A stretch of DNA of 58,865 bases from a virus (Duplodnaviria > Caudoviricetes), in IMG/VR virus record IMGVR_UViG_3300032050_008696, positions 1 through 58,865 of that record, one strand, 5' to 3'. A model generated the notes under the pieces. That model saw nothing but the letters and a program-made list of their open reading frames with translations. It was not told the origin of the DNA and did no database searches. This document shows, piece after piece, positions 1 through 58,865 of this stretch; the first letter of the stretch is position 1, and every line of letters begins with the position of its first letter. The translations under genes were made by a program, and so were the position numbers.

Positions 1-261
1 CACAATATGTTATGTTATTCGTCCACAATCCACACAGTTAATTACTCCGCGTGTTGATGATTGATGGGCCTTCTTTTTCCCACAACGACCTACGATATAT
101 CATTTATAATTTAGCTACGATGTCGTTACGCTTGAATTACAAGTTGTCCAACTCATAATTCTCCATAGACTTACACCACATATTGTTACTCCAACCAATA
201 ATGATTCTTCATCACTATTGTGCGTTACCCCTATACGAAAGGTTGTTCCGCCACTATCTTA
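1..261 (-). ncRNA. Candidate large structured ncRNA with a tRNA-like 5' end, running off the window edge
   Basis: Follows tRNA-Leu and a boxA. Nested helices: 196-205/211-220, 2-10/178-186, 21-28/163-170, hairpin 134-161, 83-89/122-128, 31-37/47-53. Their non-Watson-Crick pairs are G-U on the minus strand. No credible ORF. Confidence 0.65.
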
Positions 262-276
262 AATTGTTAAAGAACT
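261..276 (-). promoter_or_regulatory. boxA-like antitermination element
   Basis: Minus strand AGTTCTTTAACAATTT, close to E. coli rrn boxA TGCTCTTTAACAATTT. Related copies at 576-585, 1571-1580, 1750-1759, 2109-2118 and 2254-2263. Confidence 0.7.
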
Positions 277-285
277 ATCAAAAAA

Positions 286-563
286 TGGTAGGGATGAGTG
301 GATTCGAACCACCGCTTTACAGATTTTCGTACTACTATAACTTTCGTTACTCATTTCTGATTTGTAGTCTGGACTTTCTCTTCATCATAACATTTCTGTT
401 TTAGATGTTCGCCGTTAAGTCTCTACACCTTTTCATTTCTGAACTTGGCTCGGGATTGGCAGTTAAGCTTTCCCCGAATTTGACGAATTCTACTTTGAAG
501 ATTTCTCTTCAAGCACTCAATTTACGCTAAAGTCTGTTGCCTCTTCCGCTGGGCTACATCCCC
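286..563 (-). tRNA. trnL: tRNA-Leu(UAA), intron-containing (exons 563-530 and 327-286)
   Basis: Joined exons give acceptor GGGGATG/CATCCCT, anticodon arm ACAGA-CT TAA AA-TCTGT, T loop TTCGAAT and encoded CCA. Confidence 0.93.
328..529 (-). ncRNA. Group I intron (IC3-like, 202 nt, no ORF) in the tRNA-Leu UAA anticodon
   Basis: 5' exon ends in U and the intron ends in G. IGS GAGT pairs with exon ACTT. Core elements AATTCGGGGAAA (P), AATCCCGAGC (Q), GTAGAGACTTAA (R), AAGAGAAAGTCC (S). GAAA-capped P2 and P9. Confidence 0.92.
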
Positions 564-575
564 ATTTAAATTTGT

Positions 576-612
576 TTAAAGAACCATCACTTACTACTTA
601 TTCATCTTACCA
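576..612 (-). repeat. Duplicated promoter-leader-boxA unit (second copy 2254-2291)
   Basis: aaagaaccatcacttactactt..t.atcttaccac occurs at both places. Confidence 0.85.
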
Positions 613-631
613 CATCTTCTTCTGATGTCAA
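604..631 (-). promoter_or_regulatory. sigma70-type promoter for tRNA-Leu(UAA) and the downstream ncRNA
   Basis: TTGACA-16 nt-TAAGAT with extended -10 TG. Confidence 0.8.
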
Positions 632-649
632 CTGCTTTTTCAAAAAAAT

Positions 650-726
650 TGGTAGCTAGGGTCAGATTCGAACTGACACTGTTTCGTTTTTGAGACGAAT
701 GCCTCCTGCCTTTGGGCTACCTAGCC
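650..726 (-). tRNA. trnL: tRNA-Leu(CAA), short variable loop
   Basis: Acceptor GGCTAGG/CCTAGCT, anticodon arm TTCGT-CT CAA AA-ACGAA, TTCGAAT, CCA. Confidence 0.92.
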
Positions 727-744
727 ATTTAATCTTATACAATA

Positions 745-772
745 ACTATACCGCAAACTTTTAAAAAGTCAA
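745..772 (-). promoter_or_regulatory. sigma70-type promoter for tRNA-Leu(CAA)
   Basis: TTGACT-16 nt-TATAGT. Confidence 0.7.
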
Positions 773-836
773 CTGATTTTAAATCTTTTTTCTACTTTTT
801 TTCTACTTTTAGAATCCACTCATATATTTATATTAT

Positions 837-980
837 ATGGGAAGAAAACAAAAATATAAAACTGAAGAAGAAAAACTTAACGCACGTCGTGAAAGACAAA
901 TGCGTTATTATTTCAAAAATCAACAAGTTAAAAAAGAACAATCATTAAAAAGATATTATAAAAAGAAAGAAAACAAATGA
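837..980 (+). CDS. Small basic protein (47 aa, MGRKQKYKTEEEKLNARRERQMRYY...), not in the ORF track
   Basis: Open frame whose stop overlaps the HNH start (ATGA). Preceded by the ATATTTATA motif. Confidence 0.65.
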   Translation: MGRKQKYKTEEEKLNARRERQMRYYFKNQQVKKEQSLKRYYKKKENK

Positions 981-1381
981 AAACATTCAATTCAATTTGT
1001 AAATGTTGTAATCAACAATTTGTTCATCACTCTTCATCTGGTGGTGTATATTGCACTAATAAGTGCCAACAAAGATATCAAACATCTATAATGAAAGAAC
1101 AGATTAAATCTGGTACATATCCAAATATTCCAACTAGACCATTTATATATTCAATGTTATGTGAAGATTTTGGAAATAAATGTTCACTATGTGGAATAGA
1201 CGGAAATAACTGGAATGGGAATTCTATTAGATTGTGGGTAGACCACATTGATGGTTATGCCAACAATAACAAATATTCTAATTTCAGATTAATCTGCCCC
1301 AATTGTGATTCCCAACTTGATACTTGTAGAGCAAAAAATAAAGGAAAAGGAAGAAAATCTTTGGGATTAAAAATCCGTTGA
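977..1381 (+). CDS. HNH endonuclease (free-standing, homing-type)
   Basis: CSLCG...VDHIDG..NN..SNFRLICPNC, plus an N-terminal Cys-rich Zn module. Confidence 0.88.
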   Translation: MKTFNSICKCCNQQFVHHSSSGGVYCTNKCQQRYQTSIMKEQIKSGTYPNIPTRPFIYSMLCEDFGNKCSLCGIDGNNWNGNSIRLWVDHIDGYANNNKYSNFRLICPNCDSQLDTCRAKNKGKGRKSLGLKIR

Positions 1382-1391
1382 TTAAATAAAA

Positions 1392-1485
1392 TGGTGGTTC
1401 CGCCCGGATTCGAACCGAGACCGTGCTCAAATCTAGAGCTTATCAACGTTATAAGCGTTGCGTTCTACCGTTAAACTACGGAACC
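1392..1485 (-). tRNA. trnI: tRNA-Ile(UAU) with long variable arm
   Basis: Acceptor GGTTCCG/CGGAACC, anticodon arm CAACG-CT TAT AA-CGTTG, extra arm GCTC-TAGATTT-GAGC, TTCGAAT, ACCA. Confidence 0.88.
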
Positions 1486-1491
1486 ACTAAA

Positions 1492-1565
1492 TGGTAGCGG
1501 GTAGCCGAATTACACGACTTCCTTCTCGTTATGAGCGAGATATGCTATTTTTACACTCACCCGCA
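1492..1565 (-). tRNA. Atypical tRNA, CAU anticodon (Met/fMet/Ile2 unresolved), copy 3
   Basis: TCTCG-CT CAT AA-CGAGA, ACCA end. U1:U72 mismatch, T loop TGTAATT. Confidence 0.75.
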
Positions 1566-1584
1566 AATTATTAAAGAACTAAAA

Positions 1585-1656
1585 TGGTAGCTGGTATGGG
1601 TGCTGCCCCCACTTGACAAACCTTATGAGGATTCGTCGTTTGCTGAAACCCCAGCC
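1585..1656 (-). tRNA. Atypical tRNA, CAU anticodon, copy 2
   Basis: GAATC-CT CAT AA-GGTTT, ACCA end. Minimal D arm GTTT-CAGC-AAAC, T loop GGCAGCA. Confidence 0.7.
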
Positions 1657-1664
1657 ATTTTAAA

Positions 1665-1741
1665 TGGTTGCTGAAGCATAGGAATCGCACCTACTTAATG
1701 AATGGTTATGAGCCATCCCCAGATCTAACCTGCCGCCAGCT
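1665..1741 (-). tRNA. Atypical tRNA, CAU anticodon, copy 1
   Basis: GATGG-CT CAT AA-CCATT, ACCA end. A1:A72 mismatch, 2-nt bulge in the acceptor stem, T loop TGCGATT. Confidence 0.7.
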
Positions 1742-1761
1742 ATTGAATTTTAAAGAACCGT

Positions 1762-1925
1762 AAAAAATCGAGTTGGGTGTATTTTATTGAATACTCTATC
1801 CACCCAACAAATAGAGTATACCATGTACTAACCCCGCAACCAAGAAGTTTTTTAAGAGATCTTCCATACTCTAGGGGCGTAGTTTTCTATGCCCTCCACC
1901 ATGTTGTTTTTCTTAGCAATACAAC
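1762..1925 (-). ncRNA. Candidate structured RNA or attenuator between tRNA-Glu and the CAU tRNA trio
   Basis: Helix 1772-1779/1801-1808 precedes a U6 tract. Segment 1811-1819 can pair with either 1791-1799 or 1866-1873. Further hairpins upstream. Confidence 0.5.
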
Positions 1926-1936
1926 CAAACATCAAA

Positions 1937-2011
1937 TGGTAGTCTGTAGGGGAATCGAACCCCTCTTACCGGAGTGAAAGTCCAGTGTCCTAGCCGATAG
2001 ACGAACAGACC
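1937..2011 (-). tRNA. trnE: tRNA-Glu(UUC)
   Basis: Canonical cloverleaf, CTGGA-CT TTC AC-TCCGG, CCA. Confidence 0.95.
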
Positions 2012-2018
2012 GTTAAAT

Positions 2019-2095
2019 TGGTGGTCCCGGTGGGACTCGAACCCACGACCTAAAGCTTAAAAGGCTTCAGCTCTAACCAACTGAGCTACAAGACC
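2019..2095 (-). tRNA. trnK: tRNA-Lys(UUU)
   Basis: Canonical cloverleaf, GAAGC-CT TTT AA-GCTTT, CCA. Confidence 0.95.
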
Positions 2096-2130
2096 AATAA
2101 AATTTTTTTTAAAGAACCGACAACAAAATC

Positions 2131-2158
2131 ATCTTACCATACATTCTTAACTTGTCAA
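2131..2158 (-). promoter_or_regulatory. sigma70-type promoter for the Lys-Glu-CAU-Ile tRNA run
   Basis: TTGACA-16 nt-TAAGAT with extended TG, followed by boxA at 2109-2118. Confidence 0.8.
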
Positions 2159-2174
2159 CAGCGATGTTCTTTGT

Positions 2175-2249
2175 TGGTGACCCCCTTCGGTTAAAGGCCG
2201 AGGCAGTTCCGCCATACGTAGATGTTCTAGAGGAGTGCTTCTCCCACCA
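2175..2249 (-). ncRNA. Unknown 75-nt structured RNA
   Basis: GC-rich island with its own promoter and boxA. Closing stem TGGTG/CACCA encloses four short hairpins. Confidence 0.6.
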
Positions 2250-2281
2250 TGCTTAAAAGAACCATCACTTACTACTTCTTT

Positions 2282-2309
2282 ATCTTACCACTAAGTTTTC
2301 AAAGATCAA
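2282..2309 (-). promoter_or_regulatory. sigma70-type promoter
   Basis: TTGATC-16 nt-TAAGAT with extended TG. Confidence 0.65.
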
Positions 2310-2377
2310 TAACTTTTTTTAGAAAGTTTTGAGGTAACTTATAAATATTAAATATATCAAATAAATTACCGAAAAAA

Positions 2378-2452
2378 TGGTACCCCCATTAGGATTCGAA
2401 CCTAAACAAAGGCTTTAGAAGAACCTTGTGCTATCCATTACACCATGAGGGC
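2378..2452 (-). tRNA. trnR: tRNA-Arg(UCU)
   Basis: Cloverleaf, AGGTT-CT TCT AA-AGCCT, TTCGAAT, CCA. Confidence 0.93.
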
Positions 2453-2461
2453 ACTGTGAAC

Positions 2462-2794
2462 TTACTTACCTTTTTCCATTTCATCCCGAAGAGCTTTACC
2501 AAGTTCAGTTAAACTGAAAAGTGGTTCACCATCTTCGTTAGTACCTGAAACATATAATAGACCATCTTCAACCATCTTGTCAACTGTCTTTTTAGTTTCC
2601 GCCAAACTAATTTCATTATAAATCACTTCGGCTTCAAACTCGTTACAATCAAGCTCTTTCATGATTACCTCAATACAAGCTTGCTTTTCTTCGGCTTTGA
2701 CTTGTTCTTCTACTTTATCGGCATCAAGATTAGAACAATGATTCAATAGATCGTCAATTGATCCGGTGAAGTTATCGGTAATGTACTTGTCCAT
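2462..2794 (-). CDS. Hypothetical protein, possible C-terminal winged helix
   Basis: KMVEDGLL...FSLTELGKAL resembles a wHTH wing. Confidence 0.6.
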   Translation of the reverse strand: MDKYITDNFTGSIDDLLNHCSNLDADKVEEQVKAEEKQACIEVIMKELDCNEFEAEVIYNEISLAETKKTVDKMVEDGLLYVSGTNEDGEPLFSLTELGKALRDEMEKGK

Positions 2795-2805
2795 GTATAT
2801 AGATA

Positions 2806-3090
2806 TTATAGTGTTACTGGTACATTCTTGTAGTAACGTACAGCACGATCTACCATCTTATTAAGAACCTTTGTGGTACTTACTGGTACAGTTTTATTTG
2901 GACCCCATCCATTTTCAGCACGACCAAGAGCAATAGTAAATGCCTTGCGTTTATCAAATCGATCACCAGCTTTTGTATTTGTATGACTCCACCCCAATCG
3001 AATTGTACCATCAATAACTGTGGCAACAACCATTCCACGGGGCTGACCATTACGGTCACGTACCAACTGCTTAAGTGTAGTATCCTTCAT
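2806..3090 (-). CDS. Hypothetical protein (start moved to MKDTT)
   Basis: ORF. The upstream extension overlaps the neighbouring gene and an A-rich leader. Confidence 0.65.
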   Translation of the reverse strand: MKDTTLKQLVRDRNGQPRGMVVATVIDGTIRLGWSHTNTKAGDRFDKRKAFTIALGRAENGWGPNKTVPVSTTKVLNKMVDRAVRYYKNVPVTL

Positions 3091-3112
3091 ATAACCTTTA
3101 TTTTTTATTTTT

Positions 3113-3295
3113 TTAGTTTCCTTCGACGTAACGTAGTAGATCACGATTTGGTTCAACACCAATCTTTTCATCTACAGCCTGCTTGATAGCAGCCTTATAA
3201 TAATACTGTGCGTATAGATCTGTTAGTTGTAGTTTACGTTCTGCGATTTTTTCTTTGAGGTTATTAATAACTGTTTGAGTAGTCTTCGTCTTCAT
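3113..3295 (-). CDS. Hypothetical protein (start moved to MKTKT)
   Basis: ORF in the co-oriented run, coiled-coil-like. Confidence 0.5.
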   Translation of the reverse strand: MKTKTTQTVINNLKEKIAERKLQLTDLYAQYYYKAAIKQAVDEKIGVEPNRDLLRYVEGN

Positions 3296-3419
3296 ATTTT
3301 GAATTGTAACGAGAAGGTTTTCCTTCACTAGGTTGCCACTTCTTGTTAACCTTTTTGTTTGATTTGTTGCGCCAATTTCCTTCGTTGCGTGAACGACGAT
3401 CTTTGAATGACTTTCCCAT
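3264..3419 (-). CDS. Small basic protein with acidic tail (51 aa, MGKSFKDRRSRNEGNW...EDEDYSNSY), not in the ORF track
   Basis: Manually translated open frame that fills the gap below the terminator. Confidence 0.6.
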   Translation of the reverse strand: MGKSFKDRRSRNEGNWRNKSNKKVNKKWQPSEGKPSRYNSKYEDEDYSNSY

Positions 3420-3446
3420 ATACTACTTTTAAAAATAAATAGTGGA

Positions 3447-3482
3447 AGAAAAGGGGATTAATAACTTTTTTTATCAATCCCC
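3447..3482 (-). terminator. Intrinsic terminator
   Basis: GGGGATTGATAA...TTATTAATCCCC followed by TTTTCTT. Confidence 0.7.
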
Positions 3483-3496
3483 ATTTTGTTCAACTT

Positions 3497-3745
3497 TTAA
3501 GCAGAAGCAGTCTGTGAATTGGTTGTGGTTGAATTGTAAGTATACACAATACTTGGCTTGCCACGCTTACCAGTCTTCTGCGTACCCGCTACAGTATAGC
3601 GGCCATTAGCAACACTACGCTTAATGTGCATCCGAAGTGTCGGAGTCTTGACGTTAGTGTTGATGTTGACTAGATCAACAATCGTAAAATTGCGATCAGT
3701 GATTTCATTTACCTGTGTTGCCTTGCGGCCTGTCTTGTTGCTCAT
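3497..3745 (-). CDS. Small putative DNA-binding protein
   Basis: Basic. The GKRGKPSIVY wing motif is typical of wHTH proteins. Has its own promoter. Confidence 0.65.
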   Translation of the reverse strand: MSNKTGRKATQVNEITDRNFTIVDLVNINTNVKTPTLRMHIKRSVANGRYTVAGTQKTGKRGKPSIVYTYNSTTTNSQTASA

Positions 3746-3792
3746 ACTTTTATGTTTTATATTTTGTTTTGTTATTAACTTACTACAAATTC

Positions 3793-3820
3793 ATCTTACC
3801 ACGGTTTTAAACAAAGTCAA
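3793..3820 (-). promoter_or_regulatory. sigma70-type promoter
   Basis: TTGACT-16 nt-TAAGAT with extended TG. Confidence 0.75.
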
Positions 3821-3829
3821 CATTCTTTT

Positions 3830-4039
3830 TCAAAATCCTTTCGAAGCCTCAAACACCAACGCTTCGGTCAGATTACCGCTACCATAACGCTTGCCATTAC
3901 GGTCAAACGTGGTGTTGCTGCTAGCGTTATAATAACCAACATTCTTGCCATTTTTATCATGGGCATACACAGTTGAACCCGTGTCCTTGGTATAACCAAT
4001 GTTGCGGTTGCTACCATCCATTACATACTTAGTACTCAT
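3830..4039 (-). CDS. Hypothetical protein with beta-hairpin repeats
   Basis: Repeated D-x-N-G-K/R-x-x-G units. Confidence 0.65.
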   Translation of the reverse strand: MSTKYVMDGSNRNIGYTKDTGSTVYAHDKNGKNVGYYNASSNTTFDRNGKRYGSGNLTEALVFEASKGF

Positions 4040-4056
4040 ATTTTATTTTTTATGTT

Positions 4057-4599
4057 TTAGTTGTTGTCTACGAAATTACGATAAAAACTCATTACAATGC
4101 CACTGGTAGTACCTACGTTAAGTGAACGTACACTACCATAAGCTGGAATAGTGATAATCATATCACTTTGATCAAGCATATACTTGCTCAAGCCACACTT
4201 TTCTTCACCAAAGATAAACATTGGATAACATGAACTGTCAAAACAGTCACAACTGAATAGATTACAAGTCTTGTCAACATATTCAGGAATATTGTTTTCG
4301 ATAGCAATTAAAGTGTAATTATTGAGACGTACATAAGATACGAAATCTTCCTCTGTCTTGATGTGCTTCAAATCGGTGTAGTGGTGTGTACCAACTGTGC
4401 CACGACGATCCCATTGCTTGCTACCACCAACATATAGAGCTTCCTTGAAACCAAAGAAGTTTGCGTTACGTACAAGAGTAGACAGATTGAAGTCTCCGTT
4501 AACGTGCATCATAGCAACGCCTGCGTCAATACAATTACTCTTACAATAGGACTTGATATCGTCCACAGTCTTACTCTTTAGATGATCCAAAACATTCAT
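4057..4599 (-). CDS. SpoU/TrmH-family (SPOUT) RNA 2'-O-methyltransferase
   Basis: NLSTLVRNANFFG, IFGEEKCGLS and ITIPAYGSVRSLNV motifs. Confidence 0.92.
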   Translation of the reverse strand: MNVLDHLKSKTVDDIKSYCKSNCIDAGVAMMHVNGDFNLSTLVRNANFFGFKEALYVGGSKQWDRRGTVGTHHYTDLKHIKTEEDFVSYVRLNNYTLIAIENNIPEYVDKTCNLFSCDCFDSSCYPMFIFGEEKCGLSKYMLDQSDMIITIPAYGSVRSLNVGTTSGIVMSFYRNFVDNN

Positions 4600-4633
4600 A
4601 GTAAAATTACTTTACCATGTATTTTATAAAAAG

Positions 4634-4885
4634 TCAACTCTTTTTCTTAATTGTCTTTTTGGACTTAATTTCTGATTCAGCTGGATATCCAGAAGGTGAT
4701 GCTGTTTCAGCCTTCTTAGAGTTAGCGTATTCCTTTTCGGCTTCTTCAATTACAGCTTTAACAAAATCTGTGAGTAGTCCGCTCCAATGATTACGTTCAC
4801 TGTCTTCCACGATTGCCAGCTTTTTCCACCGTGGCATCTCGTTGAATTTGCGTTGATATACAGTTTTATAGAATGATGCTGTCAT
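4634..4885 (-). CDS. Hypothetical protein
   Basis: ORF preceded by the ATATTTATA motif. Confidence 0.65.
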   Translation of the reverse strand: MTASFYKTVYQRKFNEMPRWKKLAIVEDSERNHWSGLLTDFVKAVIEEAEKEYANSKKAETASPSGYPAESEIKSKKTIKKKS

Positions 4886-4897
4886 ATTATATAAATA

Positions 4898-5149
4898 TTA
4901 AAAGGAGGTACTCAATCGACTAGCATACGCCATGTTACTTGCCTTACCTTTACGATAAGATACTTTGGAATAGTTGTCAAATGCTTTCTTTGAAGTAATT
5001 ACAATGCTACCCGCAGTTTTGTGTCCAAAGTGCAGATATCCATACTTTTGACTACGTTTAGCAGATTGATCGCCACATGGCAAGCAAATCTTGTAACCAA
5101 GTTCATAACGTTCGGGATGAATTTCATTTCCACAACCACATTTAATCAT
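4898..5149 (-). CDS. DksA/TraR-like C4 zinc-finger protein
   Basis: CGCGNEIHPERYELGYKICLPC. Promoter TTGACC-17-TATACT at 5158-5186. Confidence 0.6.
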   Translation of the reverse strand: MIKCGCGNEIHPERYELGYKICLPCGDQSAKRSQKYGYLHFGHKTAGSIVITSKKAFDNYSKVSYRKGKASNMAYASRLSTSF

Positions 5150-5187
5150 ATATAAAAAGTATACACGATGATGTGGTTGTGGTCAAT

Positions 5188-5214
5188 AAAAAAAGCGTAC
5201 CGATTGGTACGCTT
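5188..5214 (-). terminator. Intrinsic terminator
   Basis: Perfect 9-bp stem aagcgtacc/ggtacgctt, 4-nt loop, T tract on the minus strand. Confidence 0.8.
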
Positions 5215-5220
5215 GTTGTT

Positions 5221-5727
5221 TTAATTGGTTGGTTCGTGGTGATAATCTTGTCTTAGTTGATGGAGTTTTAATTCCATGTTCTGAAGCTCTCGTTTTGTAT
5301 GTCTTAGTTCGTTTTCAAGATCACTAATTTTTCTAAGTTCAGTATTCAAGTTGTAATCTGGATCGCTATGTGATCTGTTCTTAATATCGTCTGTTAGAAC
5401 ACACCCAAGATGATTTGTACCAAAAAGGTATTCAATATCATCATTAAAAGTGTTTTTTCCACAATAATTACAAGTCCAGTCACTTGCACGTTCATTACGT
5501 ATGATTTTGTCTAACCTTTCAAGTGTTTCTACGACTTCGGTGTTTGATTCGGCATTCATTACATCGTATGCCCAGTTCAAAGCATTATCTTCACGATCTT
5601 TTAGTTCTGGATATACCTTGATCAATTCGGCTTCAATTAGTTTGAGGTATGGATCAATTTGTTCAGACTGAATTGTACGAATACCCTTTGCGTATGTTAA
5701 TATAATGTTTTTGCTTATTTTATTCAT
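5221..5727 (-). CDS. Hypothetical protein (CxxC...HxxC, C-terminal coiled coil)
   Basis: ORF composition. Confidence 0.65.
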   Translation of the reverse strand: MNKISKNIILTYAKGIRTIQSEQIDPYLKLIEAELIKVYPELKDREDNALNWAYDVMNAESNTEVVETLERLDKIIRNERASDWTCNYCGKNTFNDDIEYLFGTNHLGCVLTDDIKNRSHSDPDYNLNTELRKISDLENELRHTKRELQNMELKLHQLRQDYHHEPTN

Positions 5728-5728
5728 G

Positions 5729-5887
5729 TTAGTTAGTTGTTGTTAAATATTTTAATATTGTTTTAATACTTGCATATACTATAAATGGAATTAGTACCAC
5801 AAAAAATACAGTAAGTACTGATATTAGTCCTATTGAGAATATAACACCTACAATTAGGCCAATTAATATATTTATAATCTTGCTCAT
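5729..5887 (-). CDS. Small membrane protein (52 aa, MSKIINILIGLIVGVIFSIG...), not in the ORF track
   Basis: ATGA overlap with the upstream stop. About 35 consecutive uncharged, mostly hydrophobic residues. Stops just before the next ATG. Confidence 0.7.
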   Translation of the reverse strand: MSKIINILIGLIVGVIFSIGLISVLTVFFVVLIPFIVYASIKTILKYLTTTN

Positions 5888-6150
5888 TTTTTAAGAAATC
5901 GGCTGTATATTAATTTACCTAGATTAGCGGCAAACTTTCTTGCTTTCTTTTCTGGTAAATCGTAAAGATGTGCGTGAAATACCTCTTCAATTAAGACATT
6001 GAGTTGTCTGCGAGTCTTTAGAGTTGGATCTACCATGATCGACGGATGTTTAGTATGTGGATTATCGCACAGTCCAGATGCTTTTAATCTAGCATGTGGC
6101 TTGTTGTAATTGACCGTATACTGTACACCCTCGAAATTTTTGAATTTCAT
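5884..6150 (-). CDS. Small zincin-like protein with variant EExxH motif
   Basis: GLCD...IMVD...LNVLIEEVFHA. Confidence 0.55.
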   Translation of the reverse strand: MKFKNFEGVQYTVNYNKPHARLKASGLCDNPHTKHPSIMVDPTLKTRRQLNVLIEEVFHAHLYDLPEKKARKFAANLGKLIYSRFLKK

Positions 6151-6335
6151 TATTCACCTTTCGTGAAACTTTTCTTCATATCTTTAAGAAGAACGCTAAT
6201 ATCATCCAAGCTACGAACTCTGTCCTTATAGAGAATCTCGGTCTTTACACGTTCATCGTCAATAAGTTTGATTAACTCATTGATCTTTTGCATTGTAACT
6301 ACTGGTTTGGTGCGTTCAAATTCACTTACATTCAT
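6150..6335 (-). CDS. Hypothetical protein
   Basis: Translationally coupled ORF. Confidence 0.6.
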   Translation of the reverse strand: MNVSEFERTKPVVTMQKINELIKLIDDERVKTEILYKDRVRSLDDISVLLKDMKKSFTKGE

Positions 6336-6573
6336 TTAGAAACTCCTTTAATCGCTTTTGGTTTTCTATATTTAATACTACACTATCTGTCCATGGATGT
6401 CCATGTATAATAATTCTATAACACCAACGTAGCTTTTCAAGCCAAGTCATTCGTTTGCCGTTATAACCATGTTCAAACAGGCTAATACACACCTCTTCTT
6501 CATCTTTAAATTTTTCAACATAAAGAGCGTGGGAATGACAGTCACACATTAAAAATACAGAATCTTCCTTCAT
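6322..6573 (-). CDS. Hypothetical protein
   Basis: Coupled ORF with a CDCH motif. Confidence 0.6.
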   Translation of the reverse strand: MKEDSVFLMCDCHSHALYVEKFKDEEEVCISLFEHGYNGKRMTWLEKLRWCYRIIIHGHPWTDSVVLNIENQKRLKEFLNECK

Positions 6574-7151
6574 ATCTTTATTTTCCTATATAATTTCCAA
6601 CTAAAATCAGTCAGTACTGTTCCAATACTATTTAATGTGCATACAATAAACCAAATAGTTTTATTGAATGGTTTACCAATTAATTTATAAAATACAGTTG
6701 ATTCAAACTCTTTTCTTCGCTTAAGTTCTTCAATATGAAGTCTTAGATTTTCTTTTCTTTCTTTATTGTCATTAGCTTCAAACTTTTTGAGTTCGATTTT
6801 ATTAATAACACCACCAACAAATTCAATTGTAAATTCAACCCAATAATCGTAATCACCTTCACCGTGTTGATAAGTGTACATATTGATTGTTTTGGTCAAC
6901 TTTACATGAGTCCACCGTTTGTTAATTTGTTTTACTTCTCCAAATCGTTCACTGAACGTTACGCCGTTAGGATCACCTCCTATATACTCGCGTTCACACT
7001 CAAATAACCATAATGTACCATCTTCACGGATTTCATAAAGATCCAAAGCATTGTCTAAGTCTTTGGTTTGAAACCCAACTGACTTAAATCCTTTGTTATC
7101 TTCTGGTAACGGAAGAGGATACTTACACACTATGTCATCGAACATTCCCAT
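6570..7151 (-). CDS. Hypothetical phage protein
   Basis: 193-aa ORF starting MGMFD...FQTKDL. Promoter TTGACT-17-TACAAT at 7249-7277. Confidence 0.7.
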   Translation of the reverse strand: MGMFDDIVCKYPLPLPEDNKGFKSVGFQTKDLDNALDLYEIREDGTLWLFECEREYIGGDPNGVTFSERFGEVKQINKRWTHVKLTKTINMYTYQHGEGDYDYWVEFTIEFVGGVINKIELKKFEANDNKERKENLRLHIEELKRRKEFESTVFYKLIGKPFNKTIWFIVCTLNSIGTVLTDFSWKLYRKIKI

Positions 7152-7320
7152 ATTATTAATTATTTTTAGCTTATATTAAGCAAATATTATATTTTAATTA
7201 TTAGATTTTATTAAGCACATCAAGCAACTAAGCGCTTACTATAAAAGCATTGTACTTTCTATATTTCTAAAAGTCAAGATATAAAAAATTGCTACCTGAA
7301 ATAAAAAATATGTATTTTAA

Positions 7321-8163
7321 ATGAAAGGTATTATTCTATCAGGAGGCACTGGAAGCAGACTATATCCGCTTACCGCAACAGTAAATAAGCAATTATTGCC
7401 TGTTTATGATAAGCCAATGATTTATTATCCGTTAAGCACAATGATATCGTGTGGTATACGTGAGTTTTGTATCATTTCTACTCCAGAATATCTACCAATG
7501 TATGAAAAGTTATTTGGCAACGGAAATCATCTTGGGCTAGAAATAACTTACAAAATACAATATAAACCAAACGGTATAGCTGAATCATTTATAATAGCTG
7601 AAGATTTTATCGGTAACGATAACGTATCACTTATACTTGGTGACAATATATTTCACGGATTAAACCGAGTTAAAACAAATCTTAATGGCGCTTTGGTTTT
7701 TGCTTACGAAGTAAACAATCCACAAGACTATGCAGTAGTAGAGTTTGATGATAACAACAAAGTTATTAGTATAGAAGAAAAACCTAAAGCTCCAAAAAGT
7801 AAATTTGCCATTCCCGGCTTATATTTCTTCGATAATAGAGTTGTTAAGTTTAGCAAATCATTAAAACCATCCAAACGTGGCGAACTGGAGATTGTGGATG
7901 TCATGAACGCGTACCTAAACGACGGTGGTATTGATGTTATTAAATTTCCTAGGGGTACTGCTTGGTTAGACGCTGGTCTACCAGACTCACTGTTCCAAAG
8001 CGCTGCTTATGTAAAAACAATTCAAGAAAGACAAGGTATACGAATTGGTTGTATAGAAGAAGAATGTTACAACAAAGGATTTATTAATAAAGCACAACTT
8101 AAGAAAGTTATTGACAAATTACCAAATTCAGAATATAAAGCTTATTTACAGAAGTATGAATAA
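7321..8163 (+). CDS. rfbA: Glucose-1-phosphate thymidylyltransferase
   Basis: GIILSGGTGSRLYPLT, KQLLPVYDKPMIYYPL, EEKP, RGELEI, RGTAWLDAG. Confidence 0.95.
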   Translation: MKGIILSGGTGSRLYPLTATVNKQLLPVYDKPMIYYPLSTMISCGIREFCIISTPEYLPMYEKLFGNGNHLGLEITYKIQYKPNGIAESFIIAEDFIGNDNVSLILGDNIFHGLNRVKTNLNGALVFAYEVNNPQDYAVVEFDDNNKVISIEEKPKAPKSKFAIPGLYFFDNRVVKFSKSLKPSKRGELEIVDVMNAYLNDGGIDVIKFPRGTAWLDAGLPDSLFQSAAYVKTIQERQGIRIGCIEEECYNKGFINKAQLKKVIDKLPNSEYKAYLQKYE

Positions 8164-9448
8164 AAAAGAACTAATCAAAAATTTTATACAAGAAGTACAA
8201 AAAATTCAATTTGTACCAGAATACTGCCACAATCTAAAAGGAGCCAAGAACAAGGTTTATTACTCTGGTCCATTAATGGATGAGGAAGAATTAACAGAAG
8301 CTATTGATTCGTTGTTATTCGGCAAATGGTTTGTTAGCGGTGAAAAGGTTTATCAGTTTGAAAGAGAATTCAGCAAAACTGTAAATCAAAAACATTCGGT
8401 AATGGTTAATTCTGGTAGTTCAGCAAATCTTGTAATGATTGCTGCACTAAAACAATACTTCAAGTGGACATCTACAGATGAAATTCTTATTAGCGTAGTA
8501 GGATTTCCAACCACACTTAATCCAATTATTCAAGCGGGTCTAAAACCAGTGTTCGTAGATATAGAATACGACACTTTAAACTTTGACTTAAATGAATTGG
8601 TAAAGAAAATTACACCAAACACCAAAGCTATATTCGTTTCACCTGTACTTGGCAACCCTCCAGACATGGATAAGCTGGTCGAAATCGCCAAGGCAAACAA
8701 CCTAGAAATTATCATGGATGGTTGTGACAGTTATGGTAGCAAGTGGAATGGTAAACATTTAGACGAATATGCTATAGCAACTAGCTGTAGTTTTTATCCA
8801 GCACATCACATCACAACAGGTGAAGGTGGCATGGTCAGTTCAAACGTAGAAGAAATTGTAAAACTTGCTAGAACATTTGCTTGGTGGGGAAGAGATTGTT
8901 ATTGTGTTGGTCCCGCTAATTTGTTGAAGAACGGTAGTTGCAATTGCAGATTCAGTCAGTGGATCAAAGAACTTCCATATGAAATTGATCACAAGTATTT
9001 CTTCTCACAAATTGGCTACAATCTAAAGCCACTTGATCTACAAGGCGGTATTGGATTGGCTCAGTTGAAGAAAGCAGACGGTATTCATGAAGCTAGAAAG
9101 AAGAACAAAGATACCATTCAAAATATTCTATCTGGAATTAAAGGATTGAAGTTTCCAACTAAACATGATAAAGCAGATGTATCTTGGTTTGGCGTACCTG
9201 TAATTTGTGAATCATTTGAACAAAAGTCCAAGTTGGTTATTTATCTTGAAACAAACGGCATTCAGACACGCAATTACTTTGCTGGTAACATTCTACTACA
9301 TCCAGCTTATACACACTTGGAAAGTTGGAAGAATTATCCAAACGCTACAAACGTACTCGGCAACGTATTCTTCTTGGGATCGTCACCAACACTAACCCAA
9401 GACAACCTAGATTACATGAAAGAAATCATTGAAAAGTATGAAAATTGA
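8156..9448 (+). CDS. rfbH: NDP-4-keto-6-deoxyhexose 3-dehydratase (RfbH/E1 type, DegT superfamily)
   Basis: VNSGSSANL, SFYPAHHITTGEGG (His replaces the Schiff-base Lys), WGRDCYC...C cysteine cluster, GYNLK. Confidence 0.9.
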   Translation: MNKKELIKNFIQEVQKIQFVPEYCHNLKGAKNKVYYSGPLMDEEELTEAIDSLLFGKWFVSGEKVYQFEREFSKTVNQKHSVMVNSGSSANLVMIAALKQYFKWTSTDEILISVVGFPTTLNPIIQAGLKPVFVDIEYDTLNFDLNELVKKITPNTKAIFVSPVLGNPPDMDKLVEIAKANNLEIIMDGCDSYGSKWNGKHLDEYAIATSCSFYPAHHITTGEGGMVSSNVEEIVKLARTFAWWGRDCYCVGPANLLKNGSCNCRFSQWIKELPYEIDHKYFFSQIGYNLKPLDLQGGIGLAQLKKADGIHEARKKNKDTIQNILSGIKGLKFPTKHDKADVSWFGVPVICESFEQKSKLVIYLETNGIQTRNYFAGNILLHPAYTHLESWKNYPNATNVLGNVFFLGSSPTLTQDNLDYMKEIIEKYEN

Positions 9449-10253
9449 TTTATTTGGTGGTACAGGATTCGTAGGTAGTAACTTCAAACGATTGTACAAT
9501 GAAAGTACTCATGTACATGATAGAGAAGATAATACTCCCATATACGAAAATGTATTATACATGATTAGTACTACACACAACTATCACGTTTTTGATAATA
9601 TTCATAAAGATGTAGAAACAAATCTAACAAAGTTACTAAACGTTTTACAGAACTGTAAAGACAAGAATATTGTTTTTAATTTTGTTAGCAGTTGGTTCGT
9701 ATATGGTGATGTTGAATTACCAGCAAAAGAAGACAGTTGTTGTAAACCAAAGGGATTTTACAGCATTACCAAACGATGTGCTGAAGACTTGATTATCAGT
9801 TATTGTGAAACTTTCAAAATCAAGTACAGAATACTAAGACTCTGTAATGTATACGGTCCATCTGATGGTGGCGTTTCTAAACAAAAGAATGCTTTACAAT
9901 ATCTAATCAACACAATAAAGTCTAATAACGAGATCAATTTGTATTATGACGGCAATTTTGTCAGAGACTATATGCATGTAGATGATGTATGTAAAGCAAT
10001 ATATACAGTACTATATAGAGCTGACTATAATCAAATTATCAACATTGGCAGTGGTATACCACAAAACTTTAGAGAAATAATTGATTTCGTAATCAAAGAA
10101 ACCAACAGTACCAGCAAAATTACTGCTATCGATGCAGTGGATTTTCACAAGATTGTACAAGTAAAAGATATGTATCTTGACGTTGAAAAGTTAAACAAAC
10201 TTGGATTCAAACAACACATTGACATTTATCAAGGAATAAAAACACTATTATGA
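9438..10253 (+). CDS. NAD-dependent sugar epimerase/reductase (extended SDR)
   Basis: GGTGFVG, SSWFVYG, YSITK, RDYMHVDD. Confidence 0.88.
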   Translation: MKIDLFGGTGFVGSNFKRLYNESTHVHDREDNTPIYENVLYMISTTHNYHVFDNIHKDVETNLTKLLNVLQNCKDKNIVFNFVSSWFVYGDVELPAKEDSCCKPKGFYSITKRCAEDLIISYCETFKIKYRILRLCNVYGPSDGGVSKQKNALQYLINTIKSNNEINLYYDGNFVRDYMHVDDVCKAIYTVLYRADYNQIINIGSGIPQNFREIIDFVIKETNSTSKITAIDAVDFHKIVQVKDMYLDVEKLNKLGFKQHIDIYQGIKTLL

Positions 10254-11206
10254 ATATACTAGTTACAGGTGGAAGTGGATTTATAGGCAGTCACTTTATT
10301 GAAGAAGTATTAAAACGAAGTGACGTAACAAAACTATATAATCTAGACGCAAACACCTACGCAGCAAACAAAACCTTACCGTTTGAAAATGACAATAGGT
10401 ACCAAAAGTTGACTATGGACATTGCAGCTGCATATTTTCCAAGTCAAAAAGGTTTTCTAGAGTCATTGAACCTAGACTACGTTGTGCATTTTGCTGCGGA
10501 ATCTCATGTAGATAATTCTATTTCTGGCCCCAAAAAGTTCGTAGATACAAACATAATTGGCACCTTTAATCTACTAGAAAACTTTAAATCATCAAAGATC
10601 AAGAAGTTTATTCATATATCAACCGACGAAGTTTTTGGTAGTCTAAACAACAAAGAAGGTCCATTTGATATAGACAGTCCGTACAGACCCAACAGTCCAT
10701 ATGCAGCCAGTAAAGCAGCAAGTGACTTGTTGGTAAGAAGTTATATCAAGACTTACAAGTTTCCAGCAATTATTACCAATTGTAGCAATAATTTTGGACC
10801 AAGACAATTTCCAGAAAAATTGATACCACTTGCAATTAATAAGTTAAAAAACAAAGAAGCTATACCAATTTATGGTAATGGATCAAATGTTAGAGATTGG
10901 ATCTATGTTAAAGACCATGTTAACGCAATTATACGTGTTATACAATACGGTGTAATTGGAAATCAGTATTTGATCGGGGGAGACAATGAAACATCAAACT
11001 ATGAACTAATACACCTGCTTAAAGAGGTATATGAAGAATTAACCCAATCAAACATAGACTGGGAATGGTTTAAATACGTAGAAGATCGTAAAGGTCACGA
11101 TCTGAGATATGCAATCAATAATTGGGAGTTGAAACAACAGTTTCCAGACTTTGTATTGAGTGATTTCAAGCAGTCACTAAAAACAACTGTACAAAGTTAT
11201 TTATAG
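10250..11206 (+). CDS. rfbB: dTDP-glucose 4,6-dehydratase
   Basis: GGSGFIG, HFAAESHVD, STDEV, YAASK, QFPEKLIP, DRKGHDLRYA. Confidence 0.95.
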   Translation: MNILVTGGSGFIGSHFIEEVLKRSDVTKLYNLDANTYAANKTLPFENDNRYQKLTMDIAAAYFPSQKGFLESLNLDYVVHFAAESHVDNSISGPKKFVDTNIIGTFNLLENFKSSKIKKFIHISTDEVFGSLNNKEGPFDIDSPYRPNSPYAASKAASDLLVRSYIKTYKFPAIITNCSNNFGPRQFPEKLIPLAINKLKNKEAIPIYGNGSNVRDWIYVKDHVNAIIRVIQYGVIGNQYLIGGDNETSNYELIHLLKEVYEELTQSNIDWEWFKYVEDRKGHDLRYAINNWELKQQFPDFVLSDFKQSLKTTVQSYL

Positions 11207-11569
11207 TGTTTTTGCGTAGATTGCCAATTTTGGATTAGTATATCCAAACTTTTTGACCAATTGACCGGCTACACTATTAGCTTCATCTTCTATTTCTCCA
11301 CCGATATCTTGGGTAGGTTCTTCTAACTTACCCATTTGATTTTGCTGGTGATGAATCAACTCATGTGCAATACTACGTAATACGTCAGCTAAACCTCTAT
11401 CCTTACAATATACTTTAACATCTCCATTTTGTGGATTGTAATAAGCATATGTTCTTAAATCATCGTCACGTTGTGTTACCAGATTAACCTTGAAAGGTTG
11501 ATTCAAGTTTAATTCATCATTAGCAAATTTGATGAATTTTACAATTGTGTATTTGTTTAACTTATCCAT
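11201..11569 (-). CDS. Zincin-like metallopeptidase domain protein
   Basis: LRSIAHELIHHQQ...EDEAN. Confidence 0.7.
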   Translation of the reverse strand: MDKLNKYTIVKFIKFANDELNLNQPFKVNLVTQRDDDLRTYAYYNPQNGDVKVYCKDRGLADVLRSIAHELIHHQQNQMGKLEEPTQDIGGEIEDEANSVAGQLVKKFGYTNPKLAIYAKTL

Positions 11570-11570
11570 A

Positions 11571-12023
11571 TTAAAGTCCAGCTTCTTTATATGACATTTT
11601 TATTTTACCCTCATCAATCAAACGTTTACGGTTCTTAAAATGAAGTTCTTTAACGTTCAATTTGTTCTCTCCCAAATATTTGACAGCATATCCATCTGTA
11701 ACCAAAGATTCGTTTAGCACCTCTTTTGTATTAGGATCTATAATTTCCGCCAACAATCTACCAAACTTTTCACTATCATCGCTCTTATGAGTACGTATAA
11801 TTACATGTTTATTACAATTTTCGATAAACGCTTTAGCATAATCCTTACTAGCCAAGCCAAATACCTTTTCAATTTTATCACTAGTACGACTTTCCGGAGT
11901 ATCTACACCCAATAATCTTACATTTTGATTAGATAACACAACATCAAAACCCAAGTCGATGTCAACCACAATTGTATCACCATCTACGACGTTAGTAACT
12001 TTAGCATGATATTCGTATGGCAT
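11571..12023 (-). CDS. Thermonuclease (SNase-like)
   Basis: VVDGDTI, VRLLGVDTPE, KFGRLLA. Confidence 0.9.
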   Translation of the reverse strand: MPYEYHAKVTNVVDGDTIVVDIDLGFDVVLSNQNVRLLGVDTPESRTSDKIEKVFGLASKDYAKAFIENCNKHVIIRTHKSDDSEKFGRLLAEIIDPNTKEVLNESLVTDGYAVKYLGENKLNVKELHFKNRKRLIDEGKIKMSYKEAGL

Positions 12024-12027
12024 AGTA

Positions 12028-12387
12028 TTAAGAAAGTGTTAATAGATACTTTAATTTGTTTAGACCGGCTAACATTTCATCCCTAATGTTCATTAAGTCA
12101 GTATCAGTCTTTTCTAGACCCTTGGGTAGTTCATCTGTCAAATAAGTGATATACTTATCAACAAAATCAACGGTATTTACATCCGAATAGTTACTAAGTT
12201 CAATCTTAAATCCATCACGACTTTCAATTCTACCGTATTTTCCCATGAATGTTTCGATAAATTCATCGATTTGTTCTGTTAAGGTATCATAAGCACCACC
12301 AAGAGCTTGGTGTTCAGCATAACTTTTTGTTTGCCAATGATGAATCTTTAGTTGATTGTGTAGAGTCAATAAATTAGTTACTATCAT
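12028..12387 (-). CDS. Ferritin/Dps-like four-helix protein (DUF5856-like)
   Basis: HWQTKSYAEHQALG..YD.L...D..IE, KYLLTL end. Confidence 0.75.
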   Translation of the reverse strand: MIVTNLLTLHNQLKIHHWQTKSYAEHQALGGAYDTLTEQIDEFIETFMGKYGRIESRDGFKIELSNYSDVNTVDFVDKYITYLTDELPKGLEKTDTDLMNIRDEMLAGLNKLKYLLTLS

Positions 12388-12410
12388 ATATGTTATAAAT
12401 ATAACACAAA

Positions 12411-12608
12411 TCAAGTAATAACTTCTACTTTACAGTTTTTCTTATCAAACACACCTTCGTCAATTAGGTATCTTATAACACAATCACATCTAGCCTTGAA
12501 GTCAACGAAACTCACATCCTCTGGTTTCCAAATCTTGATAGTACTGGCATCCTTTATTTCAAAGCGTACGCCATTTACTAATCCTTTTCTTTTGATAATG
12601 AGATCCAT
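12411..12608 (-). CDS. Hypothetical protein
   Basis: ORF preceded by ATATTTATA. Confidence 0.6.
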   Translation of the reverse strand: MDLIIKRKGLVNGVRFEIKDASTIKIWKPEDVSFVDFKARCDCVIRYLIDEGVFDKKNCKVEVIT

Positions 12609-12697
12609 CGTCTATAAATATAATACGATTGTTACAACATGTAAATATAAAAAAATTTCAAGAAGAAAATATAACACTTGTTAACTATATATTGAAA

Positions 12698-13150
12698 ATG
12701 AAAGTTGAGTTACAAAGTTATTTAAAGAAAAAGTTTCCTGCGTTGTATCAATCAAACTTTGAATTTGAATGTAACGATGGATGGTTTCGAATATTATTAT
12801 GGTTGAGTAGATATTTGGAAATGTACATCACACAACAAAATGAAATGGCTACAAAAAATCCACAATATTATCAGCCGGTAAAACAAGTTACAGCTAGACA
12901 GATAAAACAAAAATTTGGCACTTTAAGATTCTACTATGAAGGAGGAGATGAACATATACGATCTATAGTAGAATATACTGAATTTATCTCTGGCTATATT
13001 TGTGAAGAAACAGGATCTATGAACGATATTGGCTATAACAGAAAAGGATATGTACAAGTACTACATAAAGATTTAGCAAAAAACAAAAATGATTTTAACT
13101 TCGTTGATGACGAAGAGTTACGAACACTACTAAAAACATATGATAAATAA
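12698..13150 (+). CDS. Conserved phage hypothetical protein
   Basis: ECNDGW...QIKQKFGTLRFY...ICEETG. Start moved to MKVEL. Confidence 0.7.
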   Translation: MKVELQSYLKKKFPALYQSNFEFECNDGWFRILLWLSRYLEMYITQQNEMATKNPQYYQPVKQVTARQIKQKFGTLRFYYEGGDEHIRSIVEYTEFISGYICEETGSMNDIGYNRKGYVQVLHKDLAKNKNDFNFVDDEELRTLLKTYDK

Positions 13151-13739
13151 ATTAATGATTAAATCCGAAGACGATTTGGACAACCACTACGAAAAACAAA
13201 AGTTCGTATCTGTTATAGATAATAATGAATTGTATTTCTACAACGAAGTTAATAATGAATCAGTGTTAATGTTAAATAAAACATTAAATGATTTAACCAG
13301 ACAGTTGTTGATCACACAAATAACTTTTGATCTTAAAGAAACACCTCATATCAAGTTACATATCAATAGCGACGGTGGTGAAGTATTTGGTGCATTAAGT
13401 ATCGTTGATCGAATTAAATCATCTAAGGTACCAGTTTATTCCTATGCAGAGGGATTGGTTGCAAGTGCTTCTACCTTGATAAGCGTAAGTTGCCATAAAC
13501 GTTACATACGTAGAAATACCATATTATTAATTCATCAAGTACGTAGTTGGTTTGAAGGAACATACGAAGACTTTAATGACGAAAAACAAAATATGGATTT
13601 GGTTATGAAAATAATCAAAGATGTATATCTAAAACACACTAAATTTACAGAGGAAGAGTTAAACACACTATTAAAACGAGATATTTATCTAAATGCAGAT
13701 GATGCTATAAAATATGGACTTGCAGACGAAATTATCTAA
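13140..13739 (+). CDS. clpP: ClpP-like protease subunit
   Basis: HINSDGGEV, ASAST (Ser), LIHQ (His), RDIYLNA..A..YGLADEI. Confidence 0.88.
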   Translation: MINKLMIKSEDDLDNHYEKQKFVSVIDNNELYFYNEVNNESVLMLNKTLNDLTRQLLITQITFDLKETPHIKLHINSDGGEVFGALSIVDRIKSSKVPVYSYAEGLVASASTLISVSCHKRYIRRNTILLIHQVRSWFEGTYEDFNDEKQNMDLVMKIIKDVYLKHTKFTEEELNTLLKRDIYLNADDAIKYGLADEII

Positions 13740-14052
13740 AGAGGGATATGTTTATATTATAAGTAACAGCAATTTCCCAGGCTATTACAAGGTGGGAATA
13801 ACTCATGATATAAAAGAACGATTACGAACATACCAAACAGCATCTCCATTACGCAACTACAAAATAGAATATTATATTCATCATCCAAACTGTTATCGTG
13901 CTGAAAAACAAATAGCCGAAAAACTTAGGTATTTTGCTACCGAAATCAAAAATGAATGGTATAAATGTGCACTCGAAATTGTAAAAGATAGACTTGACGA
14001 GAGTTTAGAACCCGAAGAAAATGTGTTGACTTTTATAAAAAGAGGTGTATAG
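13714..14052 (+). CDS. GIY-YIG nuclease (T5orf172-like)
   Basis: GYVYII...YKVGIT...RL..YQT.SP...E...NEWY. Confidence 0.82.
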   Translation: MDLQTKLSKEGYVYIISNSNFPGYYKVGITHDIKERLRTYQTASPLRNYKIEYYIHHPNCYRAEKQIAEKLRYFATEIKNEWYKCALEIVKDRLDESLEPEENVLTFIKRGV

Positions 14053-14065
14053 TTATATCATAGTT

Positions 14066-14710
14066 ATGAGCACAATTGCTAATAAATTGATATGTTTGAA
14101 CCTAAATGCTAACTGGCAGCCAGTTGGCTTTAAGACCGTAAAAGATGCGATTATTGATCTTTGTGGATCTGAAGTCGATGGCAAACCAACCAGTCTAGCA
14201 CTAGACATCGACTATGAATTGGACAGTAACGGAGAGCCAAACCTTTCCGAACCAAAGTCCATGAATCCTGTAAGTTGGTCTGAATGGATTAAACTGCCTA
14301 TTCGGTCATGGGATCTAGTAATTCATTCAGCTCATATGTCGGTTCGTGTACCAACTGTAATCATCGCTACAAACTTTAACAAAATGCCTGTAAAGACATT
14401 TCGGGGAAAACCTAGCAAGGATGCAATATACACCCGTGATGCTGGTATCTGTCAGTACACTGGTAAGAAAGTTGATCGTAATAGCGCAACTGTTGATCAT
14501 ATTGTGCCTCGTAGTAAAGGTGGAGAAGATACTTGGACCAATCTAGTATTGTGTTCAAGAGAGGTCAACTCTAAGAAAGGCAATCGTATGAACAATGAAG
14601 CTGGTCTGAAGTTGATTAAACAACCTACAGTTCCAAATGCTGTACCAATATCAGCACTAATACGTGAAGCTAAACATAAAGATTGGGAACACTTTTTAAT
14701 GGGTGTTTAA
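14066..14710 (+). CDS. HNH endonuclease (McrA-like)
   Basis: RD..CQY.G, TVDHIVPRSKGG..TWTNLV...N..KGN. Promoter TTGACT-16-TATAGT at 14026-14053. Confidence 0.88.
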   Translation: MSTIANKLICLNLNANWQPVGFKTVKDAIIDLCGSEVDGKPTSLALDIDYELDSNGEPNLSEPKSMNPVSWSEWIKLPIRSWDLVIHSAHMSVRVPTVIIATNFNKMPVKTFRGKPSKDAIYTRDAGICQYTGKKVDRNSATVDHIVPRSKGGEDTWTNLVLCSREVNSKKGNRMNNEAGLKLIKQPTVPNAVPISALIREAKHKDWEHFLMGV

Positions 14711-14716
14711 ACCACG

Positions 14717-14749
14717 AAAGATATAATCTTCGGATTATATCTTTTTTTT
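14717..14749 (+). terminator. Intrinsic terminator
   Basis: 12-bp stem with cUUCGg loop and T tract. Confidence 0.88.
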
Positions 14750-14766
14750 ATTTATATTTATTGTAT

Positions 14767-15354
14767 GTGGACCAATACAATAAATTTCTATTAGAAGCAT
14801 ACCGCGGCGGACTACGTGCTTGGTTTGGTAAAGGACCAGTAGGTAGTTCAAGTGGTGGGGGATGGGATCGTTATGACAGTACCGGTAAAAAGGCCGGTAA
14901 ATGTGGTGACGCTAAACAAGGCAGTAGTTACAGCGCTTGTTTAGGTAAAAAATACGCAGCAAGATTAAGAGCTAAAGGTGGCAAAAAAGCTATAGCTAAT
15001 TGGGTTAAACGAAAGAAATCGGCTCAACGTGCTGCTGGTAGAGGAGAAAAAGGTAGTGGTAGTAAAGGACAATCTCCGGTCAGAGTAAGTTATAAAGAAG
15101 AACTAAGTGAAATATTTGTTATAAACCATAAAGACGAATTGAAAAAAGACCTAATTCAGTTTCTAAAACAAGAATTTCAAAAAGGAGAATTGAAACCAAT
15201 TCACTTGGGAATAAGCACCACCGAATTTAAACCTGACGACTGGTTAGACGAAATCGCTGAGAATTTAGTGAATCGTTTAATTTCATACTTTGAAACGATA
15301 CGAAGTCAAACTGAAAAAGACATGTATTCACCGGCGACCGTATCGGACAATTAA
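14767..15354 (+). CDS. Modular basic phage protein (probable GTG start)
   Basis: GGLRAWFGKG..GGW..C..C module flanked by LLE and YKE/LSE. The longer 14683 start would span the terminator. Confidence 0.65.
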   Translation: MDQYNKFLLEAYRGGLRAWFGKGPVGSSSGGGWDRYDSTGKKAGKCGDAKQGSSYSACLGKKYAARLRAKGGKKAIANWVKRKKSAQRAAGRGEKGSGSKGQSPVRVSYKEELSEIFVINHKDELKKDLIQFLKQEFQKGELKPIHLGISTTEFKPDDWLDEIAENLVNRLISYFETIRSQTEKDMYSPATVSDN

Positions 15355-15411
15355 GATTATAATATTAAATGTTGTTGATTGTAAACTAGTTATATAGTAA
15401 AGTATAAAGAT

Positions 15412-15711
15412 ATGAGTTACTATATTAAAGATACAACAATAAACAAAGTTCTCACATTTACTGACCCAAATGAAGTGGTTAGTTATTTAGAAAATCTTTG
15501 TCGTAAACAACTTAAAAAAACCCGTAAGGAAATGATGTTTGAGATGGAAAGTCTCGGTCACGGGTATGATGATCCACAGGGTGTAAACTTTACAACCATG
15601 ATGGGTGAATATTTTGAAGTTGGTGCTTTAAAGAAAGATGGCAGAATGGTACGTACCAACATTCATGAGTTGGCTAGAAATTTGAAATATCGTAAAGAAA
15701 TGGGTGATTGA
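15412..15711 (+). CDS. Hypothetical protein
   Basis: ORF heading a coupled run. Confidence 0.65.
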   Translation: MSYYIKDTTINKVLTFTDPNEVVSYLENLCRKQLKKTRKEMMFEMESLGHGYDDPQGVNFTTMMGEYFEVGALKKDGRMVRTNIHELARNLKYRKEMGD

Positions 15712-15714
15712 TAT

Positions 15715-17319
15715 ATGATTAACTTGGATATCAAGTGGTCAGATCCAGTTCAAATCGAAAAAAACGGAGATATAACATTTCAACGTGAATGGATAATTAG
15801 TCCCGTTTATCTAAACCAATTCTTCGCTTACTGGAAAGTAAACAAACTTGCTTTAAAAAGCAAAGGATATGGTGTAGTCAAAAGAGAAAATGACTGGGTT
15901 CTCACAGAAACCAAAGATAATCCAACACTATTCAGAGATCCAAAAAAACCCAAACAAAAAATAGACGAATCACTTCCAGATTATGAAGTTAAAAATCCAG
16001 ATGGATTACGTCCATGGCAAGTTAATGCTGTCAGTAAAATAGTATCGTCTATCAAAAAGTGGGGAGCTGCCGTAGACGGAAGTGACGTTGGCATAGGCAA
16101 AACCTATACAGCCACAGCTGTAGCTAGAGAACTCAATATGGACATTATGATAGTATGTCCAAAAGCAGTAAAAGAAAGTTGGAAACGTGTCGTTAAGAAT
16201 CATTTTAAAATGTGGGGTAAGTGTGTGGGTATTACCAACTATGAAGCCTTACGTACAGGCAAAACAGATAACATATTTGCATCATATGTAAAACGTAGAG
16301 ATACCCACCGTAAAGAATTCGTCTGGAAAATACCAAAAAACACTATCATTGTATGGGATGAGGCACAAAAGTTAAAGAATGCCAAAACCAAGAATAGTGA
16401 AATGTGTATGGCAGCACTCAAACAAGGTTATAAGATGTTGTTTTGTAGTGCTACTATGGCTACCAATCCGCTTGAACTACGTACAGTAGGACAATGTATT
16501 CAGTTGTTCAAGAACAATAAACAATATTACGAATGGGCATATGCACATGGTGTTACTAGGGGTAGATTTGGACTAGAATTTCGCGGTAATATAGATGCTT
16601 TAAAGAAACTAAGTAATGACATATTTGTTAACAGAGGCGTTCGTCTCAATCGTGATACCATTCCTAACTTTCCAGAAAGTCAAATTATCGCAGAATGTTA
16701 TGAAATGGAAAAAGAAGATCAAGACAAGATCAATTCAGCATACGAAGAAATGCAACTTGAATTGTTAAAGATCGAAAAACTACTAAAGAAAGATAAAAGA
16801 AGCAGTGAACTTACAGCAATACTAAGAGCTAGACAAAGAGTAGAAATGATCAAAGTTCCACTCTTCGTTGAAATGGTAGAAGAGGCTCTAGAAAACAATA
16901 TGAGTGTTGCTGTGTTTCTAAACTTCTCAGAGACTATTGAAGCACTTAGTCAAAGATTGAATACTAAGTGTGTTGTTAACGGTGAAGCTAAATATGCCAA
17001 ACACCGTCAACAAAACATAGACGATTTTCAGGCAGATAAACAAAGGGTTATATTAATAAATCTCGCCGCTGGTGGTGCGGGATTGAGTCTACACGATGTT
17101 ACTGGTAAGTATCCTCGTTTGGCGTTAATCAGTCCATCATATTCAGCTGTGAATATGAGACAGGCAACCGGTAGAGTATGGCGTGATAGTGCTAAGAGTA
17201 AAAGTATACAAAAGATTGTGTTTGTGTCAGGCACAGTCGAAGAAAAAGTATGTAACAGTGTAAATCAAAAGTTAGCTAACTTGGATTTACTAAACGATGG
17301 AGATATGAATTATGTCTAA
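15715..17319 (+). CDS. SF2 (SNF2-like) helicase
   Basis: LRPWQ, GIGKT, DEAQ, SAT, GLSL, QATGRVWR. Confidence 0.9.
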   Translation: MINLDIKWSDPVQIEKNGDITFQREWIISPVYLNQFFAYWKVNKLALKSKGYGVVKRENDWVLTETKDNPTLFRDPKKPKQKIDESLPDYEVKNPDGLRPWQVNAVSKIVSSIKKWGAAVDGSDVGIGKTYTATAVARELNMDIMIVCPKAVKESWKRVVKNHFKMWGKCVGITNYEALRTGKTDNIFASYVKRRDTHRKEFVWKIPKNTIIVWDEAQKLKNAKTKNSEMCMAALKQGYKMLFCSATMATNPLELRTVGQCIQLFKNNKQYYEWAYAHGVTRGRFGLEFRGNIDALKKLSNDIFVNRGVRLNRDTIPNFPESQIIAECYEMEKEDQDKINSAYEEMQLELLKIEKLLKKDKRSSELTAILRARQRVEMIKVPLFVEMVEEALENNMSVAVFLNFSETIEALSQRLNTKCVVNGEAKYAKHRQQNIDDFQADKQRVILINLAAGGAGLSLHDVTGKYPRLALISPSYSAVNMRQATGRVWRDSAKSKSIQKIVFVSGTVEEKVCNSVNQKLANLDLLNDGDMNYV

Positions 17320-17650
17320 ACAAAACAACAAATACTTGGTAAAATCTGCTAACTGGTCTATGACTGTTAGTATCAATGAAGAAATATTTGACGATCCTCA
17401 TATTGAAGCGTGTACGAGGTGTATTGAAGAAAAAATAAAGTCCTTACATATGAATGATGATTTTCTTGTTAACCCAATTATGTTTGTTAAAAGTTTAAAA
17501 CGTAAAAACAGTAGAGAAAAAATCGTTAATACATACAAAGTATTACTAAATGCAGGTTTTCCAAGCAGAGCAGAAACTCTACGCAGAATATTTTTTGACA
17601 CAACCGAAGTGGATTTAGCAACCGAACCACTATCTTCATCTAAATTCTAA
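17312..17650 (+). CDS. Hypothetical protein
   Basis: Coupled ORF. Confidence 0.6.
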   Translation: MSKQNNKYLVKSANWSMTVSINEEIFDDPHIEACTRCIEEKIKSLHMNDDFLVNPIMFVKSLKRKNSREKIVNTYKVLLNAGFPSRAETLRRIFFDTTEVDLATEPLSSSKF

Positions 17651-18396
17651 TGGACAATATATTTGATCAACAACAAATTGCAAAAAAGTTAGAAGAACTT
17701 GATGCTCTAAAAGCTAAAGTAGAACAATTAATATCTTTAAGTGAACTTGGTCAAGACGTTAAAAAAGAACTTGATGAGTTTAAAGAATTACGTTCTAAAG
17801 GTGTAACAATTCCACATTTAGAAAAGCAATTTGCTGATCAGATATATCCTAAACGACCAAATCTTGGTAGATATAGTAAACCTATTACCCAGTCTGAAAT
17901 TCAAGAAGCTATTGATAGAGCACCATCCGCTAAAATGGCAGCAAAACTTTTGGGTGTTTGTTATTTGACGTTCAAAACACACGCTAGAAAATATGGTATA
18001 CACGTAACAAAAGGATGGCCAATTGTTAAAGGTACAAAAGCACCACGAAGTTTAAGTAATCCACACGTAGGAAAATATCCTATCAACGACATTCTGGATG
18101 GCAAACATCCAGATTTTCCAATACACAGATTAAAAGATAAATTGATACGTTCTGGTATAAAAAAAGCAGAGTGCGAACAATGTGGATTTCACGAAAGAAG
18201 AATTACCGATGGCAAATTGCCATTATTGTTGAACTTTGAAGACGGTAATAACAAAAATCATAAATTAGAAAATATGAGACTTCTTTGTTATAACTGTACA
18301 TTTACAAGTGGTAAAGGATATATAAGTAAAGGACCAAAAATATTTGATCCAGACACATTACAAGATAGTAAAAAAATACTAAAACAAAGATTCTAA
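17650..18396 (+). CDS. HTH plus degenerate HNH domain protein
   Basis: AAKLLGV...KYGI HTH. CEQCG...LLNFEDGN..N...ENMRLLCYNC. Confidence 0.72.
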   Translation: MDNIFDQQQIAKKLEELDALKAKVEQLISLSELGQDVKKELDEFKELRSKGVTIPHLEKQFADQIYPKRPNLGRYSKPITQSEIQEAIDRAPSAKMAAKLLGVCYLTFKTHARKYGIHVTKGWPIVKGTKAPRSLSNPHVGKYPINDILDGKHPDFPIHRLKDKLIRSGIKKAECEQCGFHERRITDGKLPLLLNFEDGNNKNHKLENMRLLCYNCTFTSGKGYISKGPKIFDPDTLQDSKKILKQRF

Positions 18397-18397
18397 C

Positions 18398-18865
18398 ATG
18401 AGCAACTATCAACACCTATTATCAAAACATGGTATATTAGTTTCATTTAACATTGCTAGAAGAATCAAGCCGTCACAAATAAATGCTATAAGGAAACGAC
18501 TAGAAAAAAATAGCGCTGATCCTAAAAAGATTGAAAAACAAATAAGTAAAGAAGTAAAAAAACGTACAGAAAAATATCTTGATGAAAACGATATACCAGG
18601 TATGGTTACACAAGATTATCGTGGAGAAAAAATAGTAATCAATCCAAAAATACAAAGAAAAATATTATCTCTTGCTAATAAAGTAGTTGACTTTGCTAGA
18701 ACAAATAACTTTTCAAAAGAACATATAATATTTTTTATTCAAGCAGTATTTCACTTGTTAAAAATAACAAATGAAGACATGGAAAAATTCAAACAAAAAT
18801 ATAATATTAATCAAGACTCGGACGATGACTATTTAGATGAAGACGGTGATGAGCCTGGATTTTAA
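18398..18865 (+). CDS. Hypothetical protein with acidic tail
   Basis: Coupled ORF. Confidence 0.6.
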   Translation: MSNYQHLLSKHGILVSFNIARRIKPSQINAIRKRLEKNSADPKKIEKQISKEVKKRTEKYLDENDIPGMVTQDYRGEKIVINPKIQRKILSLANKVVDFARTNNFSKEHIIFFIQAVFHLLKITNEDMEKFKQKYNINQDSDDDYLDEDGDEPGF

Positions 18866-19977
18866 TGAAACTTATGGAAATATTAAATATTAATGATGTT
18901 ATACCCTTTATTGAAGGTAAAAAGGTTATATTTGTTACTGGTGTTACTGGACAAGATGGCAGTCACATGGTTGATTACCTATTAGCAAATACCGATTATT
19001 TTATTGTGGGCGGTGCTAGAAGATTGAGTATCAAGAATCACGAAAATATAAAACATCTTGAAACTAACACAAGATTCAAATTGGTAAACTTTGATTTGAG
19101 TGATGCTCACAGTATCAGTAAAATAGTAGAAAAGTTAAAACCAGAATATTTCATTAATTTAGCCGCACAAACATTCGTAGGTAGCAGTTGGGACTTTCCA
19201 GCACAAACGTGGGAATGTAATACCACAGGTGTAATTCATATACTTGAAGCAATTCGTCAACACAAACCAACTTGTAGATTCTACAATGCTGGTAGTAGTG
19301 AAGAATATGGTAATGTAGCCTACACTCCACAAGATGAAAATCATCCATCCAAACCGCGTAGTCCATATGGAGCTAGTAAATCAGCGGCTAGACAATTAGT
19401 AAAAGTATACAGAGAAAGTTATAATCTATATGCAGTACAGGGTTTATTATTCAATCATGAAGGTACTAGAAGAGGTGAAGAGTTTGTTACTCGTAAAATT
19501 ACCAAAGGTGTAGCTAGAATCAAAAAAGCTATATTAGAAGGTAAATCATTTGAACCTATTGAACTTGGTAACGTAAAAGCAAGAAGAGATTGGAGTGATG
19601 CCGAAGACTTCGTTGACGGTATATGGAAGATGTTGAATCAAGAAACCCCAAATGAATATGTGTTATCAAGCAATGAAACACATACCATTGCCGACTTTGT
19701 ATATTACGCATTTAAAGCAGCTGGTATCGAAGGTGGATGGCACGGCGAAGCCGAATCGTCAGAATTTAGTATTACTACACAAGATGCTTTGAAGTATGAT
19801 CCCGTAGCATCTGTATTGGTTAAAATCAATCCAAAGTTCTATAGACCAGCCGAAGTAGAATTGTTATTGGGTGATAGTACAAAAGCTAGAAACGAATTAA
19901 AATGGTCACCAAAAACATCTTTTGAACAACTTATAGATAAGATGGTTAAAAACGATTTAACTCAAGTTGGACTATAA
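18865..19977 (+). CDS. gmd: GDP-mannose 4,6-dehydratase
   Basis: GVTGQDGS, PRSPYGASK, FNHE..RRGEEFVTRKI, YRPAEVELLLGD. Confidence 0.95.
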   Translation: MKLMEILNINDVIPFIEGKKVIFVTGVTGQDGSHMVDYLLANTDYFIVGGARRLSIKNHENIKHLETNTRFKLVNFDLSDAHSISKIVEKLKPEYFINLAAQTFVGSSWDFPAQTWECNTTGVIHILEAIRQHKPTCRFYNAGSSEEYGNVAYTPQDENHPSKPRSPYGASKSAARQLVKVYRESYNLYAVQGLLFNHEGTRRGEEFVTRKITKGVARIKKAILEGKSFEPIELGNVKARRDWSDAEDFVDGIWKMLNQETPNEYVLSSNETHTIADFVYYAFKAAGIEGGWHGEAESSEFSITTQDALKYDPVASVLVKINPKFYRPAEVELLLGDSTKARNELKWSPKTSFEQLIDKMVKNDLTQVGL

Positions 19978-19988
19978 TTATAAAGTAT

Positions 19989-20387
19989 ATGAGTGAATCT
20001 TATACATTATATAACGAAACAGTAATGGATCATTTTATTAACCCCCGTAATATGGGTGACATAAAAGAACCCGACGCCGTTGGTGAAGTAGGAGCGGCAG
20101 CATGTGGTGATATAATGAAGATTAGTCTTAAGATCGACGATACAACCAGAAAGGTTGTTGATGCACGATTCAAGACATTTGGTTGTGGTAGTGCTATCGC
20201 AGCTTCATCAATGGCTACCGAATTAATAAAAGGTAGAACAATAGATGAACTTGAAAAAAACTTTAGCAATGATAATATTGTAGAAGCATTGGGTGGTTTA
20301 CCGCCTGTAAAAATTCATTGCAGTGTACTAGCACACGAAGCACTCAGTGCAGCATTAGAAGATTACAAAAAAAGAAAAGGAATATAA
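19989..20387 (+). CDS. iscU: Fe-S cluster scaffold IscU/NifU-N
   Basis: DHFINPRNMG, ACGD, FKTFGCGSAIA, LPPVKIHCS. Confidence 0.95.
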   Translation: MSESYTLYNETVMDHFINPRNMGDIKEPDAVGEVGAAACGDIMKISLKIDDTTRKVVDARFKTFGCGSAIAASSMATELIKGRTIDELEKNFSNDNIVEALGGLPPVKIHCSVLAHEALSAALEDYKKRKGI

Positions 20388-20390
20388 GTT

Positions 20391-20657
20391 ATGTTTAACA
20401 ATAAAATTGACGGAATGAATCAAACACCAACTCTTAACTTTGGTTTAAAAGATACCAAACCAGTACAATGTACCGATTGTAAAGGCGAAGTGTTTCAAAA
20501 CGGAGTTCTATTTAGAAAAGTAAGTAAAATACTTGCTGGTACTGATAAAGACGCTTTAGTACCTATCACAATACCATATTGTGTAAACTGTATGGCTCCA
20601 TTGGATGAACTACTACCACCCGAACTGAAACAACCAAAGTTTAGCTTAGAACAATAA
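20391..20657 (+). CDS. Zinc-ribbon protein
   Basis: CTDC...CVNC. Confidence 0.65.
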   Translation: MFNNKIDGMNQTPTLNFGLKDTKPVQCTDCKGEVFQNGVLFRKVSKILAGTDKDALVPITIPYCVNCMAPLDELLPPELKQPKFSLEQ

Positions 20658-20690
20658 AAAAACAAAACCCTCGTAAGAGGGTTTTTTGTT
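20657..20690. terminator. Bidirectional terminator between convergent runs
   Basis: aaaaccctc-gtaa-gagggtttt flanked by A and T tracts. Confidence 0.88.
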
Positions 20691-21027
20691 ATCCAAACAA
20701 CATAGTCTTGGGAGTGACCTTTTCTTCTCTAACTCCCATTCGACCCTTAAGCATTCTTAACGCTGATTTCGGATTCATCGTACCGAAGTTAAATCCAACA
20801 ATACCATACTTGGTACAAAACTCTTCTAATTCTTGAATATCTTTAGGATCGTATTCTTGAACCGGAGTATTAATATATCCTGTTTCATCTTGTATATTTG
20901 ACTGTTTACGTCTCAACATAGCTTGATATGGATCAAAACCATTACTAGCAGGCACAGGCGCATTCTGTTGACGTATTACCATCATAGCTTGTAAGTTACC
21001 CATACCTACTGTAGGCCACTCTTCCAT
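20689..21027 (-). CDS. Hypothetical protein
   Basis: ORF. Confidence 0.65.
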   Translation of the reverse strand: MEEWPTVGMGNLQAMMVIRQQNAPVPASNGFDPYQAMLRRKQSNIQDETGYINTPVQEYDPKDIQELEEFCTKYGIVGFNFGTMNPKSALRMLKGRMGVREEKVTPKTMLFG

Positions 21028-21029
21028 AA

Positions 21030-22646
21030 TCAGAAGTAATAATTAAACCCAAAATACTCTGCTAAGAATCTCTTCAAGAATTCAGAGTTTCTACCTTTCA
21101 ATTCTTTACCACCTGCATATCTCTTATATTGAGCTTTCATACCTTCAAGATCATTCTTTAATGCTGCTTGAGTAAATTTAGGAAACTTCTTTAGTGTACC
21201 CATATTGAACACAAAGTCAATAAACATTTCTTCTTGTTGAGGTGTCAATTTAACATTACCAAGCTCTTTATAAACTTGTTGTTTTGCTTTAGCTAAATCC
21301 GTTTTCAACAAAGATTCAGCTTGAGCATCTGTAATACCCTTACTAAAGTTTTCACCTGGTTGTATCTTATGACCATATCCAATGGTATCACTACCGCCTT
21401 CAAAACTCTTATGTGGAAACCACAGTTTCTTTTCTGCATTATATCCAACTTTGCCTTGGTTTTCTACTTTTTTGATATAGTCAATGAAAGATCCAACAGA
21501 TTTTTGAACAGATTGAGTTATAGCAGCTTGATCGGTTGGTTTTACCTTAGAAGCATCAACTTTACCGGTCATTGCGCCCAATCCAATTGCACCAGCAGCT
21601 ACCCAATCTTTCCAACCTTCTTCAAGTTCATGAGCAATTTTCACTTCGTCCAGCTTTCTACCTGATGGACCAAAGTGATCAAGGTGGTGATACACATCGT
21701 CCAAGTATTCACCGGCCAAGTTTAACTTAGCTTTTACCCAGTCCTCCAACTCAGAGTTTGGTTGCAACATTCCCTCTAATTCTTTAGCGTCACTGTTGAG
21801 TTGTTTTAAAGCACCCATTGCCATGCTACTATTAAACTCCTTCAACATATGACGTACAACCACTTCATATATTTCTCTTACTGGTTTACTTTTAGTTTTT
21901 TTACCCATCTGTCTTAGTCTTCTGGCCTTACAATGTGCCTTTTGACTAAAACCCTTGGGGTTACTACAATTGATACTCTTCTTGTAGTTCATTGTCCACT
22001 TTTCATCTATCTGATTATCAGGAGTACCAGCTTCCTTTTCATCACGATAAAACTTCAAATAATCTCTTACAGTAGCTACATAATCACATGCATGATTTAA
22101 TTTAGCTTTAACCCAATCTTCCAAGTTATCATCAGTACTAAACATCGATTGTAGTTTTTCACTATAATCAATAATCTTGGTAACATCACTTTGTGCCATT
22201 TCAGCATTTTCCAACTTTACTTTACGAGGATGTAAATGTTTAGTATCTTTATTAATTGGATGTTCTTTTTTTCCAAAACCAGTAGACATATTGTTCATCC
22301 ACAAATCATGTGTTAACTTTTTCTTTTTTTCATTAATAATATTATCCATAGATGGATCTCTCCAATTTTTCATATCAGCTCTACCAGATTGATGTATTTT
22401 TAATAAATCACTTGATGTAAAAGAATACTTTAACAATGCTTCTAATTTAGAAGTTAGTTCTGGAAATCTATCACCTAATCCCACGATTATAGACTTCACA
22501 GAACTCGTTGTGACAATATCACTGAGTGGAGTTTTAGCTTTTCCTAACATCTTGATCTTTTCAAGTTTAGAAATCATTTTTAAAGCATAATTCTTATAAG
22601 ATTGATATGCTTTATAATCTGATGTATCGGGATTATCTCCAATCAT
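21030..22646 (-). CDS. Multi-module protein with C-terminal phage lysozyme (GH24-like)
   Basis: KKVEN...DTIGYGH...ITDAQAESLL..DL...DFVFNMG. Two LEDWVKAKLN repeats and an SINCSNPKGFSQKAHC module. Confidence 0.8.
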   Translation of the reverse strand: MIGDNPDTSDYKAYQSYKNYALKMISKLEKIKMLGKAKTPLSDIVTTSSVKSIIVGLGDRFPELTSKLEALLKYSFTSSDLLKIHQSGRADMKNWRDPSMDNIINEKKKKLTHDLWMNNMSTGFGKKEHPINKDTKHLHPRKVKLENAEMAQSDVTKIIDYSEKLQSMFSTDDNLEDWVKAKLNHACDYVATVRDYLKFYRDEKEAGTPDNQIDEKWTMNYKKSINCSNPKGFSQKAHCKARRLRQMGKKTKSKPVREIYEVVVRHMLKEFNSSMAMGALKQLNSDAKELEGMLQPNSELEDWVKAKLNLAGEYLDDVYHHLDHFGPSGRKLDEVKIAHELEEGWKDWVAAGAIGLGAMTGKVDASKVKPTDQAAITQSVQKSVGSFIDYIKKVENQGKVGYNAEKKLWFPHKSFEGGSDTIGYGHKIQPGENFSKGITDAQAESLLKTDLAKAKQQVYKELGNVKLTPQQEEMFIDFVFNMGTLKKFPKFTQAALKNDLEGMKAQYKRYAGGKELKGRNSEFLKRFLAEYFGFNYYF

Positions 22647-22651
22647 ATATT

Positions 22652-23827
22652 TTACTTCTTCTTTAATTTACGTAGTGTGAGTGCTAATCTAGCACGTTGT
22701 CCTAATTTACCACCTTGTTTTGCAGCCGATTTCAATTTGTCAAGTGGAATGTTTTTATCTTTACCTACATGTAATTGTTTGTGTAAAGCACCTTTTTTGG
22801 CAATCGCTTGTTGAATCCATTTCTTCTTTTCATTCATAGTGCCTGGAACGTGAGTACCAGGTACACCTAGAACTTCATCAAGTTGATCTGGAGGTAGTTG
22901 ATCATCTGACATAGTTGGTGCCTCGTCTTGAGCAGCATCTTGTGCGTCTCCTTGGGCATTTACATCTTCCGGACCAGCTGGTGTTTGAATTTGTTCTGGT
23001 TCGGGTTGTAATTGAGCCATTAATAAATCGTGTAGCTTTTGGGCTAAATCTTTATCAAGTGTAATGGTTACCGTTTCTTTGTCAGCTTCAACGCCAACTT
23101 CATCTTCGGCTTCCAATATAATCTTTCTAATTGCTTCTTTTAGTTTATCTTTCATAGTTGTTTGTTTATTTTCTGCATATCCTACAAAATCATATCCACT
23201 TCCACCTGTACCGGTACCTTCTGGAGAAGCTGATGATGGAAACGGACTATCCATGGCTTGAGCTGGATAAGCTTCACTCATTCTCCACCCACCGCCCTTA
23301 CTCTTATACCATCTAGCTGCCCATCCGTTAGCATAAGCACTTGGATAAACATCAAATTTAGCTCTTGCAGCGGCTTTAGCTCTAGCCCAAAGTGCTGGAT
23401 TGGTTGGTTTTGGTTTCTTTTTACCTTTCTTTTCGTCTAGTTCTATATCAATGGTTTTATTAATTATAGGTTCACTTCTTCTACCTGTTACTTGTCCATT
23501 TGGAGTTTCTCCCATTTTTCCGTGCATATTTCCTTTCTTTAAACCATCATTGCCTGTCCTTGAAGGATCGTTGATACCTGTGGTTGGATCACCAAATCCT
23601 GAATTGGTTTCTGGTTGAAATTCTTTGGCTAAACCAGCATCTACTAATTTAGTATAATATTTAGGATCTTCTGTCAAATGATCCATAGCTATATCCTTCG
23701 CAATCGCAGGATCGTTTGTGTGCTCCATTTCTATTTGTACACCTATACTAAGTTGAGCAGGATCTACTTTATCAGTACCGGTTGTATCACCTACACCACC
23801 AGGCAATTTTGTTAAATTATTAATCAT
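22652..23827 (-). CDS. Multi-module phage protein (DUF5661-like, DUF5872-like and C-terminal basic modules)
   Basis: G..IEMEHT.D...A..IAMDHL.EDP.YY.KL; KFDVYPSAYANGW....YKSKGGGW; KKWIQ..I...GALH..L. Family names recalled, not searched. Confidence 0.7.
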   Translation of the reverse strand: MINNLTKLPGGVGDTTGTDKVDPAQLSIGVQIEMEHTNDPAIAKDIAMDHLTEDPKYYTKLVDAGLAKEFQPETNSGFGDPTTGINDPSRTGNDGLKKGNMHGKMGETPNGQVTGRRSEPIINKTIDIELDEKKGKKKPKPTNPALWARAKAAARAKFDVYPSAYANGWAARWYKSKGGGWRMSEAYPAQAMDSPFPSSASPEGTGTGGSGYDFVGYAENKQTTMKDKLKEAIRKIILEAEDEVGVEADKETVTITLDKDLAQKLHDLLMAQLQPEPEQIQTPAGPEDVNAQGDAQDAAQDEAPTMSDDQLPPDQLDEVLGVPGTHVPGTMNEKKKWIQQAIAKKGALHKQLHVGKDKNIPLDKLKSAAKQGGKLGQRARLALTLRKLKKK

Positions 23828-24035
23828 TTTTTAAACCTTGTTGAAATTTGTCAAAACTTTTGCCACTACCAGCGCCTGGATCAATCATCCATCTACGACC
23901 TCTCATAGGTTCGCTACCTAGACTTGGGTCGTGAAATGTACCGTCGCCAATATAATGCCATCCTTTATGTAATGGTTCTGGCTTACGATACTTTGGTGGT
24001 CCGTCTTTAGCAAAATTTCTCATAATCAACTCCAA
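23820..24035 (-). CDS. Hypothetical protein
   Basis: Coupled ORF. Confidence 0.55.
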   Translation of the reverse strand: MELIMRNFAKDGPPKYRKPEPLHKGWHYIGDGTFHDPSLGSEPMRGRRWMIDPGAGSGKSFDKFQQGLKND

Positions 24036-24559
24036 TTTCTACGTTGTTTCTTCTTTTCATGTAAATCTCTCATTATTTCAGCAATAGCTTTTTCTTGCGG
24101 AGTACGATAATCTTCTGGTTTTGTTATTTCATCACCATCTTGAATATCCAACATATGTAGTTTGCTGTAATATTGAGGGTCTTTTTTAAGATTATTTACA
24201 ACGTTTTGTTTGGCCACTTGTTTATCCTTTAGTACTAGTTTTTTCATTTCGTAGTCAATACCAGCAAGTACTTCATCAGGAGTGACTTTATATTTTATTT
24301 GTTGTACGTCACCCGCATAATCTTTAGGATTCTGGCCTGTATAAGGTCCAAACGGAGCAATTACCTGCATAGATTCTTGATCGGTAGCAGTAATCTTACT
24401 TTTATCGGTTAATGTGCCAAAGTTACTTGGATCTTGACTCACATCCGGACTAGTAAAGGTTGAAACATCAGAAGCACCGGAAACAGCTCCACCTTGATTA
24501 TAAGGCAATCCTTGCATCATTCTGTCGCCGAGATCTCCCAATTCTTGTAGTTTAGACAT
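24026..24559 (-). CDS. Hypothetical protein with degenerate DUF5661-like module
   Basis: GIDYEM...A...V..NL..DPQYYSKL aligns with the module in 22652-23827. Confidence 0.65.
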   Translation of the reverse strand: MSKLQELGDLGDRMMQGLPYNQGGAVSGASDVSTFTSPDVSQDPSNFGTLTDKSKITATDQESMQVIAPFGPYTGQNPKDYAGDVQQIKYKVTPDEVLAGIDYEMKKLVLKDKQVAKQNVVNNLKKDPQYYSKLHMLDIQDGDEITKPEDYRTPQEKAIAEIMRDLHEKKKQRRNWS

Positions 24560-24634
24560 AATACATATAAATATACAAAAAAAATTCTTTATAAGTAAAA
24601 TGTACGGTTTATACCAAATTGTGTTTGTTAAAAA

Positions 24635-25399
24635 TTAACATTTAATCCATTCTTCAGGTAAAATATCTTTAAAGTTTAAATTTGAAGAGGGATTAAACCA
24701 CTTTTTAGGCCCTATTACAGTTTTATTTTTGTTTTTATTTAAATAAGATGCCCACCAACTAAAAGAACTATTAGCAATTATATTATTGTCACACTTACTC
24801 ATCGATATAAAATCGAACAATTCATCATGAGATTCAGAAAAATATATATTTCTACCGTCAAAATTTTGTTTTGCCCAATCAATATCATCTGAAAAAATTA
24901 AAAAACTGGTACTTTTTTCTAAAACACTCATTGCAGATAGATAATATTCTTTGTCAAGAATTACAAATATATCTGTAAGCGGTAAATAATCGCCTCTTCT
25001 AATATGAATGGATGTTATTGGTCTTGGTAGTTTATTAATAAACTCATCTATTTCACTTGATCTATAAGTTAAATCAAATAAATTTACAACTTTTTCTTTA
25101 TAATCACCAAAATATTTTTCACTTTGAAAATATCCATCTAACATCACATCTCCACAATAAGGTATTTTTTTATACTCAAAACTCGGCTCATTATAAATGT
25201 TATTTGGCAAATTATCGATAGTAGGTATATTTTTATATATACTATTTTTATACTTCGACGATTTAAATCCTTGCAAAGGAGTATAACAGTTATCAAAGTT
25301 AAATCCAAATGTATCATTATTATCAAATGCTAATCCACACGCAGCTGCTATTTGAAATAACTGATTACCCATTCCGCCTTTAAGATTAGAAGTTATCAT
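24635..25399 (-). CDS. alpha-1,2-fucosyltransferase-like (GT11)
   Basis: GGMGNQLFQ, GYFQSEKYF, HIRRGDY, FSDD, NSSFSWW. Confidence 0.92.
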   Translation of the reverse strand: MITSNLKGGMGNQLFQIAAACGLAFDNNDTFGFNFDNCYTPLQGFKSSKYKNSIYKNIPTIDNLPNNIYNEPSFEYKKIPYCGDVMLDGYFQSEKYFGDYKEKVVNLFDLTYRSSEIDEFINKLPRPITSIHIRRGDYLPLTDIFVILDKEYYLSAMSVLEKSTSFLIFSDDIDWAKQNFDGRNIYFSESHDELFDFISMSKCDNNIIANSSFSWWASYLNKNKNKTVIGPKKWFNPSSNLNFKDILPEEWIKC

Positions 25400-26133
25400 A
25401 TACTAAATATATACTTGTTGTATTGTTCGTAATTTGTTTGAGGACGTTCGTCTTCGATATGATACTTGTTTAAATTTAACTCTTCAAACGAACGAGAATT
25501 CCATACATAAAACTCTTTTTCACATTTATTCACTAGATTATTTAAGTAATACAATCTATTTTCCATGCTAATTTCTGACAAACAATAATTTGAAATTACT
25601 AAATCAAATGTTTCATTTATATTTGTTGTATCAAAACAAGATATTAATTTAGAATCAACTTGTACATCATTTAAAAATTTACTTTGCAAATTTATAATAT
25701 TTGGCAAATCAACTATTGTATAGTTTATATGATAGTCTTTTATTATGTTTTTTATGTAATAACATAAGCCACCATATCCACCTCCTATTTCAACTATTTT
25801 GATTTCTTTTTTATTAAACCACCGTTTTATTTTTGATTCTATTAATAACGAGTGATAAATATATCTCAAATTAGAAGGGGATATACATAAATTATCCATT
25901 GTAAATTTACTCGGATTGCCAATACTATCATTGATTTTTATTAAATCAGCAAATTCTTCAATACATCTTTTAAATTCAGTTTCAATAAGTTGTTTATATT
26001 CTAAGCCAAATTGTACGGATACGTGTTCAAGTATATCTTTAAAGAAAAGTTCTCCCTTAAAACTTGAATATATATCGTTTATATTTTTTAGATTCTCACT
26101 AAAACCTAAATATGTATTGTCTATTTTTATCAT
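25396..26133 (-). CDS. Putative sugar O-methyltransferase
   Basis: LRY, EIGGGYGG, VDLP, DLVISNYCLSE. Confidence 0.8.
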   Translation of the reverse strand: MIKIDNTYLGFSENLKNINDIYSSFKGELFFKDILEHVSVQFGLEYKQLIETEFKRCIEEFADLIKINDSIGNPSKFTMDNLCISPSNLRYIYHSLLIESKIKRWFNKKEIKIVEIGGGYGGLCYYIKNIIKDYHINYTIVDLPNIINLQSKFLNDVQVDSKLISCFDTTNINETFDLVISNYCLSEISMENRLYYLNNLVNKCEKEFYVWNSRSFEELNLNKYHIEDERPQTNYEQYNKYIFSI

Positions 26134-26744
26134 TTATTTTTGGTTCTATAAAATTCCTCCAAGGGATATAGAGTCATACCTTCCGTACAAATATCATTTT
26201 GATAAACCAGTGGTTTAGCGACTCCGTAAACATTATATTTGTATTGTTCCTGACATGTATAAAAGTCTATACCAACGCCGCCAACATCACACAGTACAGG
26301 ATACTTTTCACCAATTGAAATTAAAGACTTTAAATATCGTTCGGTTAAAAACAACGTTGCATGAAAACTGGTCATACCAAACACTCTATAGTAATCATCG
26401 TTATATTTAGTAAGATCAAAATTATTCCAATCGGTTTTATTATCGGTAACTCCCCATCCTGATGTACCTATATGCACAGCATCGGCATCAGCTGGTACAT
26501 CAAGATCGGTTTTAAAAAAATCGGTAGGACAACAATCATCTTCTAAAATTAGAACGGGTGGTTTAACTTGGTTCCACAACTTAATTAAAGAAATATCACA
26601 TCCGATTGGTCTAGGTAAAGTTACTCCATAATGTTTTTCTAAGTTTAATTTGTTTCCTAAAAGGCTTTCAAGACGATTGTATCTATCTTCATTTGACGGA
26701 ATCGTTAACACTAACGTTTTAGTTTCTTTTAAATTAATTTTCAT
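26130..26744 (-). CDS. Glycosyltransferase (GT25-like)
   Basis: GC..S, LILEDD, HA, YQ. Confidence 0.65.
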   Translation of the reverse strand: MKINLKETKTLVLTIPSNEDRYNRLESLLGNKLNLEKHYGVTLPRPIGCDISLIKLWNQVKPPVLILEDDCCPTDFFKTDLDVPADADAVHIGTSGWGVTDNKTDWNNFDLTKYNDDYYRVFGMTSFHATLFLTERYLKSLISIGEKYPVLCDVGGVGIDFYTCQEQYKYNVYGVAKPLVYQNDICTEGMTLYPLEEFYRTKNK

Positions 26745-27498
26745 TATATGGTATGGTACCGGTTACAGGTTGATGAACAATAACATGTTTTAACGATCCA
26801 TATAATTTAAAACCAAGTTTTTTAGCTTTAAAAGAAAAATGTGTACCTTCTTGGAAATAATATTTATTACCATCGTCAGTTGTAACAATTCCACTATTAT
26901 ATCTTAATTTAGTATCAAAAACTCTTCTTGATATTAAAGAGGCACATTCAACCAAATTCATCGGATAAAAAACATCATCAAATCGTTTTGCAACTTGGTC
27001 AATCGGTACACCAACTCCATCAATAACAGCATGAGTCATGCCATCATAATTTATACCATTAACTTCTACACGGGGCATAATAATATCTTTATCAAAATTA
27101 ACAGCTTCAATCAAAAATCCAGGAGGAATATATTGATAATCAGCATCTACCCACCACAGAAAATCATTATCTAACAAATAGTTATCAACTATGTAATTAC
27201 GGACAATTTTTAAACAATTCATTCTGCCTTCTGTATGTCTAAAGTCATGTCTTGATTCATGTGGCAACTTAAAACCAACATCTTTTTTTTCATATTTTAC
27301 TGACCTATAATTATATTTTGATAATATCTTATTAACACAGTATTCTACTACTGTATAAGAATAGTCATCACTATCATTTTCAATAAAAACTATGGATAAA
27401 TTTTGTTTATCATAATTTATATTAATTAATTCATGTACTGTATTTTCTAACCATGCACCACAATTTTTTACGGGTATTCCAATCAATACATTTTTCAT
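26734..27498 (-). CDS. GT-A glycosyltransferase (GT2/Anp1-like)
   Basis: IPVKN, ENDSDD, RN, WVDAD. Confidence 0.75.
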   Translation of the reverse strand: MKNVLIGIPVKNCGAWLENTVHELININYDKQNLSIVFIENDSDDYSYTVVEYCVNKILSKYNYRSVKYEKKDVGFKLPHESRHDFRHTEGRMNCLKIVRNYIVDNYLLDNDFLWWVDADYQYIPPGFLIEAVNFDKDIIMPRVEVNGINYDGMTHAVIDGVGVPIDQVAKRFDDVFYPMNLVECASLISRRVFDTKLRYNSGIVTTDDGNKYYFQEGTHFSFKAKKLGFKLYGSLKHVIVHQPVTGTIPYNEN

Positions 27499-28547
27499 AA
27501 TTCTATACCTAATTTTTCAAACTGATCAACAACGATCTTCCAAACATATGCTTTATATGTATTTTTTGGTGTTACCTCAAAATAACTTTTATACACATCA
27601 TAAGCAACATTCGCGTAGGTTTTTGTCTTTTCTTTGTTAATCAAAGATTCTTCACAGATATCAACAAAATTACTTAAATCATCTTTAACTATATAAGAAA
27701 TATCTTTAAATTTATCACTAAATAACCAAACATACGGATCCTTTTCTAAATCAAAATTAGCCAACATAGTAGATTTAAATGCCATACTCTGTGGATGTCT
27801 ATAAGTATATCGTGTATGGCCAGCTATACATAAGCTCAGTGTATTATATCTTAACTTTTCTAACCAATGATTTTCAGATAAATACTTGTCTTTTCGTACA
27901 AACTTAAAAGTCTTATTATATTCTTCATCTTGATATGGAACGTCTATAATGTGATCATTAACCAACCATCCATCAAAATGTTCTCTCAAAAATGAATTAT
28001 CCCATATTCTTTTTAAGCACTCAACTCTCCAATTTTTTCCATCAAACCAATAATTTCCAGTAGTATTTCCTATGAAAACAATTTTGTTTTGTTTGTTTTC
28101 ATAAACAACATTATCACTTTTAACATATGGAATAGTATATCTAGGAATTAATACAAACTTATCCTTTAATACTTCGACATGCTTAGGTTCCAAATTAAGG
28201 AATTCCATATTAATCATATACACCACCCAAGCGTCTACTCTATTTACTATTTCCCAATCTAATAAATTATGATAGATAGCTTGACCATCATCTAAACTAT
28301 AAAATACTATTTTGCCTTTAAACTTCAATAAATCGGTTTTGAATGAATTGATTCTTTTACACATTCCACCATGTGGATCGCTTAGAGAGTGTACAAAGTA
28401 GTCAATCAAAACTAAATCAAAATTTTCTTCGTTGAGTAAACTTATGTTTGATATGGGCAATACAGTGTGTTTTTCTTTTATAGTGTTAATGAAATGTTGA
28501 AACCTATATAACATAGTCTCATTATTTTGTAACCAAGCAATTTTCAT
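27495..28547 (-). CDS. Putative glycosyltransferase (GT-B, GT90-like)
   Basis: KQNKIVFIGNTTG, LCIAG...R, and cluster context. Confidence 0.55.
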   Translation of the reverse strand: MKIAWLQNNETMLYRFQHFINTIKEKHTVLPISNISLLNEENFDLVLIDYFVHSLSDPHGGMCKRINSFKTDLLKFKGKIVFYSLDDGQAIYHNLLDWEIVNRVDAWVVYMINMEFLNLEPKHVEVLKDKFVLIPRYTIPYVKSDNVVYENKQNKIVFIGNTTGNYWFDGKNWRVECLKRIWDNSFLREHFDGWLVNDHIIDVPYQDEEYNKTFKFVRKDKYLSENHWLEKLRYNTLSLCIAGHTRYTYRHPQSMAFKSTMLANFDLEKDPYVWLFSDKFKDISYIVKDDLSNFVDICEESLINKEKTKTYANVAYDVYKSYFEVTPKNTYKAYVWKIVVDQFEKLGIEL

Positions 28548-29614
28548 ATCATATTTTTCATTAGTTCGTATGTATGATTTAAATCAGGATGGGCCCAGTC
28601 TTGTTCATCGTTGATATTATCAACTTTACCTAATTTATAATCAACTAATCCGATGTGTTGTGATGTAAGATAATCCATGTGGCCACCATAACCTGTAGTT
28701 ATTACTGGTTTACCATGATTAAAAGCGTCAAATATAGTTAAACCAAATCCCTCGCCTTTAGTTAGACTAACATAACAGTCTCCAAAACTATGTAATGATA
28801 ATATGTCTCTATTAGATATATTATCTGTTATAACATAAATTGAAGTACCTAACTTATTTGTTAGTTTAGAAATTGTATCGATACAATAAAATTTATTTTT
28901 AACACTATAATCTTTATAATGAACTTTAAGTATTAATTGCGTATCCGGATAATCATCATTAAATCTATCAAATAGTTTAACCAAATCTTCGATACCTTTT
29001 TTAAAATGAAATTCTCCTATACTATAAAATGTATATTTATTTTTTGGCACTACATTTCTAAAATGATCGTATATCGTTATTTCATTTTTATTAATCAATT
29101 GTTGAGGATGCCATACGTGTGGTATCACTTTAATGTTTGAAATAATTCCAGAATTAATAAAACATTCTTTATTAAATGTAGAAGGTACCCATACTTCTGG
29201 TAACAAATTAATATATTCTACCCACTCTTTTGGTAATTTATTAGTTTCCCACGTACAATATCCAATTACATTATCTACATTCTTTCCGTGATTGTTTAAT
29301 AAATTCCGCCAAATATCAGGAGTGCTATGAATAATTAATGTATCATAACTATTATAAGTTACATCCACGGTAGTTTCCGCCAAAGCATCTACATAATAAT
29401 TCTTATCATTCTTGCTATTATCAAATAATAAAGGAATCCAACTTACATTTTTTTTGTCTAAAACATACTGGGCCAAATAGCCCTTAGCGGCACTAGCATA
29501 ACCGCTAGTGCCGCTTTGTCCGACATATTTAATATGTCCTTTATTATTTAATTCAACAGTTGGTAAAACAACTGGATTGTTACTAACTATTCTAGATATA
29601 CTCTTCTGTATCAT
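28544..29614 (-). CDS. Glycosyltransferase GT4
   Basis: SGY, WET..LP, VWVPS.FN, KGEGFGL...A...GKPVI.T. Confidence 0.88.
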   Translation of the reverse strand: MIQKSISRIVSNNPVVLPTVELNNKGHIKYVGQSGTSGYASAAKGYLAQYVLDKKNVSWIPLLFDNSKNDKNYYVDALAETTVDVTYNSYDTLIIHSTPDIWRNLLNNHGKNVDNVIGYCTWETNKLPKEWVEYINLLPEVWVPSTFNKECFINSGIISNIKVIPHVWHPQQLINKNEITIYDHFRNVVPKNKYTFYSIGEFHFKKGIEDLVKLFDRFNDDYPDTQLILKVHYKDYSVKNKFYCIDTISKLTNKLGTSIYVITDNISNRDILSLHSFGDCYVSLTKGEGFGLTIFDAFNHGKPVITTGYGGHMDYLTSQHIGLVDYKLGKVDNINDEQDWAHPDLNHTYELMKNMI

Positions 29615-30567
29615 TTATTGATCGTTTTAATCAATTTAGCAATACAAGCCATAAACGTGATTTCCTTGTCTACAACCATATTACTCTGATACATATATTC
29701 AGCAACTTCAATAATTACAGCGATTTCTTTATCAGGAGCAAACTCTCCACATTTATTGTACAATTCACTATACAATTCTTCAAATGACTTTGTACCGGCA
29801 TCTGCAATCAATTGACGAATTTCGTTAAATGCCTTGCCATTTGTCTTGGAAGTCTTCAACAAGTCGATCAATTTATTCTTAAGATCGAAACTCGCACTCT
29901 GTGTCTTAACCAACTTCAAAGTTCCATTTGTAGAACTTTGCTGAAGGAAATTAACAATCTTACGAATATCTGGATAAAAACTATCTAGAACCGTCTTCAA
30001 ATCGGACAATTCATATTTAATAGATTCACTATCCAAGATATTCTTAGCATAAATAGCTACATCCTTCTTGGCTGGGGGTTCAATCTGAAATACCTGACAT
30101 CGACTAATAAGTGGAGAAATAATCTTTTCCACATAGTTACAAGTAAGAATAAACCGTGTAGTCTTACTGTATGTTTCCATCAGATTGCGAAGTGATGCTT
30201 GTGAAGCAGCCGACATATAATCAGATTCATCCAAGATAACAATCTTGAGATCACAAAATCCCATCGCTGATGCAAATGGTCGAATCTTATCACGAACGAA
30301 GTCTACACCAGTATTATCCGATGCGTTTACGTACATTACGTCACATTGAATGTTTTTTGTTAGAATCTTGGCAAGAGTAGTCTTACCAGTACCAGCATTT
30401 CCGTGTAACAACAAATGTGGAATATCCTTCTTAGAAATGAAATCCTTTAAGATACCTCTCAACTGATCATTACAAATATAATTCTCAACAGTATTGGGAC
30501 GATACTTCTCAGCCCAAAGACTGTGTTGTTCTGTATTTACTGACTTTTCTTCAACAAAGAAACTCAT
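29611..30567 (-). CDS. Clamp loader ATPase subunit (T4 gp44/RFC-like)
   Basis: WAEKYRP, GNAGTGKTT, NASD, ILDESD, SRC. Confidence 0.95.
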   Translation of the reverse strand: MSFFVEEKSVNTEQHSLWAEKYRPNTVENYICNDQLRGILKDFISKKDIPHLLLHGNAGTGKTTLAKILTKNIQCDVMYVNASDNTGVDFVRDKIRPFASAMGFCDLKIVILDESDYMSAASQASLRNLMETYSKTTRFILTCNYVEKIISPLISRCQVFQIEPPAKKDVAIYAKNILDSESIKYELSDLKTVLDSFYPDIRKIVNFLQQSSTNGTLKLVKTQSASFDLKNKLIDLLKTSKTNGKAFNEIRQLIADAGTKSFEELYSELYNKCGEFAPDKEIAVIIEVAEYMYQSNMVVDKEITFMACIAKLIKTINK

Positions 30568-30569
30568 AA

Positions 30570-31307
30570 TTAGTCTACGCTTTTGATTTCGATTAGGTAA
30601 TAATTGCTATTGAACAGTTCATTATTGAACTCTACATGCATTATACCATGGTCGCTGATCTTAAGTACAGCATTTTCACAATCACTATTACTAGTAAGAA
30701 TCTCCTTTAGATACTTTGCACTAAAGTGAATAGTCTTACTCAACTCATTCTTACCCTCAGATGGTTTGACATCAATATTAATTCGATTACTATTAACATT
30801 GCTATAACCAATTGTAAGTTTGATCTTATCTTTCTTATCTTTTGAGAAGGTCAGAGTATCAACATCACTCAAAGCACTCTTAGCTTTTACAAATGTAGTT
30901 ACAAACTCCTTGGTCAACGGAATTTCTAGATTAAATGGAGGCAACTTCTTTAGATCAGGTACCTTTGGAATTACATTTAAATCTGCCGTAACATACTGAA
31001 CCTCGGTTGTTTCACTATTTAGTGAAAGTGAAACGATCTTATCGTCACGTTTATTAAACGAAATATTAACGTCTTCTGATAGAACATTCAATAGTTTCTT
31101 TAGTTTAGTTGTATCGTTGATACCAAACTCCGAATCTGTTAGACCCGCATCATCTTTAATGACTACATAACTCAAAGCATTCTTATCATCACTGATAGAA
31201 GATGTTTTGATTTGCTTGTTTTTGTTATCAACGATCCACTTTACACTTTCAATGGATCCGTTGAGTGAATATTTATCGATAAATGTATTTATTACTTGTT
31301 TCTTCAT
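30570..31307 (-). CDS. DNA sliding clamp (gp45/PCNA-like)
   Basis: Size, beta-rich two-domain pattern and position next to the clamp loader. Promoter TTGACA-17-TAGAAT at 31316-31344. Confidence 0.78.
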   Translation of the reverse strand: MKKQVINTFIDKYSLNGSIESVKWIVDNKNKQIKTSSISDDKNALSYVVIKDDAGLTDSEFGINDTTKLKKLLNVLSEDVNISFNKRDDKIVSLSLNSETTEVQYVTADLNVIPKVPDLKKLPPFNLEIPLTKEFVTTFVKAKSALSDVDTLTFSKDKKDKIKLTIGYSNVNSNRINIDVKPSEGKNELSKTIHFSAKYLKEILTSNSDCENAVLKISDHGIMHVEFNNELFNSNYYLIEIKSVD

Positions 31308-31340
31308 ACTCTATTATTCTAACTCCTATTGTTTGTTTTG

Positions 31341-31748
31341 TCAATTATTGAATTCGAAAAATTCACTTAAATTTTCATTCACTTTTACGTCTGTACTAAG
31401 ACATCGAATGCCGTCTTCTTTGTATAAATCATTTGGAGAAATATAAAAATGATTTATAAGATAATCTGCATATGCCACATTTCTCATTTGATAATATACT
31501 TTTATATCTTTATCAATTGTCCTAAATTCTATGTAGTAAACTTTTGGATCGTTTAGTCTATATAATTGGTTTTTTGGAATGTATAATTCTTTTTCAAAAA
31601 TATCATTTTTACTGAATTCAACATATGGACCCCGTTGACCAATTACTACTCTACGATATGCGTACGCAATAGCAGTTGGATAATTTGTAAATAACGGCAT
31701 TTTTGCACCGTCAATTGGTATAGTTAATAACTCGTTATATTTTTTCAT
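31341..31748 (-). CDS. Hypothetical phage protein
   Basis: ORF (RVVIGQRGPYVEF). Start moved to MKKYN. Confidence 0.65.
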   Translation of the reverse strand: MKKYNELLTIPIDGAKMPLFTNYPTAIAYAYRRVVIGQRGPYVEFSKNDIFEKELYIPKNQLYRLNDPKVYYIEFRTIDKDIKVYYQMRNVAYADYLINHFYISPNDLYKEDGIRCLSTDVKVNENLSEFFEFNN

Positions 31749-32172
31749 ATCTGGATATAAAATCACTGCAAATGCCACTGCAGTGGTTTAAATTACCATT
31801 ATAACCCAATTCTGGCAAAACACAAATGCTATTTTGATATAAAAACTTTTTCGGATATGTCCAAATATAAAGTTTACTTGTTAAAATCCAATCTTCGGTA
31901 GTATGCCAAAAAACGTTTGTATTAGTATTTTGTAATAACAAATTAAACGCATCTCCGTTTTTAGCATGTAACCAAAATTTTTGATTTAATAAAAACTCAT
32001 ACTTTACTTGATATGTAGGATTATCGTGCCCTAAATACCAACTGTTATCAACGTACCACACATCAATTTCTACATCATATCCCATATTAACTGTTTTTAA
32101 AACATAATCAGGATGATTTTCCATTGTATCATGTACTCCATTTACATTACCTCTATGCGAAATGTAGTACAT
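31735..32172 (-). CDS. Minimal GDPD/PLC-like phosphodiesterase
   Basis: ISHRGN..EN...DVEIDVW..LGHD...WLHAKN...GICSD. Confidence 0.8.
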   Translation of the reverse strand: MYYISHRGNVNGVHDTMENHPDYVLKTVNMGYDVEIDVWYVDNSWYLGHDNPTYQVKYEFLLNQKFWLHAKNGDAFNLLLQNTNTNVFWHTTEDWILTSKLYIWTYPKKFLYQNSICVLPELGYNGNLNHCSGICSDFISRYEKI

Positions 32173-32173
32173 A

Positions 32174-32956
32174 TTACATATTATAAATTGTCATTTCCCA
32201 GATACCATTGGGTCTTCTTAATCTACCAAAAATTGAACTCTTTTTAAACGGCAAAGAAATTTCTTTCAAATATTCCTTGAACCATACATGTGTAATCCAT
32301 GTATTATGTTTTAAACTTAAATCGTAATATGAATAGTACAGATTACTTATTTTCTCAAAAGACTCGTCATTTGCATAAAAATATTCTTCACCAATCCATC
32401 CGTCTGTATACGTATACATCATATGTTCTAAATTATATTCAGCGCGTGAATCTTTTCCAAAATAAGCATTTTCATTTTTACATTCTACTAAATGTGATTC
32501 GGATAGTTTTTGACAGAATTCAAAATCAAATCTAGTTTTTAATATAAAATCATACTTAATATTGTTCTTTTTAGAATATGATTTTATTATATTATATCCA
32601 CGGTTAATTTTGTATATTGCGTATAAAGAATGTATGCCACCGCCTTTTGTAAAATTAAATTTGCTATAATCGTTGTACAAAGGATCTTCATTTACATATG
32701 TGTTTAGAAAATTATTATAATTTTCATAATTTAACATAAGGGAATCTGTATATTCATTTTGAGATTCTAAATCAAAAACTTTAAAGTCTAAGGCATTTTC
32801 AGCTTCTTTTAAGTTGATATCCTTAGTATACCAAGCACTACAAAAAATATCAACTGTATGTACAGATAAATCTAAATCTGATAAAAACCAATCTATATTC
32901 TCTTTTATATTATGGTTCAACCTAATACTATTAGTTAATAATATTGCGATGTTCAT
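32174..32956 (-). CDS. Hypothetical glycan-related protein
   Basis: YDFILKTRFD motif, commonly seen in sugar-cluster proteins. Confidence 0.55.
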   Translation of the reverse strand: MNIAILLTNSIRLNHNIKENIDWFLSDLDLSVHTVDIFCSAWYTKDINLKEAENALDFKVFDLESQNEYTDSLMLNYENYNNFLNTYVNEDPLYNDYSKFNFTKGGGIHSLYAIYKINRGYNIIKSYSKKNNIKYDFILKTRFDFEFCQKLSESHLVECKNENAYFGKDSRAEYNLEHMMYTYTDGWIGEEYFYANDESFEKISNLYYSYYDLSLKHNTWITHVWFKEYLKEISLPFKKSSIFGRLRRPNGIWEMTIYNM

Positions 32957-33659
32957 TTATTTTCAAAAAATTATTTAGATCCTCAGGAGTTCCCAATCCC
33001 CACATTTTTTCTATATTGAATATACGAATTTTTTTACCATCTTCAATTGCTTGATTAAATACAGGACATACATAAAATTCATTTTTAACTCGTATATTTT
33101 TACGAATCATTTGTTCAGCATATTTAACATAGTCACTGCCACATTTCCAAAAATATATACCGGCAGTAGCAATATCACTTATAACTCGTTTTTCAGCAAC
33201 TTCAGTTACATATCCCTCATTATTTACTTTTACAAAACTCCATTTTGGATCTGTGTCATTAAATACAGTTATATTACCATCTATATCATTATTTAGACAT
33301 TCTGATAAAAACATATTAGAATCCCATTCAAAATAATGATCGCTATTTGAAACAAACAATGGTTCGTTAGTATCGATGTACTGTTTTGCTAATAACGTAG
33401 TACACGCCGCTCCTTCTGTAATTCCGTCAACTTCGACAATCTTACATTTTTTAGATATAGATTTTAATAAATTATCCAAATCATATAATTGTCTATGAGT
33501 TTTTTGTACAACAAAAATATATGTAGCATCAATATTAAAATTTTCTACCACACGTTGAATCATGGGTTTTCCCATTACATCAATTAATGGTTTTGGAAGG
33601 TTATAACCTTGTTCTTTAAAACGACTACCGGCACCTGCCATTGGAATCAATATATTCAT
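32931..33659 (-). CDS. Sugar nucleotidyltransferase-like protein
   Basis: IPMAGAGSRF, PKPLI, EK, NEFYV.P..N, GLGTPEDL. Confidence 0.88.
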   Translation of the reverse strand: MNILIPMAGAGSRFKEQGYNLPKPLIDVMGKPMIQRVVENFNIDATYIFVVQKTHRQLYDLDNLLKSISKKCKIVEVDGITEGAACTTLLAKQYIDTNEPLFVSNSDHYFEWDSNMFLSECLNNDIDGNITVFNDTDPKWSFVKVNNEGYVTEVAEKRVISDIATAGIYFWKCGSDYVKYAEQMIRKNIRVKNEFYVCPVFNQAIEDGKKIRIFNIEKMWGLGTPEDLNNFLKINEHRNIIN

Positions 33660-33666
33660 ATTACAA

Positions 33667-36195
33667 TTAAAAACTAAAGAATTCTCCCAATTTCATATCT
33701 GTTTCATTTGGATAATCCCAACTCAAAACATTATAAAAGTCAATCAACTTGCTCTTGAGTTCTTGTTCATACATTGCATCTCTATCAACATATTGTTCAA
33801 TAAACTCCAAAATACGTTGTGGGTCTGTACCGTCAGCCTTCATTGCAATACATTCTATACCAAACGGATTTTGTTTTAGATATACCCACTTGATCTTCTG
33901 ACCGTGAAAGATTTCTGGGATCTCATTGTCCAATTGCCACAACTTTAACAAATCATTATAATAACAACCAGCTTTAACTTGTGCTGGAGCACCCTTAATC
34001 ATTTGAAATGGCTGACGACTCTTTGGATTATAGTCATTTACCTTATCTTGACTAACAAATTTTACACTTGTATTTTTAGCAATTTCAATGACTGGATAAC
34101 TAAACATATTCTCTTTAAACTTGAGAATAGAATCATCGATTTCTTCTTTAGGAACCTTACGAAGTATATTCTGTAGAAATTGTTCCATAAACTTACGAAA
34201 TCTAATTGGAAAGCTAGTACGCACAACGTCAATACCTTTGACTTCCAATTCATCACACTCAATACCACCTTTATTAATAATGAACTGAGCATAACGTTTC
34301 TTAGCCAACCAGAAACTAGTCTTAGCAATAACTTCTTGCTTTGCATCAAAACGATGTTTCTGAACATTAAACATACGATCTGCCATTACGTTAAATGTAT
34401 CATTAACGTGTTTCTGAGCTTCTGTACAAACCTTCAAAATAGCCTCGGTCATCTGTTTTTCATCATTTAGATCAATTTCAGGCATTTTGTGTTTGATGAT
34501 AGGCAAAGCACTAGCAAAACAAGAATCAGTATCAACATAGATAACGTAATCCTTGTTTTCAGTATCATTCAATGTCTTCTTATAATACTGATTGATTGCT
34601 TTATTAGCAGTCTTAATAATATCTTGGCCTGTTAAGGTAACAGCGCTCGCATTATCCTTATCATAAAATCTAAAGATCGGTAGACCCAATACACCATAGA
34701 TTGAATTAAGTAATACTTTTTGTACTTTTTGACGTTGATCATAAAATTCATATTTTTCCCATTCTTTAGCATCAGCATGCTTTTTAGCTAGTTTACGAAG
34801 ATCTTTACGTTCATCGAACCATTTTACTAGAATTTCTGGAATAACACCTTGAAATGACTGATTATACATTACTCCATTACTAGCAATACTGTAATTGGAA
34901 GATTTCAATAGTTGAGTAAACTGTTCTTTTGTATATGAAGCCGATCCAACCTGAATTGTATCAATCTCACCCTTCATATATTTTTCAAAATCCCAATTCT
35001 CAGCTTTAGCTATTTTGGTTTCAGGTGAAATGTTAAGACTGATGATGATATTCGGATACATTGATGTGAGATCCAAGTCAAACACCCAGTCATAACGACC
35101 AGGAATAGGATCTTTAACGTATGCGCCTTCAAATCCTTCTTCACCTTGTTCCATCTGGTTTTCATATTCTTCTCTACCATCAACAGGTTTATTTTTAGCC
35201 ACTTGACCCTTACGACGAAGATACATAAGAATAGCACCTTCGATGAATCGTGAACTCATTGTAAAACAATCATAAGGTACGTGTCCTTTGTGACAGATAG
35301 CTCTTGCTTGTTCAATAAATTGAAGTTTCTTCTCCAAGGCAACAATGATCTTTACGTCATTCAAGTTATATTCAATATACTTGTTTAGATCACTCTTATA
35401 CAAATCATCCAAACTACCATGATAGGTAATCTTTTCCATACCCACCACTTTCTTGCCGATTGCACCCAATGCATAACTTGGTTCTTGTTTGATATTCCAC
35501 TTCTTATACAAAACCATGTAATCAATAAATGAAACACCTGCTACAACGATCTTACCACTCCAATCGTTCTTATAACAAACATTAATTGGACTCAATCGTT
35601 TAGCCTCACGATCACTCAATACACGTTTGATTCGATTAAATACGTAAGGAGTATCGAATTCATCAATATTCCAACCAGTAGCAATTGTTGGTTGAATTTC
35701 TTCCCACTTTGTCAAAAAGTGCATCAGTAGACTTGATTCGTCTTGAAACCCACGAACCTCTACATTTTCTTTTTTATAGTCTTCTAGACGACGTTCCTTA
35801 TCCAAAATAAACGCAGTATACTGTTCTGCAGCTGCATCATATAATGCAATTGCAGTAATTTCTTTATCAGCTTCATCTACTTTTGGAAATCCACCTTCGG
35901 TACTAACTTCGATATCATAATAAACAACACGATGACCTACAGATGAATCATCACTGTCTTCATAGGCATCAATCAAAACCCGAGTTTCAGCTGGAACGTC
36001 GCTTTCAAATAGACTTGGATCTTTAGGACTGAACTTATATACCTTTTCCAGTTCATCACCATAAATACTCTTATACATACCACCCTTACGTTTACGGTAA
36101 GCATATGGTTGATATGGAAACTTTACATAACCTTTCTTATCGTCCCACAAATGGACCGTATTGTCCTTCTTCGAAATGAAAATATTTTGATACAT
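33667..36195 (-). CDS. DNA polymerase family B (T4 gp43-like)
   Basis: Exo DIEV, GWNIDEFD, YNLND. Pol DLTSMYP, KVLLNSIYG, YVDTDS, KKRY. Confidence 0.97.
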   Translation of the reverse strand: MYQNIFISKKDNTVHLWDDKKGYVKFPYQPYAYRKRKGGMYKSIYGDELEKVYKFSPKDPSLFESDVPAETRVLIDAYEDSDDSSVGHRVVYYDIEVSTEGGFPKVDEADKEITAIALYDAAAEQYTAFILDKERRLEDYKKENVEVRGFQDESSLLMHFLTKWEEIQPTIATGWNIDEFDTPYVFNRIKRVLSDREAKRLSPINVCYKNDWSGKIVVAGVSFIDYMVLYKKWNIKQEPSYALGAIGKKVVGMEKITYHGSLDDLYKSDLNKYIEYNLNDVKIIVALEKKLQFIEQARAICHKGHVPYDCFTMSSRFIEGAILMYLRRKGQVAKNKPVDGREEYENQMEQGEEGFEGAYVKDPIPGRYDWVFDLDLTSMYPNIIISLNISPETKIAKAENWDFEKYMKGEIDTIQVGSASYTKEQFTQLLKSSNYSIASNGVMYNQSFQGVIPEILVKWFDERKDLRKLAKKHADAKEWEKYEFYDQRQKVQKVLLNSIYGVLGLPIFRFYDKDNASAVTLTGQDIIKTANKAINQYYKKTLNDTENKDYVIYVDTDSCFASALPIIKHKMPEIDLNDEKQMTEAILKVCTEAQKHVNDTFNVMADRMFNVQKHRFDAKQEVIAKTSFWLAKKRYAQFIINKGGIECDELEVKGIDVVRTSFPIRFRKFMEQFLQNILRKVPKEEIDDSILKFKENMFSYPVIEIAKNTSVKFVSQDKVNDYNPKSRQPFQMIKGAPAQVKAGCYYNDLLKLWQLDNEIPEIFHGQKIKWVYLKQNPFGIECIAMKADGTDPQRILEFIEQYVDRDAMYEQELKSKLIDFYNVLSWDYPNETDMKLGEFFSF

Positions 36196-36205
36196 GATAA
36201 CACTA

Positions 36206-36433
36206 CTATACCTTCAATTTATTCACAAGTCCAGTAAAAACCGCACGATGGTCTTCTTTTACATGTTGAGCACACTGCAATATTCTATCCATTAATCTTT
36301 TATGTTTAATAGCAACAAATACAGTTGGTTCCAATTCAATACCAGAAATAACCGGTGGATTTACTTTATTAATACAAAACCATAACATTGCCAATTCATC
36401 TTCTGTTAGTGATTCTAATTGTTCTAATTTCAT
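36206..36433 (-). CDS. Hypothetical protein
   Basis: Coupled ORF. Confidence 0.6.
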   Translation of the reverse strand: MKLEQLESLTEDELAMLWFCINKVNPPVISGIELEPTVFVAIKHKRLMDRILQCAQHVKEDHRAVFTGLVNKLKV

Positions 36434-37161
36434 TTTAATTTAAAACCAAATATATTTTGACCATAATTTACAAACAATGTATTATCCAACTTAGATTTAA
36501 GTAGTACGAGTTCTTTGTTATGAACTTCTTTTTCTTCATCTTCTACTTCTTTTACACTAAAACTATTACCCAACTTAGTTACATTAGCTTCTCTAGCACT
36601 CATAATAATCTGAGGAGTAACAACCAAATAATCGCCAGCTTTTAATTCTTTCTTCTTCTTTGACTTATTATCCAAAGCCGTTACTGTGCCACTTACCACG
36701 TACAAATGTGTGTACTTTTCATTGGATTTAACAAAGAATGACGATTGACCAAATGCTACACTACACAACGTTGTAAGTAACGTATTTACATTGGTACTTT
36801 CACTAATACAATATAGTTCCCCATTAACAGTAAAGTTAAACATAGCATCTTTTACTTTAACCACTTCGGGTAATTTAAAATCATTTACATATTCAGTGCT
36901 TGTCTGGTTAAAGTACGTAGAAGTGTTTTCTTTTTGAAATACTGCAATACGATACGGTAATATGTATGATGTACTGGAGTTAGTAGTATTTATATTGAGA
37001 CTATTAGTAATACTATACGTTTTACCTTCGACCGTTGGTAATACATTTAGTTTGTTGTTTATAACCTCGGTTAATTCTACCTCATTATTCGTATCATATA
37101 GAAACAAATCGTTGGCGTGTAGATTTAGAGCTGTCAATAGAATAGTTAATAATTTTTTCAT
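36430..37161 (-). CDS. Exported FecR-like beta protein
   Basis: Signal peptide MKKLLTILLTALNLHA, and T.LYVVSGTV......ELKAGD. Confidence 0.55.
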   Translation of the reverse strand: MKKLLTILLTALNLHANDLFLYDTNNEVELTEVINNKLNVLPTVEGKTYSITNSLNINTTNSSTSYILPYRIAVFQKENTSTYFNQTSTEYVNDFKLPEVVKVKDAMFNFTVNGELYCISESTNVNTLLTTLCSVAFGQSSFFVKSNEKYTHLYVVSGTVTALDNKSKKKKELKAGDYLVVTPQIIMSAREANVTKLGNSFSVKEVEDEEKEVHNKELVLLKSKLDNTLFVNYGQNIFGFKLK

Positions 37162-37218
37162 ATGTAATATATAGTTTTTATAGATTGACTTTTCTTAATT
37201 ATACTTTAAGATGGTAGA

Positions 37219-38109
37219 ATGTCAATTGAAGAAATTAAAGAAATAAAAAAGAAACGAGTCAGTTTTAGTCAATATTCTACATATTTGAAGTGTCCCCAAA
37301 AATGGTATTTAGATTATGTTAAGAATCTTCGGGTAAAAGACGACAATATCAATACCACGTTTGGAACTGCTATTCATCATGCGTTTCAGACATATCTTAC
37401 ATCTCTTTATAAAGAAGGAGTGGGTGTAGCTGACACTTTAGATGTGAAGAAGCTGTTCTTAGATAAATTCAATGAAGAAATCAAAAAGGTAAAAGATGTA
37501 GATGATAATGAATTTACCGACTTTGTATTTGATGGTAATGATATTATTGATACCTTTTGTAAAAGTGCCAATAGACTAAAATATTTTCCTACCAAAGAAT
37601 ATGAGTTGGTAGGCATCGAAATTCCCCTAGAAATTCCTATTAAGAACAATGTAGAGTTCGTAGGATTTATTGATATAGTATTAAAAGAAAAAGACAAGGA
37701 GATATATCGTATTATTGACTTCAAGACATCCAGTAATGGTTGGAACAGCTATATGAAAGAAGATGTAAGCAAGATTGCTCAGTTACATCTATACAAGAGT
37801 GTTTATAGTAAAAAATTCAATGTACCTCTAAATAATATTGATGTAGAGTTCTTTATTGTTAAACGTAAACTATATGAAAATGTAAGCTTTCCCCAAAGCA
37901 GAATTCAGTTATTCAAACCAACCGCTGGCCCAACTGCTATTAAAGAAAGTATTCACGGATTCATTGAATTTTTAGATTATGGATTTAATCCAGATGGTAC
38001 ATACAACGAAACCAATCAATATATAAAAGTACCTGGTAATGGTAAAAAGAATTGTAAGTACTGTGTACACTACAAAAAGATCTGTGATGGCAAAGCCACT
38101 AAATTATAA
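37219..38109 (+). CDS. PD-(D/E)xK nuclease (Cas4/AddB-like)
   Basis: SFSQ...CP, FGTAIH, GFIDIV..IIDFKTS, CKYC......C. Promoter TTGACT-16-TAAGAT at 37185-37212. Confidence 0.9.
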   Translation: MSIEEIKEIKKKRVSFSQYSTYLKCPQKWYLDYVKNLRVKDDNINTTFGTAIHHAFQTYLTSLYKEGVGVADTLDVKKLFLDKFNEEIKKVKDVDDNEFTDFVFDGNDIIDTFCKSANRLKYFPTKEYELVGIEIPLEIPIKNNVEFVGFIDIVLKEKDKEIYRIIDFKTSSNGWNSYMKEDVSKIAQLHLYKSVYSKKFNVPLNNIDVEFFIVKRKLYENVSFPQSRIQLFKPTAGPTAIKESIHGFIEFLDYGFNPDGTYNETNQYIKVPGNGKKNCKYCVHYKKICDGKATKL

Positions 38110-38112
38110 TAA

Positions 38113-38150
38113 ATATGTACATATGTGTATATCTATATATGTACATATGT
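38113..38150 (+). promoter_or_regulatory. Tandem palindromic operator-like repeat
   Basis: ATATGTACATATGT at 38113-38126 and 38137-38150, each with a 12-bp palindromic core, directly before the RHH ATG. Confidence 0.65.
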
Positions 38151-38151
38151 T

Positions 38152-38367
38152 ATGGATCAATTTGTTACAACAGTAAAACTTAATCAAGAATTATATAATC
38201 AGTTTAAAGAACTGAATATAAGAGGCAAAATATCTTTTCAAGATTTTGTCAATAAATGTCTAGAAAGATATTTAAACGATTCTGACTTTCAATCTGAGAT
38301 TAGCGAAAGCATTTCACAGAAGTTAAGTTTTAATGCTCCATTTTCATTATCAAAGGATTCTAAATGA
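38152..38367 (+). CDS. Ribbon-helix-helix DNA-binding protein
   Basis: TTVKL strand followed by two helices (ELYNQFKE; SFQDFVNKCLERYL). Confidence 0.7.
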   Translation: MDQFVTTVKLNQELYNQFKELNIRGKISFQDFVNKCLERYLNDSDFQSEISESISQKLSFNAPFSLSKDSK

Positions 38368-38915
38368 AAAAGAAAAAGATATTATTATTAAGCGACGATC
38401 TAAGAATGCATAGTGGTGTAGCTACTATGAGTCGAGAATTGGTATTGGGTACATTACATCACTATGATTGGGTACAAATTGCCGGTGCTATTAAACATCC
38501 TGAACAGGGTAAGATCGTAGATATGAAGGATGCTTGTGACAAACTTAATGGTAGAAAAGATAATTATCTAAAGTTATATCCAGTCGATGGTTATGGTGAT
38601 GAAGAAGTGTTGTATCAAATCATGGCATTAGAAAAGCCAGATGCAATTATGCACTTCACAGATCCTCGTTTCTGGGGTTGGTTGTATAATATAGAACATC
38701 AAATTCGCAGTAAGATTCCACTAACATATCTTGATATTTGGGACGATCTACCATATCCAATGTGGAATAAACCATTCTATAAGAGTTGTGATGCTTTATT
38801 TAGCATCAGTAAACAAACGGACAATATCAACAAGTGGGTAATTGGACCAGAACTATGTACCTCTGTTGAAGGTGATTTTGATAGCAACGGTAATTTAATC
38901 AAGGAGAACATTTAA
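38364..38915 (+). CDS. GT4 glycosyltransferase, N-terminal domain
   Basis: ILLLSDDLRMHSGVAT, EKPD, IWDDLPYP, ISKQT. Confidence 0.8.
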   Translation: MKKKKILLLSDDLRMHSGVATMSRELVLGTLHHYDWVQIAGAIKHPEQGKIVDMKDACDKLNGRKDNYLKLYPVDGYGDEEVLYQIMALEKPDAIMHFTDPRFWGWLYNIEHQIRSKIPLTYLDIWDDLPYPMWNKPFYKSCDALFSISKQTDNINKWVIGPELCTSVEGDFDSNGNLIKENI

Positions 38916-38916
38916 T

Positions 38917-39879
38917 ATGCCAGTAAAAGGAAAACATCTATTACACTATGTACCACACGGTATTAATAGTAACGTATTTAAACCTCTTCCAAAAGGAGAC
39001 TCTTCGGTTGCCAAGTTAAAGAAAGAGTTACTCGGCGACGGAGAATATAATTTCGTAGTAGCATTCAATAGTAGAAATGCACACCGTAAACATCCCGCAA
39101 ATCTAATATTGGCATTCAAAGCTTTTTGTGCATCCATTGATCAAGAAGAAGCTAAAAAATGTGCATTGATAATGCATACAGACAAAGTATGTGAAGCTGG
39201 TACGGATCTAGTTGCTACAATTCAAGCTATTTGTCCAGAATATAAAGTGGTACTAGATGAATCTCGTAGAACCCCAGAAGAAATGACAGCATTCTATAAT
39301 CTAGCCGATGTTACTGCTAATGTGAGTTCAAACGAAGGATTTGGTCTAAGTATTGCCGAAAGTATCATGTGTGGCACACCGGTAATCGCTACAGTCACAG
39401 GAGGTTTACAAGATCAACTCGGAATTGTTACAGATGACGGTAAACCTGTAGAATTCAATCTAGAGTTTGGTACTAATGTTACAGGACGATACACTAAACA
39501 CGGAGTATGGGCAAAGCCTGTGTGGGCTAAAGTACAAAATCTACAAGGTAGTCCTCCAACACCATATATTATGGATGATTTAGTAAACTATACAGACATT
39601 GCTGATGCCATTGGTTATTGGTATGTGATTGGTAATGAGAAACGTGAAGAATGTGGTACCGAAGGTCGTAGATGGGCAATGAATGAAGGTGGTATCAATA
39701 GTAAAAATATGTGTGACCAGTTTATTAAAGCTATGGATTTCACACTAAACAATTTTACTCCGGTTAAAACATTTGACATTTTTACCGAAAATGGTTATGA
39801 TATTAAAAATCTACCCAAGGGTAAATTGGGATTTGATCTACACGTAGTAAATCTAGAATCTATTAAACAAACTATTTAA
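38917..39879 (+). CDS. GT4 glycosyltransferase, C-terminal domain
   Basis: YVPHGIN, RN..RK, NEGFGLS..ES..CGTPVI....GGL.DQ. Confidence 0.85.
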   Translation: MPVKGKHLLHYVPHGINSNVFKPLPKGDSSVAKLKKELLGDGEYNFVVAFNSRNAHRKHPANLILAFKAFCASIDQEEAKKCALIMHTDKVCEAGTDLVATIQAICPEYKVVLDESRRTPEEMTAFYNLADVTANVSSNEGFGLSIAESIMCGTPVIATVTGGLQDQLGIVTDDGKPVEFNLEFGTNVTGRYTKHGVWAKPVWAKVQNLQGSPPTPYIMDDLVNYTDIADAIGYWYVIGNEKREECGTEGRRWAMNEGGINSKNMCDQFIKAMDFTLNNFTPVKTFDIFTENGYDIKNLPKGKLGFDLHVVNLESIKQTI

Positions 39880-40571
39880 TGAAAATTCAAGTATTAAAAA
39901 ACGAAGATTATCAAGATATAGAAAATCTACCGAAGAAAGGTACAGAACGTGCTACTGGTTATGATGTAATCGCTACAAGTGGTCCAGAGATAGTTGGAGA
40001 AACGTATGAGAATGGTACGTATAAACGAATAGACTACATTCAGTATAAAACAAATCTGAAACTAGCAGTTCAAAAAGAAAGACAATATAGTGGATTCGGT
40101 TATACTGATATTGACTATGATGTACTAGCATTTCCTCGTAGCAGTGTTAGTAAATACAATCTCACCTTGGCTAACTCTATTGGCTTGATCGATGCCGATT
40201 ATCGTGGGGAAGTATTACTTCGTTTTAAGTATATCTGGCAGCCAGAAGATTATAAAATCAGTACTGATAATCTGATTGAAGGAACCGTAAATCTCACTAA
40301 GGTTTATAACAAGGGTGATAAAATCTGTCAACTCAAAGTTACCAAAGTAGAAAACGTTGAATTCATTTTAGTAAATGAACTAGATTCTACTAATAGAGGT
40401 GATGGTGGATTTGGTAGTACCGATACTAAAAAAGCAGAAAAAGCTGAGATTGCTCAGATTCAAATGAGCAAGATGGAAGAACTCTACAACAATCTAGGTG
40501 GTATACCAACACCAACTAAAAAATATAGTCAGTTAATTCACGAAAGAGAATCAAAACAATTTAATCAATAA
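39879..40571 (+). CDS. dut: Trimeric dUTPase
   Basis: ATGYDV, PRSS, GLIDADYRGE, ICQL, RGDGGFGST. Confidence 0.93.
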   Translation: MKIQVLKNEDYQDIENLPKKGTERATGYDVIATSGPEIVGETYENGTYKRIDYIQYKTNLKLAVQKERQYSGFGYTDIDYDVLAFPRSSVSKYNLTLANSIGLIDADYRGEVLLRFKYIWQPEDYKISTDNLIEGTVNLTKVYNKGDKICQLKVTKVENVEFILVNELDSTNRGDGGFGSTDTKKAEKAEIAQIQMSKMEELYNNLGGIPTPTKKYSQLIHERESKQFNQ

Positions 40572-40572
40572 T

Positions 40573-41904
40573 ATGAGCAAACCATTATGTCTAATTTCAG
40601 GTCCAGTATTTAACCGTAGCGGATATGGTGACTGGGCAACAACAGTTGCAAAAAGCATCATTCGTTATGATAAGTTTGATGTCAAAGTAGCTCCAACTAG
40701 ATGGGGTAACTGTCAAAGCAAACGTTTTCTTGAAGATCTTACAGATCCAGAAGATAAACTATTAGCGAGTAAGTTCCTTCAAGGAAATTTAAATAAACAA
40801 CCAGAATTGTTTATTCAATTAACAATTCCAGAAGAATTTCACGCTGTTGGTAAATACAACATCGGCATGACTGCTGGTATAGAAACCACCATTCCACCTG
40901 GCAGCTGGGTTGAAGGTGTTAATAGAATGGATCTAACAATCGGTCTATCTAATCACGTAAAGAAAACCTTTACCGAAATTAAAATGGCTAAACAACTTGA
41001 AAATGGTCAACAAGTAAGTATTCAAGTTGAAAAGCCAATCGAAGTATGTTTCTGGGGAGCTGATACAAACATCTTCAAAAAGACAGATGAAAAGTTAGCT
41101 ACGGTCGAAGAGTCGATGTCAAAGATTAAAGAATCAAGCGCATTCTTGTTTATTGGACAGTGGACACATGGTGGATTGTATAATGACCGTAAAGACATTG
41201 GCAATCTAATCAAGACCTTTTGTACAGCATTTAAGAATCAATCAGAAAATGATCGTCCATGTTTGATCGTCAAGACGAGTGGACATGCTTATTCTACAGT
41301 AGATAGATTTGAAATGTTGAGTAAGATTAAAAAGATTCGTGACAGCATTGGTGCAAACGTTCCCAACGTATATTTGTTACATGGCGAACTTAGTGAACCG
41401 GAAATGAACGCTTTGTTGAATCATGAGAAGATTATAGCACATGTTTCATTTACACATGGTGAAGGATATGGTCATCCAATGTTATTGTCCACACTTAGTG
41501 GTAAACCACTACTAGCTCCTAATTGGAGTGGTCATTTAGACTATCTAAATCCTTCACTAGCAAACTTGTTGCCTGGTAATCTTGTTGATGTAGATAAAAA
41601 GTCAGTCAATCAATGGATTATCAAAGAAAGCAAATGGTTCAAGGTAGCTTATTCTTTGGCAGAAGACAAGATGAAACAAGTTTACTTTGCTCGTAAGGGT
41701 GATAAGTTTACAAAGAATGCTGAACTTTTACGTAAAGAAAACGCTGACAAGTTTAGTATTCCGGCTATGGATAAACGTTTGTGGGAGATTCTTGATAAGT
41801 ATGTACCACAATTCGCAGTAGAAAATCAATTTGTACTACCAAAGTTAAAAGCGGTAGGAACCACTGAAAATAAAATTACTCTACCCAAGTTGAAAGTAGT
41901 CTAA
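40573..41904 (+). CDS. Glycosyltransferase GT4
   Basis: RSGYG, AGIET, DRKDI, HGEGYG.P.L....GKP......SGHLDYL. Confidence 0.85.
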   Translation: MSKPLCLISGPVFNRSGYGDWATTVAKSIIRYDKFDVKVAPTRWGNCQSKRFLEDLTDPEDKLLASKFLQGNLNKQPELFIQLTIPEEFHAVGKYNIGMTAGIETTIPPGSWVEGVNRMDLTIGLSNHVKKTFTEIKMAKQLENGQQVSIQVEKPIEVCFWGADTNIFKKTDEKLATVEESMSKIKESSAFLFIGQWTHGGLYNDRKDIGNLIKTFCTAFKNQSENDRPCLIVKTSGHAYSTVDRFEMLSKIKKIRDSIGANVPNVYLLHGELSEPEMNALLNHEKIIAHVSFTHGEGYGHPMLLSTLSGKPLLAPNWSGHLDYLNPSLANLLPGNLVDVDKKSVNQWIIKESKWFKVAYSLAEDKMKQVYFARKGDKFTKNAELLRKENADKFSIPAMDKRLWEILDKYVPQFAVENQFVLPKLKAVGTTENKITLPKLKVV

Positions 41905-41905
41905 T

Positions 41906-42553
41906 ATGTTTTTATCTTATCTAGTAACATGTCATAACGAGACAAATAGTTTGGAAAAACTATTATCTAAATTAATTAAATACAGAAAGGATAACCATGA
42001 AATTGTTCTTCTTGATGATTATTCGGATAATCCAACAACTGTGGAAATTATACAAAAATATAAAGACCAGGTAAATTTCCAACAACATAGTTTGAATAAA
42101 AATTATGGTGCTCATAAAAATTATGGCATAGAACTGTGTAAGGGTGAATGGATATTTCAACTTGATGGTGATGAACTACCTACAGACATTCTAATTGAAA
42201 ACATCGATGCCATATTAGAGTCTAACAATACTAATGAAGTAATTTGGCTACCTAGATGTAATTACTTCATCGGAGTAACTGATAAAGATGTAAATGATTG
42301 GGGATGGCGGTTACATGATGGTATGATTAACTTTCCAGATTATCAATCTCGTCTGTATCGTAATAAGCCTAACATTAGATATCAACGTAGGTTACATGAA
42401 AAAGTAGAAGGATATAAGAGTTATGTTTTTATTCCGCCACAAAAAGACATAGCAATTATTCATGAAAAGACTATTGAAAAACAAAGACAGACAAACTTAA
42501 ATTATAACAACATGTTTACTCAAGAGGAAAACATGGGTTATGCAGTAAAATAA
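41906..42553 (+). CDS. Glycosyltransferase GT2
   Basis: DDYSD, WIFQLDGDE, PDYQ.R, LHE. Confidence 0.88.
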   Translation: MFLSYLVTCHNETNSLEKLLSKLIKYRKDNHEIVLLDDYSDNPTTVEIIQKYKDQVNFQQHSLNKNYGAHKNYGIELCKGEWIFQLDGDELPTDILIENIDAILESNNTNEVIWLPRCNYFIGVTDKDVNDWGWRLHDGMINFPDYQSRLYRNKPNIRYQRRLHEKVEGYKSYVFIPPQKDIAIIHEKTIEKQRQTNLNYNNMFTQEENMGYAVK

Positions 42554-43560
42554 TGAAAATTAAAATATACGAACTTGACAAACATCGTAATGAAACTACG
42601 TTTAGACCATTATTGTTACAACATAAGTTATTCAATGATGTTGGTATAGAGTTCGTAAATTCAGGTCAAGCGGATTTTGCTTTTGTTGGTCATGCAAGTA
42701 TAGTTGATAAAAAAGTATCATTGAGTGAATCCACAAACAAAGGATTAGAATTTTTAAAGTCAGTAAAAGAACCTTATTTTTTGTTTGATGGTCAAGACGC
42801 AGCTACTTTAATGGGCGTGTATGAAGTTGCTACACGTTCTAATCCTATCTATGTATTAAAACCTACTCTATACAAAGATCGTTCAAATTATCTAAAAAAG
42901 AGTGTCAATGGTCGAATTTATTGGGGTGAAGGCAATTATAGTTTACCAAACTTAAACATCTTTGAAAAAGTAAAGTTGGCTCATTTTAATTGGTTATCTA
43001 CCATGATGCCTGAGTGGTATGATTATTATCCAAATAAACCATATGATGTTAGTCTATTGTTGGGTAGAAGAGATTCTGACAGTTTAGAACACAATTTAAA
43101 TCAAACGCCTCACTATAACAGTCATAGAGATAATCTATTCAATACAGTAGATAAAAAATACAAAACCGCTTCTTTAGAAAAGGGACAAAGACTGGCGTTG
43201 GGAGAATATCTTAACAAGATGTACAATTGTAAGATAATACTATCACCATATGGATTTGGTGAAGTTACTCCTAGAGATTTAGAAGCAGCTATGTTTGGTT
43301 GTGTTTTAATTAAACCAGATATGTCTTATTTAGAAATGATACCTAATGTATATGTTCCAAATGAAACATACGTTGCTTGTAAACATGATTTTTCAGATAT
43401 AAATGAAAAAATTGATTATGTACTGTCCGATTATGAAAATTTGCAGAAGTTTTATACTGAAAATCTAAGAAAGAAATTTATTGAAGAAAACAATCCAGAA
43501 AAAATGGTAACTTACTATTACAATTTGTTTAAAAATATAAAAGGAGTTACAACAGAATGA
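42553..43560 (+). CDS. Putative GT-B glycosyltransferase
   Basis: KIILSPYGFGE...RD.EA..FGCVLIKP. Confidence 0.7.
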   Translation: MKIKIYELDKHRNETTFRPLLLQHKLFNDVGIEFVNSGQADFAFVGHASIVDKKVSLSESTNKGLEFLKSVKEPYFLFDGQDAATLMGVYEVATRSNPIYVLKPTLYKDRSNYLKKSVNGRIYWGEGNYSLPNLNIFEKVKLAHFNWLSTMMPEWYDYYPNKPYDVSLLLGRRDSDSLEHNLNQTPHYNSHRDNLFNTVDKKYKTASLEKGQRLALGEYLNKMYNCKIILSPYGFGEVTPRDLEAAMFGCVLIKPDMSYLEMIPNVYVPNETYVACKHDFSDINEKIDYVLSDYENLQKFYTENLRKKFIEENNPEKMVTYYYNLFKNIKGVTTE

Positions 43561-44222
43561 AAATAGGCATTACCGCTCCAATGCATTGGTCCGATAAATA
43601 TAGAGTCAAAGGTAACGACTTTATAAAAAAAATGACAGATTCTATTAATAAATCTGTTAAATATGATCATACCGTCTATGTCGTGGACAATGGAAGTCAA
43701 TACAAATCGGATATTCATACATATCCAAATGTACATTATACTTGGATTGAAGATCAATCAATTGGCGGTATTACTCATGCTTATAATGTAGGAATATATC
43801 AAGCTTATAAAGATAATTGTGATGTAATTATCGTGACCAGTGATGATGTAGAATTCAATCACACCGCAAATAAATTTGTTGAGTTTATATCAAGAGACTC
43901 GGAAAGTTTAGATTGTATATACGGTCCATTAACAAATGGAGTGTTAAGTGAAGAACAAAAATCAAATGGACCGATGATAGGAACTAAAGAAATAACTGTA
44001 CTGAACGGATTTACTTTCGCTTTTACAAGACAACATTATGAAAAGTATCGTGCAACTAAATACACATATTTAAATGAACAGACAATAAATAAATGGCACG
44101 GTCAAGAAAATCAATTCATAGAGAATAGAAAACGAGGAGCTAAGTGTAAAGTGTTGAATTTCTGTTGGTTAATGCATGACAAACAACGTGGTTGGAAAAA
44201 GTGTTTGAGTGAAATAAAATGA
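43557..44222 (+). CDS. Glycosyltransferase GT2-like
   Basis: VVDNGS, AYNVG, SDD. Confidence 0.75.
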   Translation: MKIGITAPMHWSDKYRVKGNDFIKKMTDSINKSVKYDHTVYVVDNGSQYKSDIHTYPNVHYTWIEDQSIGGITHAYNVGIYQAYKDNCDVIIVTSDDVEFNHTANKFVEFISRDSESLDCIYGPLTNGVLSEEQKSNGPMIGTKEITVLNGFTFAFTRQHYEKYRATKYTYLNEQTINKWHGQENQFIENRKRGAKCKVLNFCWLMHDKQRGWKKCLSEIK

Positions 44223-44223
44223 T

Positions 44224-45231
44224 ATGAAGATCAAAAACAAATATGTTACAGGTACACAAGTAATGTTTTATGAAATAGAAATGTTTGATGATAACATTTC
44301 AGGTATTATAAACACTTTAAAATTGGTAGACAACAGAGAAAATCTTACTTATCATTTTACGTTCAATATGTCTGAAGCGTTTGAACTAATTGATACTTTA
44401 AAAATTTCTAGAGACGAATTAAAGCGTAGATTTATAGAACAAATAGATAGACTAAAAAAAGAAGGTGTAAACGTAAAGTATGATATCTTGGAAGGTAAAG
44501 AACCATATAGTATGGCAAATTACCGTAGAGATTTTAATTATTTAAATTGTACAAATAACGATGTTTTGATATGGGGTGAAACCGACTGTTATATGCCTGC
44601 CGAGACCTTTCCTATTTTAGAACAACTGCGTGAATATTCAACTTCACAGAATATTTGGAAATATGTAGTTACATTCGCAATACGAAAGATGTGGGATTCT
44701 AGTTGGTCTGCGTTGGAACATGTTGACTTTGAAAATTGTAAATATTACGAAAAGACCGAACCCAAATGTTTTACAGAACAATCATCTATAAGATATGTCA
44801 TGTCAATAGATGAAATGAATGCAATAAACTCAAAAGCAACTGATCTAGACATTCGTATATTAAAAAGTCCTCGGTTCGATGGTTCTGGGGCTATATTCTC
44901 CACGGATCTAATAAAAGCCGGAGCCAATATACCTCTGGCTGCGTTTGGCATAGCATCAGATGACACTTTCATGATGGAATCGTGTAGAAAGACCATGGGC
45001 AATCAATATGTACAGTATGTAGTTAAAAACGTCTTAAAAGTACATAATAGAGAACATCCTCGTAAACGTAATTATGCTTTAAATATTCAAGGTCAAGAAA
45101 GTACTCAAAGTAAAAAAGGCGATTGGTATAAAGTTATAAGAAATACGAACGAACAAAATCTACATATGTATTCTCAGACCAATCAAAATAGGTTTTTCAC
45201 TTATCAAGATTGTTTAAATACGTTACAATAA
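44224..45231 (+). CDS. Putative GT-A-like protein
   Basis: WGETD, DD and H motifs, and cluster context. Confidence 0.5.
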   Translation: MKIKNKYVTGTQVMFYEIEMFDDNISGIINTLKLVDNRENLTYHFTFNMSEAFELIDTLKISRDELKRRFIEQIDRLKKEGVNVKYDILEGKEPYSMANYRRDFNYLNCTNNDVLIWGETDCYMPAETFPILEQLREYSTSQNIWKYVVTFAIRKMWDSSWSALEHVDFENCKYYEKTEPKCFTEQSSIRYVMSIDEMNAINSKATDLDIRILKSPRFDGSGAIFSTDLIKAGANIPLAAFGIASDDTFMMESCRKTMGNQYVQYVVKNVLKVHNREHPRKRNYALNIQGQESTQSKKGDWYKVIRNTNEQNLHMYSQTNQNRFFTYQDCLNTLQ

Positions 45232-45235
45232 ATAT

Positions 45236-45910
45236 ATGGGTTATATTCTACCAGAAATATACGAGGAAATGGCAAGAACTACTAAAAGTGAAATGCCTAG
45301 AATTTTAGTTGAAACAGGTACATTTAAAGGTGGTTTGGCATATCGGTTTCTAGAAAAATATGGGTCAGTAGATCCTTTTAGAAAGTTATATACATTTGAA
45401 TTGGGTGAAGAAATCTGCCAAATAGCAAGTAATCGATTCAAACTGTTTGAAAAATACCAAGGTGACACAACCAAATTTGATTTACATTCAAATGATAAAG
45501 ATGCCGAATTTAAATCAAGACATACATACATGTATGACACAATTGAGCTGATCAACTCTGATAGTGTAAGTGGATTACAAAAATTGTTACCTGCGATAGA
45601 TGAAAGATGTTGTTTTTGGTTGGATGCACATGCCGGTGCGGCTAAATATGCTAGAGGACCAAAGGATGTACCTCTATTGGATGAAATTGCTGCAATAGAA
45701 AATCATCATATTAAAAATCATTTCATTGCAATCGACGATGCACATTTGTTTGGTAAATTACAATATGATAATACTACAAAAGAACAAATTTGTGATTATA
45801 GAGAAATAACGATTGAAAAGGTAAAAGATGCAATCGTTAAAATAAATAAAAACTATATTATCGAAGTAATAAGTCCTTATCAACATCAGATGTTAATTGC
45901 ATATGTATGA
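45236..45910 (+). CDS. Class I SAM-dependent methyltransferase-like protein
   Basis: VETGTFKG, DS, FWLDAH, IDDA. Confidence 0.75.
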   Translation: MGYILPEIYEEMARTTKSEMPRILVETGTFKGGLAYRFLEKYGSVDPFRKLYTFELGEEICQIASNRFKLFEKYQGDTTKFDLHSNDKDAEFKSRHTYMYDTIELINSDSVSGLQKLLPAIDERCCFWLDAHAGAAKYARGPKDVPLLDEIAAIENHHIKNHFIAIDDAHLFGKLQYDNTTKEQICDYREITIEKVKDAIVKINKNYIIEVISPYQHQMLIAYV

Positions 45911-46812
45911 ATATTATAGTTTTTCATCAACCATATCCACAGGGAAATTACAAGTTAAATGAGTATGTAGCTAAACATCTCAAAGATCAAGGTCATACTG
46001 TATATCTGTTACAACAGTTAAATGGTATGAAATGTACATCTGAATTTGTTGAAGAAATAAAATCTGTCAATCCTGATGTTTTATACTTTGAAATGTTGGA
46101 TAAAGAAACATTCAAAGCCGTTGAACAATTAAATTGTAAAAAGGTTTTGGTATATGCTAGTAGAGGTATACTTCCAAACTTTGAAGAAATTGTAAACTAT
46201 TATGGCAAATGGTTTACTCACATCTATACAAATTCTTACAACTTACATAAACTATTTGTATCAAAAAATATACCATCAGAACATTTTGAGTACTATTTTA
46301 GCTGTTTAACTGATGAAGAATGTGTTTTTACCCCAAAATATTTTAATGATTGTGTCTTTTTGGGAATGGGATTTGCTAGAGTAAATGATAAACACTATGA
46401 AAGTGAACGTAATTTATTCTTTGACGGCATACCTAATATAAGATTTTCTATATATGGCAATGGATGGCCAAGTTTGCCACATTATCGGGGACTGCTACCA
46501 CCGGATGATATTGGTAAATTATATTCAAGTGCTAGATCGGCTATAGGTATTATTGGATCGGGTCAACGTAGTATGGGTATGATAAATAATAGATACACAG
46601 AAATGATGTATTGTGGAGTACCTATCTTTAGCTTAAAGTACGATACAATAAATTGGTTTGGTGGAGAACAATATATCAACTTTATCGAAAACAAAAATGA
46701 TATAGTCAATTTGTTAAAAACCGATTTAAAAACAAAATCCAACGAATCAAAGAATTTCATTCGTAAAAAACATCAAGACTTTTTCAATAAATTAAACAAT
46801 TTAATTCAATGA
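45907..46812 (+). CDS. Glycosyltransferase (CgeB-like GT-B)
   Basis: IYGNGW, LYSSA, INNRY.E..CG. Confidence 0.72.
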   Translation: MNIIVFHQPYPQGNYKLNEYVAKHLKDQGHTVYLLQQLNGMKCTSEFVEEIKSVNPDVLYFEMLDKETFKAVEQLNCKKVLVYASRGILPNFEEIVNYYGKWFTHIYTNSYNLHKLFVSKNIPSEHFEYYFSCLTDEECVFTPKYFNDCVFLGMGFARVNDKHYESERNLFFDGIPNIRFSIYGNGWPSLPHYRGLLPPDDIGKLYSSARSAIGIIGSGQRSMGMINNRYTEMMYCGVPIFSLKYDTINWFGGEQYINFIENKNDIVNLLKTDLKTKSNESKNFIRKKHQDFFNKLNNLIQ

Positions 46813-47759
46813 ACATTTGTTTCGTAAGTCAAAACGGTCATACAGGTAAGTTGCCAAGAAATTTTCAAAATTGTCGTACAGAATTTTCTTGGCAGATTGC
46901 ACTTGATGCCGATCATCTACCTATAGACTATATTTTAAGCAAACCATTTAAAGGTGTATCTCAGTATGATTTAGTAATTGTTATACTACCTAAAAAATTA
47001 GAAAATTATAACAGTTCAAGATTATTAGATTTAGTTAAAGCAATTGGCAAAAAAGTAACCGTGATGCAGGAAGGTCCGGCTTGGTATTATCAAGACTATG
47101 ATTATGTCAATCAAGTTAATTATATCAACTTCTTAAGTGAGATGGATTTTCTATTAACTCACAATAAAAGTGACATTTCATATTTCAAAGGTATATTTAA
47201 AAAACCAACATTCAATCTACAGTCACTTATGATTGAAGATACAGTAAAAGATGTACCCCGTGAAAATAATAATATGCCTATCATAGGTGGCAACTTCTGT
47301 AGTTGGTATGGTGGTGTAGATAGTTACTTCGTGGCAAGAAACTTTGATAAACCCATTTTTATTCCAAGTATGGGACGTAAGATACAAAACGAAGAACAAT
47401 TCCCAGGTTTACATCACTTACCATATATGATGTGGAATGAATGGATTAAAGCACTTGCCAATTTTAATGTTGGTATACATCTAATGAGAACACACGCTGC
47501 GGGTACATTCGCTCTAAATTGCGCTTATTTAGGCATACCATGTATAGGATATAAAGGACTAGATACACAAGAAACATTACATCCACAACTATCTGTAGAT
47601 ATAGGAGATATAGAAAAAGCAAATATATTAGCTAATAAACTTAAAATAGACAAAGAGTTTTATAATTACTGTTCACAAAATGCTAAGGATAATTATAAGA
47701 TATTCTACACCGAAAAGGTTTGGTTGAATAACTGGAATAAAATCGTTGATAATATATGA
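46809..47759 (+). CDS. Putative GT-B glycosyltransferase
   Basis: AGTF.LNCAYLGIPCIG. Confidence 0.62.
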   Translation: MNICFVSQNGHTGKLPRNFQNCRTEFSWQIALDADHLPIDYILSKPFKGVSQYDLVIVILPKKLENYNSSRLLDLVKAIGKKVTVMQEGPAWYYQDYDYVNQVNYINFLSEMDFLLTHNKSDISYFKGIFKKPTFNLQSLMIEDTVKDVPRENNNMPIIGGNFCSWYGGVDSYFVARNFDKPIFIPSMGRKIQNEEQFPGLHHLPYMMWNEWIKALANFNVGIHLMRTHAAGTFALNCAYLGIPCIGYKGLDTQETLHPQLSVDIGDIEKANILANKLKIDKEFYNYCSQNAKDNYKIFYTEKVWLNNWNKIVDNI

Positions 47760-48544
47760 GTCGTAAAATTAAATTTGTAATACCAACAGTATTCGCTAGA
47801 AAAGAAACTGAAATTAAGTGTGTTGAAGCAATTTGTCACCAGGCTTTAAAACACAATTCAGAAAACGAAGTACACATGGTTTGTAATTTTGACAGTCTAG
47901 AATTTGAACAATGGAAACCGGAACATAAAGAAATTAAGAAACACGTTTCTAATTTGATGCATAGTATCTCTAGAGCATTAAATGTTATTGCCAGACAAGA
48001 AAACACAAAAGATTTTGACTATTTTTGTTTTGTACAATCGGATGTATTCTTTGAAAATGAAAGTTGGATTGAAAAATGTATAGAGGTATACGAAACACAT
48101 GGAAATGTAGGAGTGATTGGTACCAGACCACACAGTGCATTTGAAAGATATCATGTACCAATAAAACATGTAAAAGTTAATGGGATTAATGAAATGTACG
48201 AGGTGTTATGGTCAGATGGTATCATGTTCTTCAGTACAAAATTATTCGATGAAATTGGTTATTTTGATGAACAATTTTTCGGAGACTGTGAAAGCAATGA
48301 TTTTTGTTACAGAGCTTTAGAACGTGGTTATAAAAATATCTATATACCAGGCCGATGGCTGAATTTTAAACACGAATTGATTGGTTTTGATAAAAAATCT
48401 CCGACACCGGATTCTTTGATTCGTAACGTAGAGAAATCTCGCAAACTATTTTTCCATAAATGGGAACACATTTTTAGACAATTTTTCCAAAATATTTATG
48501 AACAACAGGCAGCAATGTATAATAATGATAGCTATAGAGGATAA
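47756..48544 (+). CDS. Glycosyltransferase GT2
   Basis: FVQSDV, IGYFDEQF..E.NDFCYR...GY. Confidence 0.82.
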   Translation: MSRKIKFVIPTVFARKETEIKCVEAICHQALKHNSENEVHMVCNFDSLEFEQWKPEHKEIKKHVSNLMHSISRALNVIARQENTKDFDYFCFVQSDVFFENESWIEKCIEVYETHGNVGVIGTRPHSAFERYHVPIKHVKVNGINEMYEVLWSDGIMFFSTKLFDEIGYFDEQFFGDCESNDFCYRALERGYKNIYIPGRWLNFKHELIGFDKKSPTPDSLIRNVEKSRKLFFHKWEHIFRQFFQNIYEQQAAMYNNDSYRG

Positions 48545-49259
48545 TAACTCTAAGCATCAACATAAATCATATTACGAATTAACAAAACTAGCCTGGCAAA
48601 AGTATTGTGACAAAAACAATATAGACTTTGTTTTGATTACAGAAAAGTTACCCGGAGTAAAACACGCAAAGTGGAACAAACATTATGTGTTTGATTATTT
48701 GGGAGACAAATATGAAAAAATAGGCATGGTAGATTTTGATACTATGCCACATTGGAATTGTCCAAATCCATTTAATCTGTATACCGATGAATTTTGTGGA
48801 GTAATTGATAACTCTTCTTTATACTGGCTTAACAACAGTTTGACATCTTATAAATCAGCTTTTCCAGAATTGAATGTTGATATAAAAATTAGTGAATATG
48901 TCAATAGTGGAGTGTTATTTTTTACAAAAAAACACAAATACGTCTTTGATCAAGTTAAAGAGTTTTATCTAAACAATCAAGAAAAGATAGATAATTGGAA
49001 TGTGCCGAATACAGGCAGAGATCAAACTGTATTAAATCTTATACTAAAAAAGAATAATGTAAACAAAAAGTATCTACCCCACTCATGGAACACATTTGCA
49101 ATGATCAAAAAGGGATATTTCTTTTATAACGATAAATTGAATGATCCTACCCCATTCTTTGTAAAGTATGGTAATATATGGCATTTTACTGGATTTTCAA
49201 TTGAACAACGTACACAATTGATTCAAGATATCTGGAATCAAACCAAACATTTATATTAA
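48498..49259 (+). CDS. Glycosyltransferase GT8-like
   Basis: VDFDT, YVNSGV, DQTVLN, HFTG. Confidence 0.8.
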   Translation: MNNRQQCIIMIAIEDNNSKHQHKSYYELTKLAWQKYCDKNNIDFVLITEKLPGVKHAKWNKHYVFDYLGDKYEKIGMVDFDTMPHWNCPNPFNLYTDEFCGVIDNSSLYWLNNSLTSYKSAFPELNVDIKISEYVNSGVLFFTKKHKYVFDQVKEFYLNNQEKIDNWNVPNTGRDQTVLNLILKKNNVNKKYLPHSWNTFAMIKKGYFFYNDKLNDPTPFFVKYGNIWHFTGFSIEQRTQLIQDIWNQTKHLY

Positions 49260-50035
49260 TGAAAAAAAACATAATTTTTATTCCAGCGGTAATTTCTAAC
49301 AAAGGAGAAAAAAAGTTACGTAGTACTCCTCTTATCAACAAAATATTTGAATATAGCATAAACAGTTGGAAACACTTCGCAAACAAAAATAACTGTGAAG
49401 TGGTTGTATTGGATCAGCCAATTATGGATTCAAATATAACCAGTATGGCATGGCAACGTTACTATGCGTTGGATATATTGGAAAATAGTGGCATCGATTA
49501 TGACCAAGTACTAATTGTAGATGCTGATACTATTGTTCACCCAAACTGTCCTAACTTCTTTGAAATGACAAACCATAAATACACAGGCGTACACGACGGT
49601 GTTGTGTATGAATGGGTAATGAGAAGTGTGGAGTGTTATAGTAAATACGTATTTAATGACTATAAGTTAAACATATGGAATTATATCAATGGTGGATTTC
49701 AAATATTTAACGAATCACACAAAGATCATATCAACAAGTTTAAACAGTTTTATATTGATAACCGTGATGTTCTATATGAAGTAGAATCAAAAATAAAATT
49801 GGGTACGGATCAAACACCTATGAATTTCTTTCTACAAATGAACAATGTAGAAACTACAATATTGCCATATGAGTATAATATGACTGGGTTAAATCTATCA
49901 GAAGGTTTAACGGAAGACCTTGTATATACAAATTTGGGATGGATATATCATTTTAATGGCATACCGGATAACACATATGGTAACAAAGTAGAATATTATA
50001 TGGCAAAGACGTATAATAAATTGTATGAAAAATAA
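49259..50035 (+). CDS. Glycosyltransferase GT8-like (paralog of the previous gene)
   Basis: VDADT, YINGGF, DQTPMN, HFNG. Confidence 0.8.
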   Translation: MKKNIIFIPAVISNKGEKKLRSTPLINKIFEYSINSWKHFANKNNCEVVVLDQPIMDSNITSMAWQRYYALDILENSGIDYDQVLIVDADTIVHPNCPNFFEMTNHKYTGVHDGVVYEWVMRSVECYSKYVFNDYKLNIWNYINGGFQIFNESHKDHINKFKQFYIDNRDVLYEVESKIKLGTDQTPMNFFLQMNNVETTILPYEYNMTGLNLSEGLTEDLVYTNLGWIYHFNGIPDNTYGNKVEYYMAKTYNKLYEK

Positions 50036-50954
50036 AAAAATATTCATAACCGGTGGAGCTGGGTTTTTAGGTAAACACATTGTAAAACGATATTACGATA
50101 ACAACGATATAACAATCTTCAGCCGAGATGAGGCAAAACATTATTATCTTAAAAAACAATTTCCAAAGATAAACTGCATTGTAGGAGATGTACGTAATTA
50201 TGATTTATTAAAAAGAGTTAGTAAAAATCATAATATTGGAATATTCGCTGCGAGTTTAAAACAAATCGAATCTGTAGATCAAAATGTTGAAGAAGCTTTA
50301 CATGTTATAATACACGGTGCAATTAATAGCAGAAGAATTTCTGAAGAAAATGGATTTGAATCTTCTTGTTTTATATCTTCCGATAAAAGTAGATCAGCTA
50401 CAACATTATATGGATCTATGAAATTTGTAGCCGGTGAAAGTTTCATAGTCAACTCAGATAAAAATAATATCAATTTAAGCACCGCCATATATGGAAATGT
50501 TTTAAATTCGACTGGAAGTATAATTCCATTGATATGGAACGCTATAGAAAATAAATACAGTTTAAAATTGTACTCATCTGAAATGACACGGTTCATGATC
50601 ACGGTAGATGAAGCGATTGATTTAATCGAAGCTGGATTAAAAGTCAATGGCTATAATGTGATACCCAAGGTTAAAAGTTTCAAAATCTTAGATTTATTTG
50701 AACTTTATAAAGAATTATTCGGATTACAGTATACTTTAGATGTTCCTAGAATATCGGAAAAAATACATGAGATTATGATATCCGAAGAAGAAAAACCCAG
50801 AGTTTTAGAATTAGGCAATTACTACTATATGCATTATAAAAATACTTGCATAAACGGTGTTAAATTTACAAATAATGAATATTCTAGTAAAGATGTATGT
50901 ATCACCAAAGAAGAATTAAATAATGTATTAAAATCGTTTAACTACTTTAAATAA
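50025..50954 (+). CDS. UDP-sugar 4,6-dehydratase (PseB/FnlA-like)
   Basis: GGAGFLG, SRDEAK, GDVR, SSDK, YGSMK, YGNV..S.GS, MTRF, EKIHE. Confidence 0.85.
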   Translation: MKNKKIFITGGAGFLGKHIVKRYYDNNDITIFSRDEAKHYYLKKQFPKINCIVGDVRNYDLLKRVSKNHNIGIFAASLKQIESVDQNVEEALHVIIHGAINSRRISEENGFESSCFISSDKSRSATTLYGSMKFVAGESFIVNSDKNNINLSTAIYGNVLNSTGSIIPLIWNAIENKYSLKLYSSEMTRFMITVDEAIDLIEAGLKVNGYNVIPKVKSFKILDLFELYKELFGLQYTLDVPRISEKIHEIMISEEEKPRVLELGNYYYMHYKNTCINGVKFTNNEYSSKDVCITKEELNNVLKSFNYFK

Positions 50955-50955
50955 C

Positions 50956-52170
50956 ATGTATTCTGAATATAAATTACGAAAAAGTTGTGCAGTTTGTAAA
51001 AACGCAAATTTAAACACAATTATTGATTTTGGAGAAATATCCTTAGCTGGAAATTTTCCTACAAAAGAAGAAATTGACAATTGTAGAAAATATCCTCTTT
51101 CTTTAAAATATTGTGACACCTGTAAATTGGTACAAACCGACAGTATTATAAATTCAGACTTTTTATTTAAAGATTATAGATATATTTCGTCTATAGGATT
51201 AACTAAACATTTTACGTCAGTTGCCAATCTTTATAAACAAAAATTTAATCTATCTTCTGAAAGCAAAGTACTTGAAATTGGGTCGAATGATGGTGTTTTA
51301 TTGAAGCCTTTAATGGATCTTGGCGTACAGTGTGTGGGATTCGATCCATCTATAAACATTTCTGAAATAGCTAAAAAACGTGGGTGTAATGTAATAGTTG
51401 ATTATTTCAATAAAGAAAACGCAATAAAACACTTGAAACAAAACGAATTTGATATTATATGTTCAAATAATTGTTTCGCCCATATAGATGATATTCATTC
51501 TATATTAGAAGGCGTAAATTATTGTTTAAAACCAAACGGCCAATTTATTATTGAAGTACATTATCTAAAGAATCTAATTGATCAGTTACAATATGATTTT
51601 ATATATCACGAACATTTGTATTATTACTCAATTTCAACTCTAAATTATTTATTCAATTTACATGGGTTTAAAATAGTTGATTTCGAGGAAATTTCTATTC
51701 ATTCCGGCAGTATCAGAGTGTACGCATCGAAACAAGAAAACATATCAACAAAAGTACTTGATAGATTGAAATTTGAAGAAAATGTAGGATTAACATCATT
51801 CGAATATTTCAAAAACTTTAGTAATATTGTAAAAAATCATATCTCATCGCTAAAAACAGTCGTTGACAATATTAAAAATCAAAACTTAAAGATAATTGGA
51901 TATGGTGCATCTGGCAGAGGTAACGTATTAATTAATGTATGTAAGTTTAATTCAAGTGATATTTCATATATCATAGATGAATCTCCAGAAAGATATAATC
52001 GGTACGTAGGTAGCACCGATATACCGATTGTAAATAAAAATATATTAGATGTTGATTCCCCAGATTATATCTTGATATTTGCTTGGAATTATAGTGATAT
52101 GATTATGGAAAAATTAAAAAATAAAAATTACAAATACATAATTCCGTTTCCATCTGTAAAGTTAATTTAA
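50956..52170 (+). CDS. NDP-hexose C-methyltransferase
   Basis: N-terminal Zn site (CAVC..CDTC), EIGSNDG, YHEH..YYS, GYGA, AWNY. Confidence 0.9.
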   Translation: MYSEYKLRKSCAVCKNANLNTIIDFGEISLAGNFPTKEEIDNCRKYPLSLKYCDTCKLVQTDSIINSDFLFKDYRYISSIGLTKHFTSVANLYKQKFNLSSESKVLEIGSNDGVLLKPLMDLGVQCVGFDPSINISEIAKKRGCNVIVDYFNKENAIKHLKQNEFDIICSNNCFAHIDDIHSILEGVNYCLKPNGQFIIEVHYLKNLIDQLQYDFIYHEHLYYYSISTLNYLFNLHGFKIVDFEEISIHSGSIRVYASKQENISTKVLDRLKFEENVGLTSFEYFKNFSNIVKNHISSLKTVVDNIKNQNLKIIGYGASGRGNVLINVCKFNSSDISYIIDESPERYNRYVGSTDIPIVNKNILDVDSPDYILIFAWNYSDMIMEKLKNKNYKYIIPFPSVKLI

Positions 52171-52172
52171 TT

Positions 52173-52952
52173 ATGAAGATATTGGTATTAGGCCACAACG
52201 GCATGTTAGGACATGTGGTTTTTAAATATCTCACATCACAAAATATAGAAGTTATTACTACGGATTTAAAGTGGGAAACGTATGAATTAAAAGAGTATAT
52301 AAAAAAGTGTACATGTGAATATATGATTAACTGTATTGGATGTATACCACAAAAAAAGTATACGTGGGAACAATATAAATCCATCAACATATCACTTCCA
52401 ATGTTTTTGTCAAATAATTTTACAGGAAAAATAATTAATCCGTCAACCGATGGCGAATTTGACGGAAAAGTTAATGAACATTATTTTTACAGTAAAAATG
52501 AACTGCCTACTGCTTTGGATGATTACGGATTATCCAAAGCATACATATCTTCAATTTTAAGATTTAAAAATAATGTAAAACAAATACGTTCCTCTATTAT
52601 AGGACCAGAATTAAAAAATAAAGTTTGTCTCATGGAATGGTTTTTTAAACAATCTGAAAATGTAAATGGATATACGAATCATTATTGGAATGGAATAACA
52701 ACGTTAGAATGGTCAAAACAGGCTTATAAAATTATCAAAAATTGGGATCGTTATGATACAATAAATCAAATAGGAACGAATAAAATAAACAAGTATGAAT
52801 TGTTGTGTTTGATAAATAAAATATTTGAATGTAACAAGAATATAATATCTATTAATGTAGACTGTGTAAATAAGTGTTTACAGACGGATTACACATTACA
52901 ATCATTAGAAAATCAGCTTATAGAGTTGAAAAAGTTTTATTATGAAAATTAG
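52173..52952 (+). CDS. RmlD-like NDP-4-keto sugar reductase
   Basis: GHNGMLG, INCIG, STD, YGLSK, RSSIIG. Confidence 0.85.
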   Translation: MKILVLGHNGMLGHVVFKYLTSQNIEVITTDLKWETYELKEYIKKCTCEYMINCIGCIPQKKYTWEQYKSINISLPMFLSNNFTGKIINPSTDGEFDGKVNEHYFYSKNELPTALDDYGLSKAYISSILRFKNNVKQIRSSIIGPELKNKVCLMEWFFKQSENVNGYTNHYWNGITTLEWSKQAYKIIKNWDRYDTINQIGTNKINKYELLCLINKIFECNKNIISINVDCVNKCLQTDYTLQSLENQLIELKKFYYEN

Positions 52953-54144
52953 TTTTATCCAACCCAGTAGAAACAACCTAAAATATCTTAAGTGGAGTTA
53001 CGAAGCTATTCGTAAAAACTTAAGCCATAAAGAACATGAAATTTGCGTTGCCGACGACTTTAGTAACGACGGTACATTGGAATGGTGTAAAGAAACAGCA
53101 GAAAAAGACCCACATTTCAAGTTCATCCGTAACGACGGTCCAACCCGATTGGGTCATACAATCCTATATGATCGTCTCATCAATGAAGTAGCTACTAACG
53201 ATGTGGTAATGATCTATCACGCTGACATGTATGCTTGTCCTAACTTCGACAAATATGTTGAAAAATATATTGCACCCGGTACAATTGTTAGTCTAACCCG
53301 CATTGAACCACCTCTACATCCTCCCGGTCCAGAAAAAATTGTACAAGCATTTGGTACTGAGCCAGAAGAGTTTAATGAAGCTGGATTCTTGAAATGGTTC
53401 AATGATACCCGTCTGACAAGAAAAGATAAAACCACAGAAGGAATTTTTGCGCCTTGGGCCCTTTATAAGAGTGATTTTCAATCTATAGGAGGTCACGATG
53501 ATCTATACGCTCCCCAAAGTAAAGAAGATAGCGACATCTTCAATCGTTTTCTACTAAACGGATATAAGTTTGTACAAACATGGGAAGGATGTGTTTATCA
53601 CATGACTTGTAGAGGCAGTAGATACAATCCTACTCTAACTACTGTTGGTAAAGAAAGTGACGAGTGGCTAGCACAAAATAACCGTAGTGCAAGAAACTTC
53701 ATTCGTAAATGGGGTCACTTTGTAAAACACAATGATACCATGAAACCTATTGTACCAAAACGATATGATGTGGGATTCATAGTTCGTAACTGTGATGAAT
53801 ATAAATTGATGTTGCTGGAACCGTGGTGTGATTCAATATATACAGATGTTCCTTATGACCGTTATATTCAAGCAGAACAAAAGAATACAAAATTTGATCT
53901 TAAAAAGAAATTGAAACGTTATGATGATCAAAGAACAAATGACGTACTTATTGAATTTGACGCAACAAAAATAACCAATCAAAGTTTTGAATTCTTCAAT
54001 ATGTTACAGTTGATGTTGGAAGATAGTGGTCAAGTCGGAGAATTTGAGTATGAAATATTCAAATTAAAAATAAATAAATTATCAGACTACAACAAGAATC
54101 TAATTAATATAAAAGATAACTGGTATTCTAATAAATTAACATGA
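52942..54144 (+). CDS. Glycosyltransferase GT2
   Basis: DDFSNDGT, HADM, IGGHD, EDSD. Confidence 0.88.
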   Translation: MKISFIQPSRNNLKYLKWSYEAIRKNLSHKEHEICVADDFSNDGTLEWCKETAEKDPHFKFIRNDGPTRLGHTILYDRLINEVATNDVVMIYHADMYACPNFDKYVEKYIAPGTIVSLTRIEPPLHPPGPEKIVQAFGTEPEEFNEAGFLKWFNDTRLTRKDKTTEGIFAPWALYKSDFQSIGGHDDLYAPQSKEDSDIFNRFLLNGYKFVQTWEGCVYHMTCRGSRYNPTLTTVGKESDEWLAQNNRSARNFIRKWGHFVKHNDTMKPIVPKRYDVGFIVRNCDEYKLMLLEPWCDSIYTDVPYDRYIQAEQKNTKFDLKKKLKRYDDQRTNDVLIEFDATKITNQSFEFFNMLQLMLEDSGQVGEFEYEIFKLKINKLSDYNKNLINIKDNWYSNKLT

Positions 54145-54938
54145 AAAAGACAAAAATAGGTATAATTGGTTATGGTTACGTAGGTAGGGCGTTTGATAAC
54201 TTTTTTAAAAATCATTATGATGTATCGATTTACGATCCATCGTATATAATGTCTTGTACAAAAGAAGATATCAATAAATGTGATTTAGCCGTTATATGTG
54301 TACCTACGCCTGAAAATGCTGACGGTAGTTGTAATACCAGTATAGTAGAAGAAACGATACAGTGGTTGAATACTCCGTTAATACTATTGAAGTCTACAGT
54401 TGAAATTGGTACTACTGATAGATTGATCAAAACTTACAATAAAGAAATCGTATTTAGTCCAGAATTTGCCGGTGAATCAAAATATTGGACTCCGGATGGA
54501 TTTACCAATGATGTAAAACAAACTCCGTTCTTTATCTTTGGTGGTAAAAAAGAATTGTGTTATAAATTGATAGAAATCTATACACCAATAACAGGCCCAA
54601 GCAAAACATATAGAGTTACGGATCCAATCAATGCTGAAATTGCAAAGTATGTAACAAATACACATTTAGCAATGAAGGTTGCTTATTGTAATGAAATATA
54701 CGATCTATGTGAAAAGTTAGGTACCAATTACTATGAAGTGCGTGATTTGTGGTTATTGGATCCTCGTACAACCAAATCACATACAGCTGTATTTACGGGA
54801 GAACGTGGATTCGGCGGTAAATGTTTTCCAAAAGATACAAAAGCTATGGTTAAATTGGGTGAAAAAGTTGGCATTGATCTATCTATATTAAAGACAGTAC
54901 TAGAAAGTAACAAAGAACAATTGAAAAAGAATATATGA
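54141..54938 (+). CDS. UDP-glucose/GDP-mannose dehydrogenase family (short form)
   Basis: GYGYVG, CVPTP, KSTV, PEF, GFGGKCFPKD. Confidence 0.9.
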   Translation: MKKTKIGIIGYGYVGRAFDNFFKNHYDVSIYDPSYIMSCTKEDINKCDLAVICVPTPENADGSCNTSIVEETIQWLNTPLILLKSTVEIGTTDRLIKTYNKEIVFSPEFAGESKYWTPDGFTNDVKQTPFFIFGGKKELCYKLIEIYTPITGPSKTYRVTDPINAEIAKYVTNTHLAMKVAYCNEIYDLCEKLGTNYYEVRDLWLLDPRTTKSHTAVFTGERGFGGKCFPKDTKAMVKLGEKVGIDLSILKTVLESNKEQLKKNI

Positions 54939-55312
54939 ACTTTACCGATTTTAATATTCCTATGATATGTTGGGTAGCATTTGTCATGGTCGTTTGGTTT
55001 GAAAGTGATATCGTTACTACGATTGCTAATTTAACCAATACGAGAAATCTTTTAAAAATAAACGAGTTTAGTAAATATAAGTTGGAAATAGATGTAATGT
55101 CTAATTATCCAAACTTTCTTTATAGTATGTATCCAGGCTATTTAACTAAACTATTATCATGTCCAATATGTTTATGTTTTTGGACAACACTATTCTCTGT
55201 TAACTTACTGGTACTTGCATATGGATATAATCCATTATTTGCTTATTTATTATTTCCAATCAACTATATCAGTAGTTTGTTTTTATATTTAATAGTTAGA
55301 AAACTGTTATGA
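54935..55312 (+). CDS. Membrane protein with CxxC motif
   Basis: Hydrophobic segments, LLSCPICLCFW. Confidence 0.65.
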   Translation: MNFTDFNIPMICWVAFVMVVWFESDIVTTIANLTNTRNLLKINEFSKYKLEIDVMSNYPNFLYSMYPGYLTKLLSCPICLCFWTTLFSVNLLVLAYGYNPLFAYLLFPINYISSLFLYLIVRKLL

Positions 55313-55938
55313 TTCACATAAACTATTTTGACATGGGATTGTGTTATGATGCAAAAGAAATAGAACTTTTTGTAAATCATGTAGTTCCCAAATTTAAAAA
55401 TATTACCTATACTGTATATGGATTTGAAGCAGATCCAGATTCCTATAAAGTAATTAAAGACCGTTATAAAGATAATACGAATGTTAATATTAACAATCTT
55501 GCTATTTCAAATTCAAAAGGAAATGTAAAATTATACAAGTCCGATAATGGAGGATTAGGTAATTCAATTTTTCCATCAAAAAATAATGTAAGTCCTTTTA
55601 AATATTATGAAGTAGAATCAGATACATTTTCAAATTGGTTGATTGAAAATAACGTCGATTTAAAAAATAGTGTTAATATACTAAAAGTTAACATAGAAGG
55701 TGCTGAATTATATTTGTGGGAAGATTTTAAATTAAATAATTTAAGGAAAGACTTTCATATATTATGTGGAACTACTACACATGATATAAATAAAGTAAGA
55801 GAACTAGAACCGAAGGTTTCTTACTATTATGAACTTGTAAAAGAATTAAATGCCGAGTTAAGTTTATTTACAGGTACACATTGTAAAAAATCTGTAGATT
55901 GTTTAACAGATTTACTCAAACCAATTTTAGAACGATGA
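55309..55938 (+). CDS. FkbM-family methyltransferase
   Basis: YGFEADP, LAIS, LKVNIEGAE. Confidence 0.8.
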   Translation: MIHINYFDMGLCYDAKEIELFVNHVVPKFKNITYTVYGFEADPDSYKVIKDRYKDNTNVNINNLAISNSKGNVKLYKSDNGGLGNSIFPSKNNVSPFKYYEVESDTFSNWLIENNVDLKNSVNILKVNIEGAELYLWEDFKLNNLRKDFHILCGTTTHDINKVRELEPKVSYYYELVKELNAELSLFTGTHCKKSVDCLTDLLKPILER

Positions 55939-56216
55939 ATATAGGAAGTTATCAAGCATGTTTAAACTTTGTGGGTAATGATCAAGTACCCGGATTGAAT
56001 AATCTACGTGATTGTGTATCACAGTTGAGTAAAATCTGTAATTGTCAAAAATCTAGAAAAGCACAAAAAGGAGAAGAATGTAATGTGCTTTATATAAATT
56101 TTGCAAGTACAGTGGCACCAAATATGGTAGAATACTTCAAGTCAAAAACAAATGATGCTACCATAACATTTACGCATGGTAGCAATCATATTATATCAAC
56201 AATTACACTACGTTGA
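55935..56216 (+). CDS. Hypothetical Cys-rich protein
   Basis: ATGA-coupled ORF. Start moved to MNIGS. Confidence 0.6.
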   Translation: MNIGSYQACLNFVGNDQVPGLNNLRDCVSQLSKICNCQKSRKAQKGEECNVLYINFASTVAPNMVEYFKSKTNDATITFTHGSNHIISTITLR

Positions 56217-56835
56217 TTTGTTTTAGTACTTCCAATACAGTAGTCCGAATCGTCGGATGATTTTTAATATCAGAACAATCTGAATAATCTTGCCATTCTA
56301 TGGCAACATCTGCTCGTTTTAAAACTTTTGGATTATTCAATAACTCATGTTCATTTGGAGCACTATCATATATCTTGGTAATTTTGTTTTTACTAAAACG
56401 TTTACCTGATGGTATCGGTGCTAATTTATATTTGGTAATATGTACCAACTTACCCGTCATTTTACGTTGTAACCAAGTACATTCATCTTCTAGATAATGA
56501 TCATATCGAATATCAGTTATGAACACTACATCAGCTTTAGTATTGGAGATTCGATTTTCTACCTTTTGAGTCCAGTATTTACCCTCACTGGTCTTTCGCA
56601 TAACATCGCCATATGCAACTAATAGTGGTCTGATAATATTCTTTTCAGACGTATTTTCAGTAAATACATCTATACCTACTTTTTCTTTAATAAGATCCTT
56701 CAAATCACTTTTAAGTTCATATGCCAAAGCATACTTTTCTGATTTAATCCCATGTTCAGATAAAATCTCTTGTGCTACTGTAGTAAACAAGTCTTTACCA
56801 CTTCTAGCAAATCCAGATACCCCAATAATTTTCAT
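56203..56835 (-). CDS. dNMP kinase (T4 gp1-like P-loop kinase)
   Basis: GFARSGKD, R.LL..YG...R, ITDIRY..E. Confidence 0.8.
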   Translation of the reverse strand: MKIIGVSGFARSGKDLFTTVAQEILSEHGIKSEKYALAYELKSDLKDLIKEKVGIDVFTENTSEKNIIRPLLVAYGDVMRKTSEGKYWTQKVENRISNTKADVVFITDIRYDHYLEDECTWLQRKMTGKLVHITKYKLAPIPSGKRFSKNKITKIYDSAPNEHELLNNPKVLKRADVAIEWQDYSDCSDIKNHPTIRTTVLEVLKQINVV

Positions 56836-57308
56836 GATAACATCTTCTCCACTTCTTTTTCAGAATAACCAAATCCCTCAATTAAATTAATTAAATCTTT
56901 GATACCATTCTCAGACGATACCAATATTGTGTAGTAATCTTTAGCATCAGATGCTCCTACGGAAAACTTTTTGCAAATACAATCCAATACGGTCTGATTG
57001 ATATTTTCAGTACTGCCTTTAATATATTTACAAAACTTTCTACCTTTTGGTACCACTTCAACTAATACCTTATAAAATTGTTCATTCGGAACAAGTTGAA
57101 AATATTTAGATACAAATGCCATATCCTCAACAAGATCCGGATCCATACTCAAAAAACGAATAAGCATGTACTTGTTGAATGATGTTTTTTCTGCATCTGT
57201 AAGAGAGTTGTAATAATCTGGACTTTTAACCTCACGTATATGATTGATATGATCAAACAATCCACGGGTTTTACTGCTGGTTTCTTCGGATGTTTTCTTT
57301 CGTTTCAT
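56832..57308 (-). CDS. Clamp loader small subunit (T4 gp62-like)
   Basis: LFDHIN.I, FN.YM..RFLSM, VPKGRKF.KY.K, A.DY..IL pattern. Confidence 0.72.
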   Translation of the reverse strand: MKRKKTSEETSSKTRGLFDHINHIREVKSPDYYNSLTDAEKTSFNKYMLIRFLSMDPDLVEDMAFVSKYFQLVPNEQFYKVLVEVVPKGRKFCKYIKGSTENINQTVLDCICKKFSVGASDAKDYYTILVSSENGIKDLINLIEGFGYSEKEVEKMLS

Positions 57309-57522
57309 TATTTAATATTCTACTACGACGATGTAAATTTTCAACTTGTTTTAATAACTTGATTCTTTCTGAGTTTAATAACTCTATAGCGTCACTAGTA
57401 ATAATTTGAAACTCATCAAATTTTTTGATAACACGTAAAACCAAGTATATAGATAAAAAAGAAGTTATGGTTGCCAACGTGGTCAGCAACCATAACATTA
57501 TGTTATAAATGTTCCAGTCCAT
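57271..57522 (-). CDS. Membrane-anchored coiled-coil protein
   Basis: N-terminal TM helix followed by a heptad-like region. Confidence 0.55.
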   Translation of the reverse strand: MDWNIYNIMLWLLTTLATITSFLSIYLVLRVIKKFDEFQIITSDAIELLNSERIKLLKQVENLHRRSRILNNETKENIRRNQQ

Positions 57523-57549
57523 AGTAATATATATGAACTGGATTGATTA

Positions 57550-57756
57550 TCAGGCATTCTTATAAGCAGTGCTCAAGACTTCACGTAGAGCCTTGATCTG
57601 ACGACCGTCGAGATCAACGCGGGTCTTGCCAGAACGTAGAGTCAAACGCGAGGCCTTCTTCGCCTTAGCAACCGGGGTGGAGAGATAAATCTCAACGCCA
57701 GAGGAGTTATGGCCTACGAAGTTAGTCTTATTACGAGCATTTGTACGAGTATACAT
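57550..57756 (-). CDS. Small basic protein (68 aa, start MYTRT)
   Basis: GC-richer codons, A-rich leader, promoter TTGACA-17-TAAGAT at 57826-57854. Confidence 0.7.
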   Translation of the reverse strand: MYTRTNARNKTNFVGHNSSGVEIYLSTPVAKAKKASRLTLRSGKTRVDLDGRQIKALREVLSTAYKNA

Positions 57757-57865
57757 ATTATTTTTTTCTTTCTTTTTTATTTGTTTGTTTTTTTGTTTCG
57801 TTAGTTTCATCACTAACTTAAATTTATCTTAACACCCAACTATCAAACTGTCAACAACTTTTTAA

Positions 57866-58783
57866 TTATATTTTGAATTCTTTTTCAAACCGTTCAAGAG
57901 CATAGTCCTTTGCCTTGAATTCAAACTCATAATTCACATCATATTCACCTACATATTCATCAGGAATGTTACGTACATAGTCACCATGTGCGCGTGGATT
58001 AGTATTGTTTAGATCATTATCACTGAAATGAAACAACGGTGTGTACTTACCCCATGTAGACTTAGCTAGTTTTACTGCATCTTTAGGTGATAGTTTACCT
58101 GGATTACATCGAAAATGAAGATTGTCATAGGTAATTGGAATGCCAGTCTGAGAATAAACCAAATCATATAGTTCTTCAACTTTCCAACTATTAGGTTTGT
58201 CTTCATTCTCCAAAACCAGTCTAGACCTCACATTGTCAGGAAATGTTTTATAGACATCAATAAAACGCAAGGCGATGTCTTTTACATCACCTTTGTAACA
58301 GTTCATATGAATATTGATAGGAGCTTCATATGATTGAGGCAAACCAAGCATATCCATCATTTTGGCATGCATCTTTAGTTCTTCGATAGATTTGGTTACT
58401 ACCGCTGAGTTTGAACTAGCCGGTACAACAAATTGATCTGGATGTGTGCTACAACGAATATTGTTATCCTTGATTACTTTAGCACACAAATCAAATTCGT
58501 TTTTGATAGACTTGAAATTATAAGCAGATTCCAACAATAAATTTGCTTCTGGAAGTGTTTCCAATGGCATCATTCCGCTTGTAACACGATAGTTCCAATT
58601 TTTAGATGCACATAATTCTAGAGTTTTGCGTGTAACAAAAACATTGTTGAGAGTTCGATCAGCAACAATTTTTTCTGCATTTTTACGATCAAGAGCAAGA
58701 AATCGTGTTTTGGTCATGGTTGACCCTTTGATTCCTTGCTCTTGAAGTTTGAGACTGATGCAACATAGTGATTTTTTCATCAT
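57866..58783 (-). CDS. uvsE: UV damage endonuclease
   Basis: YR..S...P, HPDQF, INIH, LENED, D..H, FHFS, HGDY, EFKAKD. Promoter TTGACA-17-TAATAT at 58790-58818. Confidence 0.93.
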   Translation of the reverse strand: MMKKSLCCISLKLQEQGIKGSTMTKTRFLALDRKNAEKIVADRTLNNVFVTRKTLELCASKNWNYRVTSGMMPLETLPEANLLLESAYNFKSIKNEFDLCAKVIKDNNIRCSTHPDQFVVPASSNSAVVTKSIEELKMHAKMMDMLGLPQSYEAPINIHMNCYKGDVKDIALRFIDVYKTFPDNVRSRLVLENEDKPNSWKVEELYDLVYSQTGIPITYDNLHFRCNPGKLSPKDAVKLAKSTWGKYTPLFHFSDNDLNNTNPRAHGDYVRNIPDEYVGEYDVNYEFEFKAKDYALERFEKEFKI

Positions 58784-58814
58784 TTTATAATATTACATCA
58801 CAAATTATAAAATG

Positions 58815-58865
58815 TCAACGACCAACTTCGTGAAAATAAACACTCTTTGCTTCATCATATGTCAT
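58815..58865 (-). CDS. Probable 3' end of a gene entering from beyond the window (...TYDEAKSVYFHEVGR*)
   Basis: Open frame from the window edge to the TGA at 58815-58817. Confidence 0.4.
   Translation of the reverse strand: MTYDEAKSVYFHEVGR

Follow-up and report, generated by a model that had tools for sequence, protein, structure and literature searches.

The left end of the window (the whole stretch of DNA analysed, 58,865 nt) carries a conserved, structured RNA gene on its minus strand at positions 1-262, truncated before the 3' end of the RNA (Table 1). The element folds as a five-way junction, P1-P5, and is a new long variant, unrecognised so far, which by Rfam's rule is not a member of manA (RF01745). 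It very likely belongs, through homology with manA, to a wider manA RNA family as a large and divergent member, and it is probably cut from a tRNA transcript as a stable RNA. Near-identical copies at three loci (L127, L134 and L131) run on beyond window position 1 with AAACTTGGAGGTAATCATTAGTCCTTCCTATTTGAA, so that the full molecule comprises ~298 nt and the window stops short of its last 33-36 nt. The opposite end of the contig, which is the entire 58,865-nt record (estimated to be 18% complete), held neither a continuation of the RNA nor a circular join.

The letters quoted in the preliminary description, AAGATAG-TG-GCG-GAA[CAACCTTTCGTATAGG]GGTAA-CGC-A, were found on the minus strand at 260-221, as were the 10-bp hairpin (CAATAGTGAT/GAAGA/ATCATTATTG, 220-196) and the large domain that follows it. 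For this multibranch domain a closure by 2-10/178-186 had been given, which is the correct core of a longer closing helix in which 2-15 pairs with 173-186. The overall reading as a long structured non-coding RNA on the minus strand, lying within a tRNA array and in tRNA orientation, also held, and no ORF longer than 48 aa is present inside the element. The boxA-like TTCTTTAACAA stands, exactly, at 264-274, and the motif as listed in Table 1 is likened to E. coli rrn boxA.

Table 1. Features at the left end of the window (positions are those of the window; all RNA features are read on the minus strand).
Feature	Position	Strand	Remarks
Long-form manA-like RNA gene	1-262	-	5' 88% of the ~298-nt molecule; fold, full-length homologues, alignment A1, covariation
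Part beyond the contig end	last 33-36 nt	-	3' strand of P4 outer stem, P5 hairpin, P1 3' strand
P1 5' strand, UUAAGAUAG	254-262	-	core AGAUAG at 254-259; partner CUAUUU(GAA) outside the window
UG linker (252-253) and P2 domain	222-253	-	GCG 249-251 pairs with CGC 222-224
P3, 10-bp hairpin, loop GAAGA	196-220	-	fold and covariation in alignments A1 and A2
GAGU, 5' strand of P4 outer stem	188-191	-	partner ACUU past the contig end
P4 multibranch domain, long-form-specific	2-186	-	closed by 173-186/2-15 and 163-170/21-28
Hairpins within P4	134-161, 64-83, 31-53	-	plus invariant block 84-131
boxA-like AGTTCTTTAACAA	264-276	-	in the 23-nt spacer from the upstream tRNA CCA end (286) to the RNA 5' end
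Upstream tRNA, anticodon UAA	286-563	-	76 nt once joined; uninterrupted 76-nt homologues in L127, L134, L128
Group I intron, 202 nt	328-529	-	Rfam RF00028, 70.7 bits; joint 327/530 in an RNA contig
HNH endonuclease gene	977-1381	opposite to the tRNA array	PHROG, E 3e-17

The predicted fold of the minus strand (-69.1 kcal/mol, z -3.46) was not equalled by any of 200 shuffled sequences, whereas for the plus strand (-43.5 kcal/mol, z -1.43) 20 of 200 shuffles folded equally well. This agrees with the earlier assignment of the G-U pairs to the minus strand. In the full-length molecule, P1 joins both ends by 6-7 bp, AGAUAG pairing with CUAUUU, a helix which can be extended to UUAAGAUAG with CUAUUUGAA. 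P2, a GCG/CGC stem resembling a D arm, surrounds GAAYAAC and GGGUAA, both unpaired and conserved; in the window copy it encloses GAACAAC, a small variable hairpin and GGGGUAA, and this constitutes the conserved 5' core common to manA. P4, a domain of ~200 nt, has undergone expansion in this lineage, and P5 is a 5-bp stem (GGAGG/CUUCC) with an 11-nt loop, UAAUCAUUAGU, after which the 3' strand of P1 follows directly. An alternative closing helix suggested by the Rfam alignment, GAUAG/CAAUC after the first hairpin, was rejected because it is broken in the divergent lineage L138 while the CUAUUU partner co-varies.

Relatives were sought in IMG/VR with motifs from the 5' part and the centre of the element, and in metagenome contigs with a two-part central motif. 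The element was found at 35 loci, amounting to 25 distinct 500-nt rows, and 16 related freshwater loci, from viral or metagenome contigs, carry it in full (~298 nt). Relatives of a shorter kind (140-210 nt) have the same 5' core and 3' hairpin, and some relatives that are located in 5' UTRs, distant from any tRNA, retain the same core. Of 12 matches to a word of 17 nt from the core, one (L126) falls within coding DNA and was discarded as chance. Searching window 1-300 by blastn against 50,697 phage records gave no match, and a blastn search with the manA RNA of S-CREM1 returned that RNA as the sole match.

Covariation was assessed on two alignments. The first, A1, was made with MAFFT from 21 of 23 distinct rows; the 5'-truncated L144 was omitted together with L125, where half of the upstream tRNA is fused to the middle of the element by a deletion or as an assembly chimera. 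Pairs recurring in the minimum-energy folds of 9 or more of the 16 full-length rows define an 81-pair structure, so that the tested structure derives from folds of the very sequences on which it was tested. Under this structure 98.1% of the cells in A1 are paired, and 15 of the 81 pairs show changes on both sides, compared to 5.4±1.5 in shuffled alignments (0 of 500 reach 15) and 0-4 in slid controls, among sequences that are close kin (85% mean column identity, effective number 1). P3, with both-side changes in 7 of its 10 pairs, and two hairpins of P4 are the best-supported parts. The closing helix of P4 shows mostly one-sided variation (8 of 12 pairs), yet is 98% paired, and the P4 closing helices vary chiefly through G-U exchanges. 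The two central helices (block 84-131) are invariant because the metagenome search pattern demanded their sequence, and the P2 stem likewise because it was demanded by the search patterns.

In the second alignment (A2), which comprises 27 members of the family fitted to the model, 96.9% of the cells are paired and both-side changes occur in 46 of the 81 pairs compared to 16.8±2.5 after shuffling, including 5 of 6 pairs in P1, 9 of 10 in P3 and 3 of 5 in P5. The covariation among homologues that had been proposed as a check is thus present in both alignments, and in both the unpaired junction nucleotides are strongly conserved.

The implication of the preliminary description that the RNA lacks known relatives did not survive, as the element falls in the wider manA RNA family. 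manA was proposed in 2010 as a riboswitch candidate in 5' UTRs of cyanophages (Weinberg et al. 2010, PMC2864571), and has been an orphan candidate since. The Rfam manA model, for which the gathering cut-off is 55.2 bits, did not match the truncated window copy at E<=10; it was the sole model responding to the full-length long forms, at 14.2-14.3 bits. Further relatives scored 40.2 bits (L005, E 6e-7), 26.9 bits (L098, E 3e-5), 24.9 bits (L054) and 22.9 bits (the L110 record), and the alignments to family members run end to end over positions 1-192 of the model. No family member attains the cut-off, the best being L005, and the canonical controls S-CREM1, P-SSM2 and S-SSM7 gave 96.6, 181.6 and 123.6 bits, respectively. 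In the reverse direction, a covariance model made from the long forms in A1 (termed R1) matched the short forms L098 (57.9 bits), L014 (55.8 bits), and L005 and L049 (41.0 bits), with E values of 1e-10 to 1e-17 for L098, L014 and L005, and others down to 19.6 bits. L005, being scored well by R1 as well as by the manA model, is therefore claimed by both. With default filters R1 matched none of the three canonical manA RNAs; with filters off it located manA of S-CREM1 at the right place with 8.1 bits (E 0.044), next to 7.1 bits for the tRNA-Leu of the same phage.

Core motifs are shared at both ends of the molecule. The 5' core GUG-NCN-GAAYAAC-hairpin-GUAA-NGN is common to the long form and the manA RNAs of S-CREM1, P-SSM2 and S-SSM7, and its parts (closing strand, UG, the stem around GAAYAA, hairpin and GUAA) are aligned with high posterior probability in the Rfam alignment. 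At the 3' end, the long form and canonical manA both carry UUG and then a hairpin of 4-5 bp, its UA...U loop 11-12 nt long, behind which come a C and the P1 3' strand; this hairpin with the closing strand after it lies outside the window itself and was found in all 16 full-length long forms as well as in short forms. Both kinds of RNA are multi-helix junctions whose closing helix is formed by the two ends of the molecule, the central GUAaCGAC...GUCGuUUGUGGG of the long form aligns to the manA consensus, the phage hosts are related to cyanophages, and two of the three canonical manA copies examined also have a tRNA neighbourhood. In contrast, the long form is larger (~298 nt versus 192 nt), has an additional multibranch domain, contains the 3' hairpin twice, lacks the 5' P0 hairpin, and carries GCG/CGC in P2 where manA has ACU/GGU. 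The long form is moreover a freshwater RNA flanked always by tRNA or tRNA-like genes and never placed in a 5' UTR, while manA is marine. The manA family would accordingly be broader than Rfam detects, spanning GC-rich and AT-rich phages, freshwater and marine habitats, and lengths of 140-300 nt.

The left end of the window is a minus-strand tRNA array with tRNA-Arg, Lys, Glu, Ile(UAU) and Leu(CAA), and a weak tRNA at 1495-1565. Long forms always lie within such an array and in tRNA orientation. Their upstream flank consists, at 13 of 19 loci, of a tRNA CCA end and a T-run, 23 nt away, with an AT-rich promoter-like stretch at the other 6 instead. Downstream, within 20 nt, an odd tRNA-Gly-like unit is found at 18 of the 19 loci and a tRNA-Glu at one, so that none of the 19 has the position upstream of a protein gene that is typical of a 5' UTR. 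Among canonical copies, the manA of S-CREM1 lies between tRNA-Leu and tRNA-Asn, that of S-SSM7 adjoins tRNA-Gly(UCC) with zero spacer, and that of P-SSM2 is in the purL leader, 15 nt before purL; none was found in S-PM2, Syn9 or S-SM1. Many members of the manA family, canonical cyanophage copies among them, are thus inside tRNA operons and abut tRNA genes. Predicted sigma-70-like promoters (11 versus 9.5±3.3 expected) and terminators (2 versus 2.0) within 1-3000 are at chance level.

Contigs on the element were found in RNA libraries. The stretch or part of it occurs in 20 of 24 runs, six of these 20 being RNA libraries, and in all four RNA runs examined, from four studies, contigs cover the element. 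The transcript that the preliminary description called for is thereby indicated by assembled contigs, with DNA carry-over possible for X17, X18 and X20. In the X15 library the summed word depths were 1,100-35,000 for contigs inside 1-260 and 3-63 over 261-700, a contrast that hints at accumulation only, because contig depths may include relatives and cannot rank parts of the gene. One low-depth contig (234-327, depth 5.9) spans the 5' border. Contig starts at window 248 in X18 and X20 were considered as an RNA end and were taken instead as an assembly break in a conserved stretch.

Two X15 contigs fuse the 3' end of the RNA to its 5' start, with contig ends at 261 and 262. At the junction ...CCUAUUUGAA is joined to (U)UAAGAUAG; written otherwise, ...GGAGGUAAUCAUUAGUCCUUCCUAUUUGAA passes directly into UAAGAUAG or UUAAGAUAG, and as DNA it had no match among the 2.9 million viral contigs of IMG/VR or in 152 loci. 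The junction could stem from a circular RNA, from template switching between the ends of an RNA of very high abundance, or from a tandem copy missing from the sampled DNA, and under either of the first two the base of P1 would be where the mature RNA begins and ends. On the strength of these two junction contigs, both ends of the RNA were placed there. The long form may thus be a free RNA, present in RNA libraries as a separate species with pairing ends.

These observations bear on the possibility that the element is a cis-acting riboswitch, the junction of which would sense a metabolite and govern read-through into the downstream tRNA or tRNA-like genes. Such a function would fit the filing of manA as a 5'-UTR riboswitch candidate (PMC2864571), the main text of which, in its passages on manA, places the RNA only in 5' UTRs; it would also fit the position of the P-SSM2 copy described above, that of the short forms L098 and L005 immediately upstream of ORFs, and the strong conservation of the unpaired junction nucleotides. 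It is weakened, however, because the long form offers no expression platform and is followed by RNA genes and not by mRNA: P1 is just 5-9 nt away from the tRNA-like gene that comes next, and no terminator lies in between. The far higher depth of RNA contigs inside the element than in its flanks, and the mapping of the ends to P1, likewise speak against a leader, and a riboswitch is considered unlikely for the long form.

The most likely explanation, held with moderate confidence, is that the element is a stable RNA which is transcribed with the tRNAs and then excised, its conserved junction acting as a binder of a ligand or protein. Following co-transcription with the tRNAs, the element would be released as a stand-alone, stable and abundant RNA with its ends at the base of P1. 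The 3' end could be generated by RNase P cleavage at the next tRNA and 3' trimming back to P1, and the 5' end by an endonuclease cut within the AU-rich boxA-like spacer. The tRNA-like layout would then serve processing and stability, not aminoacylation, and the conserved core of the junction would be the part that binds the ligand or protein. The working idea for these RNAs hence changes: in place of a 5'-UTR switch, they would be stable RNAs released from tRNA precursors and built on a tRNA-like frame. More speculatively, and in our estimation improbably, the manA-family RNAs could descend from class II tRNA genes, converted by phages into ornate, very abundant, stand-alone RNAs, with the tRNA-processing machinery setting their ends and the long form, its paired ends joined head to tail, being circular and exonuclease-resistant. 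Searches for a phage RNA ligase (PF09414) and RtcB (PF01139) gave no matches in three records, each only 18-51% complete.

The tRNA-like frame itself can be traced in several features. The preliminary description had proposed a tRNA mimic and expected, beyond position 1, a 3' strand complementary to AAGATAG preceded by a T arm. The strand exists, as CTATTT in complete relatives, where it forms 6-7 bp and carries the both-side changes in P1 noted above for A2. The T arm, on the other hand, is absent, since the 5-bp stem that precedes CTATTT has an 11-nt and not a 7-nt loop, and an anticodon-type loop is lacking as well, P3 having 10 bp and a 5-nt loop. What stands of the proposal is the cloverleaf-like order of helices and the likeness to a D arm of Leu/Ser type; a T arm, a CCA end and any match to tRNA models are missing. 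At the level of sequence the likeness to a Leu/Ser-type D arm is real, GUGGCGGAA...GGUAACGC resembling the class II D arm.

Compared with a class II tRNA (Leu or Ser), the element is alike in its five-helix cloverleaf topology, the fourth (variable) arm of which is large, in its tRNA-operon location, in having UG after the first stem and a D-arm-like GGCGGAA...GGUAACGC, and in ending with a 5-bp stem directly followed by the other strand of the first stem. The junction linkers in A1 are also tRNA-like: P1 is followed by 2 nt and P2 by 1 nt, and P5 adjoins the P1 3' strand without a linker. It is unlike such a tRNA in that the third arm has 10 bp and the fourth ~200 nt, that a T loop, a 7-nt anticodon loop and CCA are lacking, and that tRNA finders do not detect it.

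A true tRNA mimic would be a copy of a class II tRNA (Leu/Ser) that is handled by tRNA-binding proteins and functions through this mimicry, with RNase P, the CCA-adding enzyme, a synthetase or, as a decoy, host anticodon nucleases as potential targets. Besides the D-arm likeness, the linkers and the location in tRNA operons, such a function would be in line with the end-to-end alignment of R1 to the tRNA-Ser of T4, in which P1 corresponds to the acceptor, P2 to the D arm, P3 to the anticodon arm, P4 to the variable arm and P5 to the T arm (5.7 bits), and to the tRNA-Leu of S-CREM1 (7.1 bits). These scores, with E values of 0.01-0.1 from tiny searches, are too weak to establish tRNA descent or mimicry. 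Neither ARAGORN nor the Rfam tRNA model RF00005, at its gathering threshold or at E<=10, reported anything in 1-261, and neither a 7-nt UUCRANY T loop nor a 5-bp/7-nt anticodon arm is present. The element has no CCA end or discriminator base, its 3' flank being GAAUUUAAUG, while the tRNAs of the phage itself encode CCA. The core is also kept in the 5'-UTR relatives far from tRNAs. With the T arm, anticodon loop and CCA missing and the tRNA scores this low, a working mimic is unlikely, though slightly less so than a riboswitch.

The presence of a group I intron in the neighbouring tRNA (Table 1), which is truly split, raises the question of whether the element could be a decayed or intron-bearing tRNA-Leu, or else an accidental fold in an AT-rich spacer. 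Apart from this neighbour, the tRNA-Leu-like 5' end would suit the former. However, no intron model matches 1-261 at E<=10, full-length relatives have no T arm following, and the supposed insert is precisely the conserved, co-varying part. The occurrence of the family at a distance from tRNAs and the failure of all 200 shuffles to fold as well count against decay and chance alike, and these origins appear very improbable.

The earlier statement that the element could be matched to neither GOLLD nor ROOL was upheld, with zero Rfam matches to either for the window and for full-length relatives. GOLLD and ROOL are large structured RNAs often located beside phage tRNA genes (PMC12286853). The element is alike as a large structured RNA with a tRNA-gene neighbourhood, and it is much smaller. 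tmRNA, permuted tmRNA, tRNA-Sec and a group I intron were, together with GOLLD and ROOL, ruled out as its identity on the Rfam results; matches of tmRNA type occurred only at 208-313, with 15 and 9 bits, and are accounted for by the T arm of the tRNA upstream. Annotators also gain a model for a ~300-nt gene that has so far gone unannotated in large phages of fresh water.

With rnaC and rnaD of phage T4, the species 1 and 2 stable RNAs of the older literature, the parallel is one of position alone. According to the T4 annotation, they end a tRNA cluster that includes a homing-endonuclease gene. They are small stable RNAs in a similar genomic niche, with 139 and 119 nt compared to ~298 nt for the element. 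They match it in neither sequence nor structure, and kinship was rejected, since the best R1 match in the T4 region (6.2 bits) lies on neither of the two.

As for the carriers, the best match to the PolB of this phage is that of the Microcystis phage Mel-JY01 (44% identity), with Synechococcus phages next at ~30%. Mel-JY01, the nearest isolate by PolB, has no manA match and is without the element, so no cultured carrier is known. The carriers are taken to be freshwater T4-like or jumbo phages related to cyanophages, and the runs in which the stretch occurs bear the labels freshwater, aquatic, plankton or estuary metagenome, or simply metagenome.

In relatives of the window, the manA-like element is followed by units of 73–81 nt, present singly or as two in tandem, that went undetected by both ARAGORN and the Rfam tRNA model. 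Each of them comprises a 7-bp acceptor stem beginning GCG, a D stem and an anticodon stem whose loop reads NUUCCAG or CUACCAG (anticodon UCC or ACC); an aberrant T region follows, and the terminal UCCA is encoded. The stems co-vary, with both sides changed in 8 of the 15 predicted pairs, and the units located 3' of the element are probably non-canonical tRNA-Gly genes.

On its 5' side, the element is preceded by a UAA-anticodon tRNA harbouring a group I intron of 202 nt (RF00028, 70.7 bits) that contains no ORF. The intron is inserted between U34 and A35, the position classically occupied by the tRNA-Leu(UAA) intron of cyanobacteria and plastids. Among the related viral and metagenome loci, the L111 copy of this tRNA carries the intron; those of L127, L134 and L128 are without it. 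The 327/530 joint was seen in one RNA contig, assembled from a metatranscriptome run, which could reflect either splicing or a relative lacking the intron.

The tRNA array of the window is further interrupted by an HNH endonuclease gene on the strand opposite to the tRNAs, which had no Pfam match at 1e-3; in T4, segB occupies a comparable position. Of two tRNAs that lie next to each other in the array, tRNA-Ile(UAU) carries a 21-nt insertion in its variable region, and the adjoining one, for which ARAGORN gives no call in the window, has a counterpart in relatives that the same program identifies as tRNA-Met. BoxA-like words are found 10–20 nt upstream of RNA genes in the array, two of them downstream of identical TTGACA-16-TGnTAAGAT promoter-like sites (631–604 and 2158–2131). 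Across the whole window, 13 matches with at most one mismatch were counted, compared to 6.1 ± 2.4 expected, a number reached in 2 of 100 shuffles.

Coordinates of the features in the window and in related loci
Feature	Location	Strand	Remarks
tRNA, anticodon UAA, 76 nt	window 286-563	-	class-I-sized; interrupted by intron 328-529
HNH endonuclease gene, 134 aa	window 977-1381	+	PHROG E 3e-17
tRNA-Ile(UAU), 94 nt	window 1392-1485	-	
tRNA adjoining tRNA-Ile(UAU)	window 1495-1565	-	Rfam only, 36.9 bits
BoxA-like words, GTTCTTTAA(A)CAA	window 264-276, 572-584, 1568-1578, 2106-2116	-	
Large sugar-modifying gene block, family B DNA polymerase and UvdE	window 8111-9448, 18865-19977, 38000-56000		
tRNA-Gly-like units (examples)	L127:3253-3326(-); L134:12923-13084(-); L130:2375-2529(+)		relatives only
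tRNA/element fusion	L125:1135-1422	-	single 171-kb viral contig
Sub-threshold YrlA matches	L040:928-1034; L058:4315-4379; L075:13330-13398		

In one viral contig (L125), only the 5' half remains of the upstream tRNA and is fused to the middle of the element, so that the other half of the tRNA and about the first 85 nt of the element are missing; the fusion stems from a deletion or is a chimera of the assembly. Four short forms (L051, L029, L119 and L006) display an additional outer helix that encloses the P0 hairpin and the core and co-varies, with ACAACUAAC pairing with GUUAGUUGU and UUCAACUGC with GCAGUUGAA. Downstream of all four lies a gp32-like ssDNA-binding gene, named by reading its translation, and a 2023 survey reports 12 candidate RNAs located upstream of gp32 genes (PMC10690425).

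Other phage tRNA arrays, which contain short manA-like RNAs, also gave sub-threshold matches (34–38 bits) to YrlA, a Y RNA-like, tRNA-mimicking RNA. L075, one of these loci, additionally encodes a tRNA bearing the amber anticodon CUA.

Proximity to mannose-metabolism genes is reported for canonical manA RNAs, whereas the window element is not adjacent to the block of sugar-modifying genes, which comprises a DegT-type aminotransferase, a GDP-mannose 4,6-dehydratase and a C-methyltransferase together with a long series of ORFs of 220–400 aa. UvdE and a DNA polymerase of family B are also encoded in the window.
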